The notes under the pieces: model-generated | What the model saw: the letters and a program-made list of their open reading frames with translations, nothing else | What the model was told of the DNA's origin: nothing | The model's database searches: none | Position numbers and translations under genes: made by a program | Shown here: one piece after another, positions 1 to 57,877 of the stretch | Numbering within the stretch: position 1 is the stretch's first letter | How the letters are laid out: every line of letters starts with the position of its first letter | IMG/VR virus record: IMGVR_UViG_3300028534_000017 | Coordinates: 72,284 to 130,160 of that record | DNA: 57,877 nt | Source: a virus | Strand: one strand, 5' to 3'

Positions 1-2
1 AA

Positions 3-95
3 TATGATTCAAAAGCAACTGCCCAAGATAATATTATTAATAATGATTATATTATTCAATGGGATGCTGGTAATGGAGTTTATGCTAAAAATTAA
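3..95 (+). CDS. 3' end of an upstream gene (partial)
   Basis: Frame 3 reads YDSKATAQDNIINNDYIIQWDAGNGVYAKN*, followed by a hairpin. The WDAGN ending loosely recalls Hef-like endonuclease C-termini. Confidence 0.4.
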   Translation, partial: YDSKATAQDNIINNDYIIQWDAGNGVYAKN

Positions 96-109
96 TTAAA
101 ATTGTCGGA

Positions 110-156
110 AGAAATAATTGTATTATCTATACAATTATTTCTCCAATTTTCCTGTC
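110..156 (+). terminator. Hairpin terminator followed by TTTTCCTGTC
   Basis: 14-bp stem AGAAATAATTGTAT/ATACAATTATTTCT (110-142) between convergent genes; TTTTCCTGTC at 147-156. Confidence 0.7.
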
Positions 157-304
157 GTTAAAATAACGATCTTTGGATTTTTGGTTTTCGTGTGAACTTT
201 AACCGTATTTTTTTTACTCTTTTTTCAGCATAAGTACAATCGATAACCGATGTACAAAAATCGTATATAGTACTTTGTCTATATTTTATCTTTTTCTTTT
301 CCAT
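134..304 (-). CDS. Small basic hypothetical protein (56 aa)
   Basis: Read by hand: MEKKKIKYRQ...TTGKLEK*, with an AAGGAG RBS upstream. Confidence 0.5.
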
Positions 305-407
305 CGTTATCTCCTTAATGTTTAATTTTCAAAATTCCAAAGATAATTAATAAACTTAATAAACTTAATAGAACATGCAAAAAATATATTCTAGAATTCG
401 TAGCATA

Positions 408-728
408 TTAATTAATTCTATTTAAAGCTTCTTTAAATAGTTCTTTATCTTCATTAGCTAAACCATCATTCAATAAATCTTCTATATTTACTAAATACCA
501 CTCTTTTGGTCTACCATTGTCTACTAAAAAACAATTTAATTCTCTTTCGTCATATGCGATACCAGCTGCTGTAAATAAAATATTATCCAATAAACAAACT
601 GGTAAAATTTTTGGTTCATTCTTCGAGAATGTAAAATCTTTAATTTCTCCTTCTGAAACCATTTTGGCTTTTTGTTGCAACCAATACTCTTTACTATTTC
701 CATCAGTTGGGTTAATATAAAATCCCAT
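408..728 (-). CDS. Hypothetical phage protein
   Basis: ORF 408..752; start moved to MGFYINP (728), which has an AAGGAG RBS. Confidence 0.75.
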   Translation of the reverse strand: MGFYINPTDGNSKEYWLQQKAKMVSEGEIKDFTFSKNEPKILPVCLLDNILFTAAGIAYDERELNCFLVDNGRPKEWYLVNIEDLLNDGLANEDKELFKEALNRIN

Positions 729-742
729 TATTTCTCCTTTAA

Positions 743-816
743 TTTTTGGCAAATTTGTTTACCATTTTCATCTAATCTTGGAGTTATGTTATCTCCAAAA
801 AAACCACCTTGTAAAT
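743..816. repeat. 74-bp direct repeat, copy 1
   Basis: Identical to 1327-1400. Confidence 0.9.
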
Positions 817-890
817 TATCAAAATGATAAATTAATTATCTTTACTATTTCTTTATCTTTTAAATAACTTTCAATCAAAAAGATCCATAT

Positions 891-1310
891 TTATTCATTA
901 TTATTTAAGCAACTTTCAATGGTTACCTTTTTTACGTCCATTACTTTTAAAAGCTCATTTACTAACTTTTCATTAAAGATATTTTTATTTCCAATAATTT
1001 TTATTTTAAGTTTTATATTTATTAAATTATAAAACTCTTTTATAAAGTTTTCGAAATGTTTTTTTAAATTCAAAATGCTTTGTTTAGCTGCTATAATTTC
1101 ATAAGTTGAACGATCCATGTGTTGTAATCCAGACATTGCTTCCGTTAATATACGAACTTTTTTAAAAAGTTCCTGTTTATTTAATTGAAATTCTGTTTCA
1201 ACTCGATTAAGAATAGTTGCAATTACTAGGGATAAATTTTCAAAAATTCCATAATTAATATTTCTTTGATCTAAATTGTCCAAATCAATTTTTATTTTTA
1301 ATTTTGCCAT
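891..1310 (-). CDS. Hypothetical protein lying between the 74-bp direct repeats
   Basis: ORF 891..1355; likely start MAKLK at 1310 after AAAGG. Confidence 0.65.
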   Translation of the reverse strand: MAKLKIKIDLDNLDQRNINYGIFENLSLVIATILNRVETEFQLNKQELFKKVRILTEAMSGLQHMDRSTYEIIAAKQSILNLKKHFENFIKEFYNLINIKLKIKIIGNKNIFNEKLVNELLKVMDVKKVTIESCLNNNE

Positions 1311-1320
1311 AATAAAACCT

Positions 1321-1590
1321 TTATTTTTTTTGGCAAATTTGTTTACCATTTTCATCTAATCTTGGAGTTATGTTATCTCCAAAAAAACCACCTTGTAAAT
1401 ACTGACAACCACTTTTATAATCAGTGTAAATCACCAAATTGCTTCTTTGGTGATTTGCCCAATTATCCGAGTCATCGAAACCTATATTGAACTGATTAAA
1501 TATTGTTACAATAATAGTTACTATTATAAAAGCAATCCAAAAAGCAATCCAATTAAACGTAGAAATATCCCAAGTAAAACTAAATTTCAT
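1321..1590 (-). CDS. Small membrane-anchored protein, DUF6440-like
   Basis: N-terminal TM helix plus YTDYKSGCQYL...ITPRLDENGK motif. Confidence 0.6.
   Translation of the reverse strand: MKFSFTWDISTFNWIAFWIAFIIVTIIVTIFNQFNIGFDDSDNWANHQRSNLVIYTDYKSGCQYLQGGFFGDNITPRLDENGKQICQKK
1327..1400. repeat. 74-bp direct repeat, copy 2 (3' end of gene 1321..1590)
   Basis: Identical to 743-816, offset 584 bp. Confidence 0.9.
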
Positions 1591-2101
1591 TTTCTTTCTC
1601 CTTTTCTTGATTTTCTATTTCTTTAAGCTGTTTAGACATTTTAAGAATTTCTTCTAAAACATCTTCTGGTTGCCAAACTTTACCAGTAAATGAATTTGCC
1701 ATTATTTTTAAAGAGTACATATTGGAACCAGCTAAATATTTTTTAGCTAATTCAAGATTAATACCATCTCCATAATGAGCCGTATCAAAACCAACCCAAT
1801 AATAAGGAGCTTCGAAAAGCACTGGAATATTTACCATCGTAATATTTCCTTGGTTATTCATACCTATTTTACGTTCTGGATAGCTACCCATCTGTTCAAA
1901 TGTAATTCCCCCGTGTACATCGATCTCTGATTCTAAATCATGTTCTAACGCTGGATGTTTTGGAGGAATACCAATATACCCATTAATACATCCAGTAGGA
2001 CCCATTAAAATCTTATATGGAAACCTTTCCAAAGTTTCCCCTTTTTCAATAACTTTTTTTAAGTTATCTTCTGCTACTTTTTTTCTTTTTATAATATTCA
2101 T
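1580..2101 (-). CDS. Conserved phage hypothetical protein
   Basis: GYIGIPPKHP / VHGGITF / WVGFDTAH motifs recall a widespread phage family. Confidence 0.7.
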   Translation of the reverse strand: MNIIKRKKVAEDNLKKVIEKGETLERFPYKILMGPTGCINGYIGIPPKHPALEHDLESEIDVHGGITFEQMGSYPERKIGMNNQGNITMVNIPVLFEAPYYWVGFDTAHYGDGINLELAKKYLAGSNMYSLKIMANSFTGKVWQPEDVLEEILKMSKQLKEIENQEKEKENEI

Positions 2102-2125
2102 GTTTTTCCTTTATTTTAAATATTT

Positions 2126-3169
2126 TTAACCACAAGAACCATACGATGACGCACCACAAGAACTATAGGATGGTATATGTTCATTTGGTTCTCCATCTAA
2201 TCCTTCATTTTGTAACAATACTTGAATATTTCTAAGTCTTTCTCTATTACTCATGGTTCTGCCTATTCCATGCCCTGCTAAATCAGTCCTATTTCTCGTT
2301 TCGGTATTTCGGCCAGATGTATAAGCAACATATTCTTTTATGGTTGGAATATGTAAAATTTTATTACCTCCCCAATCTCGAGTTAGGTTACCATTACTTT
2401 GGAGAATTACTTCGTAAGTTTCTTCTTTTCCAAAATTTAAGGTCAGTTCCCCATTATCCGTAGGTTCGTTAGCACTCATATGAAATTTAAAAGATTGATC
2501 TTGAATTCGATAAATCTCTGTTTTACAAACTGGGCATTCGGAAGTTATTTCTGGCTCAATAGCCGTTGTTTCCATATCTAATTGTAACTGAGACTTCTCA
2601 AAATTATCATATTGATTTCTAAATGTTACTGATTTTATACCAGTTTCTTTTAAAAATTTTAACCAGTTTATAACATCATGTTGAACTTCTGGAACGAATA
2701 CACAGTTAAAATTTAAATCAAAGGATTCTCCAAATACTGTTAACACTTTAGAAATTTCGCTTAAATCTCTTTTTGATGGAACATCTGTACTTTTAAACAC
2801 CTCGACATTTTCTAAATCGTCTATACTATGTCTAGAAATATTCACATGATTAATGCCAATTAATTTTTTTTCAATAATAAAAGATTTTAAATTAATACCA
2901 TTGGTTGTTAAAACAATTTTATTAAATTTTGGATATCTTTTAATTAAATCTAAAGCTTTGCTAAAGTATGGACTTAGTAATGGTTCTCCACCTGAAAGAC
3001 TAATTTGGGTAAAATTTTCTGGTAAATTTTCTAAAGCGTACCATAAGCCAACCATAAAAGCGTCATTTTCTTTATCTTCTTCCCATTGACAAAATTCACA
3101 TCTGGCCTGACATGGACCAGGCAGAATAATTGTAAAATTGGGATTTTCGTTATGCGTTTGAATTTGCAT
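2126..3169 (-). CDS. Radical SAM protein with a Ser/Cys/Gly C-terminal tail
   Basis: CQARCEFC, SLSGGEP, LTTNG, NISRH, an extra CPVC; ends SYSSCGASSYGSCG. Confidence 0.9.
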   Translation of the reverse strand: MQIQTHNENPNFTIILPGPCQARCEFCQWEEDKENDAFMVGLWYALENLPENFTQISLSGGEPLLSPYFSKALDLIKRYPKFNKIVLTTNGINLKSFIIEKKLIGINHVNISRHSIDDLENVEVFKSTDVPSKRDLSEISKVLTVFGESFDLNFNCVFVPEVQHDVINWLKFLKETGIKSVTFRNQYDNFEKSQLQLDMETTAIEPEITSECPVCKTEIYRIQDQSFKFHMSANEPTDNGELTLNFGKEETYEVILQSNGNLTRDWGGNKILHIPTIKEYVAYTSGRNTETRNRTDLAGHGIGRTMSNRERLRNIQVLLQNEGLDGEPNEHIPSYSSCGASSYGSCG

Positions 3170-3321
3170 ATTTTCTCCTTTTAATAAAAAGTATCATACC
3201 TAAAATAAGTAATGGTAAACTACGTATCATAAGTATTTCCACAATAGTATCAAATACCAGCCAAAAGTTTTGAATATTTTTTTTAAAATTTAACATGATC
3301 ATTTTTTTATTCATCTTAATT

Positions 3322-3501
3322 TTAATAAAAACTTAGAATTATTGCAACGAATGGCCATATTAAAATAACTACAATCTGTTGAAAATGTTCCCATAAACCA
3401 ACTGGTATAACATGTCTATCAGTAAATCTAACTCCAAGTATAGTATAAATAATAGTAATTGCAATAATTACTATTAATTCGGATTCCGTAAATTCAATCA
3501 T
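3322..3501 (-). CDS. Small 2-TM membrane protein (59 aa)
   Basis: Read by hand: MIEFTESELIVIIAITIIYTILG...IWPFVAIILSFY*, with an upstream RBS. Confidence 0.5.
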   Translation of the reverse strand: MIEFTESELIVIIAITIIYTILGVRFTDRHVIPVGLWEHFQQIVVILIWPFVAIILSFY

Positions 3502-3518
3502 CCTTTTTCCTTTTTATA

Positions 3519-3751
3519 TTTAATTCGATTGATAATTACATGGAAACTTTTTTCCATGTTCCATAAGATATTTAATTTCATAAATACCCATTCCATTTTT
3601 ATTTAAATTATTAAATAATTTTTTTGGATTTTTTAATAGCTTTTCTATTTTTAATTTTTTTTAAAAAATTTAAAAAATATAAATAAGTAATACTCAATCC
3701 AATTAAAATATCTAATCCAAGATTAGATATTTTATTTTTTATTTTTTTCAT
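3519..3751 (-). pseudogene. Small membrane protein gene frameshifted in an A-run
   Basis: GGAGG RBS and MKKIKN start; removing one A from the run near 3655-3662 gives a continuous ORF ending ...KKFPCNYQSN*. Confidence 0.4.
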
Positions 3752-3877
3752 TTTAACCTCCAAAAATTGTTGCTAAACTTTGCCACATTACTATATCTAC
3801 GAACATTGTTATACCAAAGACTCCCTCGTATTTACAATTATATTTGGTATTTAAATATAATGCCATTACGGTAGTCA

Positions 3878-4054
3878 TTATTTATCCTTCGTTATTTGAA
3901 AACTAAATTTCGTATGAAAATTATCCGGATCGATAGGACGATATTCATATTTACCATCTGGAAGTTTTTCTAACTCTAGAAGAACTTCTTTTATAAGTTC
4001 TTCTTTAGAGTATTCCTTTTCTTCGATTTTAATAGTAAAATCAACCTTCTTCAT
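3878..4054 (-). CDS. Hypothetical protein
   Basis: ORF 3878..4132; start moved to MKKVDF, which has an AAGGAG RBS. Confidence 0.6.
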   Translation of the reverse strand: MKKVDFTIKIEEKEYSKEELIKEVLLELEKLPDGKYEYRPIDPDNFHTKFSFQITKDK

Positions 4055-4074
4055 TTTAACTCCTTTTAATAAAA

Positions 4075-4280
4075 TTAATAAAAAGTATCGTCTTGGATTA
4101 CTTTTTCTTTTTGAATACCACAGTTGGTACACTCTCGTGTATACGTAGTAATTTTTCTTCGTCCAATAGTATTTGAATGATTACTTAAATCAAATAATCT
4201 ACCACTTTGTTCATTTATTTTCTCCCATTTTCCAAAATGGAAACCTAAATCACAACTTAAATTTTTAGAAACTTTTTCAT
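4075..4280 (-). pseudogene. Small Zn-binding (C..H..CxxC) protein gene, frameshifted in an A5 run
   Basis: MKKFLK start after AAGGA; one extra A joins it to LSCDLGFH...RECTNCG...DDTFY*. Confidence 0.45.
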
Positions 4281-4290
4281 AACTAAATCC

Positions 4291-4893
4291 TTAAGTGTTT
4301 TGGTAATTTGGTAACGCTTTGAGAAAATAACCAACTTTGGTTTTTACGAATTCGTGTTTATCGTGATCATGATTTTCGCATGTTTCGCATTCCGCAAATT
4401 CAAATAATTCCGAATTACGAATATGGCTAAAATTCGGAATAACGTGTTTTGGTATATCTACATGTTCTACTTTATAAGTTTTTGAAATATTTGATATATC
4501 TCTTTGGATTTTACCAAGAATTTGCTTAGCATCGGAGAATGCGTTTTCTCTCCAACAGCTATCATGATTTGTAGTAAATTTCCAAACTGTTTTTTCAATG
4601 CACCATTGTGGCATATGATGCGTACCATTAAAAAAACATGAATAATAACCACCACGATTAATAAACATAAAATTTGCATATATTTTTGCTTCGATTCGTT
4701 CCTTAGATATTTCTAAATTTGGAAAATCTTTTTTGAGTTGTTTTAACTCATCTTTTGATAATGGTTTTTCAAACCATTCTGAAAAACTATATTCGAGATT
4801 TACTATTAATGTTTTACCAGAAGTTGTTCCTTCGGCCTTTTGAGGTAATAGATTCTCTACTAAGTTTTTAATCACATATTTCATTTTTAACAT
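4291..4893 (-). CDS. Hypothetical protein
   Basis: 200-aa ORF with an AAGGA RBS; C-terminal CETC and His cluster. Confidence 0.7.
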   Translation of the reverse strand: MLKMKYVIKNLVENLLPQKAEGTTSGKTLIVNLEYSFSEWFEKPLSKDELKQLKKDFPNLEISKERIEAKIYANFMFINRGGYYSCFFNGTHHMPQWCIEKTVWKFTTNHDSCWRENAFSDAKQILGKIQRDISNISKTYKVEHVDIPKHVIPNFSHIRNSELFEFAECETCENHDHDKHEFVKTKVGYFLKALPNYQNT

Positions 4894-4918
4894 CTTTTAT
4901 CCTTTTTAAATTTAAATT

Positions 4919-5134
4919 TTAATCTTCGATAAAATTAGAACAAGCCTTTTTATACATCGTTCTGGCTTCTTCTTCATTTATTTTAGATTTTCTCATATTT
5001 ACCGGAAATTGTTCCAATAAATATTCTTTAATTTTTCTTTTCGAAAGATGTTTACCGGATGTTTTAACACCGTATCTATAAACATCTTCGGCCACGTATT
5101 TTGGTTTATTTGACATAACTAAAATATTTTTCAT
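4919..5134 (-). CDS. Hypothetical protein
   Basis: ORF 4919..5164; likely start MKNIL after AAGGA. Confidence 0.6.
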   Translation of the reverse strand: MKNILVMSNKPKYVAEDVYRYGVKTSGKHLSKRKIKEYLLEQFPVNMRKSKINEEEARTMYKKACSNFIED

Positions 5135-5240
5135 GATCGATCCTTTTAAATTTATTTTATCCATTCCACAACATCAACAAATCATAATAAGTTTCCTTAT
5201 AAATAAGAAATTGCTAAAATATCGGCTTTCTTTTTAAGCT

Positions 5241-5669
5241 CTAAGCATAACTTTCTTTTTTTTCATCTGAATAATTAACGGATTTAATAGATTCGGGTGT
5301 TTGTTCCAAATTTTTTAATCTTTCTTCTAGCTGTACTTTTTTAAAAATTTTCCAAAAATTACTTAATCCTGCATAAGGAGAATCCATCCACAAAGAGGAA
5401 TGATCTTCTAATTTGGTACCATCGTTACAAAAAGCTTTACCTTTAATAGACAAAACTATTTTTTTATTGGTATCTGATAAAGAACCACTTTCTTTAAATT
5501 TCACAATAGATTTTTCATAAGTATCTAAATCAGTATTACTAAAATTAGTAATAAATTTTTCTTCATTGAAACACATTTCTTCATTTAACCAATTTAATTC
5601 CATACAGTCGAGATAATCAATATCATCTCCCTCTCCATATATATTCAATTCATCATAATAATCTCTCAT
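5241..5669 (-). CDS. Hypothetical protein
   Basis: 142-aa ORF, start overlaps the upstream stop. Confidence 0.7.
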   Translation of the reverse strand: MRDYYDELNIYGEGDDIDYLDCMELNWLNEEMCFNEEKFITNFSNTDLDTYEKSIVKFKESGSLSDTNKKIVLSIKGKAFCNDGTKLEDHSSLWMDSPYAGLSNFWKIFKKVQLEERLKNLEQTPESIKSVNYSDEKKESYA

Positions 5670-5935
5670 TAATTATCCTTTTTTAATTCATTTAATTCAT
5701 TAGCTTGTTTTTGAATTAATGCTGTTAACATATCGCTTCTATCGTTTTCGCATACCCCAATTAAATCATAAAAATCATTTATATCTAAATGACCAATTAC
5801 CGAATCTGGAAATTCCATAATTTTATTAAAGGCTATCGCGAAGGATTTTTCTTCATTTTCATCATATGTGAACGAATATTCTTTGTCATCCGCCCCATTA
5901 AAGGTCACTAAGGTTTCTCTTTTGATTTTACTCAT
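5669..5935 (-). CDS. Hypothetical protein
   Basis: 88-aa ORF with an AAGGA RBS. Confidence 0.7.
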   Translation of the reverse strand: MSKIKRETLVTFNGADDKEYSFTYDENEEKSFAIAFNKIMEFPDSVIGHLDINDFYDLIGVCENDRSDMLTALIQKQANELNELKKDN

Positions 5936-5947
5936 TAAGTATCCTTT

Positions 5948-6244
5948 TTATTTTCCAAATGTTCCAAGCGCTATAACACGGCCGTACTCATCAACACTAC
6001 AACTAATAAATTGACCATTTTTACGATCAATTGCTGGCGTCATCCCATTGTAACTAACTATGTACATAACACCATCTGTACATAGTTTTCTAATACCACC
6101 AAAGTTCGTAGCGTGCTGTTCTCCTTGCACGCCAATACTATAATGACGAGGAGTCACCATATTATCTTTAGAACTACATCCACTAAAACTCATAAGAGCA
6201 CCTAATATACCTAAACCAATCATTAACTGTGTAAACTTTTTCAT
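5948..6244 (-). CDS. Lipoprotein
   Basis: Signal peptide with lipobox FSG-C. Confidence 0.75.
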   Translation of the reverse strand: MKKFTQLMIGLGILGALMSFSGCSSKDNMVTPRHYSIGVQGEQHATNFGGIRKLCTDGVMYIVSYNGMTPAIDRKNGQFISCSVDEYGRVIALGTFGK

Positions 6245-6327
6245 AACTTATCCTTTTTTATTTTTATTTTTTTAACACGAAAAAAGATGTTTAACGTCAT
6301 CACTGACGAGAAGCTTTACTTACTATT

Positions 6328-6501
6328 TTAATAACCAAGTATACAATCACCTAAATCGATTAGATAATCGTACTTCTCAGCCAATTGTTCAGAATTCTTA
6401 CATAAGAATTCTATATTAACTGTATAACCAGCAACTAACGATTGCTCAATGAACGCTTTACAATCATTCATCTCTTCTTTACTATTAATTAAAATTTCCA
6501 T
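6328..6501 (-). CDS. Small hypothetical protein (57 aa)
   Basis: Read by hand: MEILINSKEE...GDCILGY*, with an AAAGG RBS. Confidence 0.5.
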   Translation of the reverse strand: MEILINSKEEMNDCKAFIEQSLVAGYTVNIEFLCKNSEQLAEKYDYLIDLGDCILGY

Positions 6502-6591
6502 AATAACCTTTCTTCTCCATTATCGGAGGTATTAATTAACTCAGTATTAGAGTTATACTAAACGCTATTTCTAGCAACTTGGGTTAAACGA

Positions 6592-6678
6592 AAACCCTAA
6601 TAAAAGCTAACCGTTCTTTTATCTGAGAGTCACATCATCTAGATGACTCGAACATTAGGTTAGCTTTTATTAAGGTTT
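6592..6678 (-). ncRNA. Putative structured RNA (21-bp stem with an inner hairpin)
   Basis: 6592-6612 pairs with 6658-6678; the single mismatch is a G-U pair on the minus strand. Inner GTTC/GAAC and GAGTCA/TGACTC stems. Confidence 0.4.
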
Positions 6679-6703
6679 AAAAAGGCCTCCCCGTCAGGAG
6701 GCC
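6679..6703 (-). terminator. Rho-independent terminator
   Basis: GGCCTCC/GGAGGCC stem followed by U5 on the minus strand. Confidence 0.7.
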
Positions 6704-7080
6704 AAGAGGTAGCAGATATTTATATAGCGGTTCCCACCGCTAAGACTATCTTTGAGGACGTCTTCTCAAATACCAAGTATACCCAGCCCAAGCAACAAGG
6801 CTTGGAGCAAATAATATACTAGCAACTACCATAACCATTTTAATAACTTTTGTCGTAACCGTTGGATTTTCCACCAAGTGTTATTCCATAAGTTAATTAA
6901 AACAACGATGTTGATAATAACTGTTAATACTATGGTAGACCAAAATTCTCGAGTACCTTAGAGATATAATAAATATCTCTTACCAAATCCATAGAGAAAT
7001 AATTCTATAAATTTAATAAAGGATATTGATTCATAAACAATAAAAATATTATGAACTCATGTTCTTTCTATCTTTACTGT

Positions 7081-7120
7081 TTATAAGATATCTATATAAT
7101 AAGTAACTTATTTTAAAGTA
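7081..7120 (-). promoter_or_regulatory. Putative early promoter, copy 1
   Basis: 38/40 identical to 9429-9468; intergenic, upstream of minus-strand genes. Confidence 0.65.
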
Positions 7121-7165
7121 AATAACGTACTCTTTGTAAAACAATTTCATTAATATTACTTTATT

Positions 7166-7468
7166 TTAAAATTCAAAATTCTTCATAAGATTTTTCATTT
7201 CTTTTAAAGAAATTCTTTTATTTAAAGGATTTCTCGCTTTAATAACAAAATTATTTTTTTTATATTTTCTAGAAGTATGTTTAAAATCAAAATCTGAATG
7301 TCTGGTCTGAATACATCCTCTTAAAATAGTTGGTAGTTTTCCAGTACTTCTAAGTATTCCTAATATATTTGCACTTCTACCAACTCTTTTACCATCTTTA
7401 ATTTCATAATGAAAATACTCATTTCTATGTCGGTTCTTTAAAAATTCTTTATGTATTGATTGTCTCAT
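7166..7468 (-). CDS. Basic hypothetical protein
   Basis: 100-aa ORF with an AAGGA RBS. Confidence 0.65.
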   Translation of the reverse strand: MRQSIHKEFLKNRHRNEYFHYEIKDGKRVGRSANILGILRSTGKLPTILRGCIQTRHSDFDFKHTSRKYKKNNFVIKARNPLNKRISLKEMKNLMKNFEF

Positions 7469-7477
7469 TTACCATCC

Positions 7478-7978
7478 TTACTTTATTTTAAATATTTCTT
7501 TAGCTTCTTTCTTAGCTAAAGAAATTCTTAATTTATAATCTTTATTATCCTCTCCCTTATATTTAGGATTATCTTTTTTATAACTCCGTATTTTTCCATC
7601 CGAAGTTAATCTAAAAATATACCCATTATAAGGAAGAACTTTAGCTAAAGATTCTAAGTGTTCTTGATACTCTAATGCTTCTTTATGTTTTTTGTAATCT
7701 TGGATTTCGTTATTGATAATTTCCCCAATAACCCAAACCACAGCAAAACCTAAAGAAGTACTAGCACTTAGCGCAATTAACCCCATTTTTTTAAAATGAT
7801 CTAATTTACTTAAATCGTATAAAGAAAACATAGTTATAACACTCAAAAAGATAATTACATTTTTAGGAATTTCATGAACGTAATTATCTAAACCTAGAAT
7901 TCCAAGAAGAGAAAAAAGCACCACGACTAATTTCTCTTCTTTACCAAAGGTATTATAATCTTTTTCGATTAATTGCAT
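7478..7978 (-). CDS. Membrane protein (3 TM)
   Basis: Three hydrophobic segments; RBS present. Confidence 0.7.
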   Translation of the reverse strand: MQLIEKDYNTFGKEEKLVVVLFSLLGILGLDNYVHEIPKNVIIFLSVITMFSLYDLSKLDHFKKMGLIALSASTSLGFAVVWVIGEIINNEIQDYKKHKEALEYQEHLESLAKVLPYNGYIFRLTSDGKIRSYKKDNPKYKGEDNKDYKLRISLAKKEAKEIFKIK

Positions 7979-8010
7979 TTTATTATCCTTTTTAAATTTA
8001 CTTATAAAAT

Positions 8011-8033
8011 AAAAGAAGCTCCGAAGAGCTTCT
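8011..8033 (-). terminator. Terminator with a C(UUCG)G tetraloop
   Basis: Minus strand reads AGAAGCTC-TTCG-GAGCTTCT-TTT, directly after the 8038 stop. Confidence 0.8.
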
Positions 8034-8037
8034 AAAA

Positions 8038-8430
8038 CTAAAGACTAATATCAGTTATAGTTAAATCCGAATAGTAACTATATTCTGGAAAATTAACACC
8101 ATCTAAAATTGAAGTTAACTCCTCCAAAGTGTAATTACTCTTTAGAGTGAACTGATGGAATCTGCCCGAATTACGATTAGGAGAAACTCCCTTATCATAA
8201 TTAGCAAAGCGATCTAGATATACGTCGTCGTACATTTTTGTAAAAGCTAAAACTCGACCACTAACTTTAGCAAGTTCGATTATTCTTGCTAAAGCATCCA
8301 TACAATGACCAGCTCTACCAGAACTAATAACTACAGTATTTAAACACTTTTGTATTTCCGGTTCATCGATTCTCTCATCAATTCCCTTACAAAACATTTC
8401 TACAAACGACTCTTCTCTTTCTACTCTCAT
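8038..8430 (-). CDS. Hypothetical protein
   Basis: ORF 8038..8445; ATG at 8430 follows AAGGAG. Confidence 0.7.
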   Translation of the reverse strand: MRVEREESFVEMFCKGIDERIDEPEIQKCLNTVVISSGRAGHCMDALARIIELAKVSGRVLAFTKMYDDVYLDRFANYDKGVSPNRNSGRFHQFTLKSNYTLEELTSILDGVNFPEYSYYSDLTITDISL

Positions 8431-8542
8431 TTTTATCTCCTTCAAGAAATAAGGCTATTAACATATTATAAGCTCTTTCTCGAGCAACTAAAAAAATGCT
8501 CCGTTTAACGCCCAGCTCGGCAAAGTATTATAGCTCTTCAGC

Positions 8543-9067
8543 TTAAAATTTTTTATATAGACTACGTAATATAAATAACTCTACTTCTGGATTAGATTTA
8601 CTTAAATCGATAGTTTTAGTCCATCCATTTTTAGCAGCTCTAACTCCTGGTTCCATAATACCAAATTTATTAATATTGGTATTATCACTTGTATTAATAA
8701 ATAATGGTATTCCAGATACTCCTTCAAATGCATAAGGACGTTCTTTCATTACGATAGAATGTACTTCTTTAATACCTTTCTTAGGTTGAAGTACCTCATT
8801 ATATTCATACCATTCTCCAGTAATTACATAAAAAATATCACATGAAACATCGTCATCCGAATATTCTCCGACTTTTACTAAAACATTTATCTCAGTACCA
8901 TCTTCATCTTCCTCATACATATCAAAGCCTAAACTTTCATACATATCAAAACATGACCAAGTTTGAGCATCCTCGTCTACTTGAGGATTAAATTCAAGGA
9001 TAATTTCTCCTCTACCCTCTATATTAAACGCATTATAACTTTTTACCCATATTGGAAACTCTTTCAT
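8543..9067 (-). CDS. Acidic hypothetical protein
   Basis: 174-aa ORF with an AGGAG RBS. Confidence 0.75.
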   Translation of the reverse strand: MKEFPIWVKSYNAFNIEGRGEIILEFNPQVDEDAQTWSCFDMYESLGFDMYEEDEDGTEINVLVKVGEYSDDDVSCDIFYVITGEWYEYNEVLQPKKGIKEVHSIVMKERPYAFEGVSGIPLFINTSDNTNINKFGIMEPGVRAAKNGWTKTIDLSKSNPEVELFILRSLYKKF

Positions 9068-9070
9068 AAT

Positions 9071-9331
9071 TTACTCCTCACACGCATCTTCTATTTTATC
9101 ATCCTCGATATCCTCGATATCCTCGATATCCTCGATATCCTCGATATCCTCGATATCCTCGATATCCTCTTCTGCGCATTCACAACAAGAACATGGGGAC
9201 ACTATTATCTCCTCCCCTGACGTAGAGGGTATTCCAACTTGGAACTCGGTCCCACAAAGCAAACATATCCGTGCCTCATAATCCCATACGGTTTCGTTTG
9301 TAGTTACCGTTTCTGTATTTAACTCTTTCAT
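9071..9331 (-). CDS. Small Zn-ribbon-like protein with an acidic (EDI)n tail
   Basis: CLLC...CSCCEC followed by EDI repeats; AGGAG RBS. Confidence 0.65.
   Translation of the reverse strand: MKELNTETVTTNETVWDYEARICLLCGTEFQVGIPSTSGEEIIVSPCSCCECAEEDIEDIEDIEDIEDIEDIEDIEDDKIEDACEE
9101..9169. repeat. 9-bp tandem repeat ATCCTCGAT x7.7
   Basis: Perfect units from 9101 to 9169. Confidence 0.95.
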
Positions 9332-9428
9332 AATTTACTCCTTTTCTCATTTGTAGGTTTATGATAACCTTTTGCGATCAACACCATAAAAATAAACCAT
9401 CCTTTCGAATGATTCAACTCTTTACCGA

Positions 9429-9468
9429 TTATAAGATATCTATATAATATTTAACTTATTTTAAAGTA
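9429..9468 (-). promoter_or_regulatory. Putative early promoter, copy 2
   Basis: Minus strand reads TACTTTAAAATAAGTTAAATATTATATAGATATCTTATAA(T). Confidence 0.65.
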
Positions 9469-9525
9469 TTTTAACATGAGTTTTTATCAGTAGTTAACTA
9501 TTCATAGTGTCAACTATCTATAGAC

Positions 9526-9702
9526 AGCCAGTTATTTAGTTTTTAAAAAATTTTAGAAACCAGATTTTAAGTTTTTACTAATTTTTCAAACACTGATAGT
9601 ACCGGAAAATAGGGAGGAGTAATTTCAGATTTAAGTTTATTTTAAAATCTGTTAGCTAGGATATTTTAAAAACGAATAACTATTAATAGTTAACTATCTG
9701 TA
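9526..9702. repeat. ~177-bp imperfect inverted repeat, copy A
   Basis: Reverse complement aligns co-linearly with 48814-48991. Confidence 0.85.
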
Positions 9703-9801
9703 CCACGTACCACGAATAGTTATCTAAGTATCTACATAAAGATTATATAGATATAATAAGACATATCACTAAAGAACATTCTAAAATTAAAAGGAGAATA
9801 T

Positions 9802-11580
9802 ATGGATAATCAAGAAACTGAAATATCAGAAGTATCTGAAATATCATATCAAAATTTTATTCCGTATCAGGTATGGTTGGATATTTTAAACAGAGCTGAT
9901 ATATCAAGAGGTATTCAAAATTTTAATTCAGATGAAGTTAATTTATTAGTGAACTGTTATGATAAAAATCTTAAGTACTTGGATATGCAAAAGATCGAAG
10001 AATTTGAAGTAATCGTTCCTGATTGGGTACTAGTACCAAAATTCTTCTGGATTAGAAATATTGAAAAATTAAAAGATTTAAATGCTTATTTAGATTTAGA
10101 ACCCAAATTAAAACAATTTCAAAAAGAACTTAAAGATTATGATAAAGAAGTTATTAATCAAAAACCAAGAATTTATAAATCTAAAATTATCCCAAGAGAA
10201 GAACAGATACCAGCTTTCAAAATACTAGAAAAACTCCGTTATGATAAAAATGAATTATTCAACGGTATTATAAAAGCTACTCCTGGATTTGGTAAAACTG
10301 TTTTAACTGTTCATTTAATAAATTTATTAAATTTTCAGAAACCTATTATAATTGTTCCAAAGGATATATTAACTCGCCAATGGGAAGAAGCTTTTTTACA
10401 ATTCTCGGATCTTAAAAAAGAAGATATATATTTATTAGAGGGTTCTGATCCAGAGACTATTATAAACGGTATTAAAAATTCTAAAGTTATTATAGCAAAG
10501 GTTCAAAGTCTATTATCACAATTAAAAAGAATTCCATATAATGATTTATATAAAATTTATCAAGAAATCGATTTATTCGTTTTCGATGAATGCCACGGTT
10601 CCGGAGCACAAGGGTATGGAAAAGTATCAAGTATTTTTAAAACTAATAATATTATTGGTCTTACTGCCACGCCATATAGAAGAGGAATATCCGATTTTCT
10701 TTTACAAAATAGTATTGGGGATGTAATATTTGAATCTAATCATAAAAATTATCATCCAAAAATTGAAATATTTAATCTTAATTCGGATGAAAATACTCCT
10801 TTAGAATTTTCTAAAAAAGAGATACAAACTCTTGGGTGGGCTGCAAAAAATGATTATATTAAATTTCTAACTTTTTATAATATGTTTCTTTATAATAGAG
10901 ATTTTTATTTTGATTATCTAGCTAAATGGACTAAGTATCAAAGAAGTCTTGGTCATGTGTCGGTTATTCTTTTTACTACTATTAAAATGATTGATAAATT
11001 TATTGAACATTATATAAATCAATTCACCGAAGAAGAATACGCAAATTTACCAGAAGATGAAAAACCTTTAAAACTTATTGGAAACTCTAAAATAGATTCT
11101 CAGAATTTAGCTAAAGCTAAAAATAGAGAACTTAGAGCGGAACTTAAAATATATAAAGAAATATTAAATCAACGAGTAAAAGATAAAGAAATTAAAAGAA
11201 AAGAAGCAAATGAATTATATAAAACCCGTTCTATAGCTTCAAAAGAAGAACAAAATCAAAATTTAGAACACGCGTTAGAAATTTATGAACAAAAGATTAA
11301 ATCTAGTAAGGTTCTTGTATCTAACTATGGTTTATTAAGTGCTGGGTTCGATAAAGAAGATCTCAGTCATATTATTTTTGGTAGTCCAATCATTGGAAAG
11401 GTTACTGTTTTACAAAGTATTGGGCGTATTGTAAGGGTCGCTGAAAATAAACGATTTCCATTAGTACAGTTCTTTTTTACTAGCACCTTTCTAAAATATC
11501 AACCAAACGCTAGTATGATTTTAAAGAATAATATTATGAGTGAATTCGACGAATCGGAATTTGAATATAAAGGATTTTAA
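9802..11580 (+). CDS. Superfamily 2 DExH helicase (UvsW-like)
   Basis: ATPGFGKT, DECH, GLTATP, LSAGFD, QSIGRIVR. Confidence 0.9.
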   Translation: MDNQETEISEVSEISYQNFIPYQVWLDILNRADISRGIQNFNSDEVNLLVNCYDKNLKYLDMQKIEEFEVIVPDWVLVPKFFWIRNIEKLKDLNAYLDLEPKLKQFQKELKDYDKEVINQKPRIYKSKIIPREEQIPAFKILEKLRYDKNELFNGIIKATPGFGKTVLTVHLINLLNFQKPIIIVPKDILTRQWEEAFLQFSDLKKEDIYLLEGSDPETIINGIKNSKVIIAKVQSLLSQLKRIPYNDLYKIYQEIDLFVFDECHGSGAQGYGKVSSIFKTNNIIGLTATPYRRGISDFLLQNSIGDVIFESNHKNYHPKIEIFNLNSDENTPLEFSKKEIQTLGWAAKNDYIKFLTFYNMFLYNRDFYFDYLAKWTKYQRSLGHVSVILFTTIKMIDKFIEHYINQFTEEEYANLPEDEKPLKLIGNSKIDSQNLAKAKNRELRAELKIYKEILNQRVKDKEIKRKEANELYKTRSIASKEEQNQNLEHALEIYEQKIKSSKVLVSNYGLLSAGFDKEDLSHIIFGSPIIGKVTVLQSIGRIVRVAENKRFPLVQFFFTSTFLKYQPNASMILKNNIMSEFDESEFEYKGF

Positions 11581-11742
11581 ATGATAGAAAATATTAAAAA
11601 ATACTCCCCAGAAGATTATGAATATCGGAGTGCTGGTTTTACGGAAAAAGATTTGGAAATAATGAGAATTGGTTATGTAGGTTTATTATTTAAAAATTTA
11701 ATTAATAAAATAAAATTAATTTTAGGAAAATTTAAAAAATGA
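11581..11742 (+). CDS. Small hypothetical protein (53 aa)
   Basis: Read by hand; abuts the helicase stop and overlaps the next start (ATGA). Confidence 0.45.
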   Translation: MIENIKKYSPEDYEYRSAGFTEKDLEIMRIGYVGLLFKNLINKIKLILGKFKK

Positions 11743-12392
11743 TTAATTATATATATTATTTAAAAAATTATATTTACTATAAAATAAACAATTTGAAAAT
11801 AATAAAGGATTTTTATTTTAATGATTCATTAATGAATAAAAAAGAAAAATTAAAATTGGATATCTATAAATTTACTAAAGATTTATATATTTATATGACT
11901 TTTAAAATTATAACCGAAGAAGAAAGGGATTTATTAATTAAATACGTGGATCCTTATCAAGGATGCAATAAACATAATTTACCAACTAAAGGAATAACAG
12001 AAAAAGAATTAAAAAAACGTGAAGAGGATTTATATAAACAATATCTTCGGTTTATTAATAGATCTTTATATCTTAATCAAGAATGTATATCTTTAGAAAG
12101 ATTAAAATATTTTTTAGATGTGGCATTAGATATGTTAGATAGTGCTAAAAATTATCCAATGGTTTCTTTTATTTATCAAAATGATATTAAACATATAGAT
12201 AAATTACAAAAGATTTTAAAATTACTTTTTAAATATAGTCAGAAAGAAGATTATTTTACTTTGGATGAATTTAGATCATTTTTATATATATATCGAGAAA
12301 ACTTTCATATAGTAGATATAGATATATTTAGAAATCTAAATAAAATTCCTAAAAGATTAAAAAAGAGAAGGTATTTGGAAAAATGTCAATAA
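11739..12392 (+). CDS. Hypothetical protein
   Basis: 217-aa ORF. Confidence 0.65.
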   Translation: MINYIYYLKNYIYYKINNLKIIKDFYFNDSLMNKKEKLKLDIYKFTKDLYIYMTFKIITEEERDLLIKYVDPYQGCNKHNLPTKGITEKELKKREEDLYKQYLRFINRSLYLNQECISLERLKYFLDVALDMLDSAKNYPMVSFIYQNDIKHIDKLQKILKLLFKYSQKEDYFTLDEFRSFLYIYRENFHIVDIDIFRNLNKIPKRLKKRRYLEKCQ

Positions 12393-12548
12393 AAGATAGA
12401 TACAATGATATAAAATGGTTTATTATTACCTCGATAAGTTATATGACTGGAGTTTATTCTAAAAATAAATATTTTAATTTATTATATATTTTACCACAAT
12501 TACCTTTTAGATATTATCGATATTTAAAAGCATTTTAAAGGAGACAAA

Positions 12549-13595
12549 ATGGCTAAAACGGCTACTCAACCAACTGGCGAACCAGTTGAAGTACAAAAAC
12601 AAACAAGTCCTGCTCAACCAGCAAGAAAAATAAATTACGATAAATACAAAGATTATGTAATGAGTATTGATCCAAAAGTCATTACGCCGGTTGGTGTAGA
12701 TCTTGGGTATAGTTCTAGTAAAATAAGTTTTCTTGGAAAACTAAGCACCGAACCAACAGCTATTAATTTTAATATTGATACTGGTTTAAGTTATGGTACA
12801 AATTCATCATTTATTTTTGAAAACGAAGATCTTTTAGTTGGAGAAAATGTTCAGGAATCGTTTAGTACACTCGATTATAATTTTAAATATAAATATGATC
12901 CACTTATTCTTTTCAGTATTCTTTTTAAATTAAAAGCTATTAATTTTAATCAAGAAGATCAAACACATATCGAATTACGCATAGGATTATCATTAGCAGA
13001 TTGGAAAAACAAGGATGATTATATTAAAAGATTATCTGAATTTGAAGTAGATGGTAGAACTTTTAAATTTAATAATATTAAAATTATTCCACAGGGTGCT
13101 GGGGCATATATTGATTATATTAGTACTAAACAGCTTCCACATCCGGATACGGCGATGCTTTTAGATATTGGATATAATACTATTAATGTTCTTTATTTTG
13201 ATAATGGGGTTCCTCAAAGAAATAACTCTAGAAGTTTTCCAGGTCATGGTGTAAGTTCTATTATTAAATCATTCTCCGATTTCTTAGAAAATGAATACGG
13301 TATGTCTTTCTCAGATGCAGAAGCTTTACAAATATTCTTAAAAAATAAGTTTATTTATAATGGAGTAGATCAAGAAAAAGTAAAAGCTATTATTTTTGAA
13401 TTAAAAAATAACTTTCTTAAAAAACTAAAAAATAGTATTTTAGTACGTGAAAGAAAATTACTAAGTACTTCCGAAAAAGTAATATTTGCTGGAGGTGGAG
13501 CTAATCTACTTTATGGAACAACATTTCCTCCGAATGTAGATTTCGTAGAACCAGAAAGACTTTATTCGAACATTAGAGGGTTTATGTTAGCTTAA
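12549..13595 (+). CDS. Actin-like ATPase, ParM/StbA family
   Basis: Phosphate-1 VDLGYSSSK, connect-1 IIPQGAGA, phosphate-2 LDIGYNT, adenosine FAGGGA, connect-2 SNIRGF. Confidence 0.88.
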   Translation: MAKTATQPTGEPVEVQKQTSPAQPARKINYDKYKDYVMSIDPKVITPVGVDLGYSSSKISFLGKLSTEPTAINFNIDTGLSYGTNSSFIFENEDLLVGENVQESFSTLDYNFKYKYDPLILFSILFKLKAINFNQEDQTHIELRIGLSLADWKNKDDYIKRLSEFEVDGRTFKFNNIKIIPQGAGAYIDYISTKQLPHPDTAMLLDIGYNTINVLYFDNGVPQRNNSRSFPGHGVSSIIKSFSDFLENEYGMSFSDAEALQIFLKNKFIYNGVDQEKVKAIIFELKNNFLKKLKNSILVRERKLLSTSEKVIFAGGGANLLYGTTFPPNVDFVEPERLYSNIRGFMLA

Positions 13596-13641
13596 TGCTA
13601 ACTAAATCAGTTAAATAATAAACTTAAATTAAGGAAAAAGT

Positions 13642-14067
13642 ATGATACAACACGCATATGAAAACCCAGTTAAAAAACCTCAACAATCAGTTCAACCAGC
13701 AACCGCTTATGAACAACCAGAGGATAAATATAGAACTTCTATTCCAAATGTTTCTGGAGCTAAATATACTTTAGAAGCGGATGGAGAAGTTAAAGAAATT
13801 ATAGAAAGTATTTCGCCGGAGTTAAGAAATGCTTTTGTAATTCTTAGTATTAAAAATCTTAAAAATGATCCATTATATGGTTCATTTTTTAAAGTAAAAG
13901 CCCCAGAAGAAATTAGAGAAGAATTGCAGGAAGCCGAATCATTGGTTCCTCCTCAAGGTCCAATAATGAGACAGCCCTCTCAAAACGCTCAACCAGTTCA
14001 AAGTACGAGTATTCCAGCAGCTTCTCCTCAAACGGAAGCGTTAAATGATACTTTTAGTTCGTGGTAG
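13642..14067 (+). CDS. Putative ParR-like adaptor
   Basis: Small gene directly after the actin, with a compact core and a disordered Pro/Gln tail ending in FSSW. Positional inference. Confidence 0.4.
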   Translation: MIQHAYENPVKKPQQSVQPATAYEQPEDKYRTSIPNVSGAKYTLEADGEVKEIIESISPELRNAFVILSIKNLKNDPLYGSFFKVKAPEEIREELQEAESLVPPQGPIMRQPSQNAQPVQSTSIPAASPQTEALNDTFSSW

Positions 14068-14098
14068 AAAATGGTAGAGAATAATAAAAGGAAATAAG

Positions 14099-14449
14099 AT
14101 GACACAAAAAGAAAAATTGGTAAATGGTTTTTTAGAAGAGATTAAAAAAATCTCTCTTGGGCCATTGGTAAATACAGACTCGGAAATTAATAATTTAGTT
14201 ATTATGAGTACGCCAAATTTTATTAAAATTAATCCAAATATTACGTTAGATGATTTAAATACTTTTATTAAAAGTCATGGTGGTGCAAGTACTTATAAAT
14301 CCTTCGTCGATTTTTTTATAGAATTCTATAGTATTAAATCATCCGAAATAGTAAATAAATATCTTCCAGAAATGAAAGGTAAAAAAGTATCTTTACCAAT
14401 AATTAGTTTTTCGGAAGCCGAAGGAAATACTGTACTTATCAATACGTAA
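14099..14449 (+). CDS. Hypothetical protein
   Basis: 116-aa ORF with an AAGGA RBS. Confidence 0.7.
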   Translation: MTQKEKLVNGFLEEIKKISLGPLVNTDSEINNLVIMSTPNFIKINPNITLDDLNTFIKSHGGASTYKSFVDFFIEFYSIKSSEIVNKYLPEMKGKKVSLPIISFSEAEGNTVLINT

Positions 14450-14517
14450 AGTATATATCTTTTGGTCGATACCAAGATATATAGATATATTGGAATATAA
14501 AAATTTAAAGGAAACAC

Positions 14518-14865
14518 ATGCAAACGTTAGCAATTTTACAACTAGTAAATTCAGAGAATATTATCGGGTTGATTTCAAATACGTCGGATGACACAATTAC
14601 AATTGAGTATCCAATGAGTCTTATGTTAGATCCAATGTCTGGTGGACTTGGGATGATGCCTTATTTAGCAATTTATACTGGAACGGTCCAAGATGAAAGA
14701 ATTATTTCTAAAAAACATATTCTTGGTGTACTTGAAGAAAAAGATCTTACTCCAGAAATTGCAGCTAAGTATCATGAATATAAAGAACAAGTTCTCGATG
14801 GAATGAAAAAGGAAGCTTCTAAAGAAAAGAACCCACCTTTACCAGGATTAGAGGAGGAAGTATAA
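14518..14865 (+). CDS. Sm-like fold protein of T4-like phages
   Basis: LQLVNSENIIG...ITIEYP...LGMMPY pattern. Confidence 0.55.
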   Translation: MQTLAILQLVNSENIIGLISNTSDDTITIEYPMSLMLDPMSGGLGMMPYLAIYTGTVQDERIISKKHILGVLEEKDLTPEIAAKYHEYKEQVLDGMKKEASKEKNPPLPGLEEEV

Positions 14866-15770
14866 TGGAAAATTTAGAATTGGATATCAATACAATATCT
14901 ACTGGAGTAACTCCAGGAGACGCTGGAACTGTAGTGGAACCAGCTCAAGCTTCTTTAAACGATTTTAAAGCGGAAACAGCAGTTCAAACAACAGTTGCTC
15001 CAACAAGACAAGGCTCTCCAGAATCAAACGAAGTTTATCAAATTGGTAAAATTCAAAGTGCTCTTTATGGTGGCCTTATTAAAATTCTTTCATTTTTAAG
15101 TGCTGGAACTACTTCTCAAGATATTATCCATATTAGAGAAGGTAATCTTAATCTTGTAAAGAATGCTGGTTATATCTATGCAGATCTTAGTATCTTTTTT
15201 GATAATCATGATTTAGATATTATTGATCCAGTTAAAAATACTAAATTACTTGGCCTTATTAAAGGTGGAGATGAGGTAATGTTTATTAAAGATAATAATA
15301 ATTCTAGATATTTAATTACTTCATTAGTAAATGATAACCCAAGTACTAGTATTACTTTACCACAAGCAGAGAATCAAAATAATTTTCAAATTACAGCTCC
15401 AGAACTTGGAGAATTAAAATTAAGAAGAGAACTTGAAATTGATTTAGTCGAAACTATTCAAAATGCTAGTAAAGCAGTTGAATCAGATTATCTTAAATTC
15501 GAATTAGATAATGATTTCAATATTGTAAGTATCAGTACTTCTGATGATATCTTTAAACAAGAGTTTGCAGTAGTTCCAGAAGGCACTGAAACTAAAGTTT
15601 ATAAAATCTTTAATCCATTTGCTTTTACTAAACCAGATGAATTCTATATAGAATTTTATCAAAATGGTGATGATGTTTGGGTAAAAACTATTTCGGCTAT
15701 TGGAATGGTTAATCTTGAATACAGTGAAAAAATTGAAGAAGTTGGGGAATTTGATACATTCTCTCTTTAA
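14865..15770 (+). CDS. Hypothetical protein, possibly sliding-clamp-like
   Basis: Acidic, ~250-aa alpha/beta two-domain pattern in a replication neighbourhood; weak. Confidence 0.3.
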   Translation: MENLELDINTISTGVTPGDAGTVVEPAQASLNDFKAETAVQTTVAPTRQGSPESNEVYQIGKIQSALYGGLIKILSFLSAGTTSQDIIHIREGNLNLVKNAGYIYADLSIFFDNHDLDIIDPVKNTKLLGLIKGGDEVMFIKDNNNSRYLITSLVNDNPSTSITLPQAENQNNFQITAPELGELKLRRELEIDLVETIQNASKAVESDYLKFELDNDFNIVSISTSDDIFKQEFAVVPEGTETKVYKIFNPFAFTKPDEFYIEFYQNGDDVWVKTISAIGMVNLEYSEKIEEVGEFDTFSL

Positions 15771-15777
15771 TTAAATT

Positions 15778-15812
15778 ATCCTAGAAGTTTAAACTTCTAG
15801 GATTTTCCTGTC
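15778..15812 (+). terminator. Hairpin terminator followed by TTTTCCTGTC
   Basis: 26-bp palindrome ATCCTAGAAGTTTAAACTTCTAGGAT, then TTTCCTGTC. Confidence 0.8.
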
Positions 15813-15822
15813 ATTAAAATTA

Positions 15823-15840
15823 GGAACTAATATAAATAAC
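15823..15840 (+). promoter_or_regulatory. Putative late promoter (TATAAATA)
   Basis: GGAACTAATATAAATAAC ahead of the structural genes; matches the T4 late consensus. Confidence 0.5.
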
Positions 15841-15877
15841 TTAACAAAGATAATATATTAAAAAAAGGAAATCTTCT

Positions 15878-18800
15878 ATGGGTGCAAATAGTCAAGAATA
15901 TAATAAATCTCTAGCAGAACGTTTAGAAGAGGACCACGAAAAAAGTTATTTAGGTAAAAAATACGAAAAATTTGGGCAAACCATTGGACCACTTGGTACG
16001 ATAGCTGGTACGATGGCTCCAGCCATCGGTGGTACTTTAGGTGGTATCGTTGGTGGAGGTATAAACGATAAAACTAATATGGGTGATTATTTAACTATGG
16101 GTGGTTCTGCAATTGGTGCCGTAGCTGCACCAATTTTATACAGAGGTATGCAAAAACAAAATATAAAAGATATACAAGATACAAGAAATAGAAATATCAA
16201 TTTAAAAAAAGGTTATCGTGTTTCAAATATTCAAGCTGCTGATAGCGCCTTAAATGCCGGAAAAAGTATTAAACGTGGTGTTATGGGAGGTATGGCTTTA
16301 GGATATGGATATAGTGCTTTAACTGGAAATACGATGGATCCAAGTACAATGATCTTGGCCAATAAAGGAGCCAATGCTTTAAGTAATCCTGGTTCCTTAG
16401 CTTATTTGGGAGCTTCTCAAATGGCAGGAGCAGATTATTTTGGAGGAGTTGGTAATACTCACCAAGCTGCTCTTTTGGGTAGTGGTATATCAGGTATTGG
16501 TAATATAGCTTCTAATTTTGGTTTTGGAGAACTTGGAAAAGGTCTTAATGAAGTGGGTGGAAGTATTCATGATATGACTGGAATGGGTGGTTCTTTAACT
16601 GGTATGTTAACTTATATGTTGGCATCTGCTGGTGGAAATAAACTTATGAAAAGTATTAAATCGTCTGCTCAAGCAAAAGACGGTAAAAAATATAATTACA
16701 AAGTAAGTGATTTAGGAAGACCAGCTAGTACCGATAGGGATGTTACCAAATACGATACTATGAAATCAGTAGCGGCTCAGGTAAATTTATTAACCATTAC
16801 TGGACAATTAAGCCCATTTGAGTCATTAGCTCTTGGTTATTATCAAAGTATGGATAAACATTTATTGTTCTTAAATGCTATTTATGATATTTTAAATGAG
16901 GATGATTTAAAGAAAATAGATAAAAAAGAAGAACTATTTGGAACTCATAATGAATTAGGGGATTTATTAAATAATGATCCAGGGTATCAAAATACATTAA
17001 ATACTTATAGTAATCCTAAAGATAATAATTATTTAGAAAGAACTGGTATCAGAATAAATGATATTAACGATCGAGTTAATAAATGGATTCAAGAAACTAG
17101 TACCGATACACATGCCCTTTTCGATGCGTTGAATCCGTTAAAAATTCTTACTGGAGGATTATTAGGATCAACCTCAACCAAAGATATTAAAGCATTATAT
17201 GGTATGGACGAAGATACCATAATGGAAAATGCTAGAGAACAAACAGCTACCGATTTAAGGGTACCTACCAATTTAATACAAATTGCGGAAATGGATATCT
17301 CACAAATATTAAAATTATCAGATAATGTCGAAGGTAAACAATTAGCTGTTCAATCATTTAGTGCTAGTATTTTACAAGAAATTCTTAAATTAAAATTAGA
17401 CGAACGAAAAACCGACGATGGTAAAGGTTTTTTTGACAGAACTAAAACTTACATTGATTTAGAAAAAGATGAAAGTTGGTTAACTAAGTTATATGATAAA
17501 ACCGAAAATGTTGTCGGAAATATTCCATTATTAAATGTTTTATCTTCTGCTAGTGCTGGAATAAGAGGAATTAATAAAAGAAAGAAATCAAATGCCGAGG
17601 CAGAAGGACCAAAAACTATCGATGCATTGTCTCTTTCGGAATCTCAAAATTTAGAAAACGATGATTTTCTAAATTATCAATTTCCAAATTTATTTTTAGA
17701 AAATTTATCTCTGGATGAAGAAAGAAATCAATTATTAAAACAATTACTTGAATGTTGGGATTGTGATAAATCAAAAGTTTCTAAAAAATCTTATGGTGTG
17801 TATGACGTACTTTCTAAACAAATTGGAACTGAAACTGACCGACAACAAAGTATTAAAGATAAATTTGAGCAGGATAGTGGATCTATAACAGAACAATATA
17901 GAAAACTTATGGAAAACGATCCTAAGAATTTAAATCATTATGAAACAAAACGGGACGAAGAATTAGATGCTTTAAAAGATAATTTATTAAATCTTTATAA
18001 ACAGACTGATATAAGAAATACAGCAGTTGGAATTGATAAGAAAAATACAGTTGCTACTAATCAAAAAGCAGAAGAGGATAAAAAGTATAAATCAAAATTA
18101 CTAGAAGCGTTTGAATCTATAGCTAATCAAAAAAAAGAAGAGCATATTCCAGGATCAAATTTAGTGGATGATGTTACACCAAAATCTCTTAAGAAACATT
18201 GGACTAATGGTTGGGCAAAAGGTGGTTTACTTGGAGCACTTGGAAATTTATTTGTAGTACAACCTGCTCTTAAAACTGGCCAATTATTAAAAACTATATT
18301 TGGAAATATAATATCTTATGGTATGAAACATAAGAAAACTGGAGGAGCTTTAATGCTTGCCGCAGGTTTAGGATATTTAGCTTACGATAATAAAGATGTG
18401 CTTGGTCCAAAAATAAAAGCAACCGTTAAAACACTATCATCTTCTATTTCCAATATCGCTCAATATTTTAAAGGTGATGGTTTAGATGGTGGTTGGGAGA
18501 AGTATAGTGGAGCTAAAAAAACAGGTATAGTTATGTCTTCACTTGGAAGCTTATTAATTACCGTTCCAAACCCATATGCGAAAGTAGCTGGTGCAGTAAT
18601 GTTATTAGCTGGTAGTGGTTTACAGATGAATTGGAAAAAAGTTTTCCAAGATATGTTTATAAAACATCCGGATTTTGCTAGATTCATAGAACCTTTAATT
18701 CCGGATGACATGAAGAAAAGCTTTGGTTTAGATAATATTAAAGAATTACAATACCAACATAGAATAAAAGAACAGCAAAAACACGATGCTAGAGAATGGT

Positions 18801-19207
18801 TAAAGAATCATAAAAATTTTAAAAATAGATCTGTTGAAGAATTAACACAGAGATTAACTAAAATCGATGATAAAAAAGAATCCGTAAAATTAACAAAACT
18901 TATTCAAGCTATGGATATAAACAAAGATGGTAAAATTGATGATAAAGATAGGCAAAAAGACGAAAAAAAATTTAAAGAAGCTCAAATAGCATTAGAAAAA
19001 GAACAAAAGGAATATTCTAAAAAAATAGCTGAATTACATCTCGTTAGTATAGAATTAGCGCGAGGCCAAAAAGAGGAATTAATAAATATTTCTAAACATA
19101 CTTCCGAACAATCACAATTACTGCAATCTTTGGTCTTACAAGCAGAATCAACGAAATATAAATTATCCGCTTTACAAGATAAGAATACCTCATCCGGTAC
19201 CAGATAA
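15878..19207 (+). CDS. Tape-measure / baseplate-hub-like or ejection protein
   Basis: 1109 aa, Gly/Ala-rich hydrophobic helices and coiled coils, next to a gp48-like gene. Confidence 0.5.
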   Translation: MGANSQEYNKSLAERLEEDHEKSYLGKKYEKFGQTIGPLGTIAGTMAPAIGGTLGGIVGGGINDKTNMGDYLTMGGSAIGAVAAPILYRGMQKQNIKDIQDTRNRNINLKKGYRVSNIQAADSALNAGKSIKRGVMGGMALGYGYSALTGNTMDPSTMILANKGANALSNPGSLAYLGASQMAGADYFGGVGNTHQAALLGSGISGIGNIASNFGFGELGKGLNEVGGSIHDMTGMGGSLTGMLTYMLASAGGNKLMKSIKSSAQAKDGKKYNYKVSDLGRPASTDRDVTKYDTMKSVAAQVNLLTITGQLSPFESLALGYYQSMDKHLLFLNAIYDILNEDDLKKIDKKEELFGTHNELGDLLNNDPGYQNTLNTYSNPKDNNYLERTGIRINDINDRVNKWIQETSTDTHALFDALNPLKILTGGLLGSTSTKDIKALYGMDEDTIMENAREQTATDLRVPTNLIQIAEMDISQILKLSDNVEGKQLAVQSFSASILQEILKLKLDERKTDDGKGFFDRTKTYIDLEKDESWLTKLYDKTENVVGNIPLLNVLSSASAGIRGINKRKKSNAEAEGPKTIDALSLSESQNLENDDFLNYQFPNLFLENLSLDEERNQLLKQLLECWDCDKSKVSKKSYGVYDVLSKQIGTETDRQQSIKDKFEQDSGSITEQYRKLMENDPKNLNHYETKRDEELDALKDNLLNLYKQTDIRNTAVGIDKKNTVATNQKAEEDKKYKSKLLEAFESIANQKKEEHIPGSNLVDDVTPKSLKKHWTNGWAKGGLLGALGNLFVVQPALKTGQLLKTIFGNIISYGMKHKKTGGALMLAAGLGYLAYDNKDVLGPKIKATVKTLSSSISNIAQYFKGDGLDGGWEKYSGAKKTGIVMSSLGSLLITVPNPYAKVAGAVMLLAGSGLQMNWKKVFQDMFIKHPDFARFIEPLIPDDMKKSFGLDNIKELQYQHRIKEQQKHDAREWLKNHKNFKNRSVEELTQRLTKIDDKKESVKLTKLIQAMDINKDGKIDDKDRQKDEKKFKEAQIALEKEQKEYSKKIAELHLVSIELARGQKEELINISKHTSEQSQLLQSLVLQAESTKYKLSALQDKNTSSGTR

Positions 19208-19221
19208 AATATATCAAAAAC

Positions 19222-19257
19222 TATTAATAGTTAACTATCGATAGTTAACTATTAATA
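19222..19257. repeat. 36-bp perfect palindrome containing two ATAGTTAACTAT units
   Basis: TATTAATAGTTAACTATCGATAGTTAACTATTAATA. Confidence 0.95.
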
Positions 19258-19271
19258 AAAAAGGAATTAAA

Positions 19272-20666
19272 ATGGCAGAACAAAATGTAGCTATAATTGG
19301 AAAAATTCCAGGTTATGGTCAAATTTTAGATTATAAAAATACATTCGGTAAAATACTTTTACGCGACGTTACTTATATAGATTTAATACCAGCTACCTAT
19401 ACAGTTAACTTAGGTATGATTGGAAAGAATGGAAACATAAGTGATTTTTATAAATACACTTCTGGTTCTGGAGCAACTACAATTATTGATATTTATAAAA
19501 ATGTTATAAAAAATCTTAGTGATTATTCAATCAAACAATTTGAAAAAGGTTTGGATGGTATACCAGATATAAAAGATGATGATAAAAAAGCTATGGTAGT
19601 TACCGCTAAAAAAATTTGTAGCGTTTGGGAAAAAACCACAAGTATTAGAATTATGGGGGCGAATGATAGTACCTTTACGGAAACCATTTCTAATAATTTC
19701 CAAGATAATAATTCGGGTAGTAATTTGCCAAATGTTGGTTCAATGGTAATGAATAAAATTTTACCAAGCGTTAATAATATGCTTGGTTCTGAAACATTAA
19801 TCGGGAAATTTCAAAATATGGGTTATAGTAATGCTTTGGATGCTCTTACAGCTGCCAGTACTAAAAGTGGTTTAACTTCTTTATTAAGTGGTCGTGTACT
19901 TGGTGTTCAATTCGCCACTCCAAACACTTGGCAAAGTTCTTCTTATAATAGTACTTTAAATATTTTTATAAAATTAGCTAGTCCAAGTGGTGATCCGGTA
20001 AGTATTTATAAAAATATTACTTTACCAATTTTAACTATGATGTCTGCAGGTTCACCAATTACAATAAACGGTGTTACTTATGCAATGCCATTAGTTTGGG
20101 ATGTTAGAGCATATGGTATTACTCATTTTAAAATTGGGGCCATTGCAGCCATGACAATTTCCAGAGGTTCTTATGAAACCGTTTTTAATAGCGCTAAACA
20201 ACCATTGTTAGTGGATGTCCGTTTAACTATAGTACCATTAATGCAAGATTTCGCAGTTCAATATACTGGTTCGGCAAAAGGAGTATTTGATACTACCATT
20301 ACGGAAATTAAAACAGTCATTGTAAAAGCATCTGATACAGCTAAATCATTAACGAATGCTTTTAATAGTTTAACAGCAAGTATACAAAGTACTTATAATT
20401 ATTTAAAGGATTTAATGAATAGTATTGCTAATGCTACTAAAGATGTAATAGATTCTGTTAGTTATGGAAAATTAACTAGTATGTATGGTAGAAATGGATT
20501 GGGTGTTCAATCTCCAGGCGACGAAGTAGATGGTCTAATGGGCATTGCTTATGGTGGGCCAGGTGATACTGCTACACAAGGATCATTTATGAAGGTAGAT
20601 ACTTACCCAAATGATGATAATGGCTATGTAGCTGGTTTTGCTAATAGCTATACATTTAAGGTATAG
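19272..20666 (+). CDS. Baseplate/tail-tube initiator-like protein (gp48/gp54-like)
   Basis: FATPNTWQSSSY..LNIFIKL and MTISRG...PLLVDVRLTIVP tube-fold pattern. Confidence 0.5.
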   Translation: MAEQNVAIIGKIPGYGQILDYKNTFGKILLRDVTYIDLIPATYTVNLGMIGKNGNISDFYKYTSGSGATTIIDIYKNVIKNLSDYSIKQFEKGLDGIPDIKDDDKKAMVVTAKKICSVWEKTTSIRIMGANDSTFTETISNNFQDNNSGSNLPNVGSMVMNKILPSVNNMLGSETLIGKFQNMGYSNALDALTAASTKSGLTSLLSGRVLGVQFATPNTWQSSSYNSTLNIFIKLASPSGDPVSIYKNITLPILTMMSAGSPITINGVTYAMPLVWDVRAYGITHFKIGAIAAMTISRGSYETVFNSAKQPLLVDVRLTIVPLMQDFAVQYTGSAKGVFDTTITEIKTVIVKASDTAKSLTNAFNSLTASIQSTYNYLKDLMNSIANATKDVIDSVSYGKLTSMYGRNGLGVQSPGDEVDGLMGIAYGGPGDTATQGSFMKVDTYPNDDNGYVAGFANSYTFKV

Positions 20667-20697
20667 ATATACTATTAATAAACAAAAGGAAATTTAA

Positions 20698-21222
20698 ATG
20701 AATCAAGAATATTTATGGTTATATCCAATAATTATTGGATCATTAGCTTTTTTAATCGGTATGTTATTATTTGTAATTGATACGAGACGTAAAAGTAAAT
20801 TAGAACAAGATAAATTGGAAAATAAAGATTTAAAATTAAAAAATCCTAAAAGTATAGAACCTCCCAAAGCAAAATATGTTATGGAATTTTTAGATGATTT
20901 AATTAAAAAGAAATATGAATATTATTTATATAAGGATATTCTTCCAGTATATATTGGAAATGAATATTCAAAAAAAGAAAAATTTTCTAAAGAAAAATTT
21001 TTAGAAATAAAGAACTTTTTCTTTAATGATCTTTATATGAGTCTTTCTCCAGAAATGAAAAAAGAAATGGTTACAATATTTAGTACCAGTGGAATAGAAA
21101 TGTATATACATCAACGATTCGCTACCTATTTTAATAAAACCGACGCTAAGTTTTTAAACAAAGAAGAAGATATAAAAGATAATATGTTTTTCATGTCCGA
21201 AATAGAAACGAATAAAAATTAA
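20698..21222 (+). CDS. Membrane-anchored hypothetical protein
   Basis: N-terminal TM helix; lies just before the portal gene. Confidence 0.7.
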   Translation: MNQEYLWLYPIIIGSLAFLIGMLLFVIDTRRKSKLEQDKLENKDLKLKNPKSIEPPKAKYVMEFLDDLIKKKYEYYLYKDILPVYIGNEYSKKEKFSKEKFLEIKNFFFNDLYMSLSPEMKKEMVTIFSTSGIEMYIHQRFATYFNKTDAKFLNKEEDIKDNMFFMSEIETNKN

Positions 21223-21231
21223 GGAGAATAA

Positions 21232-23475
21232 ATGGCAAATGAATATAATGATTGGGGAATACCCGATCCTAGTCAAGATCCTAACCAAATGAATCCTCAG
21301 GAACAACAAACACCAGAACAAAATGCAATAGATGTTCTGGATGATTTAGATAATTTAGATCAAATAACGAACGAATTTGATAAAATATATTCTGAAGTTG
21401 TTAATGGTAGTTCTGATATGCAATTATTTAGTTCTAACGTTCAACGTATAGAAATAAATAATATTAATCCAGTTCTTGCCGGAATGAGCAGTACTAAATC
21501 AGATAAGGCCGAGAAAGACGAAGAGAATAAAGATTTAGATGATTTACTAAATACTAACTCGGATGATATTTTAAAAATATTTAACAATGGTAATATTAGT
21601 AATAATAGAAAACAGATTTATGATCTTTATAATGAAATTTCTGAAATTAATCCAATCGCTTATAGAATGCTTAGAGTTTATATTGACAATATTCTTATTA
21701 AAAATATTCAAAATAAACAATTTATAAATACTATCGAAAATGACCATAATGAATTAATGATTAAATTAGATAAAAATGTTAAAAAGAATATTTCTAATTT
21801 TATGAAAACTTTTCTAGTTTATTTTGATATTCAAAATAAACTAAAGAATAGTATTATTCACAATACTCTTAAGTACGGCGACTTTTATATGGAGGTAATT
21901 GATCTTTCTGGTATTTCTAAAATTGCAGAAACTCGTTCGGAATTGATTACTGAGAATATTACTTTTTATGGAGAAGATAAAAATGTTACAGCTAATTGTA
22001 ATTTAGGATATCTAGAACTTCCAGTGATTCAAAAAGAAGAAATTCAAGAGAATTATACAGAAGCTCCTTCCGAACAATTTCTAAATCTTTTAAAATCTAA
22101 AGAAAGTATTCAAGAGAACGATATCAATTTATTTAATGATGTATATATGGATCAAGTTGGAGAATTGGAACAAAGTGGTTTTCAATCAGACTTATTTGAT
22201 ATTAACGATATAAAAGATTTAAATTTTGATATTATTAAAAATATTTATTTAAAATTTATTCAACCTACTTCTGTTATTAAATTGGAACAAGATGGGATTA
22301 ATTTTGGATATTTGGTAATCGAAGAATTAAATAAAGGCGCTGAAGCGGATGAGGTAAACCTTTATAAAAGATTTGCAAATGATGATGATAATACTAGTAA
22401 TAAAGAATCTCTTACTAATAAGAAAACCACAGACGAAGTAATTGATAAATTCAGTAAAGAAATTATTTTTAAACTAAAAGAACATTTAGCAGTTTCTAAT
22501 AATTTTATAGATGATTTACCAGAAGAATTATCATTCAGTCTTAAAGTTATTCTTTATGAAAAAATTAAGAAAAGATCTAAACTAAAATTTAGATTAGTCG
22601 AACCAAATAATTTAATTAACTTTCATACAAATATTGATAAGTTTGCTCCTTATGCAACAAGTGTATTTGATCCAATAGTTCTTCCAGTTAAACTATATAC
22701 AATTGCTCTTTTAAGTTCAGTTATATCTAGATTAAGTAGAGCTTCCGTAGTTCGTAAATGGAATATTGAAGTTGGTAAAAGAAGAAACCATTCTCAAATC
22801 GTTCAAAATGTTCAAAAAGAACTTAAGACTAAAAATATTTCATACGATGATTTGGGATCGATGAAAAATATTTCTCAAATTATGACCGACTTCCGCGATA
22901 TTGCTACAGTATCTAAGAATGGTCAAAAGTTTATTGATATGGAAGTTATGCCCATGCATGATAGAGCATTGCCTATTAATGATTTAGGCGATCTTAGAAA
23001 TGAACTTATTGCAGCCACAGGTATTCCATCGGTATTTTTAAATATTGGAGAGAATATAGAACAAAGAGAAACCTTAGTAAATCTTAATATTACTTTCGCT
23101 AATAGTATTACTACTTATCAAGGTTATATCGAAGACGCATTAAATGATTTAATTAATACTGTATTTCAAAAAGTACTTAAGGCCAATAATAAAGATTATA
23201 AATCTTTTAATATTACTCAGTACATGAAATTTACTTTAAATGCTCCAGTTATTTTACAATTACAAAATAGCGAAGCGGTTATTAGTAGTATTGGTAATCT
23301 AGTTGGAACTCTTACTCAGGCTGGAATGAAAGTGGATCCAGAGGAATTATTTAAACTTTATGCTCCTAATCTACCGTGGAATAAATTAAAAAGTGGTGGC
23401 GAAACGGAAATTAAAGAACAAATTAAAGAACAGATTATGCAAAACTTAGCCCAACCTCCAGAACAAGCTCAATAA
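21232..23475 (+). CDS. Portal protein, T4 gp20-like
   Basis: SSVISRLSRASVVRKWNIEVG resembles the gp20 IYRITRAPxRRVxYIDxG motif; also KYGDFY and LIAATGIP. Confidence 0.75.
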   Translation: MANEYNDWGIPDPSQDPNQMNPQEQQTPEQNAIDVLDDLDNLDQITNEFDKIYSEVVNGSSDMQLFSSNVQRIEINNINPVLAGMSSTKSDKAEKDEENKDLDDLLNTNSDDILKIFNNGNISNNRKQIYDLYNEISEINPIAYRMLRVYIDNILIKNIQNKQFINTIENDHNELMIKLDKNVKKNISNFMKTFLVYFDIQNKLKNSIIHNTLKYGDFYMEVIDLSGISKIAETRSELITENITFYGEDKNVTANCNLGYLELPVIQKEEIQENYTEAPSEQFLNLLKSKESIQENDINLFNDVYMDQVGELEQSGFQSDLFDINDIKDLNFDIIKNIYLKFIQPTSVIKLEQDGINFGYLVIEELNKGAEADEVNLYKRFANDDDNTSNKESLTNKKTTDEVIDKFSKEIIFKLKEHLAVSNNFIDDLPEELSFSLKVILYEKIKKRSKLKFRLVEPNNLINFHTNIDKFAPYATSVFDPIVLPVKLYTIALLSSVISRLSRASVVRKWNIEVGKRRNHSQIVQNVQKELKTKNISYDDLGSMKNISQIMTDFRDIATVSKNGQKFIDMEVMPMHDRALPINDLGDLRNELIAATGIPSVFLNIGENIEQRETLVNLNITFANSITTYQGYIEDALNDLINTVFQKVLKANNKDYKSFNITQYMKFTLNAPVILQLQNSEAVISSIGNLVGTLTQAGMKVDPEELFKLYAPNLPWNKLKSGGETEIKEQIKEQIMQNLAQPPEQAQ

Positions 23476-23507
23476 ATTCTTAGGCATAAGCCTAAGAATT
23501 TCCTGTC
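23474..23507 (+). terminator. Hairpin terminator followed by TTTCCTGTC
   Basis: AAATTCTTAGGC-ATAA-GCCTAAGAATTT-CCTGTC. Confidence 0.8.
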
Positions 23508-23518
23508 TTTTAACTTTC

Positions 23519-23538
23519 GAACTAAATATTAAATAACC
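23519..23538 (+). promoter_or_regulatory. Putative late promoter (GAACTAAATAT)
   Basis: Same motif at 49125-49135 and a variant at 15824. Confidence 0.5.
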
Positions 23539-23564
23539 TTACCAAAGTATATCAAAGGAATCTT

Positions 23565-24245
23565 ATGAAAAAGAAAATAAGTTTAGAAATTTTAGAAGAG
23601 AATGGTTTTCAATATGGTCGTTCGCCTTGGGATTTTTTAATCGAAGAAGCCAAAACTCAAGAAGTAAACTCAGACGATGATACCCCTCCAGAAGATACTC
23701 CAGAAGATACTGATTCAAATAATACTCCAGTAGAAGATGGAGGGGATAAAGAAAATGGCGATGAAGGTCAAGAAGAACCTTTATTATCGGAAGAAGAACT
23801 TCAACAATTAGCCCAAGATTTACAACAATCTGAAGATATGGAAGCTGATGTAAAAGAGTTATTAGATTCTGGAAAAATTAACCAAGCCGATGTGGAATTA
23901 CTTGGTCAGATGTTACAGGGTTCCCAAGAGCCGACTCCAGAAGAAGAAAGAGCTTACCAAATAAATAATATCCAAGAGATGGTAATTCGTTTTAATATTT
24001 ATGATAAATTAAATGATCTTGAAAGTAAATTGGAAATATTTACAGATAATTTTCCAAATATAGATGAGGAATTTTATAAAGACGTTGCACAAATACATGA
24101 ATATATTAAAGTTGTAAATACTTTAATATTTAATTTAGAAATTAATTTAGTTTATCAATTATTTGCTAATCTAGAAATGAAATTAATAGAACTATTTAAA
24201 AATTACCAAATTAAAACGCAACAAGAAAAACAAAATAAAGGATAA
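23565..24245 (+). CDS. Acidic prohead core/scaffold-like protein
   Basis: Acidic, follows the portal, has ILEE/LIEE motifs. Confidence 0.45.
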   Translation: MKKKISLEILEENGFQYGRSPWDFLIEEAKTQEVNSDDDTPPEDTPEDTDSNNTPVEDGGDKENGDEGQEEPLLSEEELQQLAQDLQQSEDMEADVKELLDSGKINQADVELLGQMLQGSQEPTPEEERAYQINNIQEMVIRFNIYDKLNDLESKLEIFTDNFPNIDEEFYKDVAQIHEYIKVVNTLIFNLEINLVYQLFANLEMKLIELFKNYQIKTQQEKQNKG

Positions 24246-24247
24246 TT

Positions 24248-27166
24248 ATGAGTATTACAATTAACGGTTTAGATGATTATAAAAATGCCGAAATACTTGG
24301 TCTAGAGCCAAGTGACAGAGCACCAAATGATTATTTAAGATTAGTAGCAAAGGTATTTAATTCTTTTAAACCTATTGATGCGACAGAAACGGTTTCATCG
24401 TATATTAATGGATTAGAAACAACAGTACAGAAAAAAATATCAAATGATGAAAATATTTTAGAATTTTATATTAATAAAGGTTCTTGTTTTGTAGACGATC
24501 AATTTATAGCATTTATAGATGATATTATATTTAACGTACCAATATCAAAATTAGTAAATCAAGTTGATTATTATTTAGTAATAAAATATCAATATAGTAA
24601 TCAATGTTTATATAATCCTGCGACTATAGATTATGTAGCAGTTAGTTCATACGATCCTTCGAAAATGTTAAGAATTATTCAATTTAAAATGGATGGTTAT
24701 GAATTAATAACATATCCTCAAAATCTCGATGATATGTTTATGGATAACTATACTAGATTATTTCAATTAGTTTCTGATAGTGCTATGGATTTATTTAAAA
24801 TTAATGCTTATCAAGGATTAACTATAGATGCTGGAAAAGTATATAAAAATAGTATCACTCCCGAATACAGTACTAAATCCGGAGATGTAGTATTCTTAGA
24901 TTTAGATGGTTTATATAAACCGGCAAGAGCATGTAATAGAAAAATAGATAAAGCGATGGGTATTTATGTATATACTCCAAAATCCGGATCGCATACTATC
25001 GTTACCAGTGGACTTATAGATTTTGAAAATAATTTTGAAATAGACGATAGCAATAAAATATTATTAAATATGGAACCTGGTAAAAGTTATTATTTATTAG
25101 ATAACTGTTCTGAAACTAACTATGCTTGGGAAGATGGTCAACAGCCAGTTCCAGGAAAAGTAAGTTCTCGATTTACTCCTGGTAATGTAATGGTTGGTTA
25201 TGCTTTAGATAATAAAAAATTGATGGTTAATTTTCAATATGCTAGTGAAATGGATACAGCTAACTTTTTAGAACTTATTGGATTACCAGAACAATTCCAA
25301 GATCGTTTCAATATCATTTACGCTTATTGGAATAGTATTCAATCTAAAGAATTTCGCAAATTATTTACTCAGGGATTACAATTACTTAAAGAAGATTTAG
25401 CTGCTCGGAAAGATCAGGCTGTAATGGATAGTCAAGTAAAAGAAAATGAGTACCAAGATAATTTAACTAAATATAATAATACTACTTTAAATAATAATCC
25501 AAGTATTACTATTGGTCAAATAACTGGACCTATTTCGGCACTAACATTAGAAAATACTTTGGTTGATCAATACAAAGTTTTAAATAAATATCAATCAGAA
25601 AATGTATTTAAAAATACTAAAATTAATTACTTAGTAAATTATTTGGTAGATTTCGAATCATATATCAAATATCGTACTACTGATATCAATACTACGCTCG
25701 AATATTTAAATAAACTTTTACTAGATTTTACTGATAAAGATCAGAGTCAATTATTCTTTTTAGAAGAATACATAATTCAAAGTTTTGAAAGTTCATTAAA
25801 TACTTTCCAAGATTTTCAAAGTCTTGCTTTACCAGGTATAAATAGAATAAGCGTTGGAAGTACTAATATAACCGTACCAAAAGTAAAAACCGCTACTGAT
25901 GCACCAGAAGGAATTCAAACAGCCATTCAAAATATAACTATAAGTTCGCCTCATTATAGTATCACCACTAGAAGTTCTGTTGGAGCATTATCACAAGGTA
26001 CTTTAATTGGTCCAATGACTCCATATAATACTACAAACGAAATTATAAGCGATACTTACAATCCAGTAGAAGCTTTTATTTCAAATACAAATACATTACA
26101 TAATAGTTTAAAAAATATTAGTACCATTAATACTAATATAAAAACGACCACGGAAACATTGTATAATGCTTTGGTTTCGTATGATATTGGGGAAATAAAA
26201 AATTTATTGGATATTTCTGGAAATAGTGGAGCATCAATTTCGTATTATACTAATCAACTTGGAACTGTTTTATTTGGAGATCCAAAGATGTCCGAAATTA
26301 TAGCAAGTTCTTATGGGATCGGCGACTATTTAAATAAAATTCATTATTTTATAGATATAACCGAAGATAAATTAGATTTTAAAAAATTTGAAACTAATTT
26401 AAAAGTAGATATTTACTCAATTTACTATATTGCTCGATATTTAATTCAAGAAGCAAATGAAGTACTTAAATATTTAGATTCATTATCTGCTACGGAAAGT
26501 GAAAATAATACAGCTAAAGAAATTATCGAAGATGTTATAGATGTATATGATCAAGAAAAAAGAAATTATATAAATGATAAATATAATAATTTTACTTTAT
26601 ATCAAGAAAGTCTTAGAGAATTCAGTAATATAATTTTACAAATCGATGATCTTGATTTAGATATAAATGATTTAAACGAAAGAATAATTTCAGAAAATTC
26701 TTTAATAACTAAATTAGAAAACGATATTGTGAATATGGATCAACAGGTAATTGATAGAATAAATTATCAAAAAAGCGTCAACACCATTTTATATATTAGT
26801 GAATACGAAAGAAAAATATATAATTACACATATCTAACTATTCGTATTAGATTAAAACAAAAATTATTAATAGCTATTAATAACGATATTCAAATATTAA
26901 ATGATATTTTATTACAATTAAAAAGTCAAACTATTCCAAATAGATCATTAATAGATAAAACAGAAAACAACTTGAATTCATTTGTAAGTGTTTTAGAAAA
27001 TCTTACTCTCGAATTAGAAGGAATGGTAATCGAATATAATAATTTAAGACTACAATTTGGTATAGATGATCCAATTACTATAACAGATTATGAATTTAAT
27101 GATCATGGTTTAGCGGATCCAAATTTAGAATGTTTTCAGAATTTAAACACATTTACGGATTATTAA
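24248..27166 (+). CDS. Large virion structural protein (beta-rich N-terminus, coiled-coil C-terminus)
   Basis: 972 aa; GDVVFLD..GLYKPA module, long heptad repeats, structural context. Confidence 0.5.
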   Translation: MSITINGLDDYKNAEILGLEPSDRAPNDYLRLVAKVFNSFKPIDATETVSSYINGLETTVQKKISNDENILEFYINKGSCFVDDQFIAFIDDIIFNVPISKLVNQVDYYLVIKYQYSNQCLYNPATIDYVAVSSYDPSKMLRIIQFKMDGYELITYPQNLDDMFMDNYTRLFQLVSDSAMDLFKINAYQGLTIDAGKVYKNSITPEYSTKSGDVVFLDLDGLYKPARACNRKIDKAMGIYVYTPKSGSHTIVTSGLIDFENNFEIDDSNKILLNMEPGKSYYLLDNCSETNYAWEDGQQPVPGKVSSRFTPGNVMVGYALDNKKLMVNFQYASEMDTANFLELIGLPEQFQDRFNIIYAYWNSIQSKEFRKLFTQGLQLLKEDLAARKDQAVMDSQVKENEYQDNLTKYNNTTLNNNPSITIGQITGPISALTLENTLVDQYKVLNKYQSENVFKNTKINYLVNYLVDFESYIKYRTTDINTTLEYLNKLLLDFTDKDQSQLFFLEEYIIQSFESSLNTFQDFQSLALPGINRISVGSTNITVPKVKTATDAPEGIQTAIQNITISSPHYSITTRSSVGALSQGTLIGPMTPYNTTNEIISDTYNPVEAFISNTNTLHNSLKNISTINTNIKTTTETLYNALVSYDIGEIKNLLDISGNSGASISYYTNQLGTVLFGDPKMSEIIASSYGIGDYLNKIHYFIDITEDKLDFKKFETNLKVDIYSIYYIARYLIQEANEVLKYLDSLSATESENNTAKEIIEDVIDVYDQEKRNYINDKYNNFTLYQESLREFSNIILQIDDLDLDINDLNERIISENSLITKLENDIVNMDQQVIDRINYQKSVNTILYISEYERKIYNYTYLTIRIRLKQKLLIAINNDIQILNDILLQLKSQTIPNRSLIDKTENNLNSFVSVLENLTLELEGMVIEYNNLRLQFGIDDPITITDYEFNDHGLADPNLECFQNLNTFTDY

Positions 27167-27178
27167 AAGGATAAAAAA

Positions 27179-27451
27179 ATGATAAAAAAAACAGCAGTTT
27201 TAGACGCAGGTATAGAAAAGAACTTTGGAAATATCAATGGTCTTATTAACAGTATAATTATTTCAAACACTGATGGAGCTTCGGAAGCATTAGTAACGAT
27301 TAAAACGAATACAGTCGTTTTTTGGGTCGGAAATCTTCAGCCAAATACTACAATTCGTTTTAATATGGATACTGTATTCGATGAAAGTATATATGCTATT
27401 AGCAATACCGATGGTACACATATAATTTTTAATATTATAGAAACTTTATAG
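27179..27451 (+). CDS. Small beta-rich virion protein
   Basis: 90 aa, between fibre-like genes. Confidence 0.5.
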   Translation: MIKKTAVLDAGIEKNFGNINGLINSIIISNTDGASEALVTIKTNTVVFWVGNLQPNTTIRFNMDTVFDESIYAISNTDGTHIIFNIIETL

Positions 27452-27460
27452 GGGTAACTT

Positions 27461-29497
27461 ATGGAATTTACCGAAATAAAAACGTATGATATAATTGAAG
27501 AATCCTTAATAAATGGCCAATTATTATGTGAAGTAGAAACCGATGTTAATTCGGTTTCTTACTCAGTAGATTCAAGTTATAATAATTATTTTTCCGTTCA
27601 GGAAAATAAAGTTTATTTGACTGGAGATGGTAAGGAAGCTATTAATAAAGATTACCCTGAAGATATATCTAAAGAATTACAGTATCTTAACTTTACTATA
27701 ATAGCAACTAATTTAGAAACGAATGCTAGTATTTCTCAAGATATATCTATTAAAATTCAAAGAATTATAGATAATCCACCTTATGTACTAAATCATTTCG
27801 AACATAATTTATATACTCATAATTTATATCCAAATATGTTGGTATCAAAAATAGATTTAGTATATAATACATATTGTGAAATTCTAGGGATTAACGCTTC
27901 TTATTTTGATATCGATTCTATACCAAGCGCAGGAACCGATAATATAATAATTAAATTAAATAATAATGGTATTAATCAATACTCTAATTTAGATTTCGAT
28001 ACTTTAAATCAAGATGATATTGAATTAATAGATAATAGAAGAGTTTATAAACACGAATTAATTTTAAATTTTACAGACGCAACCAATGGAAAAACTTTAG
28101 TTTATTCTATTTGGACAAGATTCGTGGAAGGTGATCAATATCAGAATTTGCCTACTAAAAATAATTTAGAAATTCAAGCCGAATTATTAGCTACTAAAAT
28201 ATCCGATATAGCTACTAAAAATGACGAAACGATTAATGAATATTCTTTTGATATTTCAAATTTAAAAAGAAAAGTTTCTGTAATCGGAAGTCAATTAAAT
28301 TTAAATAGAACTCAAATTAACGAAATTCATGCATTATTACAAGAAACTATTAATGAAACCAAAGAAACTTTTGTTTTTACAGATGATAAAATAAAGGTAG
28401 TTGTTAAATCTCAAATGGATATGTACAATGTTATTTATAAAACTATTTCAGATTATTTAAATACTAATTTAAATTCGGATTTAGAAAATAAAGCAAATAT
28501 GTTTTGGATGGTTAATGAAAATGAAAATTATGGTTTAACTAATCATATTTCTTCAAAAGGTTTTAGTGAATATTTAATGGCTAGAACAGATTTAGAAATT
28601 CAAAGAAGATTTGAAAACTATACTGATACTATAAATCAAATGTTTGTTAATTTTAGAACCTTAATTAATTCAAATATTATTTCTCCAATTACTACAAAAA
28701 CCACGGAATTAGCTTCTGGTATTAATCAAGCATTTATAGATATGGTAAATATTGGTAATGTGGCAGAAGAAGCTAGAACTAGAGTACTTAATGCAGATGA
28801 CAATATAAAATATTTAGATACTCGGATTCAGTTTATGGAAGGTTTTTCATTGGAAGATTGGGGTACTGATAATACTTGGAAATTTTTTGGAAGTTCTTTA
28901 CAATATACGGGCATAGACGTAATTCGTTGGGGAAGCACAGAAGTTGAATTATATCATAGTAATAGAATTACGTTAAACACCGATGATGGTTCTGCTTATT
29001 GGGATGGCGATACTTTAACTTTCGACAACGCTGAAAATGTTACCGTAGATGCTGGAACTTTTACTGGTACTGCTACTACGGCTAAGTATGCCGATTTAGC
29101 CGAGTACTATAAAAAAGAAATTAAGGAAGAATATCTTTATGAACCAGGAACTATTTTATATTTTAATAGATCTAAAGATACAGAAGATTTCGAAGTTACC
29201 GAAAATGCAAAAGGAAATATTTATTGTGGGGTAGTAACTACTAGTCCAGGATTTGTACTTAATAGCGCTTTCGAAGATAATCAAGAATACGTTAATATCG
29301 CATTGAATGGTAGAGTACCAGTTAAATGCAAAGGGATTATTAAAAAAGGAATGTATTTATACCCAAGTACTAATAATCCAAATATCGCGGAAGGTACTTA
29401 TCAATTTAAAGGAACACCTGATTTAATCGGAGTAGCTTTAGAAAATAGTAATATAAGTTCTTTAGAAAATTTTAAAATTCTATGTAAAGTTAAATAG
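27461..29497 (+). CDS. Tail fibre with a C-terminal auto-cleaving chaperone-like (peptidase G2/IMC-type) domain
   Basis: GTATTAKYADLAEYY...YEPGT...GVVTTSPG...IALNGRVPVK...IGVALE. Confidence 0.75.
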   Translation: MEFTEIKTYDIIEESLINGQLLCEVETDVNSVSYSVDSSYNNYFSVQENKVYLTGDGKEAINKDYPEDISKELQYLNFTIIATNLETNASISQDISIKIQRIIDNPPYVLNHFEHNLYTHNLYPNMLVSKIDLVYNTYCEILGINASYFDIDSIPSAGTDNIIIKLNNNGINQYSNLDFDTLNQDDIELIDNRRVYKHELILNFTDATNGKTLVYSIWTRFVEGDQYQNLPTKNNLEIQAELLATKISDIATKNDETINEYSFDISNLKRKVSVIGSQLNLNRTQINEIHALLQETINETKETFVFTDDKIKVVVKSQMDMYNVIYKTISDYLNTNLNSDLENKANMFWMVNENENYGLTNHISSKGFSEYLMARTDLEIQRRFENYTDTINQMFVNFRTLINSNIISPITTKTTELASGINQAFIDMVNIGNVAEEARTRVLNADDNIKYLDTRIQFMEGFSLEDWGTDNTWKFFGSSLQYTGIDVIRWGSTEVELYHSNRITLNTDDGSAYWDGDTLTFDNAENVTVDAGTFTGTATTAKYADLAEYYKKEIKEEYLYEPGTILYFNRSKDTEDFEVTENAKGNIYCGVVTTSPGFVLNSAFEDNQEYVNIALNGRVPVKCKGIIKKGMYLYPSTNNPNIAEGTYQFKGTPDLIGVALENSNISSLENFKILCKVK

Positions 29498-29531
29498 ATA
29501 TATTAATAAAAAAGAATTTAAAGGAAATTTA

Positions 29532-31352
29532 ATGGAAAATCAAACCATAAATATAGAAGAAATTCCACAAATACAAAATATAAATAAAAGTGTATTAAAT
29601 ATTCTGGATGATTTAAAAATTGTTTCTAATTATCTAGAACCAGAAATACTATTAAATATTTTAGGAATTTTGGATATATTTTACGATGGGGATATATCGG
29701 AAATTAAATTAGATAATAAAAAAAGTAGTCTTGAAAATAAAGAATTATTAGAACATTTAAGTTCTTTAAATAATAATTTATATACGGTACTAGAAAATAT
29801 TCTAGTTATTATTCAAGCTGTTAAAGCGGACTTTGGTGAAATTCCAAAAGTTCTTAGTTTAATTATTAAAGAAATTAGTATTTATATTTTTCAATATAAA
29901 TATGAATTAACATATGATCAGGCTAAAAATAAAATAGAATACAAAGATCATTACGAAAATCTTTTAAAAGAATCTGGTTTGGATTCTTTATACGAAGAGT
30001 TAAATGAATATTTTTATAATGAATTGGATAAAAAACAATTGCATAAAGAAAATATAAAAGCCAAATACGAACATTATTTTCACGATGACACAAATATCCC
30101 AACCAATCACGATAATGATGATTCTTTCCATATAGTATTTCAAATTAATAAAAATTGTAATTTCAAATGTACATATTGTTATGAAGGTCTTGATAAAGTT
30201 ACAGAAATTCTCAAAGAAAAAGATATTGAAGAGTTCGTCAATGGAATAAAAGCATTTCAAAAAGACTTAGAAAAACGTGGAGAAGTTTCTAAATTATCTT
30301 TTAGTATATTGGGTGGAGAACCAACAATAGTCGATCAAAAAATAACTCACAAATTAACAAAGGCTTTATCAGACGAATTAGATTTAAAATATATTATTTT
30401 AATTACTAATAATTATTCGGCTGAAAGAACTATTAAATTCTTTCATCCAGAATTTCCAAAAGAAAAAATAAAGATTCAGGTTTCTTATGATGGTGGAATT
30501 ATTCAAGAAGATTATAGAAAGGATTCTAAAAAAGCCGGAACCAAAGAAAGTATCACTAAAGAAATTTATAAATTACTTGGTAAAGATTATAAAGTAACTT
30601 TAAAAGCCACGTTACCAATAGAAGCAATTAAAGACGTTCCTGAAGCTGTTATGGATTATGTTTCATTTGAAGAAGATATAAATAAGAATAATCATAATCC
30701 TGGAAATTTTTCATATTATCCAACTTTTGACACCACTTCTATTTTAATGTATAAATTACGTCAAAGCATATTATATGGAGATGAATCAGGTAAGAAAAAA
30801 CTATTCGAAGATATAGATAAAACTTTCAGATTTTTATTAAAATTTGAATTAGACCGATTTTTAAATGGTAAAAAAGCTTTTACTAGATGGTTTAGAGAAA
30901 TGAGTTATTCTGCTAATAATTCTGCGTGTTCTGCGGGAATGAAATTATTTGGATTAGATCAAGATGGAAATACTAGATATTGTCATAGAGTTGAATTTGG
31001 CGAAGAACATTCTAAATCTAAATTTCCGTATCCAGAAGAACAATTAAAATCATTAAATTATGGAAATATTAAAAATTTAGAATTTATTGAAAATTTTCAC
31101 AGAACTAAAAAAATAATAGAAAAAGAACATGTTGGTGAAAAAGTAGATAACTTTAGTTATTGTTCTTCTTGTAAAACATTATCATGTGTTAAATGTCCTA
31201 TGATTAGTATTACTCCAGATAGAAGTATGGATACTAATACTTCTATGGATTTATACACAGATATGTATTCTCATGGTCTAACTTTAGCTTGTGAAATCAA
31301 TAATTATATAAGTAAATATTTATATATATTTGATAAAATAATCAATAAATAA
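29532..31352 (+). CDS. Radical SAM/SPASM peptide-protein maturase with a ~200-aa N-terminal extension
   Basis: CNFKCTYC, LGGEP, VSYDG; SPASM-like Cx12Gx4C ... CSSCKTLSCVKC ... LAC. Confidence 0.88.
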   Translation: MENQTINIEEIPQIQNINKSVLNILDDLKIVSNYLEPEILLNILGILDIFYDGDISEIKLDNKKSSLENKELLEHLSSLNNNLYTVLENILVIIQAVKADFGEIPKVLSLIIKEISIYIFQYKYELTYDQAKNKIEYKDHYENLLKESGLDSLYEELNEYFYNELDKKQLHKENIKAKYEHYFHDDTNIPTNHDNDDSFHIVFQINKNCNFKCTYCYEGLDKVTEILKEKDIEEFVNGIKAFQKDLEKRGEVSKLSFSILGGEPTIVDQKITHKLTKALSDELDLKYIILITNNYSAERTIKFFHPEFPKEKIKIQVSYDGGIIQEDYRKDSKKAGTKESITKEIYKLLGKDYKVTLKATLPIEAIKDVPEAVMDYVSFEEDINKNNHNPGNFSYYPTFDTTSILMYKLRQSILYGDESGKKKLFEDIDKTFRFLLKFELDRFLNGKKAFTRWFREMSYSANNSACSAGMKLFGLDQDGNTRYCHRVEFGEEHSKSKFPYPEEQLKSLNYGNIKNLEFIENFHRTKKIIEKEHVGEKVDNFSYCSSCKTLSCVKCPMISITPDRSMDTNTSMDLYTDMYSHGLTLACEINNYISKYLYIFDKIINK

Positions 31353-31370
31353 AAATTAAAAAGGAATTAT

Positions 31371-31946
31371 ATGGGTACCACATCAACTACAATGACCTCC
31401 TGTAAATTTAATTCGGTTTCCTTCGAAACTGGAAATCCTGCCTATACTACTCGATGCGATGCATTGATTAGTAAGAGTCCTCCTCCAGGTACAAATGTTG
31501 ATCAGGGCGCCACCTGCCCAGATTATATGGCAACATGTAGTACAAATTTTTCAACTACTATCGAAAATAAATTTGCTCCGACATCACCAAATAATTTGGT
31601 AATTGATGACCATCATTTTAGAGATTTATATCTTTTGGCGAATGATATAGCAGATAATAGAAATTTTTTAGATCCTGCGGCAATGCCAAGTAATATAACT
31701 GCTGGAAATATAGTTAATCATAACGATTACAATGGTTTAAAATTATGGGCTGATAGTATTGCTGGAGCAAATTTAAACGTCACTTATCGTTCAAGAGGAA
31801 ATCTTATCGATAATGCTAGTCTTTTAACTTTAAAGGCAAAATATAAAGAAATTGCTGTATTGTGTAATACAAATGGACACTGTGCATGCGATAGTATTTG
31901 TACATGTAATACTGTTTGTACTTGCAATTGTGTTACTAATTATTAA
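31371..31946 (+). CDS. Cys-rich fibre-like protein, candidate rSAM substrate
   Basis: C-terminus CNTNGHCACDSICTCNTVCTCNCVTNY; GNIVNHNDYNGLK and GNLIDNASLLTLK repeats. Confidence 0.7.
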   Translation: MGTTSTTMTSCKFNSVSFETGNPAYTTRCDALISKSPPPGTNVDQGATCPDYMATCSTNFSTTIENKFAPTSPNNLVIDDHHFRDLYLLANDIADNRNFLDPAAMPSNITAGNIVNHNDYNGLKLWADSIAGANLNVTYRSRGNLIDNASLLTLKAKYKEIAVLCNTNGHCACDSICTCNTVCTCNCVTNY

Positions 31947-31959
31947 TAAAGGAAATTAT

Positions 31960-32586
31960 ATGCAAATAGCGTTAATAAATAAATTAAATAATAAATTCGT
32001 AATTACCGAAATTTCTGAATTTGGTGGTTTAGATTTAGAAATTTTTTCATTATGGGCATCTATAGATAATAATACTAAATTTCATTATAAAGCATTATTA
32101 AATTTATATAATCATGTTTATATAAATGAATCTAGCGTTTTAAATCAAAAAATTACAACAGGTAGTTTTATTTTTGATCCAAATGATCTTAGGAATATTA
32201 AAGCGCCGGAAACGGAAGTTCATGAGCCTTCTGATTTAGAATTAAAAAAAATAGAATTTTTAAATAAATTAGATAAAGATTTTTCTATGAATATTAATAA
32301 AACTAATTTCTTAAAATATATTCATTATATCAATCTTTTCAATTATTTTGCATCTATTGGAATTTTTATTACTAAAGAAAATAAAGAAGATAGATATATC
32401 GAAATATTGGAATTAGATGATGAAACGGCTATAGAAAAATTAGAGTTATATCTTAATCTTCAGGATGAAATAGACGAATTCTTAAATTTAAATACGAATT
32501 TAATAAATTTAAAAGAAGAAATTGAATATGCGGATGAAGAAGAATTTGATAAAATTTTAGAAGAAAATCAAACTACTTCATTATAA
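31960..32586 (+). CDS. Hypothetical protein, possible fibre chaperone
   Basis: ORF 31852..32586; start moved to MQIAL at 31960 after AAGGA; helical acidic C-terminus. Confidence 0.55.
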   Translation: MQIALINKLNNKFVITEISEFGGLDLEIFSLWASIDNNTKFHYKALLNLYNHVYINESSVLNQKITTGSFIFDPNDLRNIKAPETEVHEPSDLELKKIEFLNKLDKDFSMNINKTNFLKYIHYINLFNYFASIGIFITKENKEDRYIEILELDDETAIEKLELYLNLQDEIDEFLNLNTNLINLKEEIEYADEEEFDKILEENQTTSL

Positions 32587-32597
32587 AAATTATAAAA

Positions 32598-33443
32598 ATG
32601 AAAAATATATCATTATTACAAGAAAACAGATTCGGTCCCCGTAAAAGAGGATCGAATACCATTCCTGCCAAAATTTTTAGAAGATATGGTTATACTTTAA
32701 TAAATGAACCAAACGAAGATAAATTTATTAATTTTTATAGAATGCCTTCTAATAAAATATTCAACTCGAATTTATTATTTACTTATTCCAAATCAAAAAT
32801 AGAATTAGTAAAAGATAATCAATTTTCTGAGAAACTAAATTTTATATATTTAAAAAATAAAAATAAAATATATTCGAATGGTTTTTATTATAGTAAATAT
32901 TTTGATATGTTATATTATCCAAGATATTTTTTCGAAATAACTATTGATAGTCAACTATCAATAGTTAACTATCAATCAAAATTCTATAAATTTGGTATTT
33001 ATAATCGTCCAGAATGTAACGACGAAAATATTTTATTAAAATATATCGTAGAAAACAATATTGAAAAGGAAAATGTTTTAATATTTGGTAAATCTATAGC
33101 TGGGTTTGATAACGAAACTAATCAAAATCTTTTTTTTAAAAGTATAGAAACTTATTTGATAAATAATGTTGATTATGACTGCGTTTCTAATACCTTATTA
33201 GAGGCATTGTACTTAAATAAAAAAATATTGTTAATGAATCCATTTTCAGTTGCCAATGACAATAAAGCTTTTTTAGAAGTTATAAATTATTTTGGAAAAG
33301 ATATATTTTTCCAAAAATTAAATAAATTGAATGATTATTGTTGGAAAAATTTAAATGAAGATAATTTTAAAAAAAGATCCGAAAAGATACAAATACTTTT
33401 TAAAAAATCTAAAACGTTTAAAGATTTTTTATTAAATTTTTAA
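32598..33443 (+). CDS. Glycosyltransferase-like protein (GT-B)
   Basis: FFKSIETYL...DCVSNTLLEALYLNKKI resembles the GT4-type acidic-x7-E donor motif. Confidence 0.5.
   Translation: MKNISLLQENRFGPRKRGSNTIPAKIFRRYGYTLINEPNEDKFINFYRMPSNKIFNSNLLFTYSKSKIELVKDNQFSEKLNFIYLKNKNKIYSNGFYYSKYFDMLYYPRYFFEITIDSQLSIVNYQSKFYKFGIYNRPECNDENILLKYIVENNIEKENVLIFGKSIAGFDNETNQNLFFKSIETYLINNVDYDCVSNTLLEALYLNKKILLMNPFSVANDNKAFLEVINYFGKDIFFQKLNKLNDYCWKNLNEDNFKKRSEKIQILFKKSKTFKDFLLNF
32939..32976. repeat. ATAGTTAACTAT array inside a CDS
   Basis: AACTATTGATAGTCAACTATCAATAGTTAACTATCAAT, 14-bp phase. Confidence 0.85.
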
Positions 33444-33479
33444 AATATAAATATAAATATAAATTAAATAAGGCTAAAA

Positions 33480-34268
33480 ATGTTAAAAACTTCAAACGAA
33501 TTAAGTTTAATTATTTATCCTAGAAAAATTTCAGGAATAATTTTTTATGCTTTAGAGTACTATATTTATTTATTAGAAAATAATATGAAAATAGATATTA
33601 TTTTTATAATTGATTCTAAAAATAAAAATTTAAAAAATAAGCTGATTGAATTAATAATAGAAAAATATTCTAAATATTACGTGGATTTATTAGTAAAAAA
33701 TATTATTTTTACTAAAGATAGAATTCATAGTAAAAATATTTTAATTCTTGATTATAGTACCTTTGATTTATTAAATAAAAAAATATTTTATAAAAAGTGC
33801 TTTTATAATTACACGAATTCTATCGAATCTTTAAATTTATCTTTTGATAAATTCTGCAATTTAAAAAATATTATTCCTTTTGGTAATAAATATTTCTCCT
33901 TAGTTTCTAATAATTTTCCATTGTTAATTAATTTTAAAATGTTTAAAAAATTATCAAATTTTAAATCCGAAGTATTTATAGAAAATAAAAAATTAATAAG
34001 TACTCATAGACAAACTGTTACCAATTTTCATAAGAATTTCAATACCTTAATTTTATTTAGGGTTGATTTTGATAGAGCAAATAGATTAATACCAGAATCA
34101 AAATTCTATAATAAAAAGATTATTATTTTTAATCATTTAAGAATTAATAAAAAAATTAAAGATAGTATTGATTATTTAATGAATATTTATTCTTTATTTT
34201 TGGACTATCCAAATATATACGAATCTGGTTTTTACGAATTTTTAAAAGAACATACAAAGGAAGAATAA
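33480..34268 (+). CDS. Glycosyltransferase-like protein (GT-B)
   Basis: SGIIFYALEY; FDRANRLIPESKFYNKKI; paralogue of 35097. Confidence 0.5.
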   Translation: MLKTSNELSLIIYPRKISGIIFYALEYYIYLLENNMKIDIIFIIDSKNKNLKNKLIELIIEKYSKYYVDLLVKNIIFTKDRIHSKNILILDYSTFDLLNKKIFYKKCFYNYTNSIESLNLSFDKFCNLKNIIPFGNKYFSLVSNNFPLLINFKMFKKLSNFKSEVFIENKKLISTHRQTVTNFHKNFNTLILFRVDFDRANRLIPESKFYNKKIIIFNHLRINKKIKDSIDYLMNIYSLFLDYPNIYESGFYEFLKEHTKEE

Positions 34269-35080
34269 TGCAATCTAAACTATCAAAACTTGTTTTTAAT
34301 CATATAAATATAAATTTTACCCTTACCGAATCATGCAACTTTAAATGTTCTTATTGTATTCAAGGGTTTAATCAAGATTCACCCATTGTTCTTAATATTA
34401 ATTATTTTGAATTAATATTAAAAAAATTAAAAAAAGAAATTATAAAAAATAAAATAACTTCGCTGGATATTACATTAATGGGTGGAGAATTAAGTACCCA
34501 AATAAATTTTTTAAATTATTTTGAATTAATAAACAAAGTATTTGAAAATTCTTCTATAGAAGTTCATGTTAATTTTTTAACTAATTTTTCTGGAAATTTT
34601 AATTTTTTTGAAAAATTAAATAATATGTTTAATAAAATATCAATTACATTTGATATAAGTATTCATCCAGAGTATTTTACAAAAATAAATCTTTCGAAAA
34701 TTATAAAATTTATAAATATTATAGATAATAAAAATGATATTATAATAAATTATTTATATTCTAATTATATTTTTATTCCAGATTTTGAATTAGAATTAGA
34801 TAAATTAAAACTATTAAATAAAAAAATTATTATAAATAAAACATTAATTAGAAAAGCTGGTTATATAGATAAAAAAAGAACTATTGGTAGATACTGTAAT
34901 GCTTTATATTATCTTGTATTTCCAGATGGAAAAATAATTGATCAATGTAGACAAAAAGAATTTAATTTTATCAATTTTAAAGTTATTCCAAAAATTATAG
35001 AATGTTATAGAGAATGTCCATGTCCATTTTTGGAAAAAGAATTTGTCCAAATTAATAAAAACCAAATAATTAATAATTAA
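34268..35080 (+). CDS. Short radical SAM protein, family A
   Basis: CNFKCSYC, MGGELS, TNFSGN, C-terminal C..C..CxxxCPC. Confidence 0.88.
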   Translation: MQSKLSKLVFNHININFTLTESCNFKCSYCIQGFNQDSPIVLNINYFELILKKLKKEIIKNKITSLDITLMGGELSTQINFLNYFELINKVFENSSIEVHVNFLTNFSGNFNFFEKLNNMFNKISITFDISIHPEYFTKINLSKIIKFINIIDNKNDIIINYLYSNYIFIPDFELELDKLKLLNKKIIINKTLIRKAGYIDKKRTIGRYCNALYYLVFPDGKIIDQCRQKEFNFINFKVIPKIIECYRECPCPFLEKEFVQINKNQIINN

Positions 35081-35096
35081 TAATTAAAGAGAAATT

Positions 35097-35951
35097 ATGA
35101 ATAAAATAACATTAACCTATTGTCCAAGCAATATTGAAAAAAATAGAATTTGTGGTCATACTTTCGAAGTGATGGATTATTTTCTATTATTATACGATTT
35201 AAATTATTCGGTAAATATATTAATACAAGAAAAAATAAATAAACAAGTAATATTCGATGCTTGGGAAGATAAATACGATTTACCAAAAGATTATAAAAAA
35301 TTTATTAATTTTAAACCAAACACAAAAATAATTTTAGCAGATACTTTAATAATTACTAGTGGTTTAAACGAAAATTATTTGAATAAAGTTAAGGTAATAT
35401 CTAAAAAACTAATATTATTTCGTTGTAACCCAAGTATTAATTATTCAAATATAATTGATAATAAAAAGGTATTTTTATTAAATGATATGCGGGTTTATAA
35501 AGACAATATTGGGGATCATTATATAAAAAAAATATACTTTAAAAGATTTAAAAAACTTAATAAAATAGATAAAAAAAATAATAAAACTTTAATTTATATT
35601 AATTCTAATTTAAGAAAATTAGAAACTATTAAAGAAGATAAAAATATGTTGTATGTTTCCGGCACTGATCATAACTTTGGGTCATTCGTATTACAAGCTC
35701 CTATAAAAAAATTATTTGATAAATTTGATACTTTTTTATACACTAGAACTACTAGACAATTCGACTGTAGTCCAAGATTAATAACCGAATGTTATTATTA
35801 TAATAAAAAAATAGAATTTGATTTTAATTTTAAAGAATATTGTGGGCCAGATTATGGGGATACTGGATTATATTGGAGAATGTATGATATTAATACAGAT
35901 TTCGACAAAGTATTTCTTACCGAAGAAGATGAAGTACTTAATTATATTTAA
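35097..35951 (+). CDS. Glycosyltransferase-like protein (GT-B)
   Basis: CGHTFEVMDY; FDCSPRLITECYYYNKKI. Confidence 0.5.
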   Translation: MNKITLTYCPSNIEKNRICGHTFEVMDYFLLLYDLNYSVNILIQEKINKQVIFDAWEDKYDLPKDYKKFINFKPNTKIILADTLIITSGLNENYLNKVKVISKKLILFRCNPSINYSNIIDNKKVFLLNDMRVYKDNIGDHYIKKIYFKRFKKLNKIDKKNNKTLIYINSNLRKLETIKEDKNMLYVSGTDHNFGSFVLQAPIKKLFDKFDTFLYTRTTRQFDCSPRLITECYYYNKKIEFDFNFKEYCGPDYGDTGLYWRMYDINTDFDKVFLTEEDEVLNYI

Positions 35952-35960
35952 AGGGATACA

Positions 35961-36794
35961 ATGAAATTATTTAACAAAATAGAATTATTTTCCGAATTAA
36001 CTTTTTTTTGTAATTGGAAATGTTCTTATTGTTGTCAAAATGTTGATCATAATGATACAAACTTAATTTCGGCAAAAACTTATAAATTATTATTATATAA
36101 ATTTTTATCTGAAGTTAAAAAAGAAAATATTCCAAATATCGAAATTACTTTAATGGGTGGGGAATTAAGTACAAATAAAGAATTTTTAAAACATTTTGAA
36201 ATCACTTTTGAATTATTACATAAATTTAATATTAATGCGGACTCGATATTAATAGTTTTTAGTACTAACTTTTCTGGAAATTTTGATTTTTTTAATGAAC
36301 TAATGGATATAAACAATAATTATCCAACTATTAATTTCTGTATGAATATATCAATACATGAGGAATATTATCAACAAGAAGAAAAAATATTAAAATTTAT
36401 AGAAAAAGTAAATAAAATAAAAAATATGATAATAGATATTCAATTTTTAGAAAGTAAAAATCCAAAATTTATAAATTGTTTTAATTTATTTAAAAAACAT
36501 TTTGACAAATTAAATAAAAAAATAAATATAATAAGTACCCCTTTAATTCAAAAAGGTTTAGCGAAAGAAAATAATTGTGGTATTGATATTTCTAAAAAAA
36601 TTAATTCAAGGCTATGTGACGTATTAACTTATTCTATAATGAATAATAAAATAATAGATAGATGCAAAAATAAAGAATATAATTTTGGAAATTTTAAAAT
36701 TGATAAAACTTTATATAAATGTGATAAAATTTGCCCATGTTCATACATGCCGGACGAATTTAATCAACTACCAATTATATCGGATAAAGAATAA
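35961..36794 (+). CDS. Short radical SAM protein, family A
   Basis: CNWKCSYC, MGGELS, TNFSGN, CDKICPC. Confidence 0.88.
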   Translation: MKLFNKIELFSELTFFCNWKCSYCCQNVDHNDTNLISAKTYKLLLYKFLSEVKKENIPNIEITLMGGELSTNKEFLKHFEITFELLHKFNINADSILIVFSTNFSGNFDFFNELMDINNNYPTINFCMNISIHEEYYQQEEKILKFIEKVNKIKNMIIDIQFLESKNPKFINCFNLFKKHFDKLNKKINIISTPLIQKGLAKENNCGIDISKKINSRLCDVLTYSIMNNKIIDRCKNKEYNFGNFKIDKTLYKCDKICPCSYMPDEFNQLPIISDKE

Positions 36795-36803
36795 GGAAAT
36801 TTA

Positions 36804-37685
36804 ATGAATTACAATATACCAGATAAAGAAAATCGAGAGTTTGGAACCTTCGTCGAATTTAGTATAAATTTAACTACTAAATGCAATTGGAATTGTTCTT
36901 ATTGTAACCAAAATTCAAATCATAAAAACGATGATAAATTATCTTTTGGAATTTATAAATTATTAATAAAAAAAATATTAAAAGAATTTCATAAATCTGG
37001 TATTAAATACTGTTCCTTATCTTTACTTGGTGGTGAACTAAGCATAGATATGGACTATATTAATTATTTTAAATTTTTATTACAGGAAGTAAAACAATAC
37101 GATATTATTTTAGATATGGATTTAATTACAAATTTTTCGGGAAATAAAGATTTTTTTGAGGAATTTCTAAAATTATCTAAAATATATAATAAACATCATT
37201 TTATTATAACATGTACTCTACATGAAGAGTACTATCAGAATAAGGAATCTCTTCTTAAAATAATAACAAAAGCAAATCAGTTAAACTTAGAAAATTATAA
37301 TGTTAATATCGATTTTAAGTATTTAATTTCGGATTCTCCAAAATCAATAAAATTACAAAAACTATTAAAAGAAAAAGATATTAAAAGAAAAATATTAAAA
37401 AATAAATTTATTAATTTACAAACTGATTATTTAATAGACCCTGTTTTTAAAAATTATAATTATGGTAAAAAATTAAAAACTAGAGAATATTTTTTATGCG
37501 ATGCTTTATTTTATAGATTTTCGAATAATAAAATAGTAGATATATGTAGAAAGAAAGAATACTCTTTTATAAATTTTCGAATTGATAAAACTCTTATTAA
37601 TTGTAATCGAGACTGTCCCTGTTCGCATTTACCATCTACGTTTAATACTAGAATTAAACAGAATAAAATTACAAAGGAAATATAA
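36804..37685 (+). CDS. Short radical SAM protein, family A
   Basis: CNWNCSYC, LGGELS, TNFSGN, CNRDCPC. Confidence 0.88.
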   Translation: MNYNIPDKENREFGTFVEFSINLTTKCNWNCSYCNQNSNHKNDDKLSFGIYKLLIKKILKEFHKSGIKYCSLSLLGGELSIDMDYINYFKFLLQEVKQYDIILDMDLITNFSGNKDFFEEFLKLSKIYNKHHFIITCTLHEEYYQNKESLLKIITKANQLNLENYNVNIDFKYLISDSPKSIKLQKLLKEKDIKRKILKNKFINLQTDYLIDPVFKNYNYGKKLKTREYFLCDALFYRFSNNKIVDICRKKEYSFINFRIDKTLINCNRDCPCSHLPSTFNTRIKQNKITKEI

Positions 37686-38299
37686 TGAAGGCACGGAATA
37701 CCCAAAAACTAGAAAAACAGGAATCAAAAAATATTTTAAAAGATTTAAATAAAAATATGAAAATTGATCAAATAAGATTTTTAAAATTAGTAAAAAAATA
37801 TGAAAATATAGAATTTAATAATTTTTTAAAAGCTGGTATTAATTATTGGTCAAAGATTATAAACGGCAAAATTTATATGAGTGAAGAATATTTTTTAAAA
37901 TATTATTATGTTATGTCTAAAGACGAAAAATTGGAGAATTATTCTTATGAAAAATTTAAGGAAGATTTTTTAAAATTTTGTAATGAGTTACCATACGTAT
38001 TAAATTATAAATTTGAAAATGATTTATTAATTGGGGATTTAAGTAACTTCGGTATTAAAAATATAAATGATTATAAAAATAAAATTATTACTAAAAAACC
38101 AAATATAATAAAAGATATTAATACCGATCGTGTACTTTATAATTTAAGTATTTTTGACGAATGTTTTTATAATTGGATCGATGACGATAATCCAACTTTA
38201 ATATGTCCAACATGTGTTTTTAGAATCAATAAAAATAATTTATTAAATTATAATATTGATTTTTCAAGTACTTATAAAATCAATACGGATAATTTATGA
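37685..38299 (+). CDS. Hypothetical protein, weakly kinase-like
   Basis: IFDECFYNWI resembles a DxxxxN loop; CPTC motif. Confidence 0.35.
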   Translation: MKARNTQKLEKQESKNILKDLNKNMKIDQIRFLKLVKKYENIEFNNFLKAGINYWSKIINGKIYMSEEYFLKYYYVMSKDEKLENYSYEKFKEDFLKFCNELPYVLNYKFENDLLIGDLSNFGIKNINDYKNKIITKKPNIIKDINTDRVLYNLSIFDECFYNWIDDDNPTLICPTCVFRINKNNLLNYNIDFSSTYKINTDNL

Positions 38300-39060
38300 A
38301 ACTAGATAGTTTGGATATAAATATATTTTTAAATGATTCTTGTAATTGGAATTGTTCTTATTGCGGACAAAACCAACATTCAAATAAAAAAATTAATAAA
38401 GAAATTCTTTATAAAAATTTAAAAAAGTTTAAAAAAGAATTAAATAATTTTTTAAAAATTAACAAAATATCTAATATAAATATTATATTCCAAGGTGGGG
38501 AATTAAGTACGGATATAAAAACTTTAACGCGTATAAAAGAAATAAAAAATATGTTTGAAGATATTCCAAATTTAAATTATATATTCCTTACTAACTTTTC
38601 TGGAAATTTAAAATACTTTGATAAATTATTAACTATTTTAGATATTAAGGTAATTGCTACTTTACATCAGGAATATATAAATGAAAAATTATTAATAGAA
38701 TTTATTACTAAAGCAGAGCTCTTAAATAAAAAGTACCCCAATAAAATAATTTTTAATTTATTATATAGCACTGATCCAAATTTTAGAAAATTATTAAAAT
38801 TATTAAATAAATATAATATTTTTGACAACGACTTACTAAAAATAGAAAAAGATTTTTTAATAAAAAAAGGAAAAAATTTTAACGGTAAATATGGATTACC
38901 ATTGGTAAAAGAAAAAGAAATTTATATAAATAAAAAGGATATTGTTCTAAATTATCATTTTGAAAAAGATAGTATTATAGATATAATAAATAATACTATA
39001 ATGAATTATAATAATTTTAATATAAATATTACTAATAAAATAATGCGGATGGAAAAATAA
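38296..39060 (+). CDS. Short radical SAM protein, family A, lacking auxiliary Cys
   Basis: CNWNCSYC, QGGELS, TNFSGN; no C-terminal cysteines. Confidence 0.85.
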   Translation: MKLDSLDINIFLNDSCNWNCSYCGQNQHSNKKINKEILYKNLKKFKKELNNFLKINKISNINIIFQGGELSTDIKTLTRIKEIKNMFEDIPNLNYIFLTNFSGNLKYFDKLLTILDIKVIATLHQEYINEKLLIEFITKAELLNKKYPNKIIFNLLYSTDPNFRKLLKLLNKYNIFDNDLLKIEKDFLIKKGKNFNGKYGLPLVKEKEIYINKKDIVLNYHFEKDSIIDIINNTIMNYNNFNINITNKIMRMEK

Positions 39061-39061
39061 A

Positions 39062-39694
39062 ATGCGAAAAAATTACGAAATAAATTTAACATATACTTGT
39101 AATTGGAACTGTTCGTACTGCTGTGTAGATACTCATAATAAAAATATATCTTTTACTAAAGTAAAAGAATTATTAAAAATTATAGAACCAAATTCGACTG
39201 TTTCTTTAAGTGGTGGAGAAGTTGGAACTTTACCAAAATATAAAATAGAATATGTAATTAAACAATTAATAATAAAAAATTGCGATATTTCTTTAAATAC
39301 AAATGGTTTATTTCTTAATAAATATCCAGAATTAATAAAATACTTTGATGAAATATTATATCATTGTTCTGAAAATTTAGATAATAGTATAACTTTAAAT
39401 AAAAAATTATTGGAACTTTATAATAAAAATATTTTAAAATTATTACTAGTTATAGATAATAATGGTTTAAAAAAATTAAATACTTTCGATTTTAAATATA
39501 CCTATGATATTATACCCGCCACAAATAGTACTGGAAAAAATATGAGTAAATTGGATAAAAAACTATATCCCAAATTATTAAAATATAAAAAATATATGAT
39601 AAAAGAAAGTTACAAAAAATTAATAAAAAATACGCGATACGATGATATCGTATATCTAGATGAAAATACTTTAACCGAAAACAATAGAGGATAA
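39062..39694 (+). CDS. Minimal radical SAM protein
   Basis: CNWNCSYC, LSGGE, NTNG; 210 aa. Confidence 0.85.
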   Translation: MRKNYEINLTYTCNWNCSYCCVDTHNKNISFTKVKELLKIIEPNSTVSLSGGEVGTLPKYKIEYVIKQLIIKNCDISLNTNGLFLNKYPELIKYFDEILYHCSENLDNSITLNKKLLELYNKNILKLLLVIDNNGLKKLNTFDFKYTYDIIPATNSTGKNMSKLDKKLYPKLLKYKKYMIKESYKKLIKNTRYDDIVYLDENTLTENNRG

Positions 39695-39696
39695 TT

Positions 39697-40611
39697 ATGG
39701 AAGAAATTTATAAAAATACACTTAGAGTAGAAATAGAATTAAATAATGTCTGTAACTTAAACTGCCCATTATGTTCTAGAAATACGATATATACTAAGGA
39801 TGATTTTAAACAGAAAATTCACGTAGATTCTGATAAATTAATATCATTATTAAATCAATTTCCAAATTTAAAATACGTTACTTTAGCTGGAGAATATTCG
39901 GAACCAACAACATACCCCGATTTATTTAAAGTACTTGATTATTTACATAACCGAGATATAGAAGTATATTTATTTATAAATGCTAGTACAAAAAACGATA
40001 CTTATTATAAAATACTTGCTAAAAAATTTCTTGGTACGAAAAGTACTATTTATTTTAGCTTATTTGGAACAACTAATAAATTACATACTAAATATAGAAA
40101 AGGTGGTAATTTAGAAGATACTCTTAGAAGAGCTAAGATAATAAAAAGTATCTGTCCAAATAATTTTACTATTATATGGATTTTATTTAAATATAATATT
40201 GAAGATTATTTACAAAATAAAAATTTTTTAAAAAAATATTGTAATTCGGAAGAAATTTTTTGGTCAATTCCATTCGCAGAAAGATATAATTTAAGCGATA
40301 GTTTGGAAAAAGGTATATGTTTACCAGAAGAAGAAAGAAACATTTATAATAAATTAGATAAAAATCCAGATTATAAAAATATGACTTGTAAGTCTATAAA
40401 AAATAATTTTGCGTATATTGATAATAATTTAAATATTTGGCCATGTTCATTATCTAAACATAATAAATGTTCATTTGAAGAAATTAAAAAAGGTTCTAAA
40501 TCCTTCTGCTTTGAATGTTTCCCAAAAAATTTAGATATAATGTACGATTATAAAATACATACTTTGTGCGAAAGCGAAACTATGGAATCGAATCATAAAT
40601 TAAGGAAATAA
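39697..40611 (+). CDS. Radical SAM/Twitch protein, family B
   Basis: CNLNCPLC, LAGEYSEPT, CK...IWPC...CFEC. Confidence 0.88.
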   Translation: MEEIYKNTLRVEIELNNVCNLNCPLCSRNTIYTKDDFKQKIHVDSDKLISLLNQFPNLKYVTLAGEYSEPTTYPDLFKVLDYLHNRDIEVYLFINASTKNDTYYKILAKKFLGTKSTIYFSLFGTTNKLHTKYRKGGNLEDTLRRAKIIKSICPNNFTIIWILFKYNIEDYLQNKNFLKKYCNSEEIFWSIPFAERYNLSDSLEKGICLPEEERNIYNKLDKNPDYKNMTCKSIKNNFAYIDNNLNIWPCSLSKHNKCSFEEIKKGSKSFCFECFPKNLDIMYDYKIHTLCESETMESNHKLRK

Positions 40612-40613
40612 AA

Positions 40614-41606
40614 ATGATATTAACGAATCACGATATCCAGGAATTTGAAATTGATTTAACCGGTATTTGTAATTTACAATGCCCAATATGTACTAGAAAT
40701 TACACACACGCTTCGCATTTATTAAAGAAAAATATTAGACCTCTTTCGGAAATAATTTGGCAATTAGACCAATTTCCAAATTTAAATAGAATTATGTTAG
40801 CCGGAGCCATTTCGGAACCGACTGGATATCCGGAATTTTTGGATTTAATTGGATATCTTAATTCTAGAAATATATTTATTGATTTATTTACTAATGGTAG
40901 TAATATTCCAAATTCGGAATATAAAAAGAATAAAAATTTTTGGGAAGATTTGGGAAAATTATTTTCGGAAGGTAATCCAAATAACATTTGTACTTTTACT
41001 ATTTGTGGGAGTACAAACGCACTTCATTCAAAATATAGAAAAGGTAGTTCGTTGGGTGAAATTTTAAATAATATAAAGTATTTTAAAAAATATTCTTTTA
41101 ATAATGATTGTGTACAATTTATAGAATTTGAATATAATACTAATGATATAAATTCTAAAAATTTAGATTATATAAAAAATATGGTAACTGAATGGTACAC
41201 TGTTCAATCAGAAGGCCGTAGAAGATTATTAGATTTTAAAAAGAATGATTTTAAAAAGGAAGGTATTTGGCCAAAAGAAGAAATAGAAAAAAAATATAAA
41301 AAAGTATTTGACCGATTTTTTAAAATAAAAGTAAATCCAAAAAAACTAAATTGTAAAGCTATAAGATATAAAAAATTACATATTGATCAATTTGGAACTA
41401 TTTTTCCATGTTATATGTTAATGGAATTTCCAGAAAGTAAGGATAATTATTTCTATAATTTAGAAGAATTTAAAAAAGCAGTTGAAAAGAATAAGGTGAT
41501 TTTTAATTTTAAAAAAATACATTCTTGTGGTTTTGACGAATGTAAATTTTGTGATCAAAGTGTAGAAAAGTTAATACAATACCAAGGATTGGATTTCATA
41601 TGTTAA
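40614..41606 (+). CDS. Radical SAM/Twitch protein, family B
   Basis: CNLQCPIC, LAGAISEPT, CKA...GTIFPC...CKFC. Confidence 0.88.
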   Translation: MILTNHDIQEFEIDLTGICNLQCPICTRNYTHASHLLKKNIRPLSEIIWQLDQFPNLNRIMLAGAISEPTGYPEFLDLIGYLNSRNIFIDLFTNGSNIPNSEYKKNKNFWEDLGKLFSEGNPNNICTFTICGSTNALHSKYRKGSSLGEILNNIKYFKKYSFNNDCVQFIEFEYNTNDINSKNLDYIKNMVTEWYTVQSEGRRRLLDFKKNDFKKEGIWPKEEIEKKYKKVFDRFFKIKVNPKKLNCKAIRYKKLHIDQFGTIFPCYMLMEFPESKDNYFYNLEEFKKAVEKNKVIFNFKKIHSCGFDECKFCDQSVEKLIQYQGLDFIC

Positions 41607-42514
41607 TTAAAGATATAGAATTTGAATTAAGTAACTATTGTAATGCCGATTGTCCATTATGTGCCAGAAATTATTTAAATAAAGATATTTTAAATTCTAA
41701 ATTTAGACCAATATCGGAATTACTTCTTCAATTGGATAATATAATAAAAAATAATTCGGTAAAATGGATTAGATTGGTTGGGGCCGTATCGGAACCTACT
41801 TTACATCCAAAATTTTTAAAATTAATAACAGAATTAAAAAATAGAAATTTAAATATAGAAATATGTACCAATGGGGATACAAGAACTCCAGATTTCTGGA
41901 AATCTTTAAATAAACTTTTAGATAAAAATGATAAAGTTTATTTTACTATATGTGGAAGTACTCAAGAAGTACATGAATTATATAGAAAAAAGACAAACCT
42001 AAAAAATATTTTAAATAATATTAAATATTTCCAATCTGGTAATACCAAAAATAAAATTGATTATGCGCAATGTATACAATTCGATTATAATTATCAAGAT
42101 TTAAATTCGGAACGGTTTAAAAAAATGATTTCATTTATTTCTAATATTTATATGACTAAAACTTATTTAAAAATGAATTCTAAATTATATAAAAATTATC
42201 AAGATATTATAGAAAATAAATTAAAACCAATACAGAATATACAATATCAAAAAATAAATAAAATAGTTTCTAATTTTAAACTAAGTACTAAAAAAATCGC
42301 CTGTAAAGCTAAAGAGGATAATTCTATTTTTATAGATATAAATGGTAATATTAATCCGTGTTATTTATTTTATGAACAGGCTAAATTAAATAATATAAAT
42401 ATTAAAAACTGGTCATATAATAAAATAGAAAATTTTGAATACGAAGCCTGCAAATTTTGTGAAATTTGCACCCGAAAAATTTTAGAAAAAAAAGACATGG
42501 AATATATAATTTAA
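41600..42514 (+). CDS. Radical SAM/Twitch protein, family B
   Basis: CNADCPLC, LVGAVSEPT, CKA...GNINPC...CKFC. Confidence 0.88.
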   Translation: MLIKDIEFELSNYCNADCPLCARNYLNKDILNSKFRPISELLLQLDNIIKNNSVKWIRLVGAVSEPTLHPKFLKLITELKNRNLNIEICTNGDTRTPDFWKSLNKLLDKNDKVYFTICGSTQEVHELYRKKTNLKNILNNIKYFQSGNTKNKIDYAQCIQFDYNYQDLNSERFKKMISFISNIYMTKTYLKMNSKLYKNYQDIIENKLKPIQNIQYQKINKIVSNFKLSTKKIACKAKEDNSIFIDINGNINPCYLFYEQAKLNNINIKNWSYNKIENFEYEACKFCEICTRKILEKKDMEYII

Positions 42515-42523
42515 AGGAAAATA

Positions 42524-43603
42524 ATGATAAATACAAGTACTCAATATGGAAAACTTAAAAAGGTAATTGTTGGAAATGAATTAAATTTTAATAAGCGGTT
42601 ATTTGATATAACTATGAAAAATTTTTATAAAGAAAATTTAGGCCAACAGTTATACGATTCACCAATAACCGAATATTCTATAAATTATAAAATACTTCAA
42701 GAACGTATAGAAGATTTAGATACTTTATCAAGTACTTTAATTAATTTAGGAATTGATGTTTCTCGACCAACTAAAGTAGATAAAATGCATCGTATAGAAA
42801 CTCCTTATTTTAAAAGTGAAGGATCAAGTGCTAGCAATGTGAGGGATTTAACTTTTATTTATAATAATACTATTATTGAAACTCCAGTATTTATTAGAAA
42901 TAGATATTTCGAAAATTTACAATTATATTCAATACTAAATAAAAATTTTTTTGAAACTCCAGAACGTTTTAACCCTAAGTGGATAAAATCTCCAAATAAT
43001 TTTTTAACGGAATCTCGAATTGATTTAGATAATTGGGATTCTCCAAGAAATTTTGAAAATCTTAATCCTATTATAGATACATATGATATGGCTATAGATG
43101 CTGCACAATTTATTAAAATAAACGATAAAGAATGCTTTGTAAACATTAGTACTTATAATCATTATTTAGGTTTTCTTTGGGTAAAATCTAATTTTCCAAA
43201 CATTACTTTTTATCCACTTTATCAATTAATTGATAATCATCTTGATGGAGCTTTTAATATTTTATCGGATGGGGTATTTTTGGTTAATCCAGCTTATAGA
43301 AATTTAAAAGAAAAATTACCTAAAAAATTTAAAAATTGGAAATATTTAATTCCAAAAGAAACTATTAGAAAATATCCAACTAACGTTACGGATATAGATA
43401 AATTATTTGCTAGCGAACGAGGAATGGATATAAACGTATTAAGTATTTCTCCAAAACAAGTTATTGTTTCTAAAGATGCTACCGAAACTATAAAAATACT
43501 CGAAAAAAATAATTTTGAAGCTATTCCAATTCAATTAAGACATTCTGAAATATTTGCTGGAGGAATACACTGTAGTACTTTGGATATAGAAAGAGATTCA
43601 TAA
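42524..43603 (+). CDS. Amidinotransferase (glycine/inosamine-phosphate amidinotransferase family)
   Basis: LKKVIVG, VRD, IDAA, HLDG, GGIHCST: Asp-His-Cys triad intact. Confidence 0.88.
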   Translation: MINTSTQYGKLKKVIVGNELNFNKRLFDITMKNFYKENLGQQLYDSPITEYSINYKILQERIEDLDTLSSTLINLGIDVSRPTKVDKMHRIETPYFKSEGSSASNVRDLTFIYNNTIIETPVFIRNRYFENLQLYSILNKNFFETPERFNPKWIKSPNNFLTESRIDLDNWDSPRNFENLNPIIDTYDMAIDAAQFIKINDKECFVNISTYNHYLGFLWVKSNFPNITFYPLYQLIDNHLDGAFNILSDGVFLVNPAYRNLKEKLPKKFKNWKYLIPKETIRKYPTNVTDIDKLFASERGMDINVLSISPKQVIVSKDATETIKILEKNNFEAIPIQLRHSEIFAGGIHCSTLDIERDS

Positions 43604-44334
43604 TGTTTTTAGAAAACGAAGAAATTAAAGAAATCGAAATAGTACAATATCAGGAACATTTAGATAATATTTTTTATAAAAAATATATTCTTAATGAATT
43701 TAAAATTAATTATAATATATCTAAAAAAGATATATTATTATTTAATAATAGATTCTTTTATTATATTATCAAGGATAATTATAAAATTATAAATATTGAT
43801 ATTTATAAAAAAGTATTTACTTATTACGATACCTATAATTATAAAGATGATTTAATTACAAATTATTGTAATATCGTGGATAAAAATTATAAAGATAAAA
43901 TAAATAATATTTTTCCAAGTATAATTGAATTTATAAGTACCAGTAAATTATATAAATTTAGTCATTTTAAAAATAATAATTTATATTTTCATAAAGTGTC
44001 TGGAAAAATAATTAAATATTTAATTACTAAAAAAGATTTTTACTATTTAAAAAAATTTTACGATGATTTAAAAAATAAACATATTGAACTCAATCCATTT
44101 AGTAGTTTACTTACAAATAATTTAGTTAAAACAAAAGATCATAAAATATATATAATAGATTTAAAACAAATTGGTTTTCTAAATTATCAAATAAATATGC
44201 CATTTTTTATAATTTTAAAAAATGAAAAAACTAATACTGGTTATATATATACCGAGGAAAAAAATAAAAATTATAATTTTAATAATATTAAAAAAGAACA
44301 TTCGTTTGAAAAAATTAAAATTATAATTTATTAA
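43603..44334 (+). CDS. Hypothetical protein, weakly kinase-like
   Basis: NNLV...KIYIIDL resembles kinase subdomains VIb-VII. Confidence 0.35.
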   Translation: MFLENEEIKEIEIVQYQEHLDNIFYKKYILNEFKINYNISKKDILLFNNRFFYYIIKDNYKIINIDIYKKVFTYYDTYNYKDDLITNYCNIVDKNYKDKINNIFPSIIEFISTSKLYKFSHFKNNNLYFHKVSGKIIKYLITKKDFYYLKKFYDDLKNKHIELNPFSSLLTNNLVKTKDHKIYIIDLKQIGFLNYQINMPFFIILKNEKTNTGYIYTEEKNKNYNFNNIKKEHSFEKIKIIIY

Positions 44335-44350
44335 ACTAAAAAGGAAATTT

Positions 44351-45220
44351 ATGACAAATACAAAAATAGCTTTAATAACTACGATAGAAAATAAAAATAA
44401 TAAAAATAATGTTTTTGGAAATTTTAAAGTTCAAAGAGATTACGAAAAAGAAGCGATTGAATGTTTTAAACATTGGAGAAAAAATGGAGGATGGTTAAAA
44501 GATATTCCCATATATACTCATTGTCCAACAAAAAATACTATTTCCGATGAAACAATCAAAGAATTAAAAAAATTAAATGTAACTTATGACGAAACATATA
44601 TAAAAAGTACAGAAGAACATATAAATGGATTTATTAATGTTTATGCTACTGGAAAACATTTTGAAAATCTTGATTTAGATATAGATATTTTTATTCATAT
44701 TGATTTAGATATGAAATTAATAAAAGAATTACCAAGTACTTTATTTATGAATTTAAAAAACGATAATCAAAATATTATAAAATGTGGTGTTTATACTAAA
44801 AGTAGTTTATTTAATCAAAGAAATTCTGGAACTGATTTAGTATTCGATACTGGTTTTATAATAAGTAGAAAAGATTCTAATTTTTATAATTATTTTTATG
44901 ATAAGATTTTAGAATTTATAAAAAACCCAGATGAAAATTATCTAAAAATAAAAGAATCTAGAAAAAATTTACCAATAACCGATTATGATATAGAAGAATA
45001 TTTTTTAGATAAGTTAGTATATGAAGAAAAACTAAATGTAACCGCTTTAAAAAATTATCAACTTGGGGAAGGTTATCCATCTATAAAAGAATTTTCCGAT
45101 GATGAATTAAAAGAAGTTTATTTTTGGCACGAACATTTGTATTATGATAAATCGGAATACGATGCCGTTAAGGAAAAAATTCAATATAAAAAAAGAATGA
45201 ATAAATTAAAGGATATTTAA
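44351..45220 (+). CDS. Glycosyltransferase, GT-A fold (GT8-like)
   Basis: HIDLDM (DxD), FDTGFII, C-terminal FWHEH. Confidence 0.65.
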   Translation: MTNTKIALITTIENKNNKNNVFGNFKVQRDYEKEAIECFKHWRKNGGWLKDIPIYTHCPTKNTISDETIKELKKLNVTYDETYIKSTEEHINGFINVYATGKHFENLDLDIDIFIHIDLDMKLIKELPSTLFMNLKNDNQNIIKCGVYTKSSLFNQRNSGTDLVFDTGFIISRKDSNFYNYFYDKILEFIKNPDENYLKIKESRKNLPITDYDIEEYFLDKLVYEEKLNVTALKNYQLGEGYPSIKEFSDDELKEVYFWHEHLYYDKSEYDAVKEKIQYKKRMNKLKDI

Positions 45221-45221
45221 T

Positions 45222-45878
45222 ATGGCAACCAAAGATTTAGATAATATAGAAGATTTAGATAATATAGAAAGATTAAAAATAAGATTAACAAACATTAAAT
45301 TGATTTTTAATAATTTAATTACGATCGAAGAGTATTCTGATATTTTATTAAAAGATATAAAATTATACGAGGATTCATTTAATTTCGATTATATGTTTTT
45401 GATTAAATCTAAAAATATAATAGTAATACTTAAAAATGAATTCTTAGAAACTGAAAAAATGGAAATTCTTATAAACTCTGGTTTGTATTTTAATTTGATT
45501 CGGGAAACTGATTTTTTATATATATTTGAAAATATAGAATTTCAAGAAATAAATTTAAAAACGGATATACCATTATTAAAAACTTTTCGAGATACTTTAA
45601 ATAATTTAAATATTAGATTGGTATCTCCTTTACTAAAAAGAATCGGTAAATTCGATAATAAAATTTATATAATCAATCCATTTATAGAAATAATTATGGA
45701 AGATACTATGGAAGAAGAAAAAATCTTAAATGGAGTTTTTTTAAAATTTAATACTCGATTATTAACTATGTTTATTTATATTCTGCCAGATAATATTATT
45801 CCAAGTTTTGAATTATTGAATAAATATTTATTTAAAAAAGAAGTAACAAAACGTTTAATAAGGTTACCAAATGAATAA
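45222..45878 (+). CDS. Hypothetical protein, possible paralogue of 43603
   Basis: DNKIYIINP; N-terminal DLDNIE x2. Confidence 0.45.
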   Translation: MATKDLDNIEDLDNIERLKIRLTNIKLIFNNLITIEEYSDILLKDIKLYEDSFNFDYMFLIKSKNIIVILKNEFLETEKMEILINSGLYFNLIRETDFLYIFENIEFQEINLKTDIPLLKTFRDTLNNLNIRLVSPLLKRIGKFDNKIYIINPFIEIIMEDTMEEEKILNGVFLKFNTRLLTMFIYILPDNIIPSFELLNKYLFKKEVTKRLIRLPNE

Positions 45879-46524
45879 TTATTTAGAAAAATTAGATTTT
45901 ACAAATAATAATATATTTATAGATATATTTGAAAAACGTTTATCGGAATATACTGGAGCACCTTATGTAGTATTAACCGATAGTTGTACAAACGCTATTT
46001 TTATTACTATTAATTTTTTAAAACTTTATAAAAATTATAAATGTAATAAAGTTATTTTACCAAAGAAAACATATCTAAGTATTCCAAATATATTTTTAAG
46101 ATTAAATATAGATATAACTTTTAAGAATATTCCTTGGAAAGGTATATATAGATTAGAAGGTTTTCCAATTTACGATTGCGCCGTTGGTTTTATTCCAAAA
46201 TTATATATTCCTGGTAATTATATGTGTTTAAGTTTTCAACAAAAAAAAGCTTTACCAATAGGTAAAGGTGGAGCTATTTTATTAGATAATAAAGAAGATT
46301 ATTTAATTTTAAAACGTATGGTTCATGATGGAAGAGATTCCGGTATTCCAACAAAAGATGATAAAAATATTATTTTTGGTTATCATATGAATATGCCACC
46401 CGATGATGCAGCAAAAGGAACTTTATTATTAAACCAATATCAATTTAAAGAAAGTGATATTAAAGATTATACCGATTATCCAGATACTCAAAAAATAATA
46501 ACTAATTTTACGATTGGAGAATAA
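45871..46524 (+). CDS. DegT/DnrJ/EryC1/StrS-family PLP aminotransferase (short form)
   Basis: FEKRLSEYTG, DSCTNA, YDCA, SFQQKKALPIGKGGAI, GYHMNM. Confidence 0.88.
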   Translation: MNNYLEKLDFTNNNIFIDIFEKRLSEYTGAPYVVLTDSCTNAIFITINFLKLYKNYKCNKVILPKKTYLSIPNIFLRLNIDITFKNIPWKGIYRLEGFPIYDCAVGFIPKLYIPGNYMCLSFQQKKALPIGKGGAILLDNKEDYLILKRMVHDGRDSGIPTKDDKNIIFGYHMNMPPDDAAKGTLLLNQYQFKESDIKDYTDYPDTQKIITNFTIGE

Positions 46525-46526
46525 AT

Positions 46527-46820
46527 ATGTTATTTAATATAAATAAAAATATTATTTTAGAAGAAATGACTACCGAAAGAAAATTAACTAGAATACCTAT
46601 TCTTACCGCTGCTGGAGCTATACTCCATCCAATTATTGGAACTGGAATTGACCTAGCTTTGGGAAAAGATAATGTTTTAAATGTAGATAATATCGAGGAT
46701 AAAGCTATGCTTGGAGCAGGTGTTGGTACATTAATGGGGGGAATTAATTATTTTAGAAAAGATGGTGGTTTAGGACCAACTTCTTTAATTAGCCAAACAT
46801 TATATCCAATTAAAAAATAA
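46527..46820 (+). CDS. Small Gly-zipper protein, possible internal head protein
   Basis: IILEE motif followed by GAGVGTLMGG. Confidence 0.5.
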   Translation: MLFNINKNIILEEMTTERKLTRIPILTAAGAILHPIIGTGIDLALGKDNVLNVDNIEDKAMLGAGVGTLMGGINYFRKDGGLGPTSLISQTLYPIKK

Positions 46821-46829
46821 AAGAAATTA

Positions 46830-46885
46830 AACGACAGGAAAATAGCTATGGAAATCAATCCATAGCTATTTTTGCTCCTGTCGTT
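46830..46885. terminator. Bidirectional terminator with CCTGTC on both arms
   Basis: AACGACAGGA-AAATAGCTATGGA...TCCATAGCTATTTT-TGC-TCCTGTCGTT between convergent genes. Confidence 0.8.
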
Positions 46886-47157
46886 GGTTTAACAATCTTT
46901 TTTAGATCTGTTTTTCTTCTACTTTTATTCATTTTATTTGAATGAATATTTACTTCATGTTCATCTAGATCCCGTTCACTTATATAATTTCTATCAGTTA
47001 TTCTTTTCTTTCCCTTTAATAAATAATCATATTTATTAAAAAGATATACTAAAACCTTAATAATAAATATTCCAAATATAAACAAAGCGATACTTAATAA
47101 AATGGTATTAAAATTAAAAATGTTATCAAATGCATTGCTATAATTAAAAGAAATCAT
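46855..47157 (-). CDS. Small membrane protein
   Basis: One TM helix and a basic tail. Confidence 0.65.
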   Translation of the reverse strand: MISFNYSNAFDNIFNFNTILLSIALFIFGIFIIKVLVYLFNKYDYLLKGKKRITDRNYISERDLDEHEVNIHSNKMNKSRRKTDLKKIVKPTTGAKIAMD

Positions 47158-47196
47158 TTTTTACCTTTATTTAAAATATTTTTGAATATATTTTTG

Positions 47197-48273
47197 TTAT
47201 TTTTTAAAACCATCGCATAACACATTCCATTTACATTTAACACATTTTAAATTTTTATAATACTGGGTTTTTCGTTTTTGTAATAAATCTTTTTTAATAT
47301 TATCTATATTAAATTTTACTAATTTTTTAGCATCTTCTTTTAAAATATCATTCTTATAAATAAAAAACGGATTCCAATCATTAGTAAAATATTGATCTAA
47401 ATAATTATATAAATAAAAGTGATATTTTTCAGGAAGATAACAATATTCAAAATATCTTATATTTAAATCTATTTTAGCCTCAATAATCTTATCCATAACA
47501 TTGGTAATTAGATCAATATTTTTATGTATTGTTTTTTGAGATTTTTCCCCAATTTTTTTAGCATCCTGCCATTCATTAATAGGTAATAAATTTATTTGAT
47601 TAATATTAATTAAATAAAAAGAGTGCTGATTTAAAAAATCTTCTATTATATCGTCTAATTCGAAAATACTTTTATTATTTATAATAATATTTAATCTTGC
47701 TTTAACTGGTTTTGGATAATTATTTATAACTCTTAAATTACTAAATATAGTTTCATACGCTTTATCTAATTTAACTATATCATCGTGAGTTTCTCTAAAC
47801 CCATGAATACTAAACATAATTTCATCTATACCTCTATTAAGAATATCATATAATTCTTTATGAGCTAAATAACCATTAGTAATTACAGAAACTATTAAAC
47901 CTAATGATTTAGCATAACTAACGCATTCTAAAAAATTTGGATGAATGGTGCTTTCACCACCACTGAATTCAATACTTTTAAAATCAAATTCATATGCTTT
48001 ATTAATCTGATTAATTATATCTTCTTTTGGTATAAATTCGTCATTTACTTTAGAAATATAATAACAATATTTGCATTTAGCGTTGCATTTAAATCCAGTA
48101 TCTATTTTTAATCTGGAACTATATTTAGATTTATAATCTCCATATAATTCCTTTAACTTTTCTAAAGTTAATTTTGAAATAATACCTTCTTCTATTTTAT
48201 CTATAATTTTTCCCGAGTTTTTATATTCCCGTACTTCCAAAACCGCCTTCTCCCCGCTCGGTATTTTTTTCAT
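47197..48273 (-). CDS. Radical SAM protein with C-terminal CxxCx5C
   Basis: CNAKCKYC, FSGGE, ITNG, FSIHG, YC, CVKCKWNVLCDG. Confidence 0.88.
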   Translation of the reverse strand: MKKIPSGEKAVLEVREYKNSGKIIDKIEEGIISKLTLEKLKELYGDYKSKYSSRLKIDTGFKCNAKCKYCYYISKVNDEFIPKEDIINQINKAYEFDFKSIEFSGGESTIHPNFLECVSYAKSLGLIVSVITNGYLAHKELYDILNRGIDEIMFSIHGFRETHDDIVKLDKAYETIFSNLRVINNYPKPVKARLNIIINNKSIFELDDIIEDFLNQHSFYLININQINLLPINEWQDAKKIGEKSQKTIHKNIDLITNVMDKIIEAKIDLNIRYFEYCYLPEKYHFYLYNYLDQYFTNDWNPFFIYKNDILKEDAKKLVKFNIDNIKKDLLQKRKTQYYKNLKCVKCKWNVLCDGFKK

Positions 48274-48730
48274 TTTCGAATTCCTCTTTGGTTAATGTTT
48301 TAAAATAAACTCTTGGTATCTCTTCTAAAATAGCTTGAGCAATTCTAGATCCAGCCTCTTTTGGTAATAATTCGGTTGGTACTGTACTTGGAACAACTAA
48401 TTTTATAACTATTTCCCCCCTATAATCACTATCTATAATTCCAACTGTATTTGCTAATCCCATTTGAAATTTAAAACCTAAACCAGAGCGAGGATAAATT
48501 TTTAAAACGTATTTGCTACTAAAAGAAGTATATAATCCTGTATCAACAGTAGCAACATGATAATCCTGATATGTTTTCCAAATAATTTCTTTTTTTGCTT
48601 CTATATCGAAAGCCGCACTACCTTCAGTACCGTATTTTGGATAATTTCCAGTCTCGGAATATATTTTAATTACTGTATTTTTTCTATCGTCTGGAAGCTC
48701 TTCCAAATCGGTTAATTCCCAAATATTCAT
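48221..48730 (-). CDS. dut: Trimeric dUTPase
   Basis: AAFDI, RSGLG, GIIDSDYRGEI, RIAQ, RGEGGFGSTG. Confidence 0.95.
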   Translation of the reverse strand: MNIWELTDLEELPDDRKNTVIKIYSETGNYPKYGTEGSAAFDIEAKKEIIWKTYQDYHVATVDTGLYTSFSSKYVLKIYPRSGLGFKFQMGLANTVGIIDSDYRGEIVIKLVVPSTVPTELLPKEAGSRIAQAILEEIPRVYFKTLTKEEFENEKNTERGEGGFGSTGI

Positions 48731-48779
48731 AAAAATCCTTTAATCTTTTTATTATAATATCTATATCGAATATTATAAG

Positions 48780-49075
48780 ATAACTATCAATAGTTAACTA
48801 TTGATACACGCACTACAGATAGTTAACTATTAATAGTTATTTATTTTTAAAATCTCTAGCTAACAGATTTTAAAATAAACTTAAAATCGAAAACCAAGTC
48901 CCCTATTTACCGGTGATATCAATGTTTGAAAAATTAACTATTTCTTAAATTTTAACTTTTAAAAATTTTTGTCTTTTTGAAATAACTGGCTATAGTATGT
49001 TAGTTGTTATATAAATAACTATCAATAGTTAACTATCTGTACCACATACCATGAATAGTTAACTATTAATAGTTT
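48780..49075. repeat. Divergent junction holding inverted-repeat copy B (48814-48991) and four ATAGTTAACTAT palindromes
   Basis: Exact palindromes at 48790, 48819, 49025 and 49055. Confidence 0.9.
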
Positions 49076-49159
49076 TTCCATTATTTTCAAAACGCATTTT
49101 TAAATTTCGCGAAATTTATAATTGGAACTAAATATTATTAAAAATCTAAGGAAATAATT

Positions 49160-49837
49160 ATGGGTGTAACACAAGCGCAAATACTAGCGATTAATAAAAA
49201 TGGTTCTGGTACAATAGATTTCCAGAAAGAAGCTTTGTCAAAACAAAATGCTTATCCTTTAGATGCTGGAGAATCCAAACATAATATATTACAAAAACGT
49301 TTGACTTTAAAAGCAACTGGAATGAAAAATGTTTTAAAAGATTCCGATGATTTATATAAAAGTATAATAAAATTAAAGAAGACTGGAATGTTAAAAGATA
49401 TGTTAAAAAGAGCAGGAATTAAAAAAGATTATTTTAATGAAAGTGTTTTAAGTATGTTAGATCCAAATACATCAGCTAAAAATATACAGGCCTTTCAAGA
49501 GATGGAAGGAGCTGTGGTTTCTTCTGGTGGTGGTCCTATTGCTCCTATGGGTGGTTTTGGAACTATGTTAAAGGATTCTTATCCAAAAGCTGGAGGATTA
49601 GGTTCCAAAAAATCTTCTAAATCTTCTATAAATAATCCAGAAGATAAAACAGAAGTAATAGAAGAATTTTTAGGATTTGGAGAAAATAAAATTACTCGAC
49701 CAGATAATAGTAATTTATTTAAAAAAGTTAATAATATTAAAATAGCTTCTAGAAAAGAAAATCCACCTCCAAAAGAGATTAAAGTACCTAAAAAAGAAAT
49801 AGCTAAGACAGCTAAAAAAATTTTAAAAGGAAAATAA
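49160..49837 (+). CDS. Hypothetical (probable virion) protein
   Basis: 225 aa; late-promoter-like GAACTAAATAT upstream. Confidence 0.6.
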   Translation: MGVTQAQILAINKNGSGTIDFQKEALSKQNAYPLDAGESKHNILQKRLTLKATGMKNVLKDSDDLYKSIIKLKKTGMLKDMLKRAGIKKDYFNESVLSMLDPNTSAKNIQAFQEMEGAVVSSGGGPIAPMGGFGTMLKDSYPKAGGLGSKKSSKSSINNPEDKTEVIEEFLGFGENKITRPDNSNLFKKVNNIKIASRKENPPPKEIKVPKKEIAKTAKKILKGK

Positions 49838-49838
49838 T

Positions 49839-50681
49839 ATGTCTGTAACTGAAACAGAATTAGTCGATAATATAAATAGAATAGAAGACGAATGTGCCAA
49901 TTTAGAACAATTTGACACATTCGTAGATGATATAGAAAATAATATAGAAGATTCTTCATTTAGTATTACTTGGAGTAATTGGGAAAATCTTTTATCTTAT
50001 ATTAAATTACATTTAGGTAGTACGGTTAATAATATAGAATTAACAGATGAAGAAATAATAGAAATTATTAATGAACATGTTTTACCAGAATTTAGTAGAT
50101 ATGTTCCATTAATAAGATATTATGTAATGTATGAATACGAGAATATTGTTTCTCGTAATCCGGCTTTAGTATTTCAATTTAAAAATTTTAAATACAAAAT
50201 TATGAACGTTAATAGATTAATTAGAAAACCATCCGTAATGGATATTACTCAGTACTATAACTTACAACAAACTTCTGGAGATTTAACCGATATGTTAATT
50301 GCTCAAAATTCATTTAGTATGTCTAAAGATTTTATATCTCAGGATACTTGGAAATTCTTTGCTCCGGATAAATTGCAAATGGTCCGTGGTAGTAATAACT
50401 ATGGTTCTGTTTTAGATTTTATAGTAGAATTAAATTGTATTCATAAAGATCCAAGTACGGTTGATCCAGATGTTTATCCATATTTAAGAGATTTATCTTT
50501 AGCTATGGTTTTTATAGCGATTGGTAGAATTCGTAAAAAATTCTCTAATTTTAATACTCCTCAGGCTCAGATAGATATTAATGCTGATGAAATGCTTCAA
50601 GAAGGAAATCAACTTAGAGAAAAAGTAATCCAGGAATTGGAAGAATTGCCGCCGGAAAGTTATATTTGGTTTTTGAATTAA
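49839..50681 (+). CDS. Neck protein, T4 gp13-like
   Basis: YIKLHLGSTVNNIELTDEEI and IGRIRKKF...INADEMLQEG match the gp13 end motifs. Confidence 0.7.
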   Translation: MSVTETELVDNINRIEDECANLEQFDTFVDDIENNIEDSSFSITWSNWENLLSYIKLHLGSTVNNIELTDEEIIEIINEHVLPEFSRYVPLIRYYVMYEYENIVSRNPALVFQFKNFKYKIMNVNRLIRKPSVMDITQYYNLQQTSGDLTDMLIAQNSFSMSKDFISQDTWKFFAPDKLQMVRGSNNYGSVLDFIVELNCIHKDPSTVDPDVYPYLRDLSLAMVFIAIGRIRKKFSNFNTPQAQIDINADEMLQEGNQLREKVIQELEELPPESYIWFLN

Positions 50682-50743
50682 TATTCATCTGTATTTAATT
50701 ACAAACAAAACAAAGAAATATATTAAAAAAATAAGGAATTAAT

Positions 50744-51271
50744 ATGGCCCGTAAGAAAAAAGATGTTGAAGTAGAAGAAGCTCAGGTTGCTATCGAATTA
50801 GCAGAACAAGAAAAACAAGAAGCTATTGAAGCCGAAGCGGAATTAGCTAAAGAAGAAGCTGAAGCAAAAGCAGCCGAAGAAGTCGAAACAAAAGCACTTA
50901 AAAAAGCCGAAGAAGCTGCAAAAAAAGCAGCTGAAGCAGAAACTAAATTGGCAGAAGCCGAAGCAACTGGCGACGAAGAAGCTGTTAATATAGCTTTAGA
51001 AATTCAAAATAAATATAAACTTGAATTAGAAGCTGCAGAAGCTGAAAAAACTAAAGTTAAAGAAGCTAAAGCTAAAGAACTTCAAGAGGCTATCGCAGCT
51101 AGAGTTAAAGCGGTTACTCAAAAAGACGAAGCTGATTTAGCATACGATGAAATTCCATTAACTGCTAGAATCCCGGATGAAAAACAAAAAGAAAAACGCG
51201 GTTTACCAGATAAAGTACGCGAATATAAAGATGAAAGTTCTTTATATGGTACTCAATTTTATAGAGTATAA
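50744..51271 (+). CDS. Ala/Glu/Lys-rich coiled-coil protein
   Basis: Low-complexity EAEAKA repeats; AAGGA RBS. Confidence 0.7.
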   Translation: MARKKKDVEVEEAQVAIELAEQEKQEAIEAEAELAKEEAEAKAAEEVETKALKKAEEAAKKAAEAETKLAEAEATGDEEAVNIALEIQNKYKLELEAAEAEKTKVKEAKAKELQEAIAARVKAVTQKDEADLAYDEIPLTARIPDEKQKEKRGLPDKVREYKDESSLYGTQFYRV

Positions 51272-51290
51272 AAATATAAAAATATTTTTA

Positions 51291-51318
51291 TAGGATCTTA
51301 TCTTTCGATAAGATCTTA
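51291..51318 (+). terminator. Hairpin, probable terminator
   Basis: TAGGATCTTATC-TTTC-GATAAGATCTTA; TATAAATA follows at 51326. Confidence 0.55.
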
Positions 51319-51344
51319 TTAAGAATATAAATAAAAGGAAAATA

Positions 51345-52079
51345 ATGAAAGATAAAAGCCAGTACTTAGATATTACAAAAAATGAAATTAAAGCTAAAAA
51401 AGAATGCTTAATAATTATTAATTTAGAAGAGTATAAAAACGTTTCGGAAGAAATTGTTGAAAACGAAGATAATGATAATGAATTGGTTTTAAATATTCAT
51501 GGTTTTTTTGAAATAGTTTTTCCCAATGATTTGAATAGTATTCAATTTACATTACCATATAATGTTAATCTTTATAAACATAATGTTAGTAATGGTAAAA
51601 ATTCCAAAGAATTGATTTTTAAATTTATGCCTGGTGATACTATTTTTACAGCACATTTTAAAAATAAAAATACCAATATTGATGTATTATCAGCATTATT
51701 TCAAAATCGAGTTAAATATATTTCGGATGATATTTACGAATTAGTGCTTAGTATATATAATCAATTATCTGGGGTTACTAATATCGATATGTTTAATATT
51801 GAAACTATTTTAACTCAGGTATTTGCGGAATCTATTAATGGAAAACTTATTCCACTTAGATTAACTAATAAAAAGTACTCTAAAAAATATGCTATTGACT
51901 TTACTAAATCTTCCCATAATTTTAGTAATATTATGGGATTCAGTTATGGTTATACTAATAAATATTTAATGACTAAAATAACAGATAAAAATAAAAAATT
52001 AGACGATAGTTATTTAGAAAATATCATTACTAATAAATATTCAAAAATTAAAGAAAATAAAGAAAAACAAGGGAAATAA
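51345..52079 (+). CDS. Putative phage RNA polymerase beta' C-terminal fragment
   Basis: YNQLSGVTNIDMFNIETILTQV resembles beta' GVxIxDKHIEVIVRQM; IMGFSYG resembles SAASFQ. Confidence 0.45.
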   Translation: MKDKSQYLDITKNEIKAKKECLIIINLEEYKNVSEEIVENEDNDNELVLNIHGFFEIVFPNDLNSIQFTLPYNVNLYKHNVSNGKNSKELIFKFMPGDTIFTAHFKNKNTNIDVLSALFQNRVKYISDDIYELVLSIYNQLSGVTNIDMFNIETILTQVFAESINGKLIPLRLTNKKYSKKYAIDFTKSSHNFSNIMGFSYGYTNKYLMTKITDKNKKLDDSYLENIITNKYSKIKENKEKQGK

Positions 52080-52080
52080 A

Positions 52081-53175
52081 ATGAAAATCAAATTTGCGGA
52101 CTTAAAAACTATTAATAAATTAATCCAAGAAAGTTCTGAAGATTTTCTTAGTAAACCAAAAGAACCAGGATTTTTTGAAAGAAATAAAACTAATCTTGGT
52201 ATTGGAGCAGCTGGTCTTCTTGGAGCAGCTGGTCTTGGATATCTTGGACATGATTTAGGTAATCAATACGGCGATTCTGCTCATACCAAAGATATAATGG
52301 ATATTGAAAATAGTAAATCTTTACAACAGTCACAATTAGAAAATTTGCAAGCTTCTAAACAATCTTTAGAAAATTTTGATCCAAAAGCGGGATTAACTAT
52401 AGACGAACATTTAATTAGAACAGATGGTGTAGATAAAATTATGGCTGATATAGAAGCTGAAAAAGATAGAGCCCTTGCAGAAGTTAAAGCTAAATTTGGA
52501 GCAAATACTATAGAAGGTGCCAAAGCAACTACGAGAATTTTAGATAACTATAATGCTAATAAAACTGCTTTACAGGATGCTTTACATTCGAATACTAAAT
52601 TTCTCGGAGATTTTAGAAGTGGTGGTGAGGTTAAAGATATTATTGGTTCTAATAATGTTCCAGAGAGTTCATTCTTTTCAAGATTATTTTCTAATGATGA
52701 TCTAAGTAATCCATCAGAAGCTAATTTACAAAATAGAGCAAGAATAGATGATATAATTAAGAAAGCAACTGCGGTAAGCGAATTAAACGATAATATCGAT
52801 CCACAGGATATAGTTAAATATAATACTAACCAACTACCAATAGTAAAAGAGAAACTTAATCATGATATGGAAGGAATTAATAAAGCTATACAAAAAACAG
52901 ACAATACCTTAACAAGATTAAAAACTCCAGAAGCGGAACAACAATATTTAAATAAATACAGTAATATTGGTACTGGAATCGGATCAGTCTCCGGTGGTGG
53001 TTTAGCAGCAGTTGGTGCAGCTAAATTAGCAGCTGCTCATAAAGAAGCTAAAGAAGCTAAAGAAAGAGAAGACGAAAATAATTTAAATAGTTATGGTGAA
53101 GCCCTTCCGGATACTTCAAATACACAAGCTCCTTCACAACATCAACAACAAAATTCTTTAATAGGAATTAGATAA
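52081..53175 (+). CDS. Gly-zipper / coiled-coil protein, possible internal head protein
   Basis: LIQE motif followed by GIGAAGLLGAAGLG. Confidence 0.5.
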   Translation: MKIKFADLKTINKLIQESSEDFLSKPKEPGFFERNKTNLGIGAAGLLGAAGLGYLGHDLGNQYGDSAHTKDIMDIENSKSLQQSQLENLQASKQSLENFDPKAGLTIDEHLIRTDGVDKIMADIEAEKDRALAEVKAKFGANTIEGAKATTRILDNYNANKTALQDALHSNTKFLGDFRSGGEVKDIIGSNNVPESSFFSRLFSNDDLSNPSEANLQNRARIDDIIKKATAVSELNDNIDPQDIVKYNTNQLPIVKEKLNHDMEGINKAIQKTDNTLTRLKTPEAEQQYLNKYSNIGTGIGSVSGGGLAAVGAAKLAAAHKEAKEAKEREDENNLNSYGEALPDTSNTQAPSQHQQQNSLIGIR

Positions 53176-53201
53176 AAATAAAATAATTTAAAGGAATAAA
53201 A

Positions 53202-54995
53202 ATGGAAATTAAAAAAATATTTACTAGTACTGGGTTAAATGGAATAAAAGAATTAACTTTTAAAAATTTAACCGATGATAGTTCTGGTAAAGCAGGAACT
53301 GGTATAAATTTAATATATTTTACGAATGTTACCAGTATTAATTATTCGGTTAATGAAAATAGTATTAATGGTTTAACTTTTCTTGCACATGCGAAAAATA
53401 AAACTTATTTTAATTCATTTATTATTCCACCATCATTTGTATTTTATAATCATAGAGTAAGTACCCTCAAATATTCTAAATTTTTTAAAGCCAATGCTGT
53501 TAAAAAAGGAATATCTGGAAGAATTTTAAAAACTATTCCTTTAACCAAAACGGAAATTCTCCAGAAAAGTTCTTTTTATGATTTGACTGCATTAGGGGAA
53601 TCTTTTAAAACAGTTTCTGGTATTTCTGAAATTAAAGCTATTCAAGAATTCATGAATCTTTTATTAAGTATTATAAAAGAATATCATAAAACTTTTTATA
53701 AAAAAGATACTTATTTATTATTAGAAACTGATTATGATAATAAAGAAATTTTAGATATGTTTTTAAAATTTTACCGTATTAAAAATAATTTAATTGATTT
53801 AACTGGTATTCCACATTTTAAAGGAATTGTGGTTAAAATTAAAAATAATTATTATCCATTAACGGAAATAAAAACTTCTTTAAATGGGGATGGTTTAGGT
53901 ATTAATCTTCAGGCGTTAAATAAAATAAATAAAATTCTTTTAGAAGAACATAAAAAAGATTTAACAAGTGCTGGTCTTAATTTAGATGAAGAAGATGTAA
54001 AAAGTGTAGAAGATATAAAAGATGAAAAAGACAATAAAGTTTTTGATGGAACTAAGGTTAAATCCAAGGATAAAACTTTAAAAATTAAAGAAGAACTTTT
54101 AGATAAATTTACGGAAGTTAAAGAACTTAATAAAGGTATTAAAGATCCAAAAGCCGATATTAAAATAAATAATATTTTAAATCAAGCTAATGAAATTATT
54201 ACAAAAAATACTTCTAAATTAACTGGAACTGAAAATACTAAAAAAGATAGTTTACGCCATGATAAAATTTTAAATGATTTAGAAAAAGATCCTAAATTTG
54301 CCAAGTACTTAAAAGAAGTACAAATGCTTAAAGATATTAATTTTAAATTCAACGGTAGTATTAAAGTACAGAAATCCAATCTTCCAAAAAATTTATATTA
54401 TGATCCAATTAAAGCTACTGGTATAGAAACTTACACTAGTTATAATAAACAACAAACTGAGTTTAACGAAGTACTTGACGAATCTATGTTTGATCTGTTT
54501 AAATCTTTAGAAACTGATAAAGACGCTGGACTAAAAGTACAAGACGTTAAAATATCTTTCGAAGATAATATTAAAAATAGATTTAAAATATATAAAGTTA
54601 AATTAAAGAATACGAAATTCGGTTATGAAAAACCTTATGAAATTCAATTAAAAGTACCTTATCCAAGTCATGGTAAGTACATTAAATTAGATTCTAATAA
54701 GTACATAATGATTAATCAATTATTCCCTTATCCTATTTTAAAGATTCAACCAAATGCTGTAAGAATATACACTCACTTTAGTACGGCTGCAGTAGAGCTT
54801 AAAGGTAGTAATGTTAATCTTGGTACCAATGATTTAAACAGAATTAAAGATGCTTTTTTAATTAACCTTACAGAAGCTAAACTTAAAGTAAAAACTCAAG
54901 ATTTGGACGATCAAAAAGTACAACGTATTAAAGATAAATATAATTTACCTTTCGATTTAAACGATAAGTTATTTACTAATATCGAAATTGGTTAA
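53202..54995 (+). CDS. Putative phage RNA polymerase beta N-terminal fragment
   Basis: LKVPYPSHGKYIKLDSNKYIMINQL resembles beta IPxxxxxGxFIINGxExVxxxQL. Confidence 0.5.
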   Translation: MEIKKIFTSTGLNGIKELTFKNLTDDSSGKAGTGINLIYFTNVTSINYSVNENSINGLTFLAHAKNKTYFNSFIIPPSFVFYNHRVSTLKYSKFFKANAVKKGISGRILKTIPLTKTEILQKSSFYDLTALGESFKTVSGISEIKAIQEFMNLLLSIIKEYHKTFYKKDTYLLLETDYDNKEILDMFLKFYRIKNNLIDLTGIPHFKGIVVKIKNNYYPLTEIKTSLNGDGLGINLQALNKINKILLEEHKKDLTSAGLNLDEEDVKSVEDIKDEKDNKVFDGTKVKSKDKTLKIKEELLDKFTEVKELNKGIKDPKADIKINNILNQANEIITKNTSKLTGTENTKKDSLRHDKILNDLEKDPKFAKYLKEVQMLKDINFKFNGSIKVQKSNLPKNLYYDPIKATGIETYTSYNKQQTEFNEVLDESMFDLFKSLETDKDAGLKVQDVKISFEDNIKNRFKIYKVKLKNTKFGYEKPYEIQLKVPYPSHGKYIKLDSNKYIMINQLFPYPILKIQPNAVRIYTHFSTAAVELKGSNVNLGTNDLNRIKDAFLINLTEAKLKVKTQDLDDQKVQRIKDKYNLPFDLNDKLFTNIEIG

Positions 54996-55004
54996 GGAGT
55001 TAAA

Positions 55005-55463
55005 ATGGACTTTAATATAAAAACTAAGTTTGAATTTCAAGATGATGAAGAAATTCAAATAATACGTTCGAATATATTTCCGAATGCATCTACAATAACT
55101 CCTTATTTTTTTATACGGAATCATTTAGATACTAAAAATTATAGAATAAGTATTTCGTTTGAACATCTTAATAAAAATTTTGGTTTGGATATTGGTATAA
55201 TTAGAGATTTCGATAAAATTAATTTACCAAAAGATAATAAAATAAAATTCTTTTCCGGTTTTAATTTATTACACAAATTAGAAACGGAAAACACCAAAAT
55301 AAACATCATGAATTTAATTATAAATAATACAAGTATTTTTTTAATTAATAAAACGTTTGAAGATATATCTTCGGAAACTTTAGTATATTTTTCTAAAGAT
55401 TATTCAACTATAAATACTTTTTTAGAAAATAATAAAAATAATCCGGAGGTATACTATGGCTGA
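55005..55463 (+). CDS. Hypothetical protein
   Basis: 152-aa ORF with an AAGGAG RBS. Confidence 0.65.
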   Translation: MDFNIKTKFEFQDDEEIQIIRSNIFPNASTITPYFFIRNHLDTKNYRISISFEHLNKNFGLDIGIIRDFDKINLPKDNKIKFFSGFNLLHKLETENTKINIMNLIINNTSIFLINKTFEDISSETLVYFSKDYSTINTFLENNKNNPEVYYG

Positions 55464-57159
55464 ATTGGGAGTAGAATTTAGTGATATTGGTCAGGTTACC
55501 TATACCGAAGAGGATATTGCCAACTTAAAAGATATTAGTAAAAAAATTAAAAACGATGCCCAAGAAGAGATTAATCCTTTTACTGGTAAAGCAAATGCTT
55601 TAAATCTTCCTCCTAACGACGAGGATTTGCCAGAAGAATCTTTGCCAGAAGAGACATTAGAAAAGATAGATGAATATATTAATCCAGATAGTAATGAAGT
55701 AGTTATAAGAACAGATCGAGCAGATTTATTTGATAATTATCATAACTTTTATATAAACTTTTTTAAGTACTTAAAATATTTTTTAGGTACGCATTTAACA
55801 AAAGGTTATAAATCAAGAACGGGGGAAGTACAATACATCAAAAACTTTTCGTTTAATTATGGTTCTCAAATTATGTCTTCTATTGATTATTATGATGGAG
55901 CTTCTTATGAATTACCATTTGCTAAAATCAATTTGGTAGATGTTCGACCAATGGATAATGTTCAATATATATCTAGACAGAGTCTTGGTAAAACTCCAGC
56001 TAATAATATTATTATCGCTGAAAATAAAGATTTAAATGAAGTTATTTTTACTTCGGTTCAATATAATTATATTAATATATCGGTTGAATTATCGTTAGAA
56101 AGTTCTGCTGAGATGCTTGATTATATAAGTAATATAAACACCCATATACCTCTTAATTATACTGTATATACACCAAAGTATTATAACTATATAAATATTT
56201 CGAGCGTAACTAAAACTTGGAAAAAAGAACATACTTATTATGGACTAATAGTAATACCAAGTAATACTTACAGTAATAAATTATATACTTATGGTAAATT
56301 AGAATTTGAACCATCTATGGAACTTACGAATGTTACTCAAAGTGTTTCTAAAGAAACCAATGAAAATACATTAACCTTAGATTTTATTTTTGGATTAACT
56401 ATTCCTACAAATGTTTATAAAAAGACTAAAATAGGAATTCATAAAATTACTACCGATATTGATCTAAAATTAAATAATGGTATTATTAATAATTTACCAT
56501 TATTAAATACATTGACGGCTGAAAGTTTTATCGATATAGAAAGCGACGATCTTTTAAAGCTTGGATCCAAATCTGCAACTATTAAAGAAACTATTGTTTT
56601 AGATCAACAAAATCTTTTGATACATAGCCCATATAAAATATTATCTTTTGGAACAGAAATCAATTTCAGAACTCTTTTAGAAAATAATTATAGTGGAATT
56701 GGATTTTGGAAAAAACGTATTTATACTGATTTATTAACAATAACTGATGATACAAATATAGAAAAATTTATACCATTAAATTATTTATTTAATGATAAAG
56801 CAAAAAAAGATAACGTTATAGAAACAATTGTTATAAAACAAGATTCAACAAAAACTATAGAAGAGAATATAGATATTCTTTTTAATGGTGGAACTTTAAA
56901 CAACATTGACTTTCCAGGAATTTATTCCTGGTATAATATTATGTACGATGAACTAAATACTAATAAAGTATTTCGATTTTGTATTATACCATCAAGTAAT
57001 TTGGATGATAACAATATTTTAGAAGAAAACGCGGAACTGGAAATTTTTCCAGAAGGTACAAATTTTCATTATTTAATTAAAAGTAAATACATCTTGGCCG
57101 AAGCCGATGAAATAGATAATCCTCATGATTATTATAATAGTATTTTACTTTATAACTAA
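55456..57159 (+). CDS. Virion protein, possibly tail-terminator (gp15)-like
   Basis: ELPFAKINL...YINISVELSLES..EMLD pattern; weak. Confidence 0.35.
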   Translation: MAELGVEFSDIGQVTYTEEDIANLKDISKKIKNDAQEEINPFTGKANALNLPPNDEDLPEESLPEETLEKIDEYINPDSNEVVIRTDRADLFDNYHNFYINFFKYLKYFLGTHLTKGYKSRTGEVQYIKNFSFNYGSQIMSSIDYYDGASYELPFAKINLVDVRPMDNVQYISRQSLGKTPANNIIIAENKDLNEVIFTSVQYNYINISVELSLESSAEMLDYISNINTHIPLNYTVYTPKYYNYINISSVTKTWKKEHTYYGLIVIPSNTYSNKLYTYGKLEFEPSMELTNVTQSVSKETNENTLTLDFIFGLTIPTNVYKKTKIGIHKITTDIDLKLNNGIINNLPLLNTLTAESFIDIESDDLLKLGSKSATIKETIVLDQQNLLIHSPYKILSFGTEINFRTLLENNYSGIGFWKKRIYTDLLTITDDTNIEKFIPLNYLFNDKAKKDNVIETIVIKQDSTKTIEENIDILFNGGTLNNIDFPGIYSWYNIMYDELNTNKVFRFCIIPSSNLDDNNILEENAELEIFPEGTNFHYLIKSKYILAEADEIDNPHDYYNSILLYN

Positions 57160-57236
57160 AAATAGAAATAAGTTATAAACTATAGTAATATACTTCACGT
57201 GAAATATATTTCTAAAAAAAATTAGGAGAAATTCTT

Positions 57237-57653
57237 ATGGAATTAAAGCAAATTATGTCTCAAGAAGTAGCTACTGTACTTGAAGAAGCTACAGGAATTG
57301 TTACAAATAGACTAGTAATGGAATCATTACTTAAAAACGGAAAAGTTACTATTGAAGAAGCTACATTTTTAAATAAATTGGCATCTGAAGTTATTACAGA
57401 GGCTGCTGAGGATTTTATCCCAGATTCAATTGAAGTACCAGATGCTCCAGTTCAAGAAACAGTTGAAGAAAGTATTCAAGCTGAACCAGTTCAAGAACCA
57501 GCTCAAGAACCAGCTCCAACTATCGAAGAAAGTACTCAACCTACAGAAGAAGTAGTTGAAGAAAGTACTCAAGCTACCGAAGCTGAACCAGCTAAGGAAG
57601 AACTTACAGAATCTGAAGCAATTGTTAATAATCTTATTAACAAACTTTTCTAG
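57237..57653 (+). CDS. Acidic prohead core-like protein
   Basis: Repeated VLEE/VME/ITE/IEE/LTE motifs and QEPA repeats. Confidence 0.55.
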   Translation: MELKQIMSQEVATVLEEATGIVTNRLVMESLLKNGKVTIEEATFLNKLASEVITEAAEDFIPDSIEVPDAPVQETVEESIQAEPVQEPAQEPAPTIEESTQPTEEVVEESTQATEAEPAKEELTESEAIVNNLINKLF

Positions 57654-57662
57654 GAGAATAAA

Positions 57663-57877
57663 ATGGCATTATTAAATAAAATAATTGAAAATAAAAGAGA
57701 TGAATATATGATTCAAGTACTTGAAGAAGGTACAACTGAATTAGAATCTTTAAAAACTAAGAAATATCTTACTGAGAATCTTCATCTAATTGGAAAGATC
57801 CTTATGGAAGAAGGTGTTGTAGATGCTGCTAAAGCTAACTTAGCTAATAACTGGGGTAAATATGCTGCGGGTGCTGG
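57663..57877 (+). CDS. Partial CDS, probable head protein
   Basis: AGGAG RBS; MALLNKIIEN...ILMEEG...KYAAGA runs off the window end. Confidence 0.65.
   Translation, partial: MALLNKIIENKRDEYMIQVLEEGTTELESLKTKKYLTENLHLIGKILMEEGVVDAAKANLANNWGKYAAGA

Follow-up and report, generated by a model that had tools for sequence, protein, structure and literature searches.

Does a phage apply radical SAM thioether chemistry, known from short antibiotic-like peptides, to a full-length protein of its own? The question is raised by a locus of an uncultured giant vent phage, where the gene for a putative radical SAM enzyme is directly followed by the gene for a 191-aa protein with a Cys-dense C-terminus (Table 1; positions refer to the window, that is, the whole stretch of 57,877 nucleotides that was analyzed). 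To our knowledge, QhpC and, since 2026, CrpA are the only whole proteins known to undergo such chemistry. We found that the order of a SPASM enzyme gene, a Cys-repeat protein gene and a gene for an acidic protein of about 200 aa recurs in four distant lineages, an observation that is new here. Judging from the sequences, the enzyme probably cross-links or otherwise modifies the Cys tail of its neighbour. In the specific form that we favour, the 606-aa enzyme would introduce thioether links into the tail of the 191-aa protein, giving a trimeric, fibre-associated product, a reading that we believe about as much as we doubt it.

Table 1. Features of the locus in window coordinates, with the basis of each assignment or a remark.
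Feature	Position	Strand	Basis or remark
Tail-fibre-like protein, 678 aa, upstream	27461..29497	+	phrog_19602 'tail fiber protein', E 2.5e-10
Radical SAM/SPASM enzyme, 606 aa	29532..31352	+	PF04055, phrog_1802, AlphaFold fold
N-terminal extension of the enzyme, aa 1-195, seven predicted helices	29532..30116	+	AlphaFold
Radical SAM cluster motif CNFKCTYC (C209, C213, C216)	30156..30179	+	Invariant in two alignments
SPASM-like region, seven Cys (466, 484, 544, 547, 552, 555, 587)	30927..31292	+	Alignment
Cys-tailed protein, 191 aa, proposed substrate	31371..31946	+	18 nt past the enzyme stop codon
Helical core, aa 52-167, five predicted helices	31524..31871	+	AlphaFold, pLDDT ~80
C-terminal tail, aa 165-191, C-x-C-(N/D)-x-x hexads, final invariant Tyr	31863..31943	+	
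Acidic protein, 208 aa, third conserved member	31960..32586	+	phrog_25260, E 6.6e-11
Downstream island, eight CxxxCxxC enzyme genes and a ninth, convergent (47197-48273)	32598..48273	+ (ninth -)	

The preliminary description of the locus had assigned the enzyme to the SPASM enzymes that modify peptides or proteins, and structural matches and sub-threshold family models support this. The match to PF04055 has E 1.4e-5 (25.7 bits, under the Pfam cut-off of 29.5) and that to phrog_1802 in PHROGs has E 1.6e-19; the C209xxxC213xxC216 motif, together with a fold match to radical SAM structures, places the protein in the radical SAM superfamily. The enzyme family comprises 19 clusters with at least 41% identity. 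All seven cysteines of the SPASM-like domain proposed earlier are present and are invariant in an alignment of phage, Bdellovibrionota and Campylobacter-phage homologues. Their spacing (Cx12GX4C...CX2CX4CX2C...C) deviates slightly from the canonical SPASM pattern (CX9-15GX4C...CX2CX5CX3C...C), and the SPASM models PF13186 and TIGR04085 did not match the enzyme. In a Foldseek search, the best match of the AlphaFold model was the sulfatase-maturing enzyme anSMEcpe (4k36, E 5e-8), followed by ChlB and CteB, with SkfB and SuiB also among the top matches; the model could be aligned with anSME and CteB across about 440 columns. The best NCBIfam models, all below threshold, were QhpD, a prokaryotic viperin-family model, a nif11-like peptide maturase, TIGR04463 and PapB. 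QhpD (TIGR03906) scored highest (E 1.2e-11; 44 bits, cut-off 453), aligning with the N-terminal half only. PapB (NF047865) reached 37.8 bits against a cut-off of 340, over aa 201-549, that is, the core and the SPASM region. With 38.8 bits against a cut-off of 525, the enzyme is not a member of the CrpC family (TIGR04463), and the CXXX-repeat maturase model gave only 18 bits against 350. The predicted structure and these family matches support a putative three-cluster SPASM enzyme of the peptide- or protein-modifying type.

An N-terminal extension of some 200 aa, suggested earlier as a possible substrate-binding part, is indeed present and spans about 195 aa. In the AlphaFold model of the whole enzyme it is all-helical, with no strands in aa 1-183 (pLDDT mostly 70-90). 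Its sequence is weakly conserved and variable in two alignments, and the bacterial and other phage homologues of the enzyme do not have it. PqqD-like RREs are winged-helix recognition elements with a three-stranded sheet; in Pfam and NCBIfam, the extension matched no named family, PqqD/RRE included. That no RRE-like recognition domain was detected counts against the explanation that we favour. Compared with a helical ORF of 72 aa that precedes the bacterial enzymes and with a 192-aa helical ORF in the phage-like contig L035, the extension gave an hhalign probability <1% in each case, and no homology is claimed.

The C-terminus of the 191-aa protein reads LCNTNGHCACDSICTCNTVCTCNCVTNY. As had been described from the sequence, with coordinates and strings that proved right, residues 165-191 hold 8 Cys with a 6-residue period, and four more Cys lie in the N-terminal part, at positions 11, 29, 49 and 56. 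Cys makes up 1.04% of the residues in the window ORFs, so that at least 8 in 27 residues would have a binomial P of 2.5e-10, and every other window ORF has at most 5 Cys per 27 residues. An exhaustive search recovered 16 relatives, down to 27% identity. Across these, C165, C177, C179, C183, C185, C187 and Y191 are invariant and C173 is nearly so; within the phage family, three of the N-terminal Cys are invariant as well. No member of the phage family lacks the terminal Tyr, and the bacterial homologues keep it except for one, which has an extra terminal Gly.

The register of the tail differs from the one first proposed. The strings NGHC, DSIC and NTVC are present, as the reading of the tail as (N/D)xxC repeats requires, but the family conserves only the third of them, N180..C183; N168 and D174 are variable positions, and relatives often lack C171. 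Nor does the phage set show any enrichment of [NDE]xxC, with 33 occurrences where 44 would be expected. The conserved unit is instead C-x-C-(N/D/H)-x-x, ending in the invariant Tyr, with Asn or Asp three residues after a Cys: of the 136 tail Cys, 83 stand in Cys-x-x-[NDE], versus 44 ± 4.7 in shuffles, a count that describes the register and carries no P value, the sequences being related. The acceptor-type residues are less conserved than the tail Cys. In the bacterial homologues, His follows two of the four Cys pairs, where the phages have Asn; His is no known thioether acceptor, and its presence there counts against thioether links. The number of repeats ranges from about 2.5 to at least 9 across homologues, and each CTCQCNYx unit of the arrays in L045 contains both C-x-x-Q and C-x-x-N.

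Upstream of the tail, which is predicted to be unstructured (AlphaFold pLDDT <50), lies a helical domain of about 115 residues that is conserved in all lineages; by hhalign, the core is homologous to its counterparts in L035 (probability 97%) and L045 (94%). The protein had been taken for a fusion with a fibre domain on the strength of two GNxI/V...LK repeats. These strings do occur, at G112 and G143, but they are modelled in loops preceding helices, and the core, predicted to be helical, matches no fibre family or fold, which does not support the fibre reading of this domain. The 191-aa protein has no match in Pfam, PHROGs or NCBIfam (NCBIfam at E <= 0.1), and four tails searched alone against NCBIfam at E <= 10 matched nothing, including SCIFF and other curated Cys-rich RiPP precursors. 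Negative results were also obtained with tblastn of the protein against 50,697 phage records, with blastn of the gene pair and with the protein profile against PDB sequences. The structural model found nothing significant in the PDB (Foldseek) or BFVD; a wide structural search (VIA) peaked at Z 7.3, which is helical-bundle noise, and the ESM Atlas gave TM of at most 0.49, its weak neighbours including CXXX-repeat-type clusters. A search for fused forms of greater length (402-2000 aa) found none, which is weak evidence.

Several known systems offer precedents for an enzyme that acts on such a tail. PapB with PapA (freyrasin) and NxxcB with NxxcA work on repeated short motifs, in which Cys is reportedly joined by a thioether to the beta or gamma carbon of Asp or Asn; the peptides that they modify are short, a leader plus a core, and have C-X3-D or NxxC spacing, whereas here C-x-x-N/D lies in CxC hexads of a 191-aa protein. 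QhpD is said to install several Cys-to-Asp/Glu thioethers in a protein subunit, QhpC (the amine dehydrogenase gamma subunit). The present pair differs from this one in the lack of dehydrogenase genes, in an unrelated substrate and in a score far below the cut-off; no qhp or dehydrogenase genes were recognized among the neighbours. The enzyme resembles anSME, its best structural match, in that the proposed target is a Cys in a whole protein, but the anSME motif C/S-x-P/A-x-R is absent from the tail and no sulfatase gene is present. The CXXX-repeat radical SAM target system (TIGR04114/TIGR04115; PF27846) is common in phages and places Cys-repeat proteins of 200-250 aa beside SPASM enzymes; here the repeat is CxCxxx or CxCxCNYx rather than Cxxx, and the target models TIGR04114 and TIGR04117 matched neither the whole protein nor the tails.

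A close parallel is CrpC, which installs ranthionine links at the C-X-X-Q/D repeats of full-length CrpA in Methanococcus voltae; experiments showed Cys to be linked to the +3 residue, and the N-terminal domain of CrpC aids substrate engagement (PMC13692751). As in that system, a SPASM enzyme is found here beside a full-length Cys-rich protein (CrpA exceeds 100 aa) with C-terminal repeats and C-x-x-Q/D-type spacing. Unlike CrpA, with its ten 17-residue repeats, the candidate substrate combines a helical domain with a short hexad tail; further differences are the phage and Bdellovibrionota hosts instead of an archaeon, the lack of a detected RRE, the acidic third protein and, in some lineages, an S74 domain.

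Modelled on CrpC/CrpA, PapB and QhpD, the chemistry could proceed as follows. The substrate would be a folded helical domain with a flexible tail of C-x-C-(N/D)-x-x hexads, and the enzyme would take a hydrogen from the residue three past the first Cys of each hexad, the resulting carbon then being joined to the sulfur of that Cys. The conserved acceptors would be Asn/Asp 180, 186 and 190, with 168 and 174 in addition in the window protein, so that three to five small thioether (ranthionine-type) rings might form. The second Cys of each pair would be left free for metal binding, disulfides or inter-chain links, and the product would probably be a trimeric, fibre-associated part. From these comparisons and the gene context, we infer the substrate relation, the thioether chemistry, trimer formation and the virion location. 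A predicted complex of the enzyme with SAM, three 4Fe-4S clusters and the Cys-tailed protein scored 0.02, which neither supports nor counters the interaction.

The same cysteines could be read in another way, as a metal-thiolate site (Zn, Fe, Cu or an Fe-S cluster), perhaps built from three chains, that carries no covalent modification; the enzyme would then have another target within the island, or the protein would carry clusters or electrons to the many Fe-S enzymes encoded there. Runs of CxC are typical metal-thiolate ligands, HxH motifs of T4 gp37 hold iron, and the C-x-C-His in two of the four bacterial hexads is accompanied by a Cys/His-rich N-terminus (MACSGGHCSYHNTG..CSGH). His at these positions suits the metal binding by CxC pairs that the preliminary description had offered as an alternative. 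The invariant N-terminal Cys of the phage family fit such a site, as do the ten Fe-S enzymes of the island, which require clusters and a reductant, and the S74 link described below, which implies three tails at a trimer axis. Nevertheless, the Cys-tailed protein matches no metallothionein, ferredoxin or other metal-binding family (Pfam, NCBIfam and the tails alone), and arrays of at least 9 repeats with conserved Gln/Asn at +3 resemble CrpA more than a defined site. A metal site also leaves unexplained the translational coupling, in four lineages, to a SPASM enzyme of the peptide-modifying type. We consider it unlikely, but far from negligible.

This coupling was followed through all four lineages. 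The first comprises vent jumbo phages, with 11 distinct loci in which, wherever the spacing is unambiguous, -4 to +18 nt separate the enzyme gene from the Cys-tailed gene behind it. The second is found in 8 of the 401 Bdellovibrionota genomes sampled, where the set lies in chromosomal islands; in seven Bdellovibrionota genomes and in Peredibacter, an enzyme homologue (24-26% identity) lies directly upstream, and in the three loci checked (L018, L025 and L028) its gene overlaps the Cys-rich gene by 11 nt. In the third, low-GC phages, the set stands behind clear tail-fibre genes, and the fourth is a contig with three tandem substrates that bear long CTCQCNYx arrays. A homologous SPASM enzyme precedes the Cys-rich gene in L035 and L045 as well (hhalign probability 99%), and the stop and start codons of the two genes often overlap across lineages. 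Homologues of the Cys-tailed protein without the maturase had been named as a test of the pairing; none was found among the loci with readable upstream DNA. Campylobacter phages encode remote relatives of the enzyme (21% identity) that lack a Cys-tailed protein beside them, which counts against an explanation based on pairing. In three of the four lineages, several more radical SAM genes travel with the set, so that the neighbouring enzyme need not be the one that acts on the tail, nor the tail the substrate of any enzyme. Likewise, nine more radical SAM genes lie downstream of the pair in the window (ten Fe-S enzymes in total), so adjacency is weaker evidence than it first looked.

The connection to fibres, not supported for the core itself, which is predicted to be helical, is retained by the gene context and by relatives. 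Tail-fibre genes precede the set in two phage lineages; the 678-aa gene is syntenic in all vent-phage loci that reach that far upstream, and two strong tail-fibre proteins are encoded upstream in L035. In L018, L035, L046 and L047, a split Peptidase_S74 domain directly follows the tail: 12 residues stay on the Cys-rich protein, with the cleavage Ser directly adjoining the tail, and the remainder is a separate ORF of 93-94 aa. The S74 Ser and Lys are at their usual positions in the Peredibacter and L035-lineage homologues; in the former, a protein of 199 aa, S74-dependent cleavage would fall behind ...CDCHY. A sequencing error was considered for the frameshift in Peredibacter and rejected, as the same split, 12 residues after the Ser, recurs in L035, L046 and L047; we know of no earlier description of such an arrangement. 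Peptidase_S74 (PF13884) is absent from the window protein and from the entire 130-kb phage record. The homologues resemble S74 fibres such as endosialidase and T5 pb1 in carrying S74 after the tail, and differ from them in the split and in the helical prediction for the core. The S74-using fibres familiar to us are beta-rich.

The split trimerization chaperone in two lineages points to a fibre-type trimer, and gene position would suit a virion location. Since the set lies at the end of a tail-fibre module and S74 comes right after the tails of relatives, the product would probably be a trimeric, fibre-associated part. Another reading of so dense a set of invariant Cys at the extreme C-terminus of what is probably a trimer is an ordinary inter-chain disulfide knot, formed after release from the cell in the manner of collagen III, with the radical SAM enzyme unrelated to it. 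Such a knot leaves the conserved coupling to the enzyme unexplained, and reducing vent habitats and cytoplasmic assembly would presumably disfavour it; we give it very little credence. A virion role cannot be general, because homologues also reside in bacterial chromosomal islands that are flanked by housekeeping genes and contain no phage genes.

In those chromosomes the whole enzyme block is conserved, and the island downstream of the window set is syntenic with the Bdellovibrionota islands. This conservation would suit a further explanation, namely that the Cys-tailed protein, rather than being a virion part, is a precursor with a long leader, comparable to those of mycofactocin and PQQ: the SPASM enzyme would modify its tail, the downstream enzymes would decorate it, and the piece would then be released as a cofactor, a metallophore or an antibiotic. 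The near-universal C-terminal Tyr recalls MftC, which acts on a C-terminal Tyr, and the S74 cleavage Ser right after the tail suggests that a defined free C-terminus is important. A conserved helical domain of 115 residues is long for a leader, however, and a cofactor precursor would not usually have so variable a repeat number; both the S74 chaperone and the neighbouring tail-fibre genes point to an assembled trimer, and no protease or exporter was recognized in the island, a weak argument given that most of its genes have no family match. A released product seems quite improbable.

If the thioether reading holds, phages would apply this chemistry to a protein of the host-recognition module, and predatory bacteria would carry the same set. 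It would add a new covalent stabilization of virus parts to the isopeptide chainmail of HK97, and offer enzymologists a compact new substrate motif, C-x-C-N-x-x. We can also picture, though we regard it as doubtful, an undescribed fibre part shared by phages and predatory Bdellovibrionota, a trimer whose Cys-ladder tail is stapled by a dedicated SPASM enzyme and perhaps decorated by the island enzymes, with a split S74 in some lineages, so that RiPP chemistry would harden a structure of the virus particle or cell surface. The pair provides a handle on the ten-enzyme island downstream, and the Peredibacter host (Peredibacter sp. HCB2-198) appears to be a named, sequenced strain, so that experiments may be possible.

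The island also holds genes of unknown or sugar-related type. A foreign origin of its AT-rich stretch at 32-46 kb was rejected, GC3 being uniformly 0.07-0.21 over all genes, and a search of the L035 genome bin with its amidinotransferase-like gene as query did not recover that gene there. The acidic protein had no usable match in the ESM Atlas. Its gene comes after the Cys-rich gene in every lineage, and in the window an AAGGA ribosome site precedes all three genes of the set (enzyme, Cys-tailed and acidic). A homologue of the acidic protein, CP220 gp015, is encoded next to a baseplate hub gene.

The 191-aa protein encoded directly after the radical SAM enzyme ends in LCNTNGHCACDSICTCNTVCTCNCVTNY, which places 8 Cys within 27 residues. 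Given the Cys frequency of 1.04% in the ORFs of the window, the binomial probability of such a cluster is 2.5e-10, and every other ORF in the window has at most 5 Cys per 27 residues. The coordinates and sequence strings that the preliminary description reported for this protein are correct. No match to it was found in Pfam, PHROG or NCBIfam, or in phage records by tblastn; a word-indexed search recovered three relatives, and an exhaustive phmmer search of 1.84 billion representatives recovered twelve more. In the 16-sequence alignment, C11, C49, C56, W126, C165, C177, C179, C183, C185, C187 and Y191 are invariant, C173 and N186 are almost invariant, and position 180 is N or D throughout. Of the three (N/D)xxC sites originally highlighted, the third is thus kept, whereas the first two are not conserved, with C171, N168 and D174 all varying. 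In the AlphaFold model, five helices form a core at aa 52-167 (pLDDT about 80), pLDDT is below 50 in the first 51 residues and in the Cys tail, and fold searches with this model gave no significant match. Accordingly, the fibre domain that had been read from GNxI/V...LK strings in the middle of the protein is unsupported.

The 606-aa enzyme is assigned to the radical SAM proteins by both Pfam and PHROGs. Its CNFKCxYC motif and seven C-terminal Cys, in the pattern Cx12GX4C...CX2CX4CX2C...C, are invariant in 8 orthologues, and the same nine Cys are also present in homologues from Bdellovibrionota and Campylobacter phage CP220 that share 20-25% identity. In the AlphaFold model (mean pLDDT 72.7), a purely helical N-terminal domain (aa 1-183) precedes the radical SAM core, and the top Foldseek matches are anSME (4k36, E 5e-8), precursor-bound ChlB, CteB, SkfB and SuiB, all SPASM/twitch-type enzymes with peptide or protein substrates. 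The SPASM HMM does not match the enzyme, and its scores against the top NCBIfam models (QhpD, a viperin-like model, the nif11 maturase, TIGR04463 and PapB) each fall short of the curated cut-off by a factor of about ten. Taken together, the family assignments, the invariant Cys, the structural neighbours of the model and the sub-cut-off scores indicate that this is a predicted SPASM-type enzyme modifying peptides or proteins, outside every named family. The enzyme family is as narrow as that of the Cys-tailed protein, with 19 clusters at 41% identity or above and the next step down at 27%.

Coordinates of the features discussed (window positions unless a contig is named)
Feature	Location	Size
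90-aa ORF between fibre-module proteins	27179-27451	90 aa
Enzyme gene	29532-31352 (+)	606 aa
Fused helical N-extension of the enzyme	29532-30116	195 aa
Cys-tailed gene	31371-31946 (+)	191 aa
Acidic-protein gene	31960-32586 (+)	208 aa
Radical SAM/unknown-enzyme island	29532-48273	about 19 kb
Region of reduced GC	32000-46000	
Helical ORF upstream of enzyme, Peredibacter	L018:4783-5001	72 aa
Split S74, Peredibacter	L018:6640-7034	
Pilin-motif protein with S74, Peredibacter	L020:11212-12282	356 aa
Separate helical ORF, low-GC phage contig	L035:2168-2746	192 aa
Split S74, low-GC phage contig	L035:3420-3767	
Three tandem Cys-rich paralogues	L045:1822-4071	307, 241, 169 aa
Short enzyme ORF, vent phage contig	L010:133-1275	380 aa
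Campylobacter phage CP220 gp015	L034:6701-7399	

The association of these genes was assessed across four lineages. In the vent jumbo phages, an enzyme of 570-690 aa lies directly 5' of the Cys-tailed gene in 11 distinct loci (the window, L002, L004, L006, L007, L010, L011, L015, L016, L017 and L019), with L043 as a possible twelfth. In loci with unambiguous spacing, the two genes are −4 to +18 nt apart, stop and start codons often overlapping, and the acidic-protein gene is found downstream of the Cys-tailed gene, directly so in the window, where each of the three genes has an AAGGA ribosome site 6-8 nt 5' of its ATG. The source IMG/VR record, of which the window is a part, is 130 kb long and 46% complete by CheckV estimate; a relative with identical gene order sits on a 281-kb contig. 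Because the phages of this lineage are mutually related, their pairing by itself could be inherited synteny. The enzyme ORF of L010, a 2.3-kb contig, lacks CxxxCxxC, carries the JGI name 'sulfatase maturation enzyme AslB' and may be truncated or 5'-broken.

The second lineage is bacterial. One enzyme match at 27% identity is a 389-aa SPASM homologue on the chromosome of Peredibacter sp. HCB2-198; it is followed by a 199-aa protein that ends in CICHADCYENNVCACHNNCDCHY and matches the phage Cys-tailed family (hhalign probability 78%, E 1.8e-5), then by an acidic-protein homologue (37% identity) and homologues of most genes of the downstream island of the window. A Cys-tailed homologue is present in 8 of 401 sampled Bdellovibrionota genomes, and the seven loci inspected share the order 71-72-aa ORF, SPASM enzyme, Cys-rich protein, acidic protein, with an 11-nt overlap of the enzyme and Cys-rich genes in the three checked (L018, L025 and L028). 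The tails of these proteins, ...DCICNSDCNCNAVCSCHNNCGCHY, form four clean C-x-C-x-x-x hexads. Synteny of the approximately 14-kb island extends to three further genomes, and its housekeeping flanks (GlmS, UvrD, shikimate pathway) identify it as a chromosomal island rather than a prophage. The island of the window shows gene-by-gene synteny with it at 25-47% identity (compared with L018 plus L020, both from Peredibacter, and with L031, L032 and L033).

In the low-GC phages, represented by L035 (a 24.8-kb contig of 26% GC from the bin of an Erysipelotrichaceae MAG), L046 and L047, two proteins with strong tail-fibre PHROG matches (E down to 3.6e-40) precede radical SAM genes and a SPASM homologue (probability 99.2%) on L035. 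A helical ORF comes next, and then a Cys-rich homologue of 244 aa (probability 97%, E 7.5e-11) in which both termini carry CxC repeats; an S74 ORF and a protein of 403 aa bearing the acidic-protein C-terminus complete the set. The fourth lineage, L045 (contig Ga0209567_10000024; 65 kb, 31% GC), has a single SPASM enzyme (homologue probability 99.3%) ahead of three tandem Cys-rich paralogues whose helical domains match those of the Cys-tailed protein (probability 93.8%). In their tails the 8-residue unit CTCQCNYx is repeated in long arrays, so that the final 150 residues hold up to 36 Cys; two of the three end in CTCNCNY, and the acidic protein comes next. Additional radical SAM genes accompany the set in the first three lineages, and no Cys-tailed locus without the enzyme was found among loci with readable upstream DNA. 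Since enzyme identity between lineages is just about 24-27%, the conserved order is good evidence that the enzyme, the Cys-repeat protein and the acidic protein are functionally linked, short of proving that the Cys-repeat protein, the putative substrate, is acted on by the enzyme.

The helical piece beside the enzyme differs by lineage: it is fused to the enzyme in vent phages, a separate ORF between the enzyme and Cys-rich genes in L035, and a short upstream ORF in Bdellovibrionota, with undetectable sequence similarity among the three. Cultured Campylobacter group II phages encode homologues of the acidic protein (phrog_25260) immediately 3' of tail assembly and baseplate hub genes; one of them is CP220 gp015, with genes for a radical SAM protein and a sugar dehydrogenase behind it, and no Cys-tailed ORF was found near it.

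The repeating unit of the family is C-x-C-(N/D/H)-x-x. Because the Asn of each hexad lies at +3 from its first Cys and at −3 from the first Cys of the next, the NxxC motif first proposed and the alternative CxxN are one and the same ladder. Of the 136 tail Cys in 18 phage sequences, 83 fit Cys-x-x-[NDE], compared to 44 ± 4.7 in shuffles of non-Cys residues, and [NDE]-x-x-Cys is unenriched (33 observed against 44 expected); as the sequences are related, these counts serve to describe the register, not to test significance. Candidate pairs that are conserved are C177/N180, C183/N186 and C187/N190; C165/N168 and C171/D174 are further pairs in the window protein, and each L045 octad contains both C-x-x-Q and C-x-x-N. 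The same spacing, from Cys to the +3 residue, has been reported for CrpA, into which a SPASM enzyme of M. voltae introduces ranthionine links within CAVD, PCAGD and CAGM, and in which the authors noted C-X-X-Q/D repeats (PMC13692751). Together with QhpD/QhpC, that work makes thioether formation by radical SAM enzymes on whole proteins an established chemistry. Modification of the Cys ladder by the adjoining SPASM enzyme is, in our assessment, the most likely reading, held with moderate confidence; the most probable chemistry would then be thioether rings joining Cys to the Asn or Asp at +3. However, His occupies two of the four +3 positions in the bacterial homologues and the second Cys of each pair has no conserved partner, both of which count against a simple transfer of the CrpA chemistry. 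A metal-thiolate tail free of covalent modification is a serious, if distinctly less probable, rival, and metal binding is compatible with ladder modification; a released product resembling a cofactor or a RiPP appears unlikely, and a plain disulfide knot seems quite improbable.

Additional information on the tail comes from the Peptidase_S74 (S74) domain. In Peredibacter, the Cys tail continues directly into SDKRLKKEIQYC and a stop codon, and the next ORF, at a 1-nt offset, matches S74 from profile position 17 on (27 bits; cut-off 22 bits). Joined by an X at the break, the two pieces score 40.3 bits and cover the profile from position 1, the match beginning at the Ser immediately after ...CDCHY. 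In L035, L046 and L047, ...CTCHSH is followed by SDINLKKNVEYM and a stop codon, and after a gap of 2 nt comes a 94-aa ORF that corresponds to S74 positions 15-55 (38.9 bits); given this identical split, a sequencing error in Peredibacter was rejected. The domain is divided at the same point, 12 residues after the Ser, in two very distant lineages. The piece S-D-x-x-L-K-K-x-[IV]-x-Y-x, which keeps the Ser and the Lys at +5, ends the Cys-rich protein, and the remainder is a separate ORF of 93-94 aa that overlaps the stop codon or begins 2 nt beyond it. We know of no description of such a split.

In phage fibres and spikes, S74 serves as a self-cleaving chaperone for trimerisation, and its presence implies that the Cys-rich proteins bearing it would form trimers, with a predicted mature chain ending immediately after the Cys ladder. 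The window protein and most homologues without S74 stop at precisely this predicted end, the invariant Tyr. Under the ladder-modification reading, the modified protein would be a trimeric component associated with the fibre module. In the window, the genes ahead of the set encode proteins of 972, 90 and 678 aa, the last of which matches a tail-fibre PHROG (E 2.5e-10), and in L035 it lies downstream of two unambiguous tail-fibre proteins. As S74 is absent from the window record, the fibre link of the set is real but indirect, and the location in the virion is presumptive.

The 90-aa ORF has no family match; its position and size (90-96 aa) are kept in all related phage loci that reach that far upstream. 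In Peredibacter, 11 kb 3' of the island start, the protein with an N-terminal type IV pilin N-methylation motif carries a full C-terminal S74 domain (60.5 bits). Downstream of the enzyme gene in the window, GC drops from about 27% to 19-20%; at third codon positions, however, GC is evenly low throughout that region (0.07-0.21), so the drop is an effect of amino acid composition rather than a sign of foreign origin. The Cys-tailed gene has the highest GC (0.34) of the genes within it.
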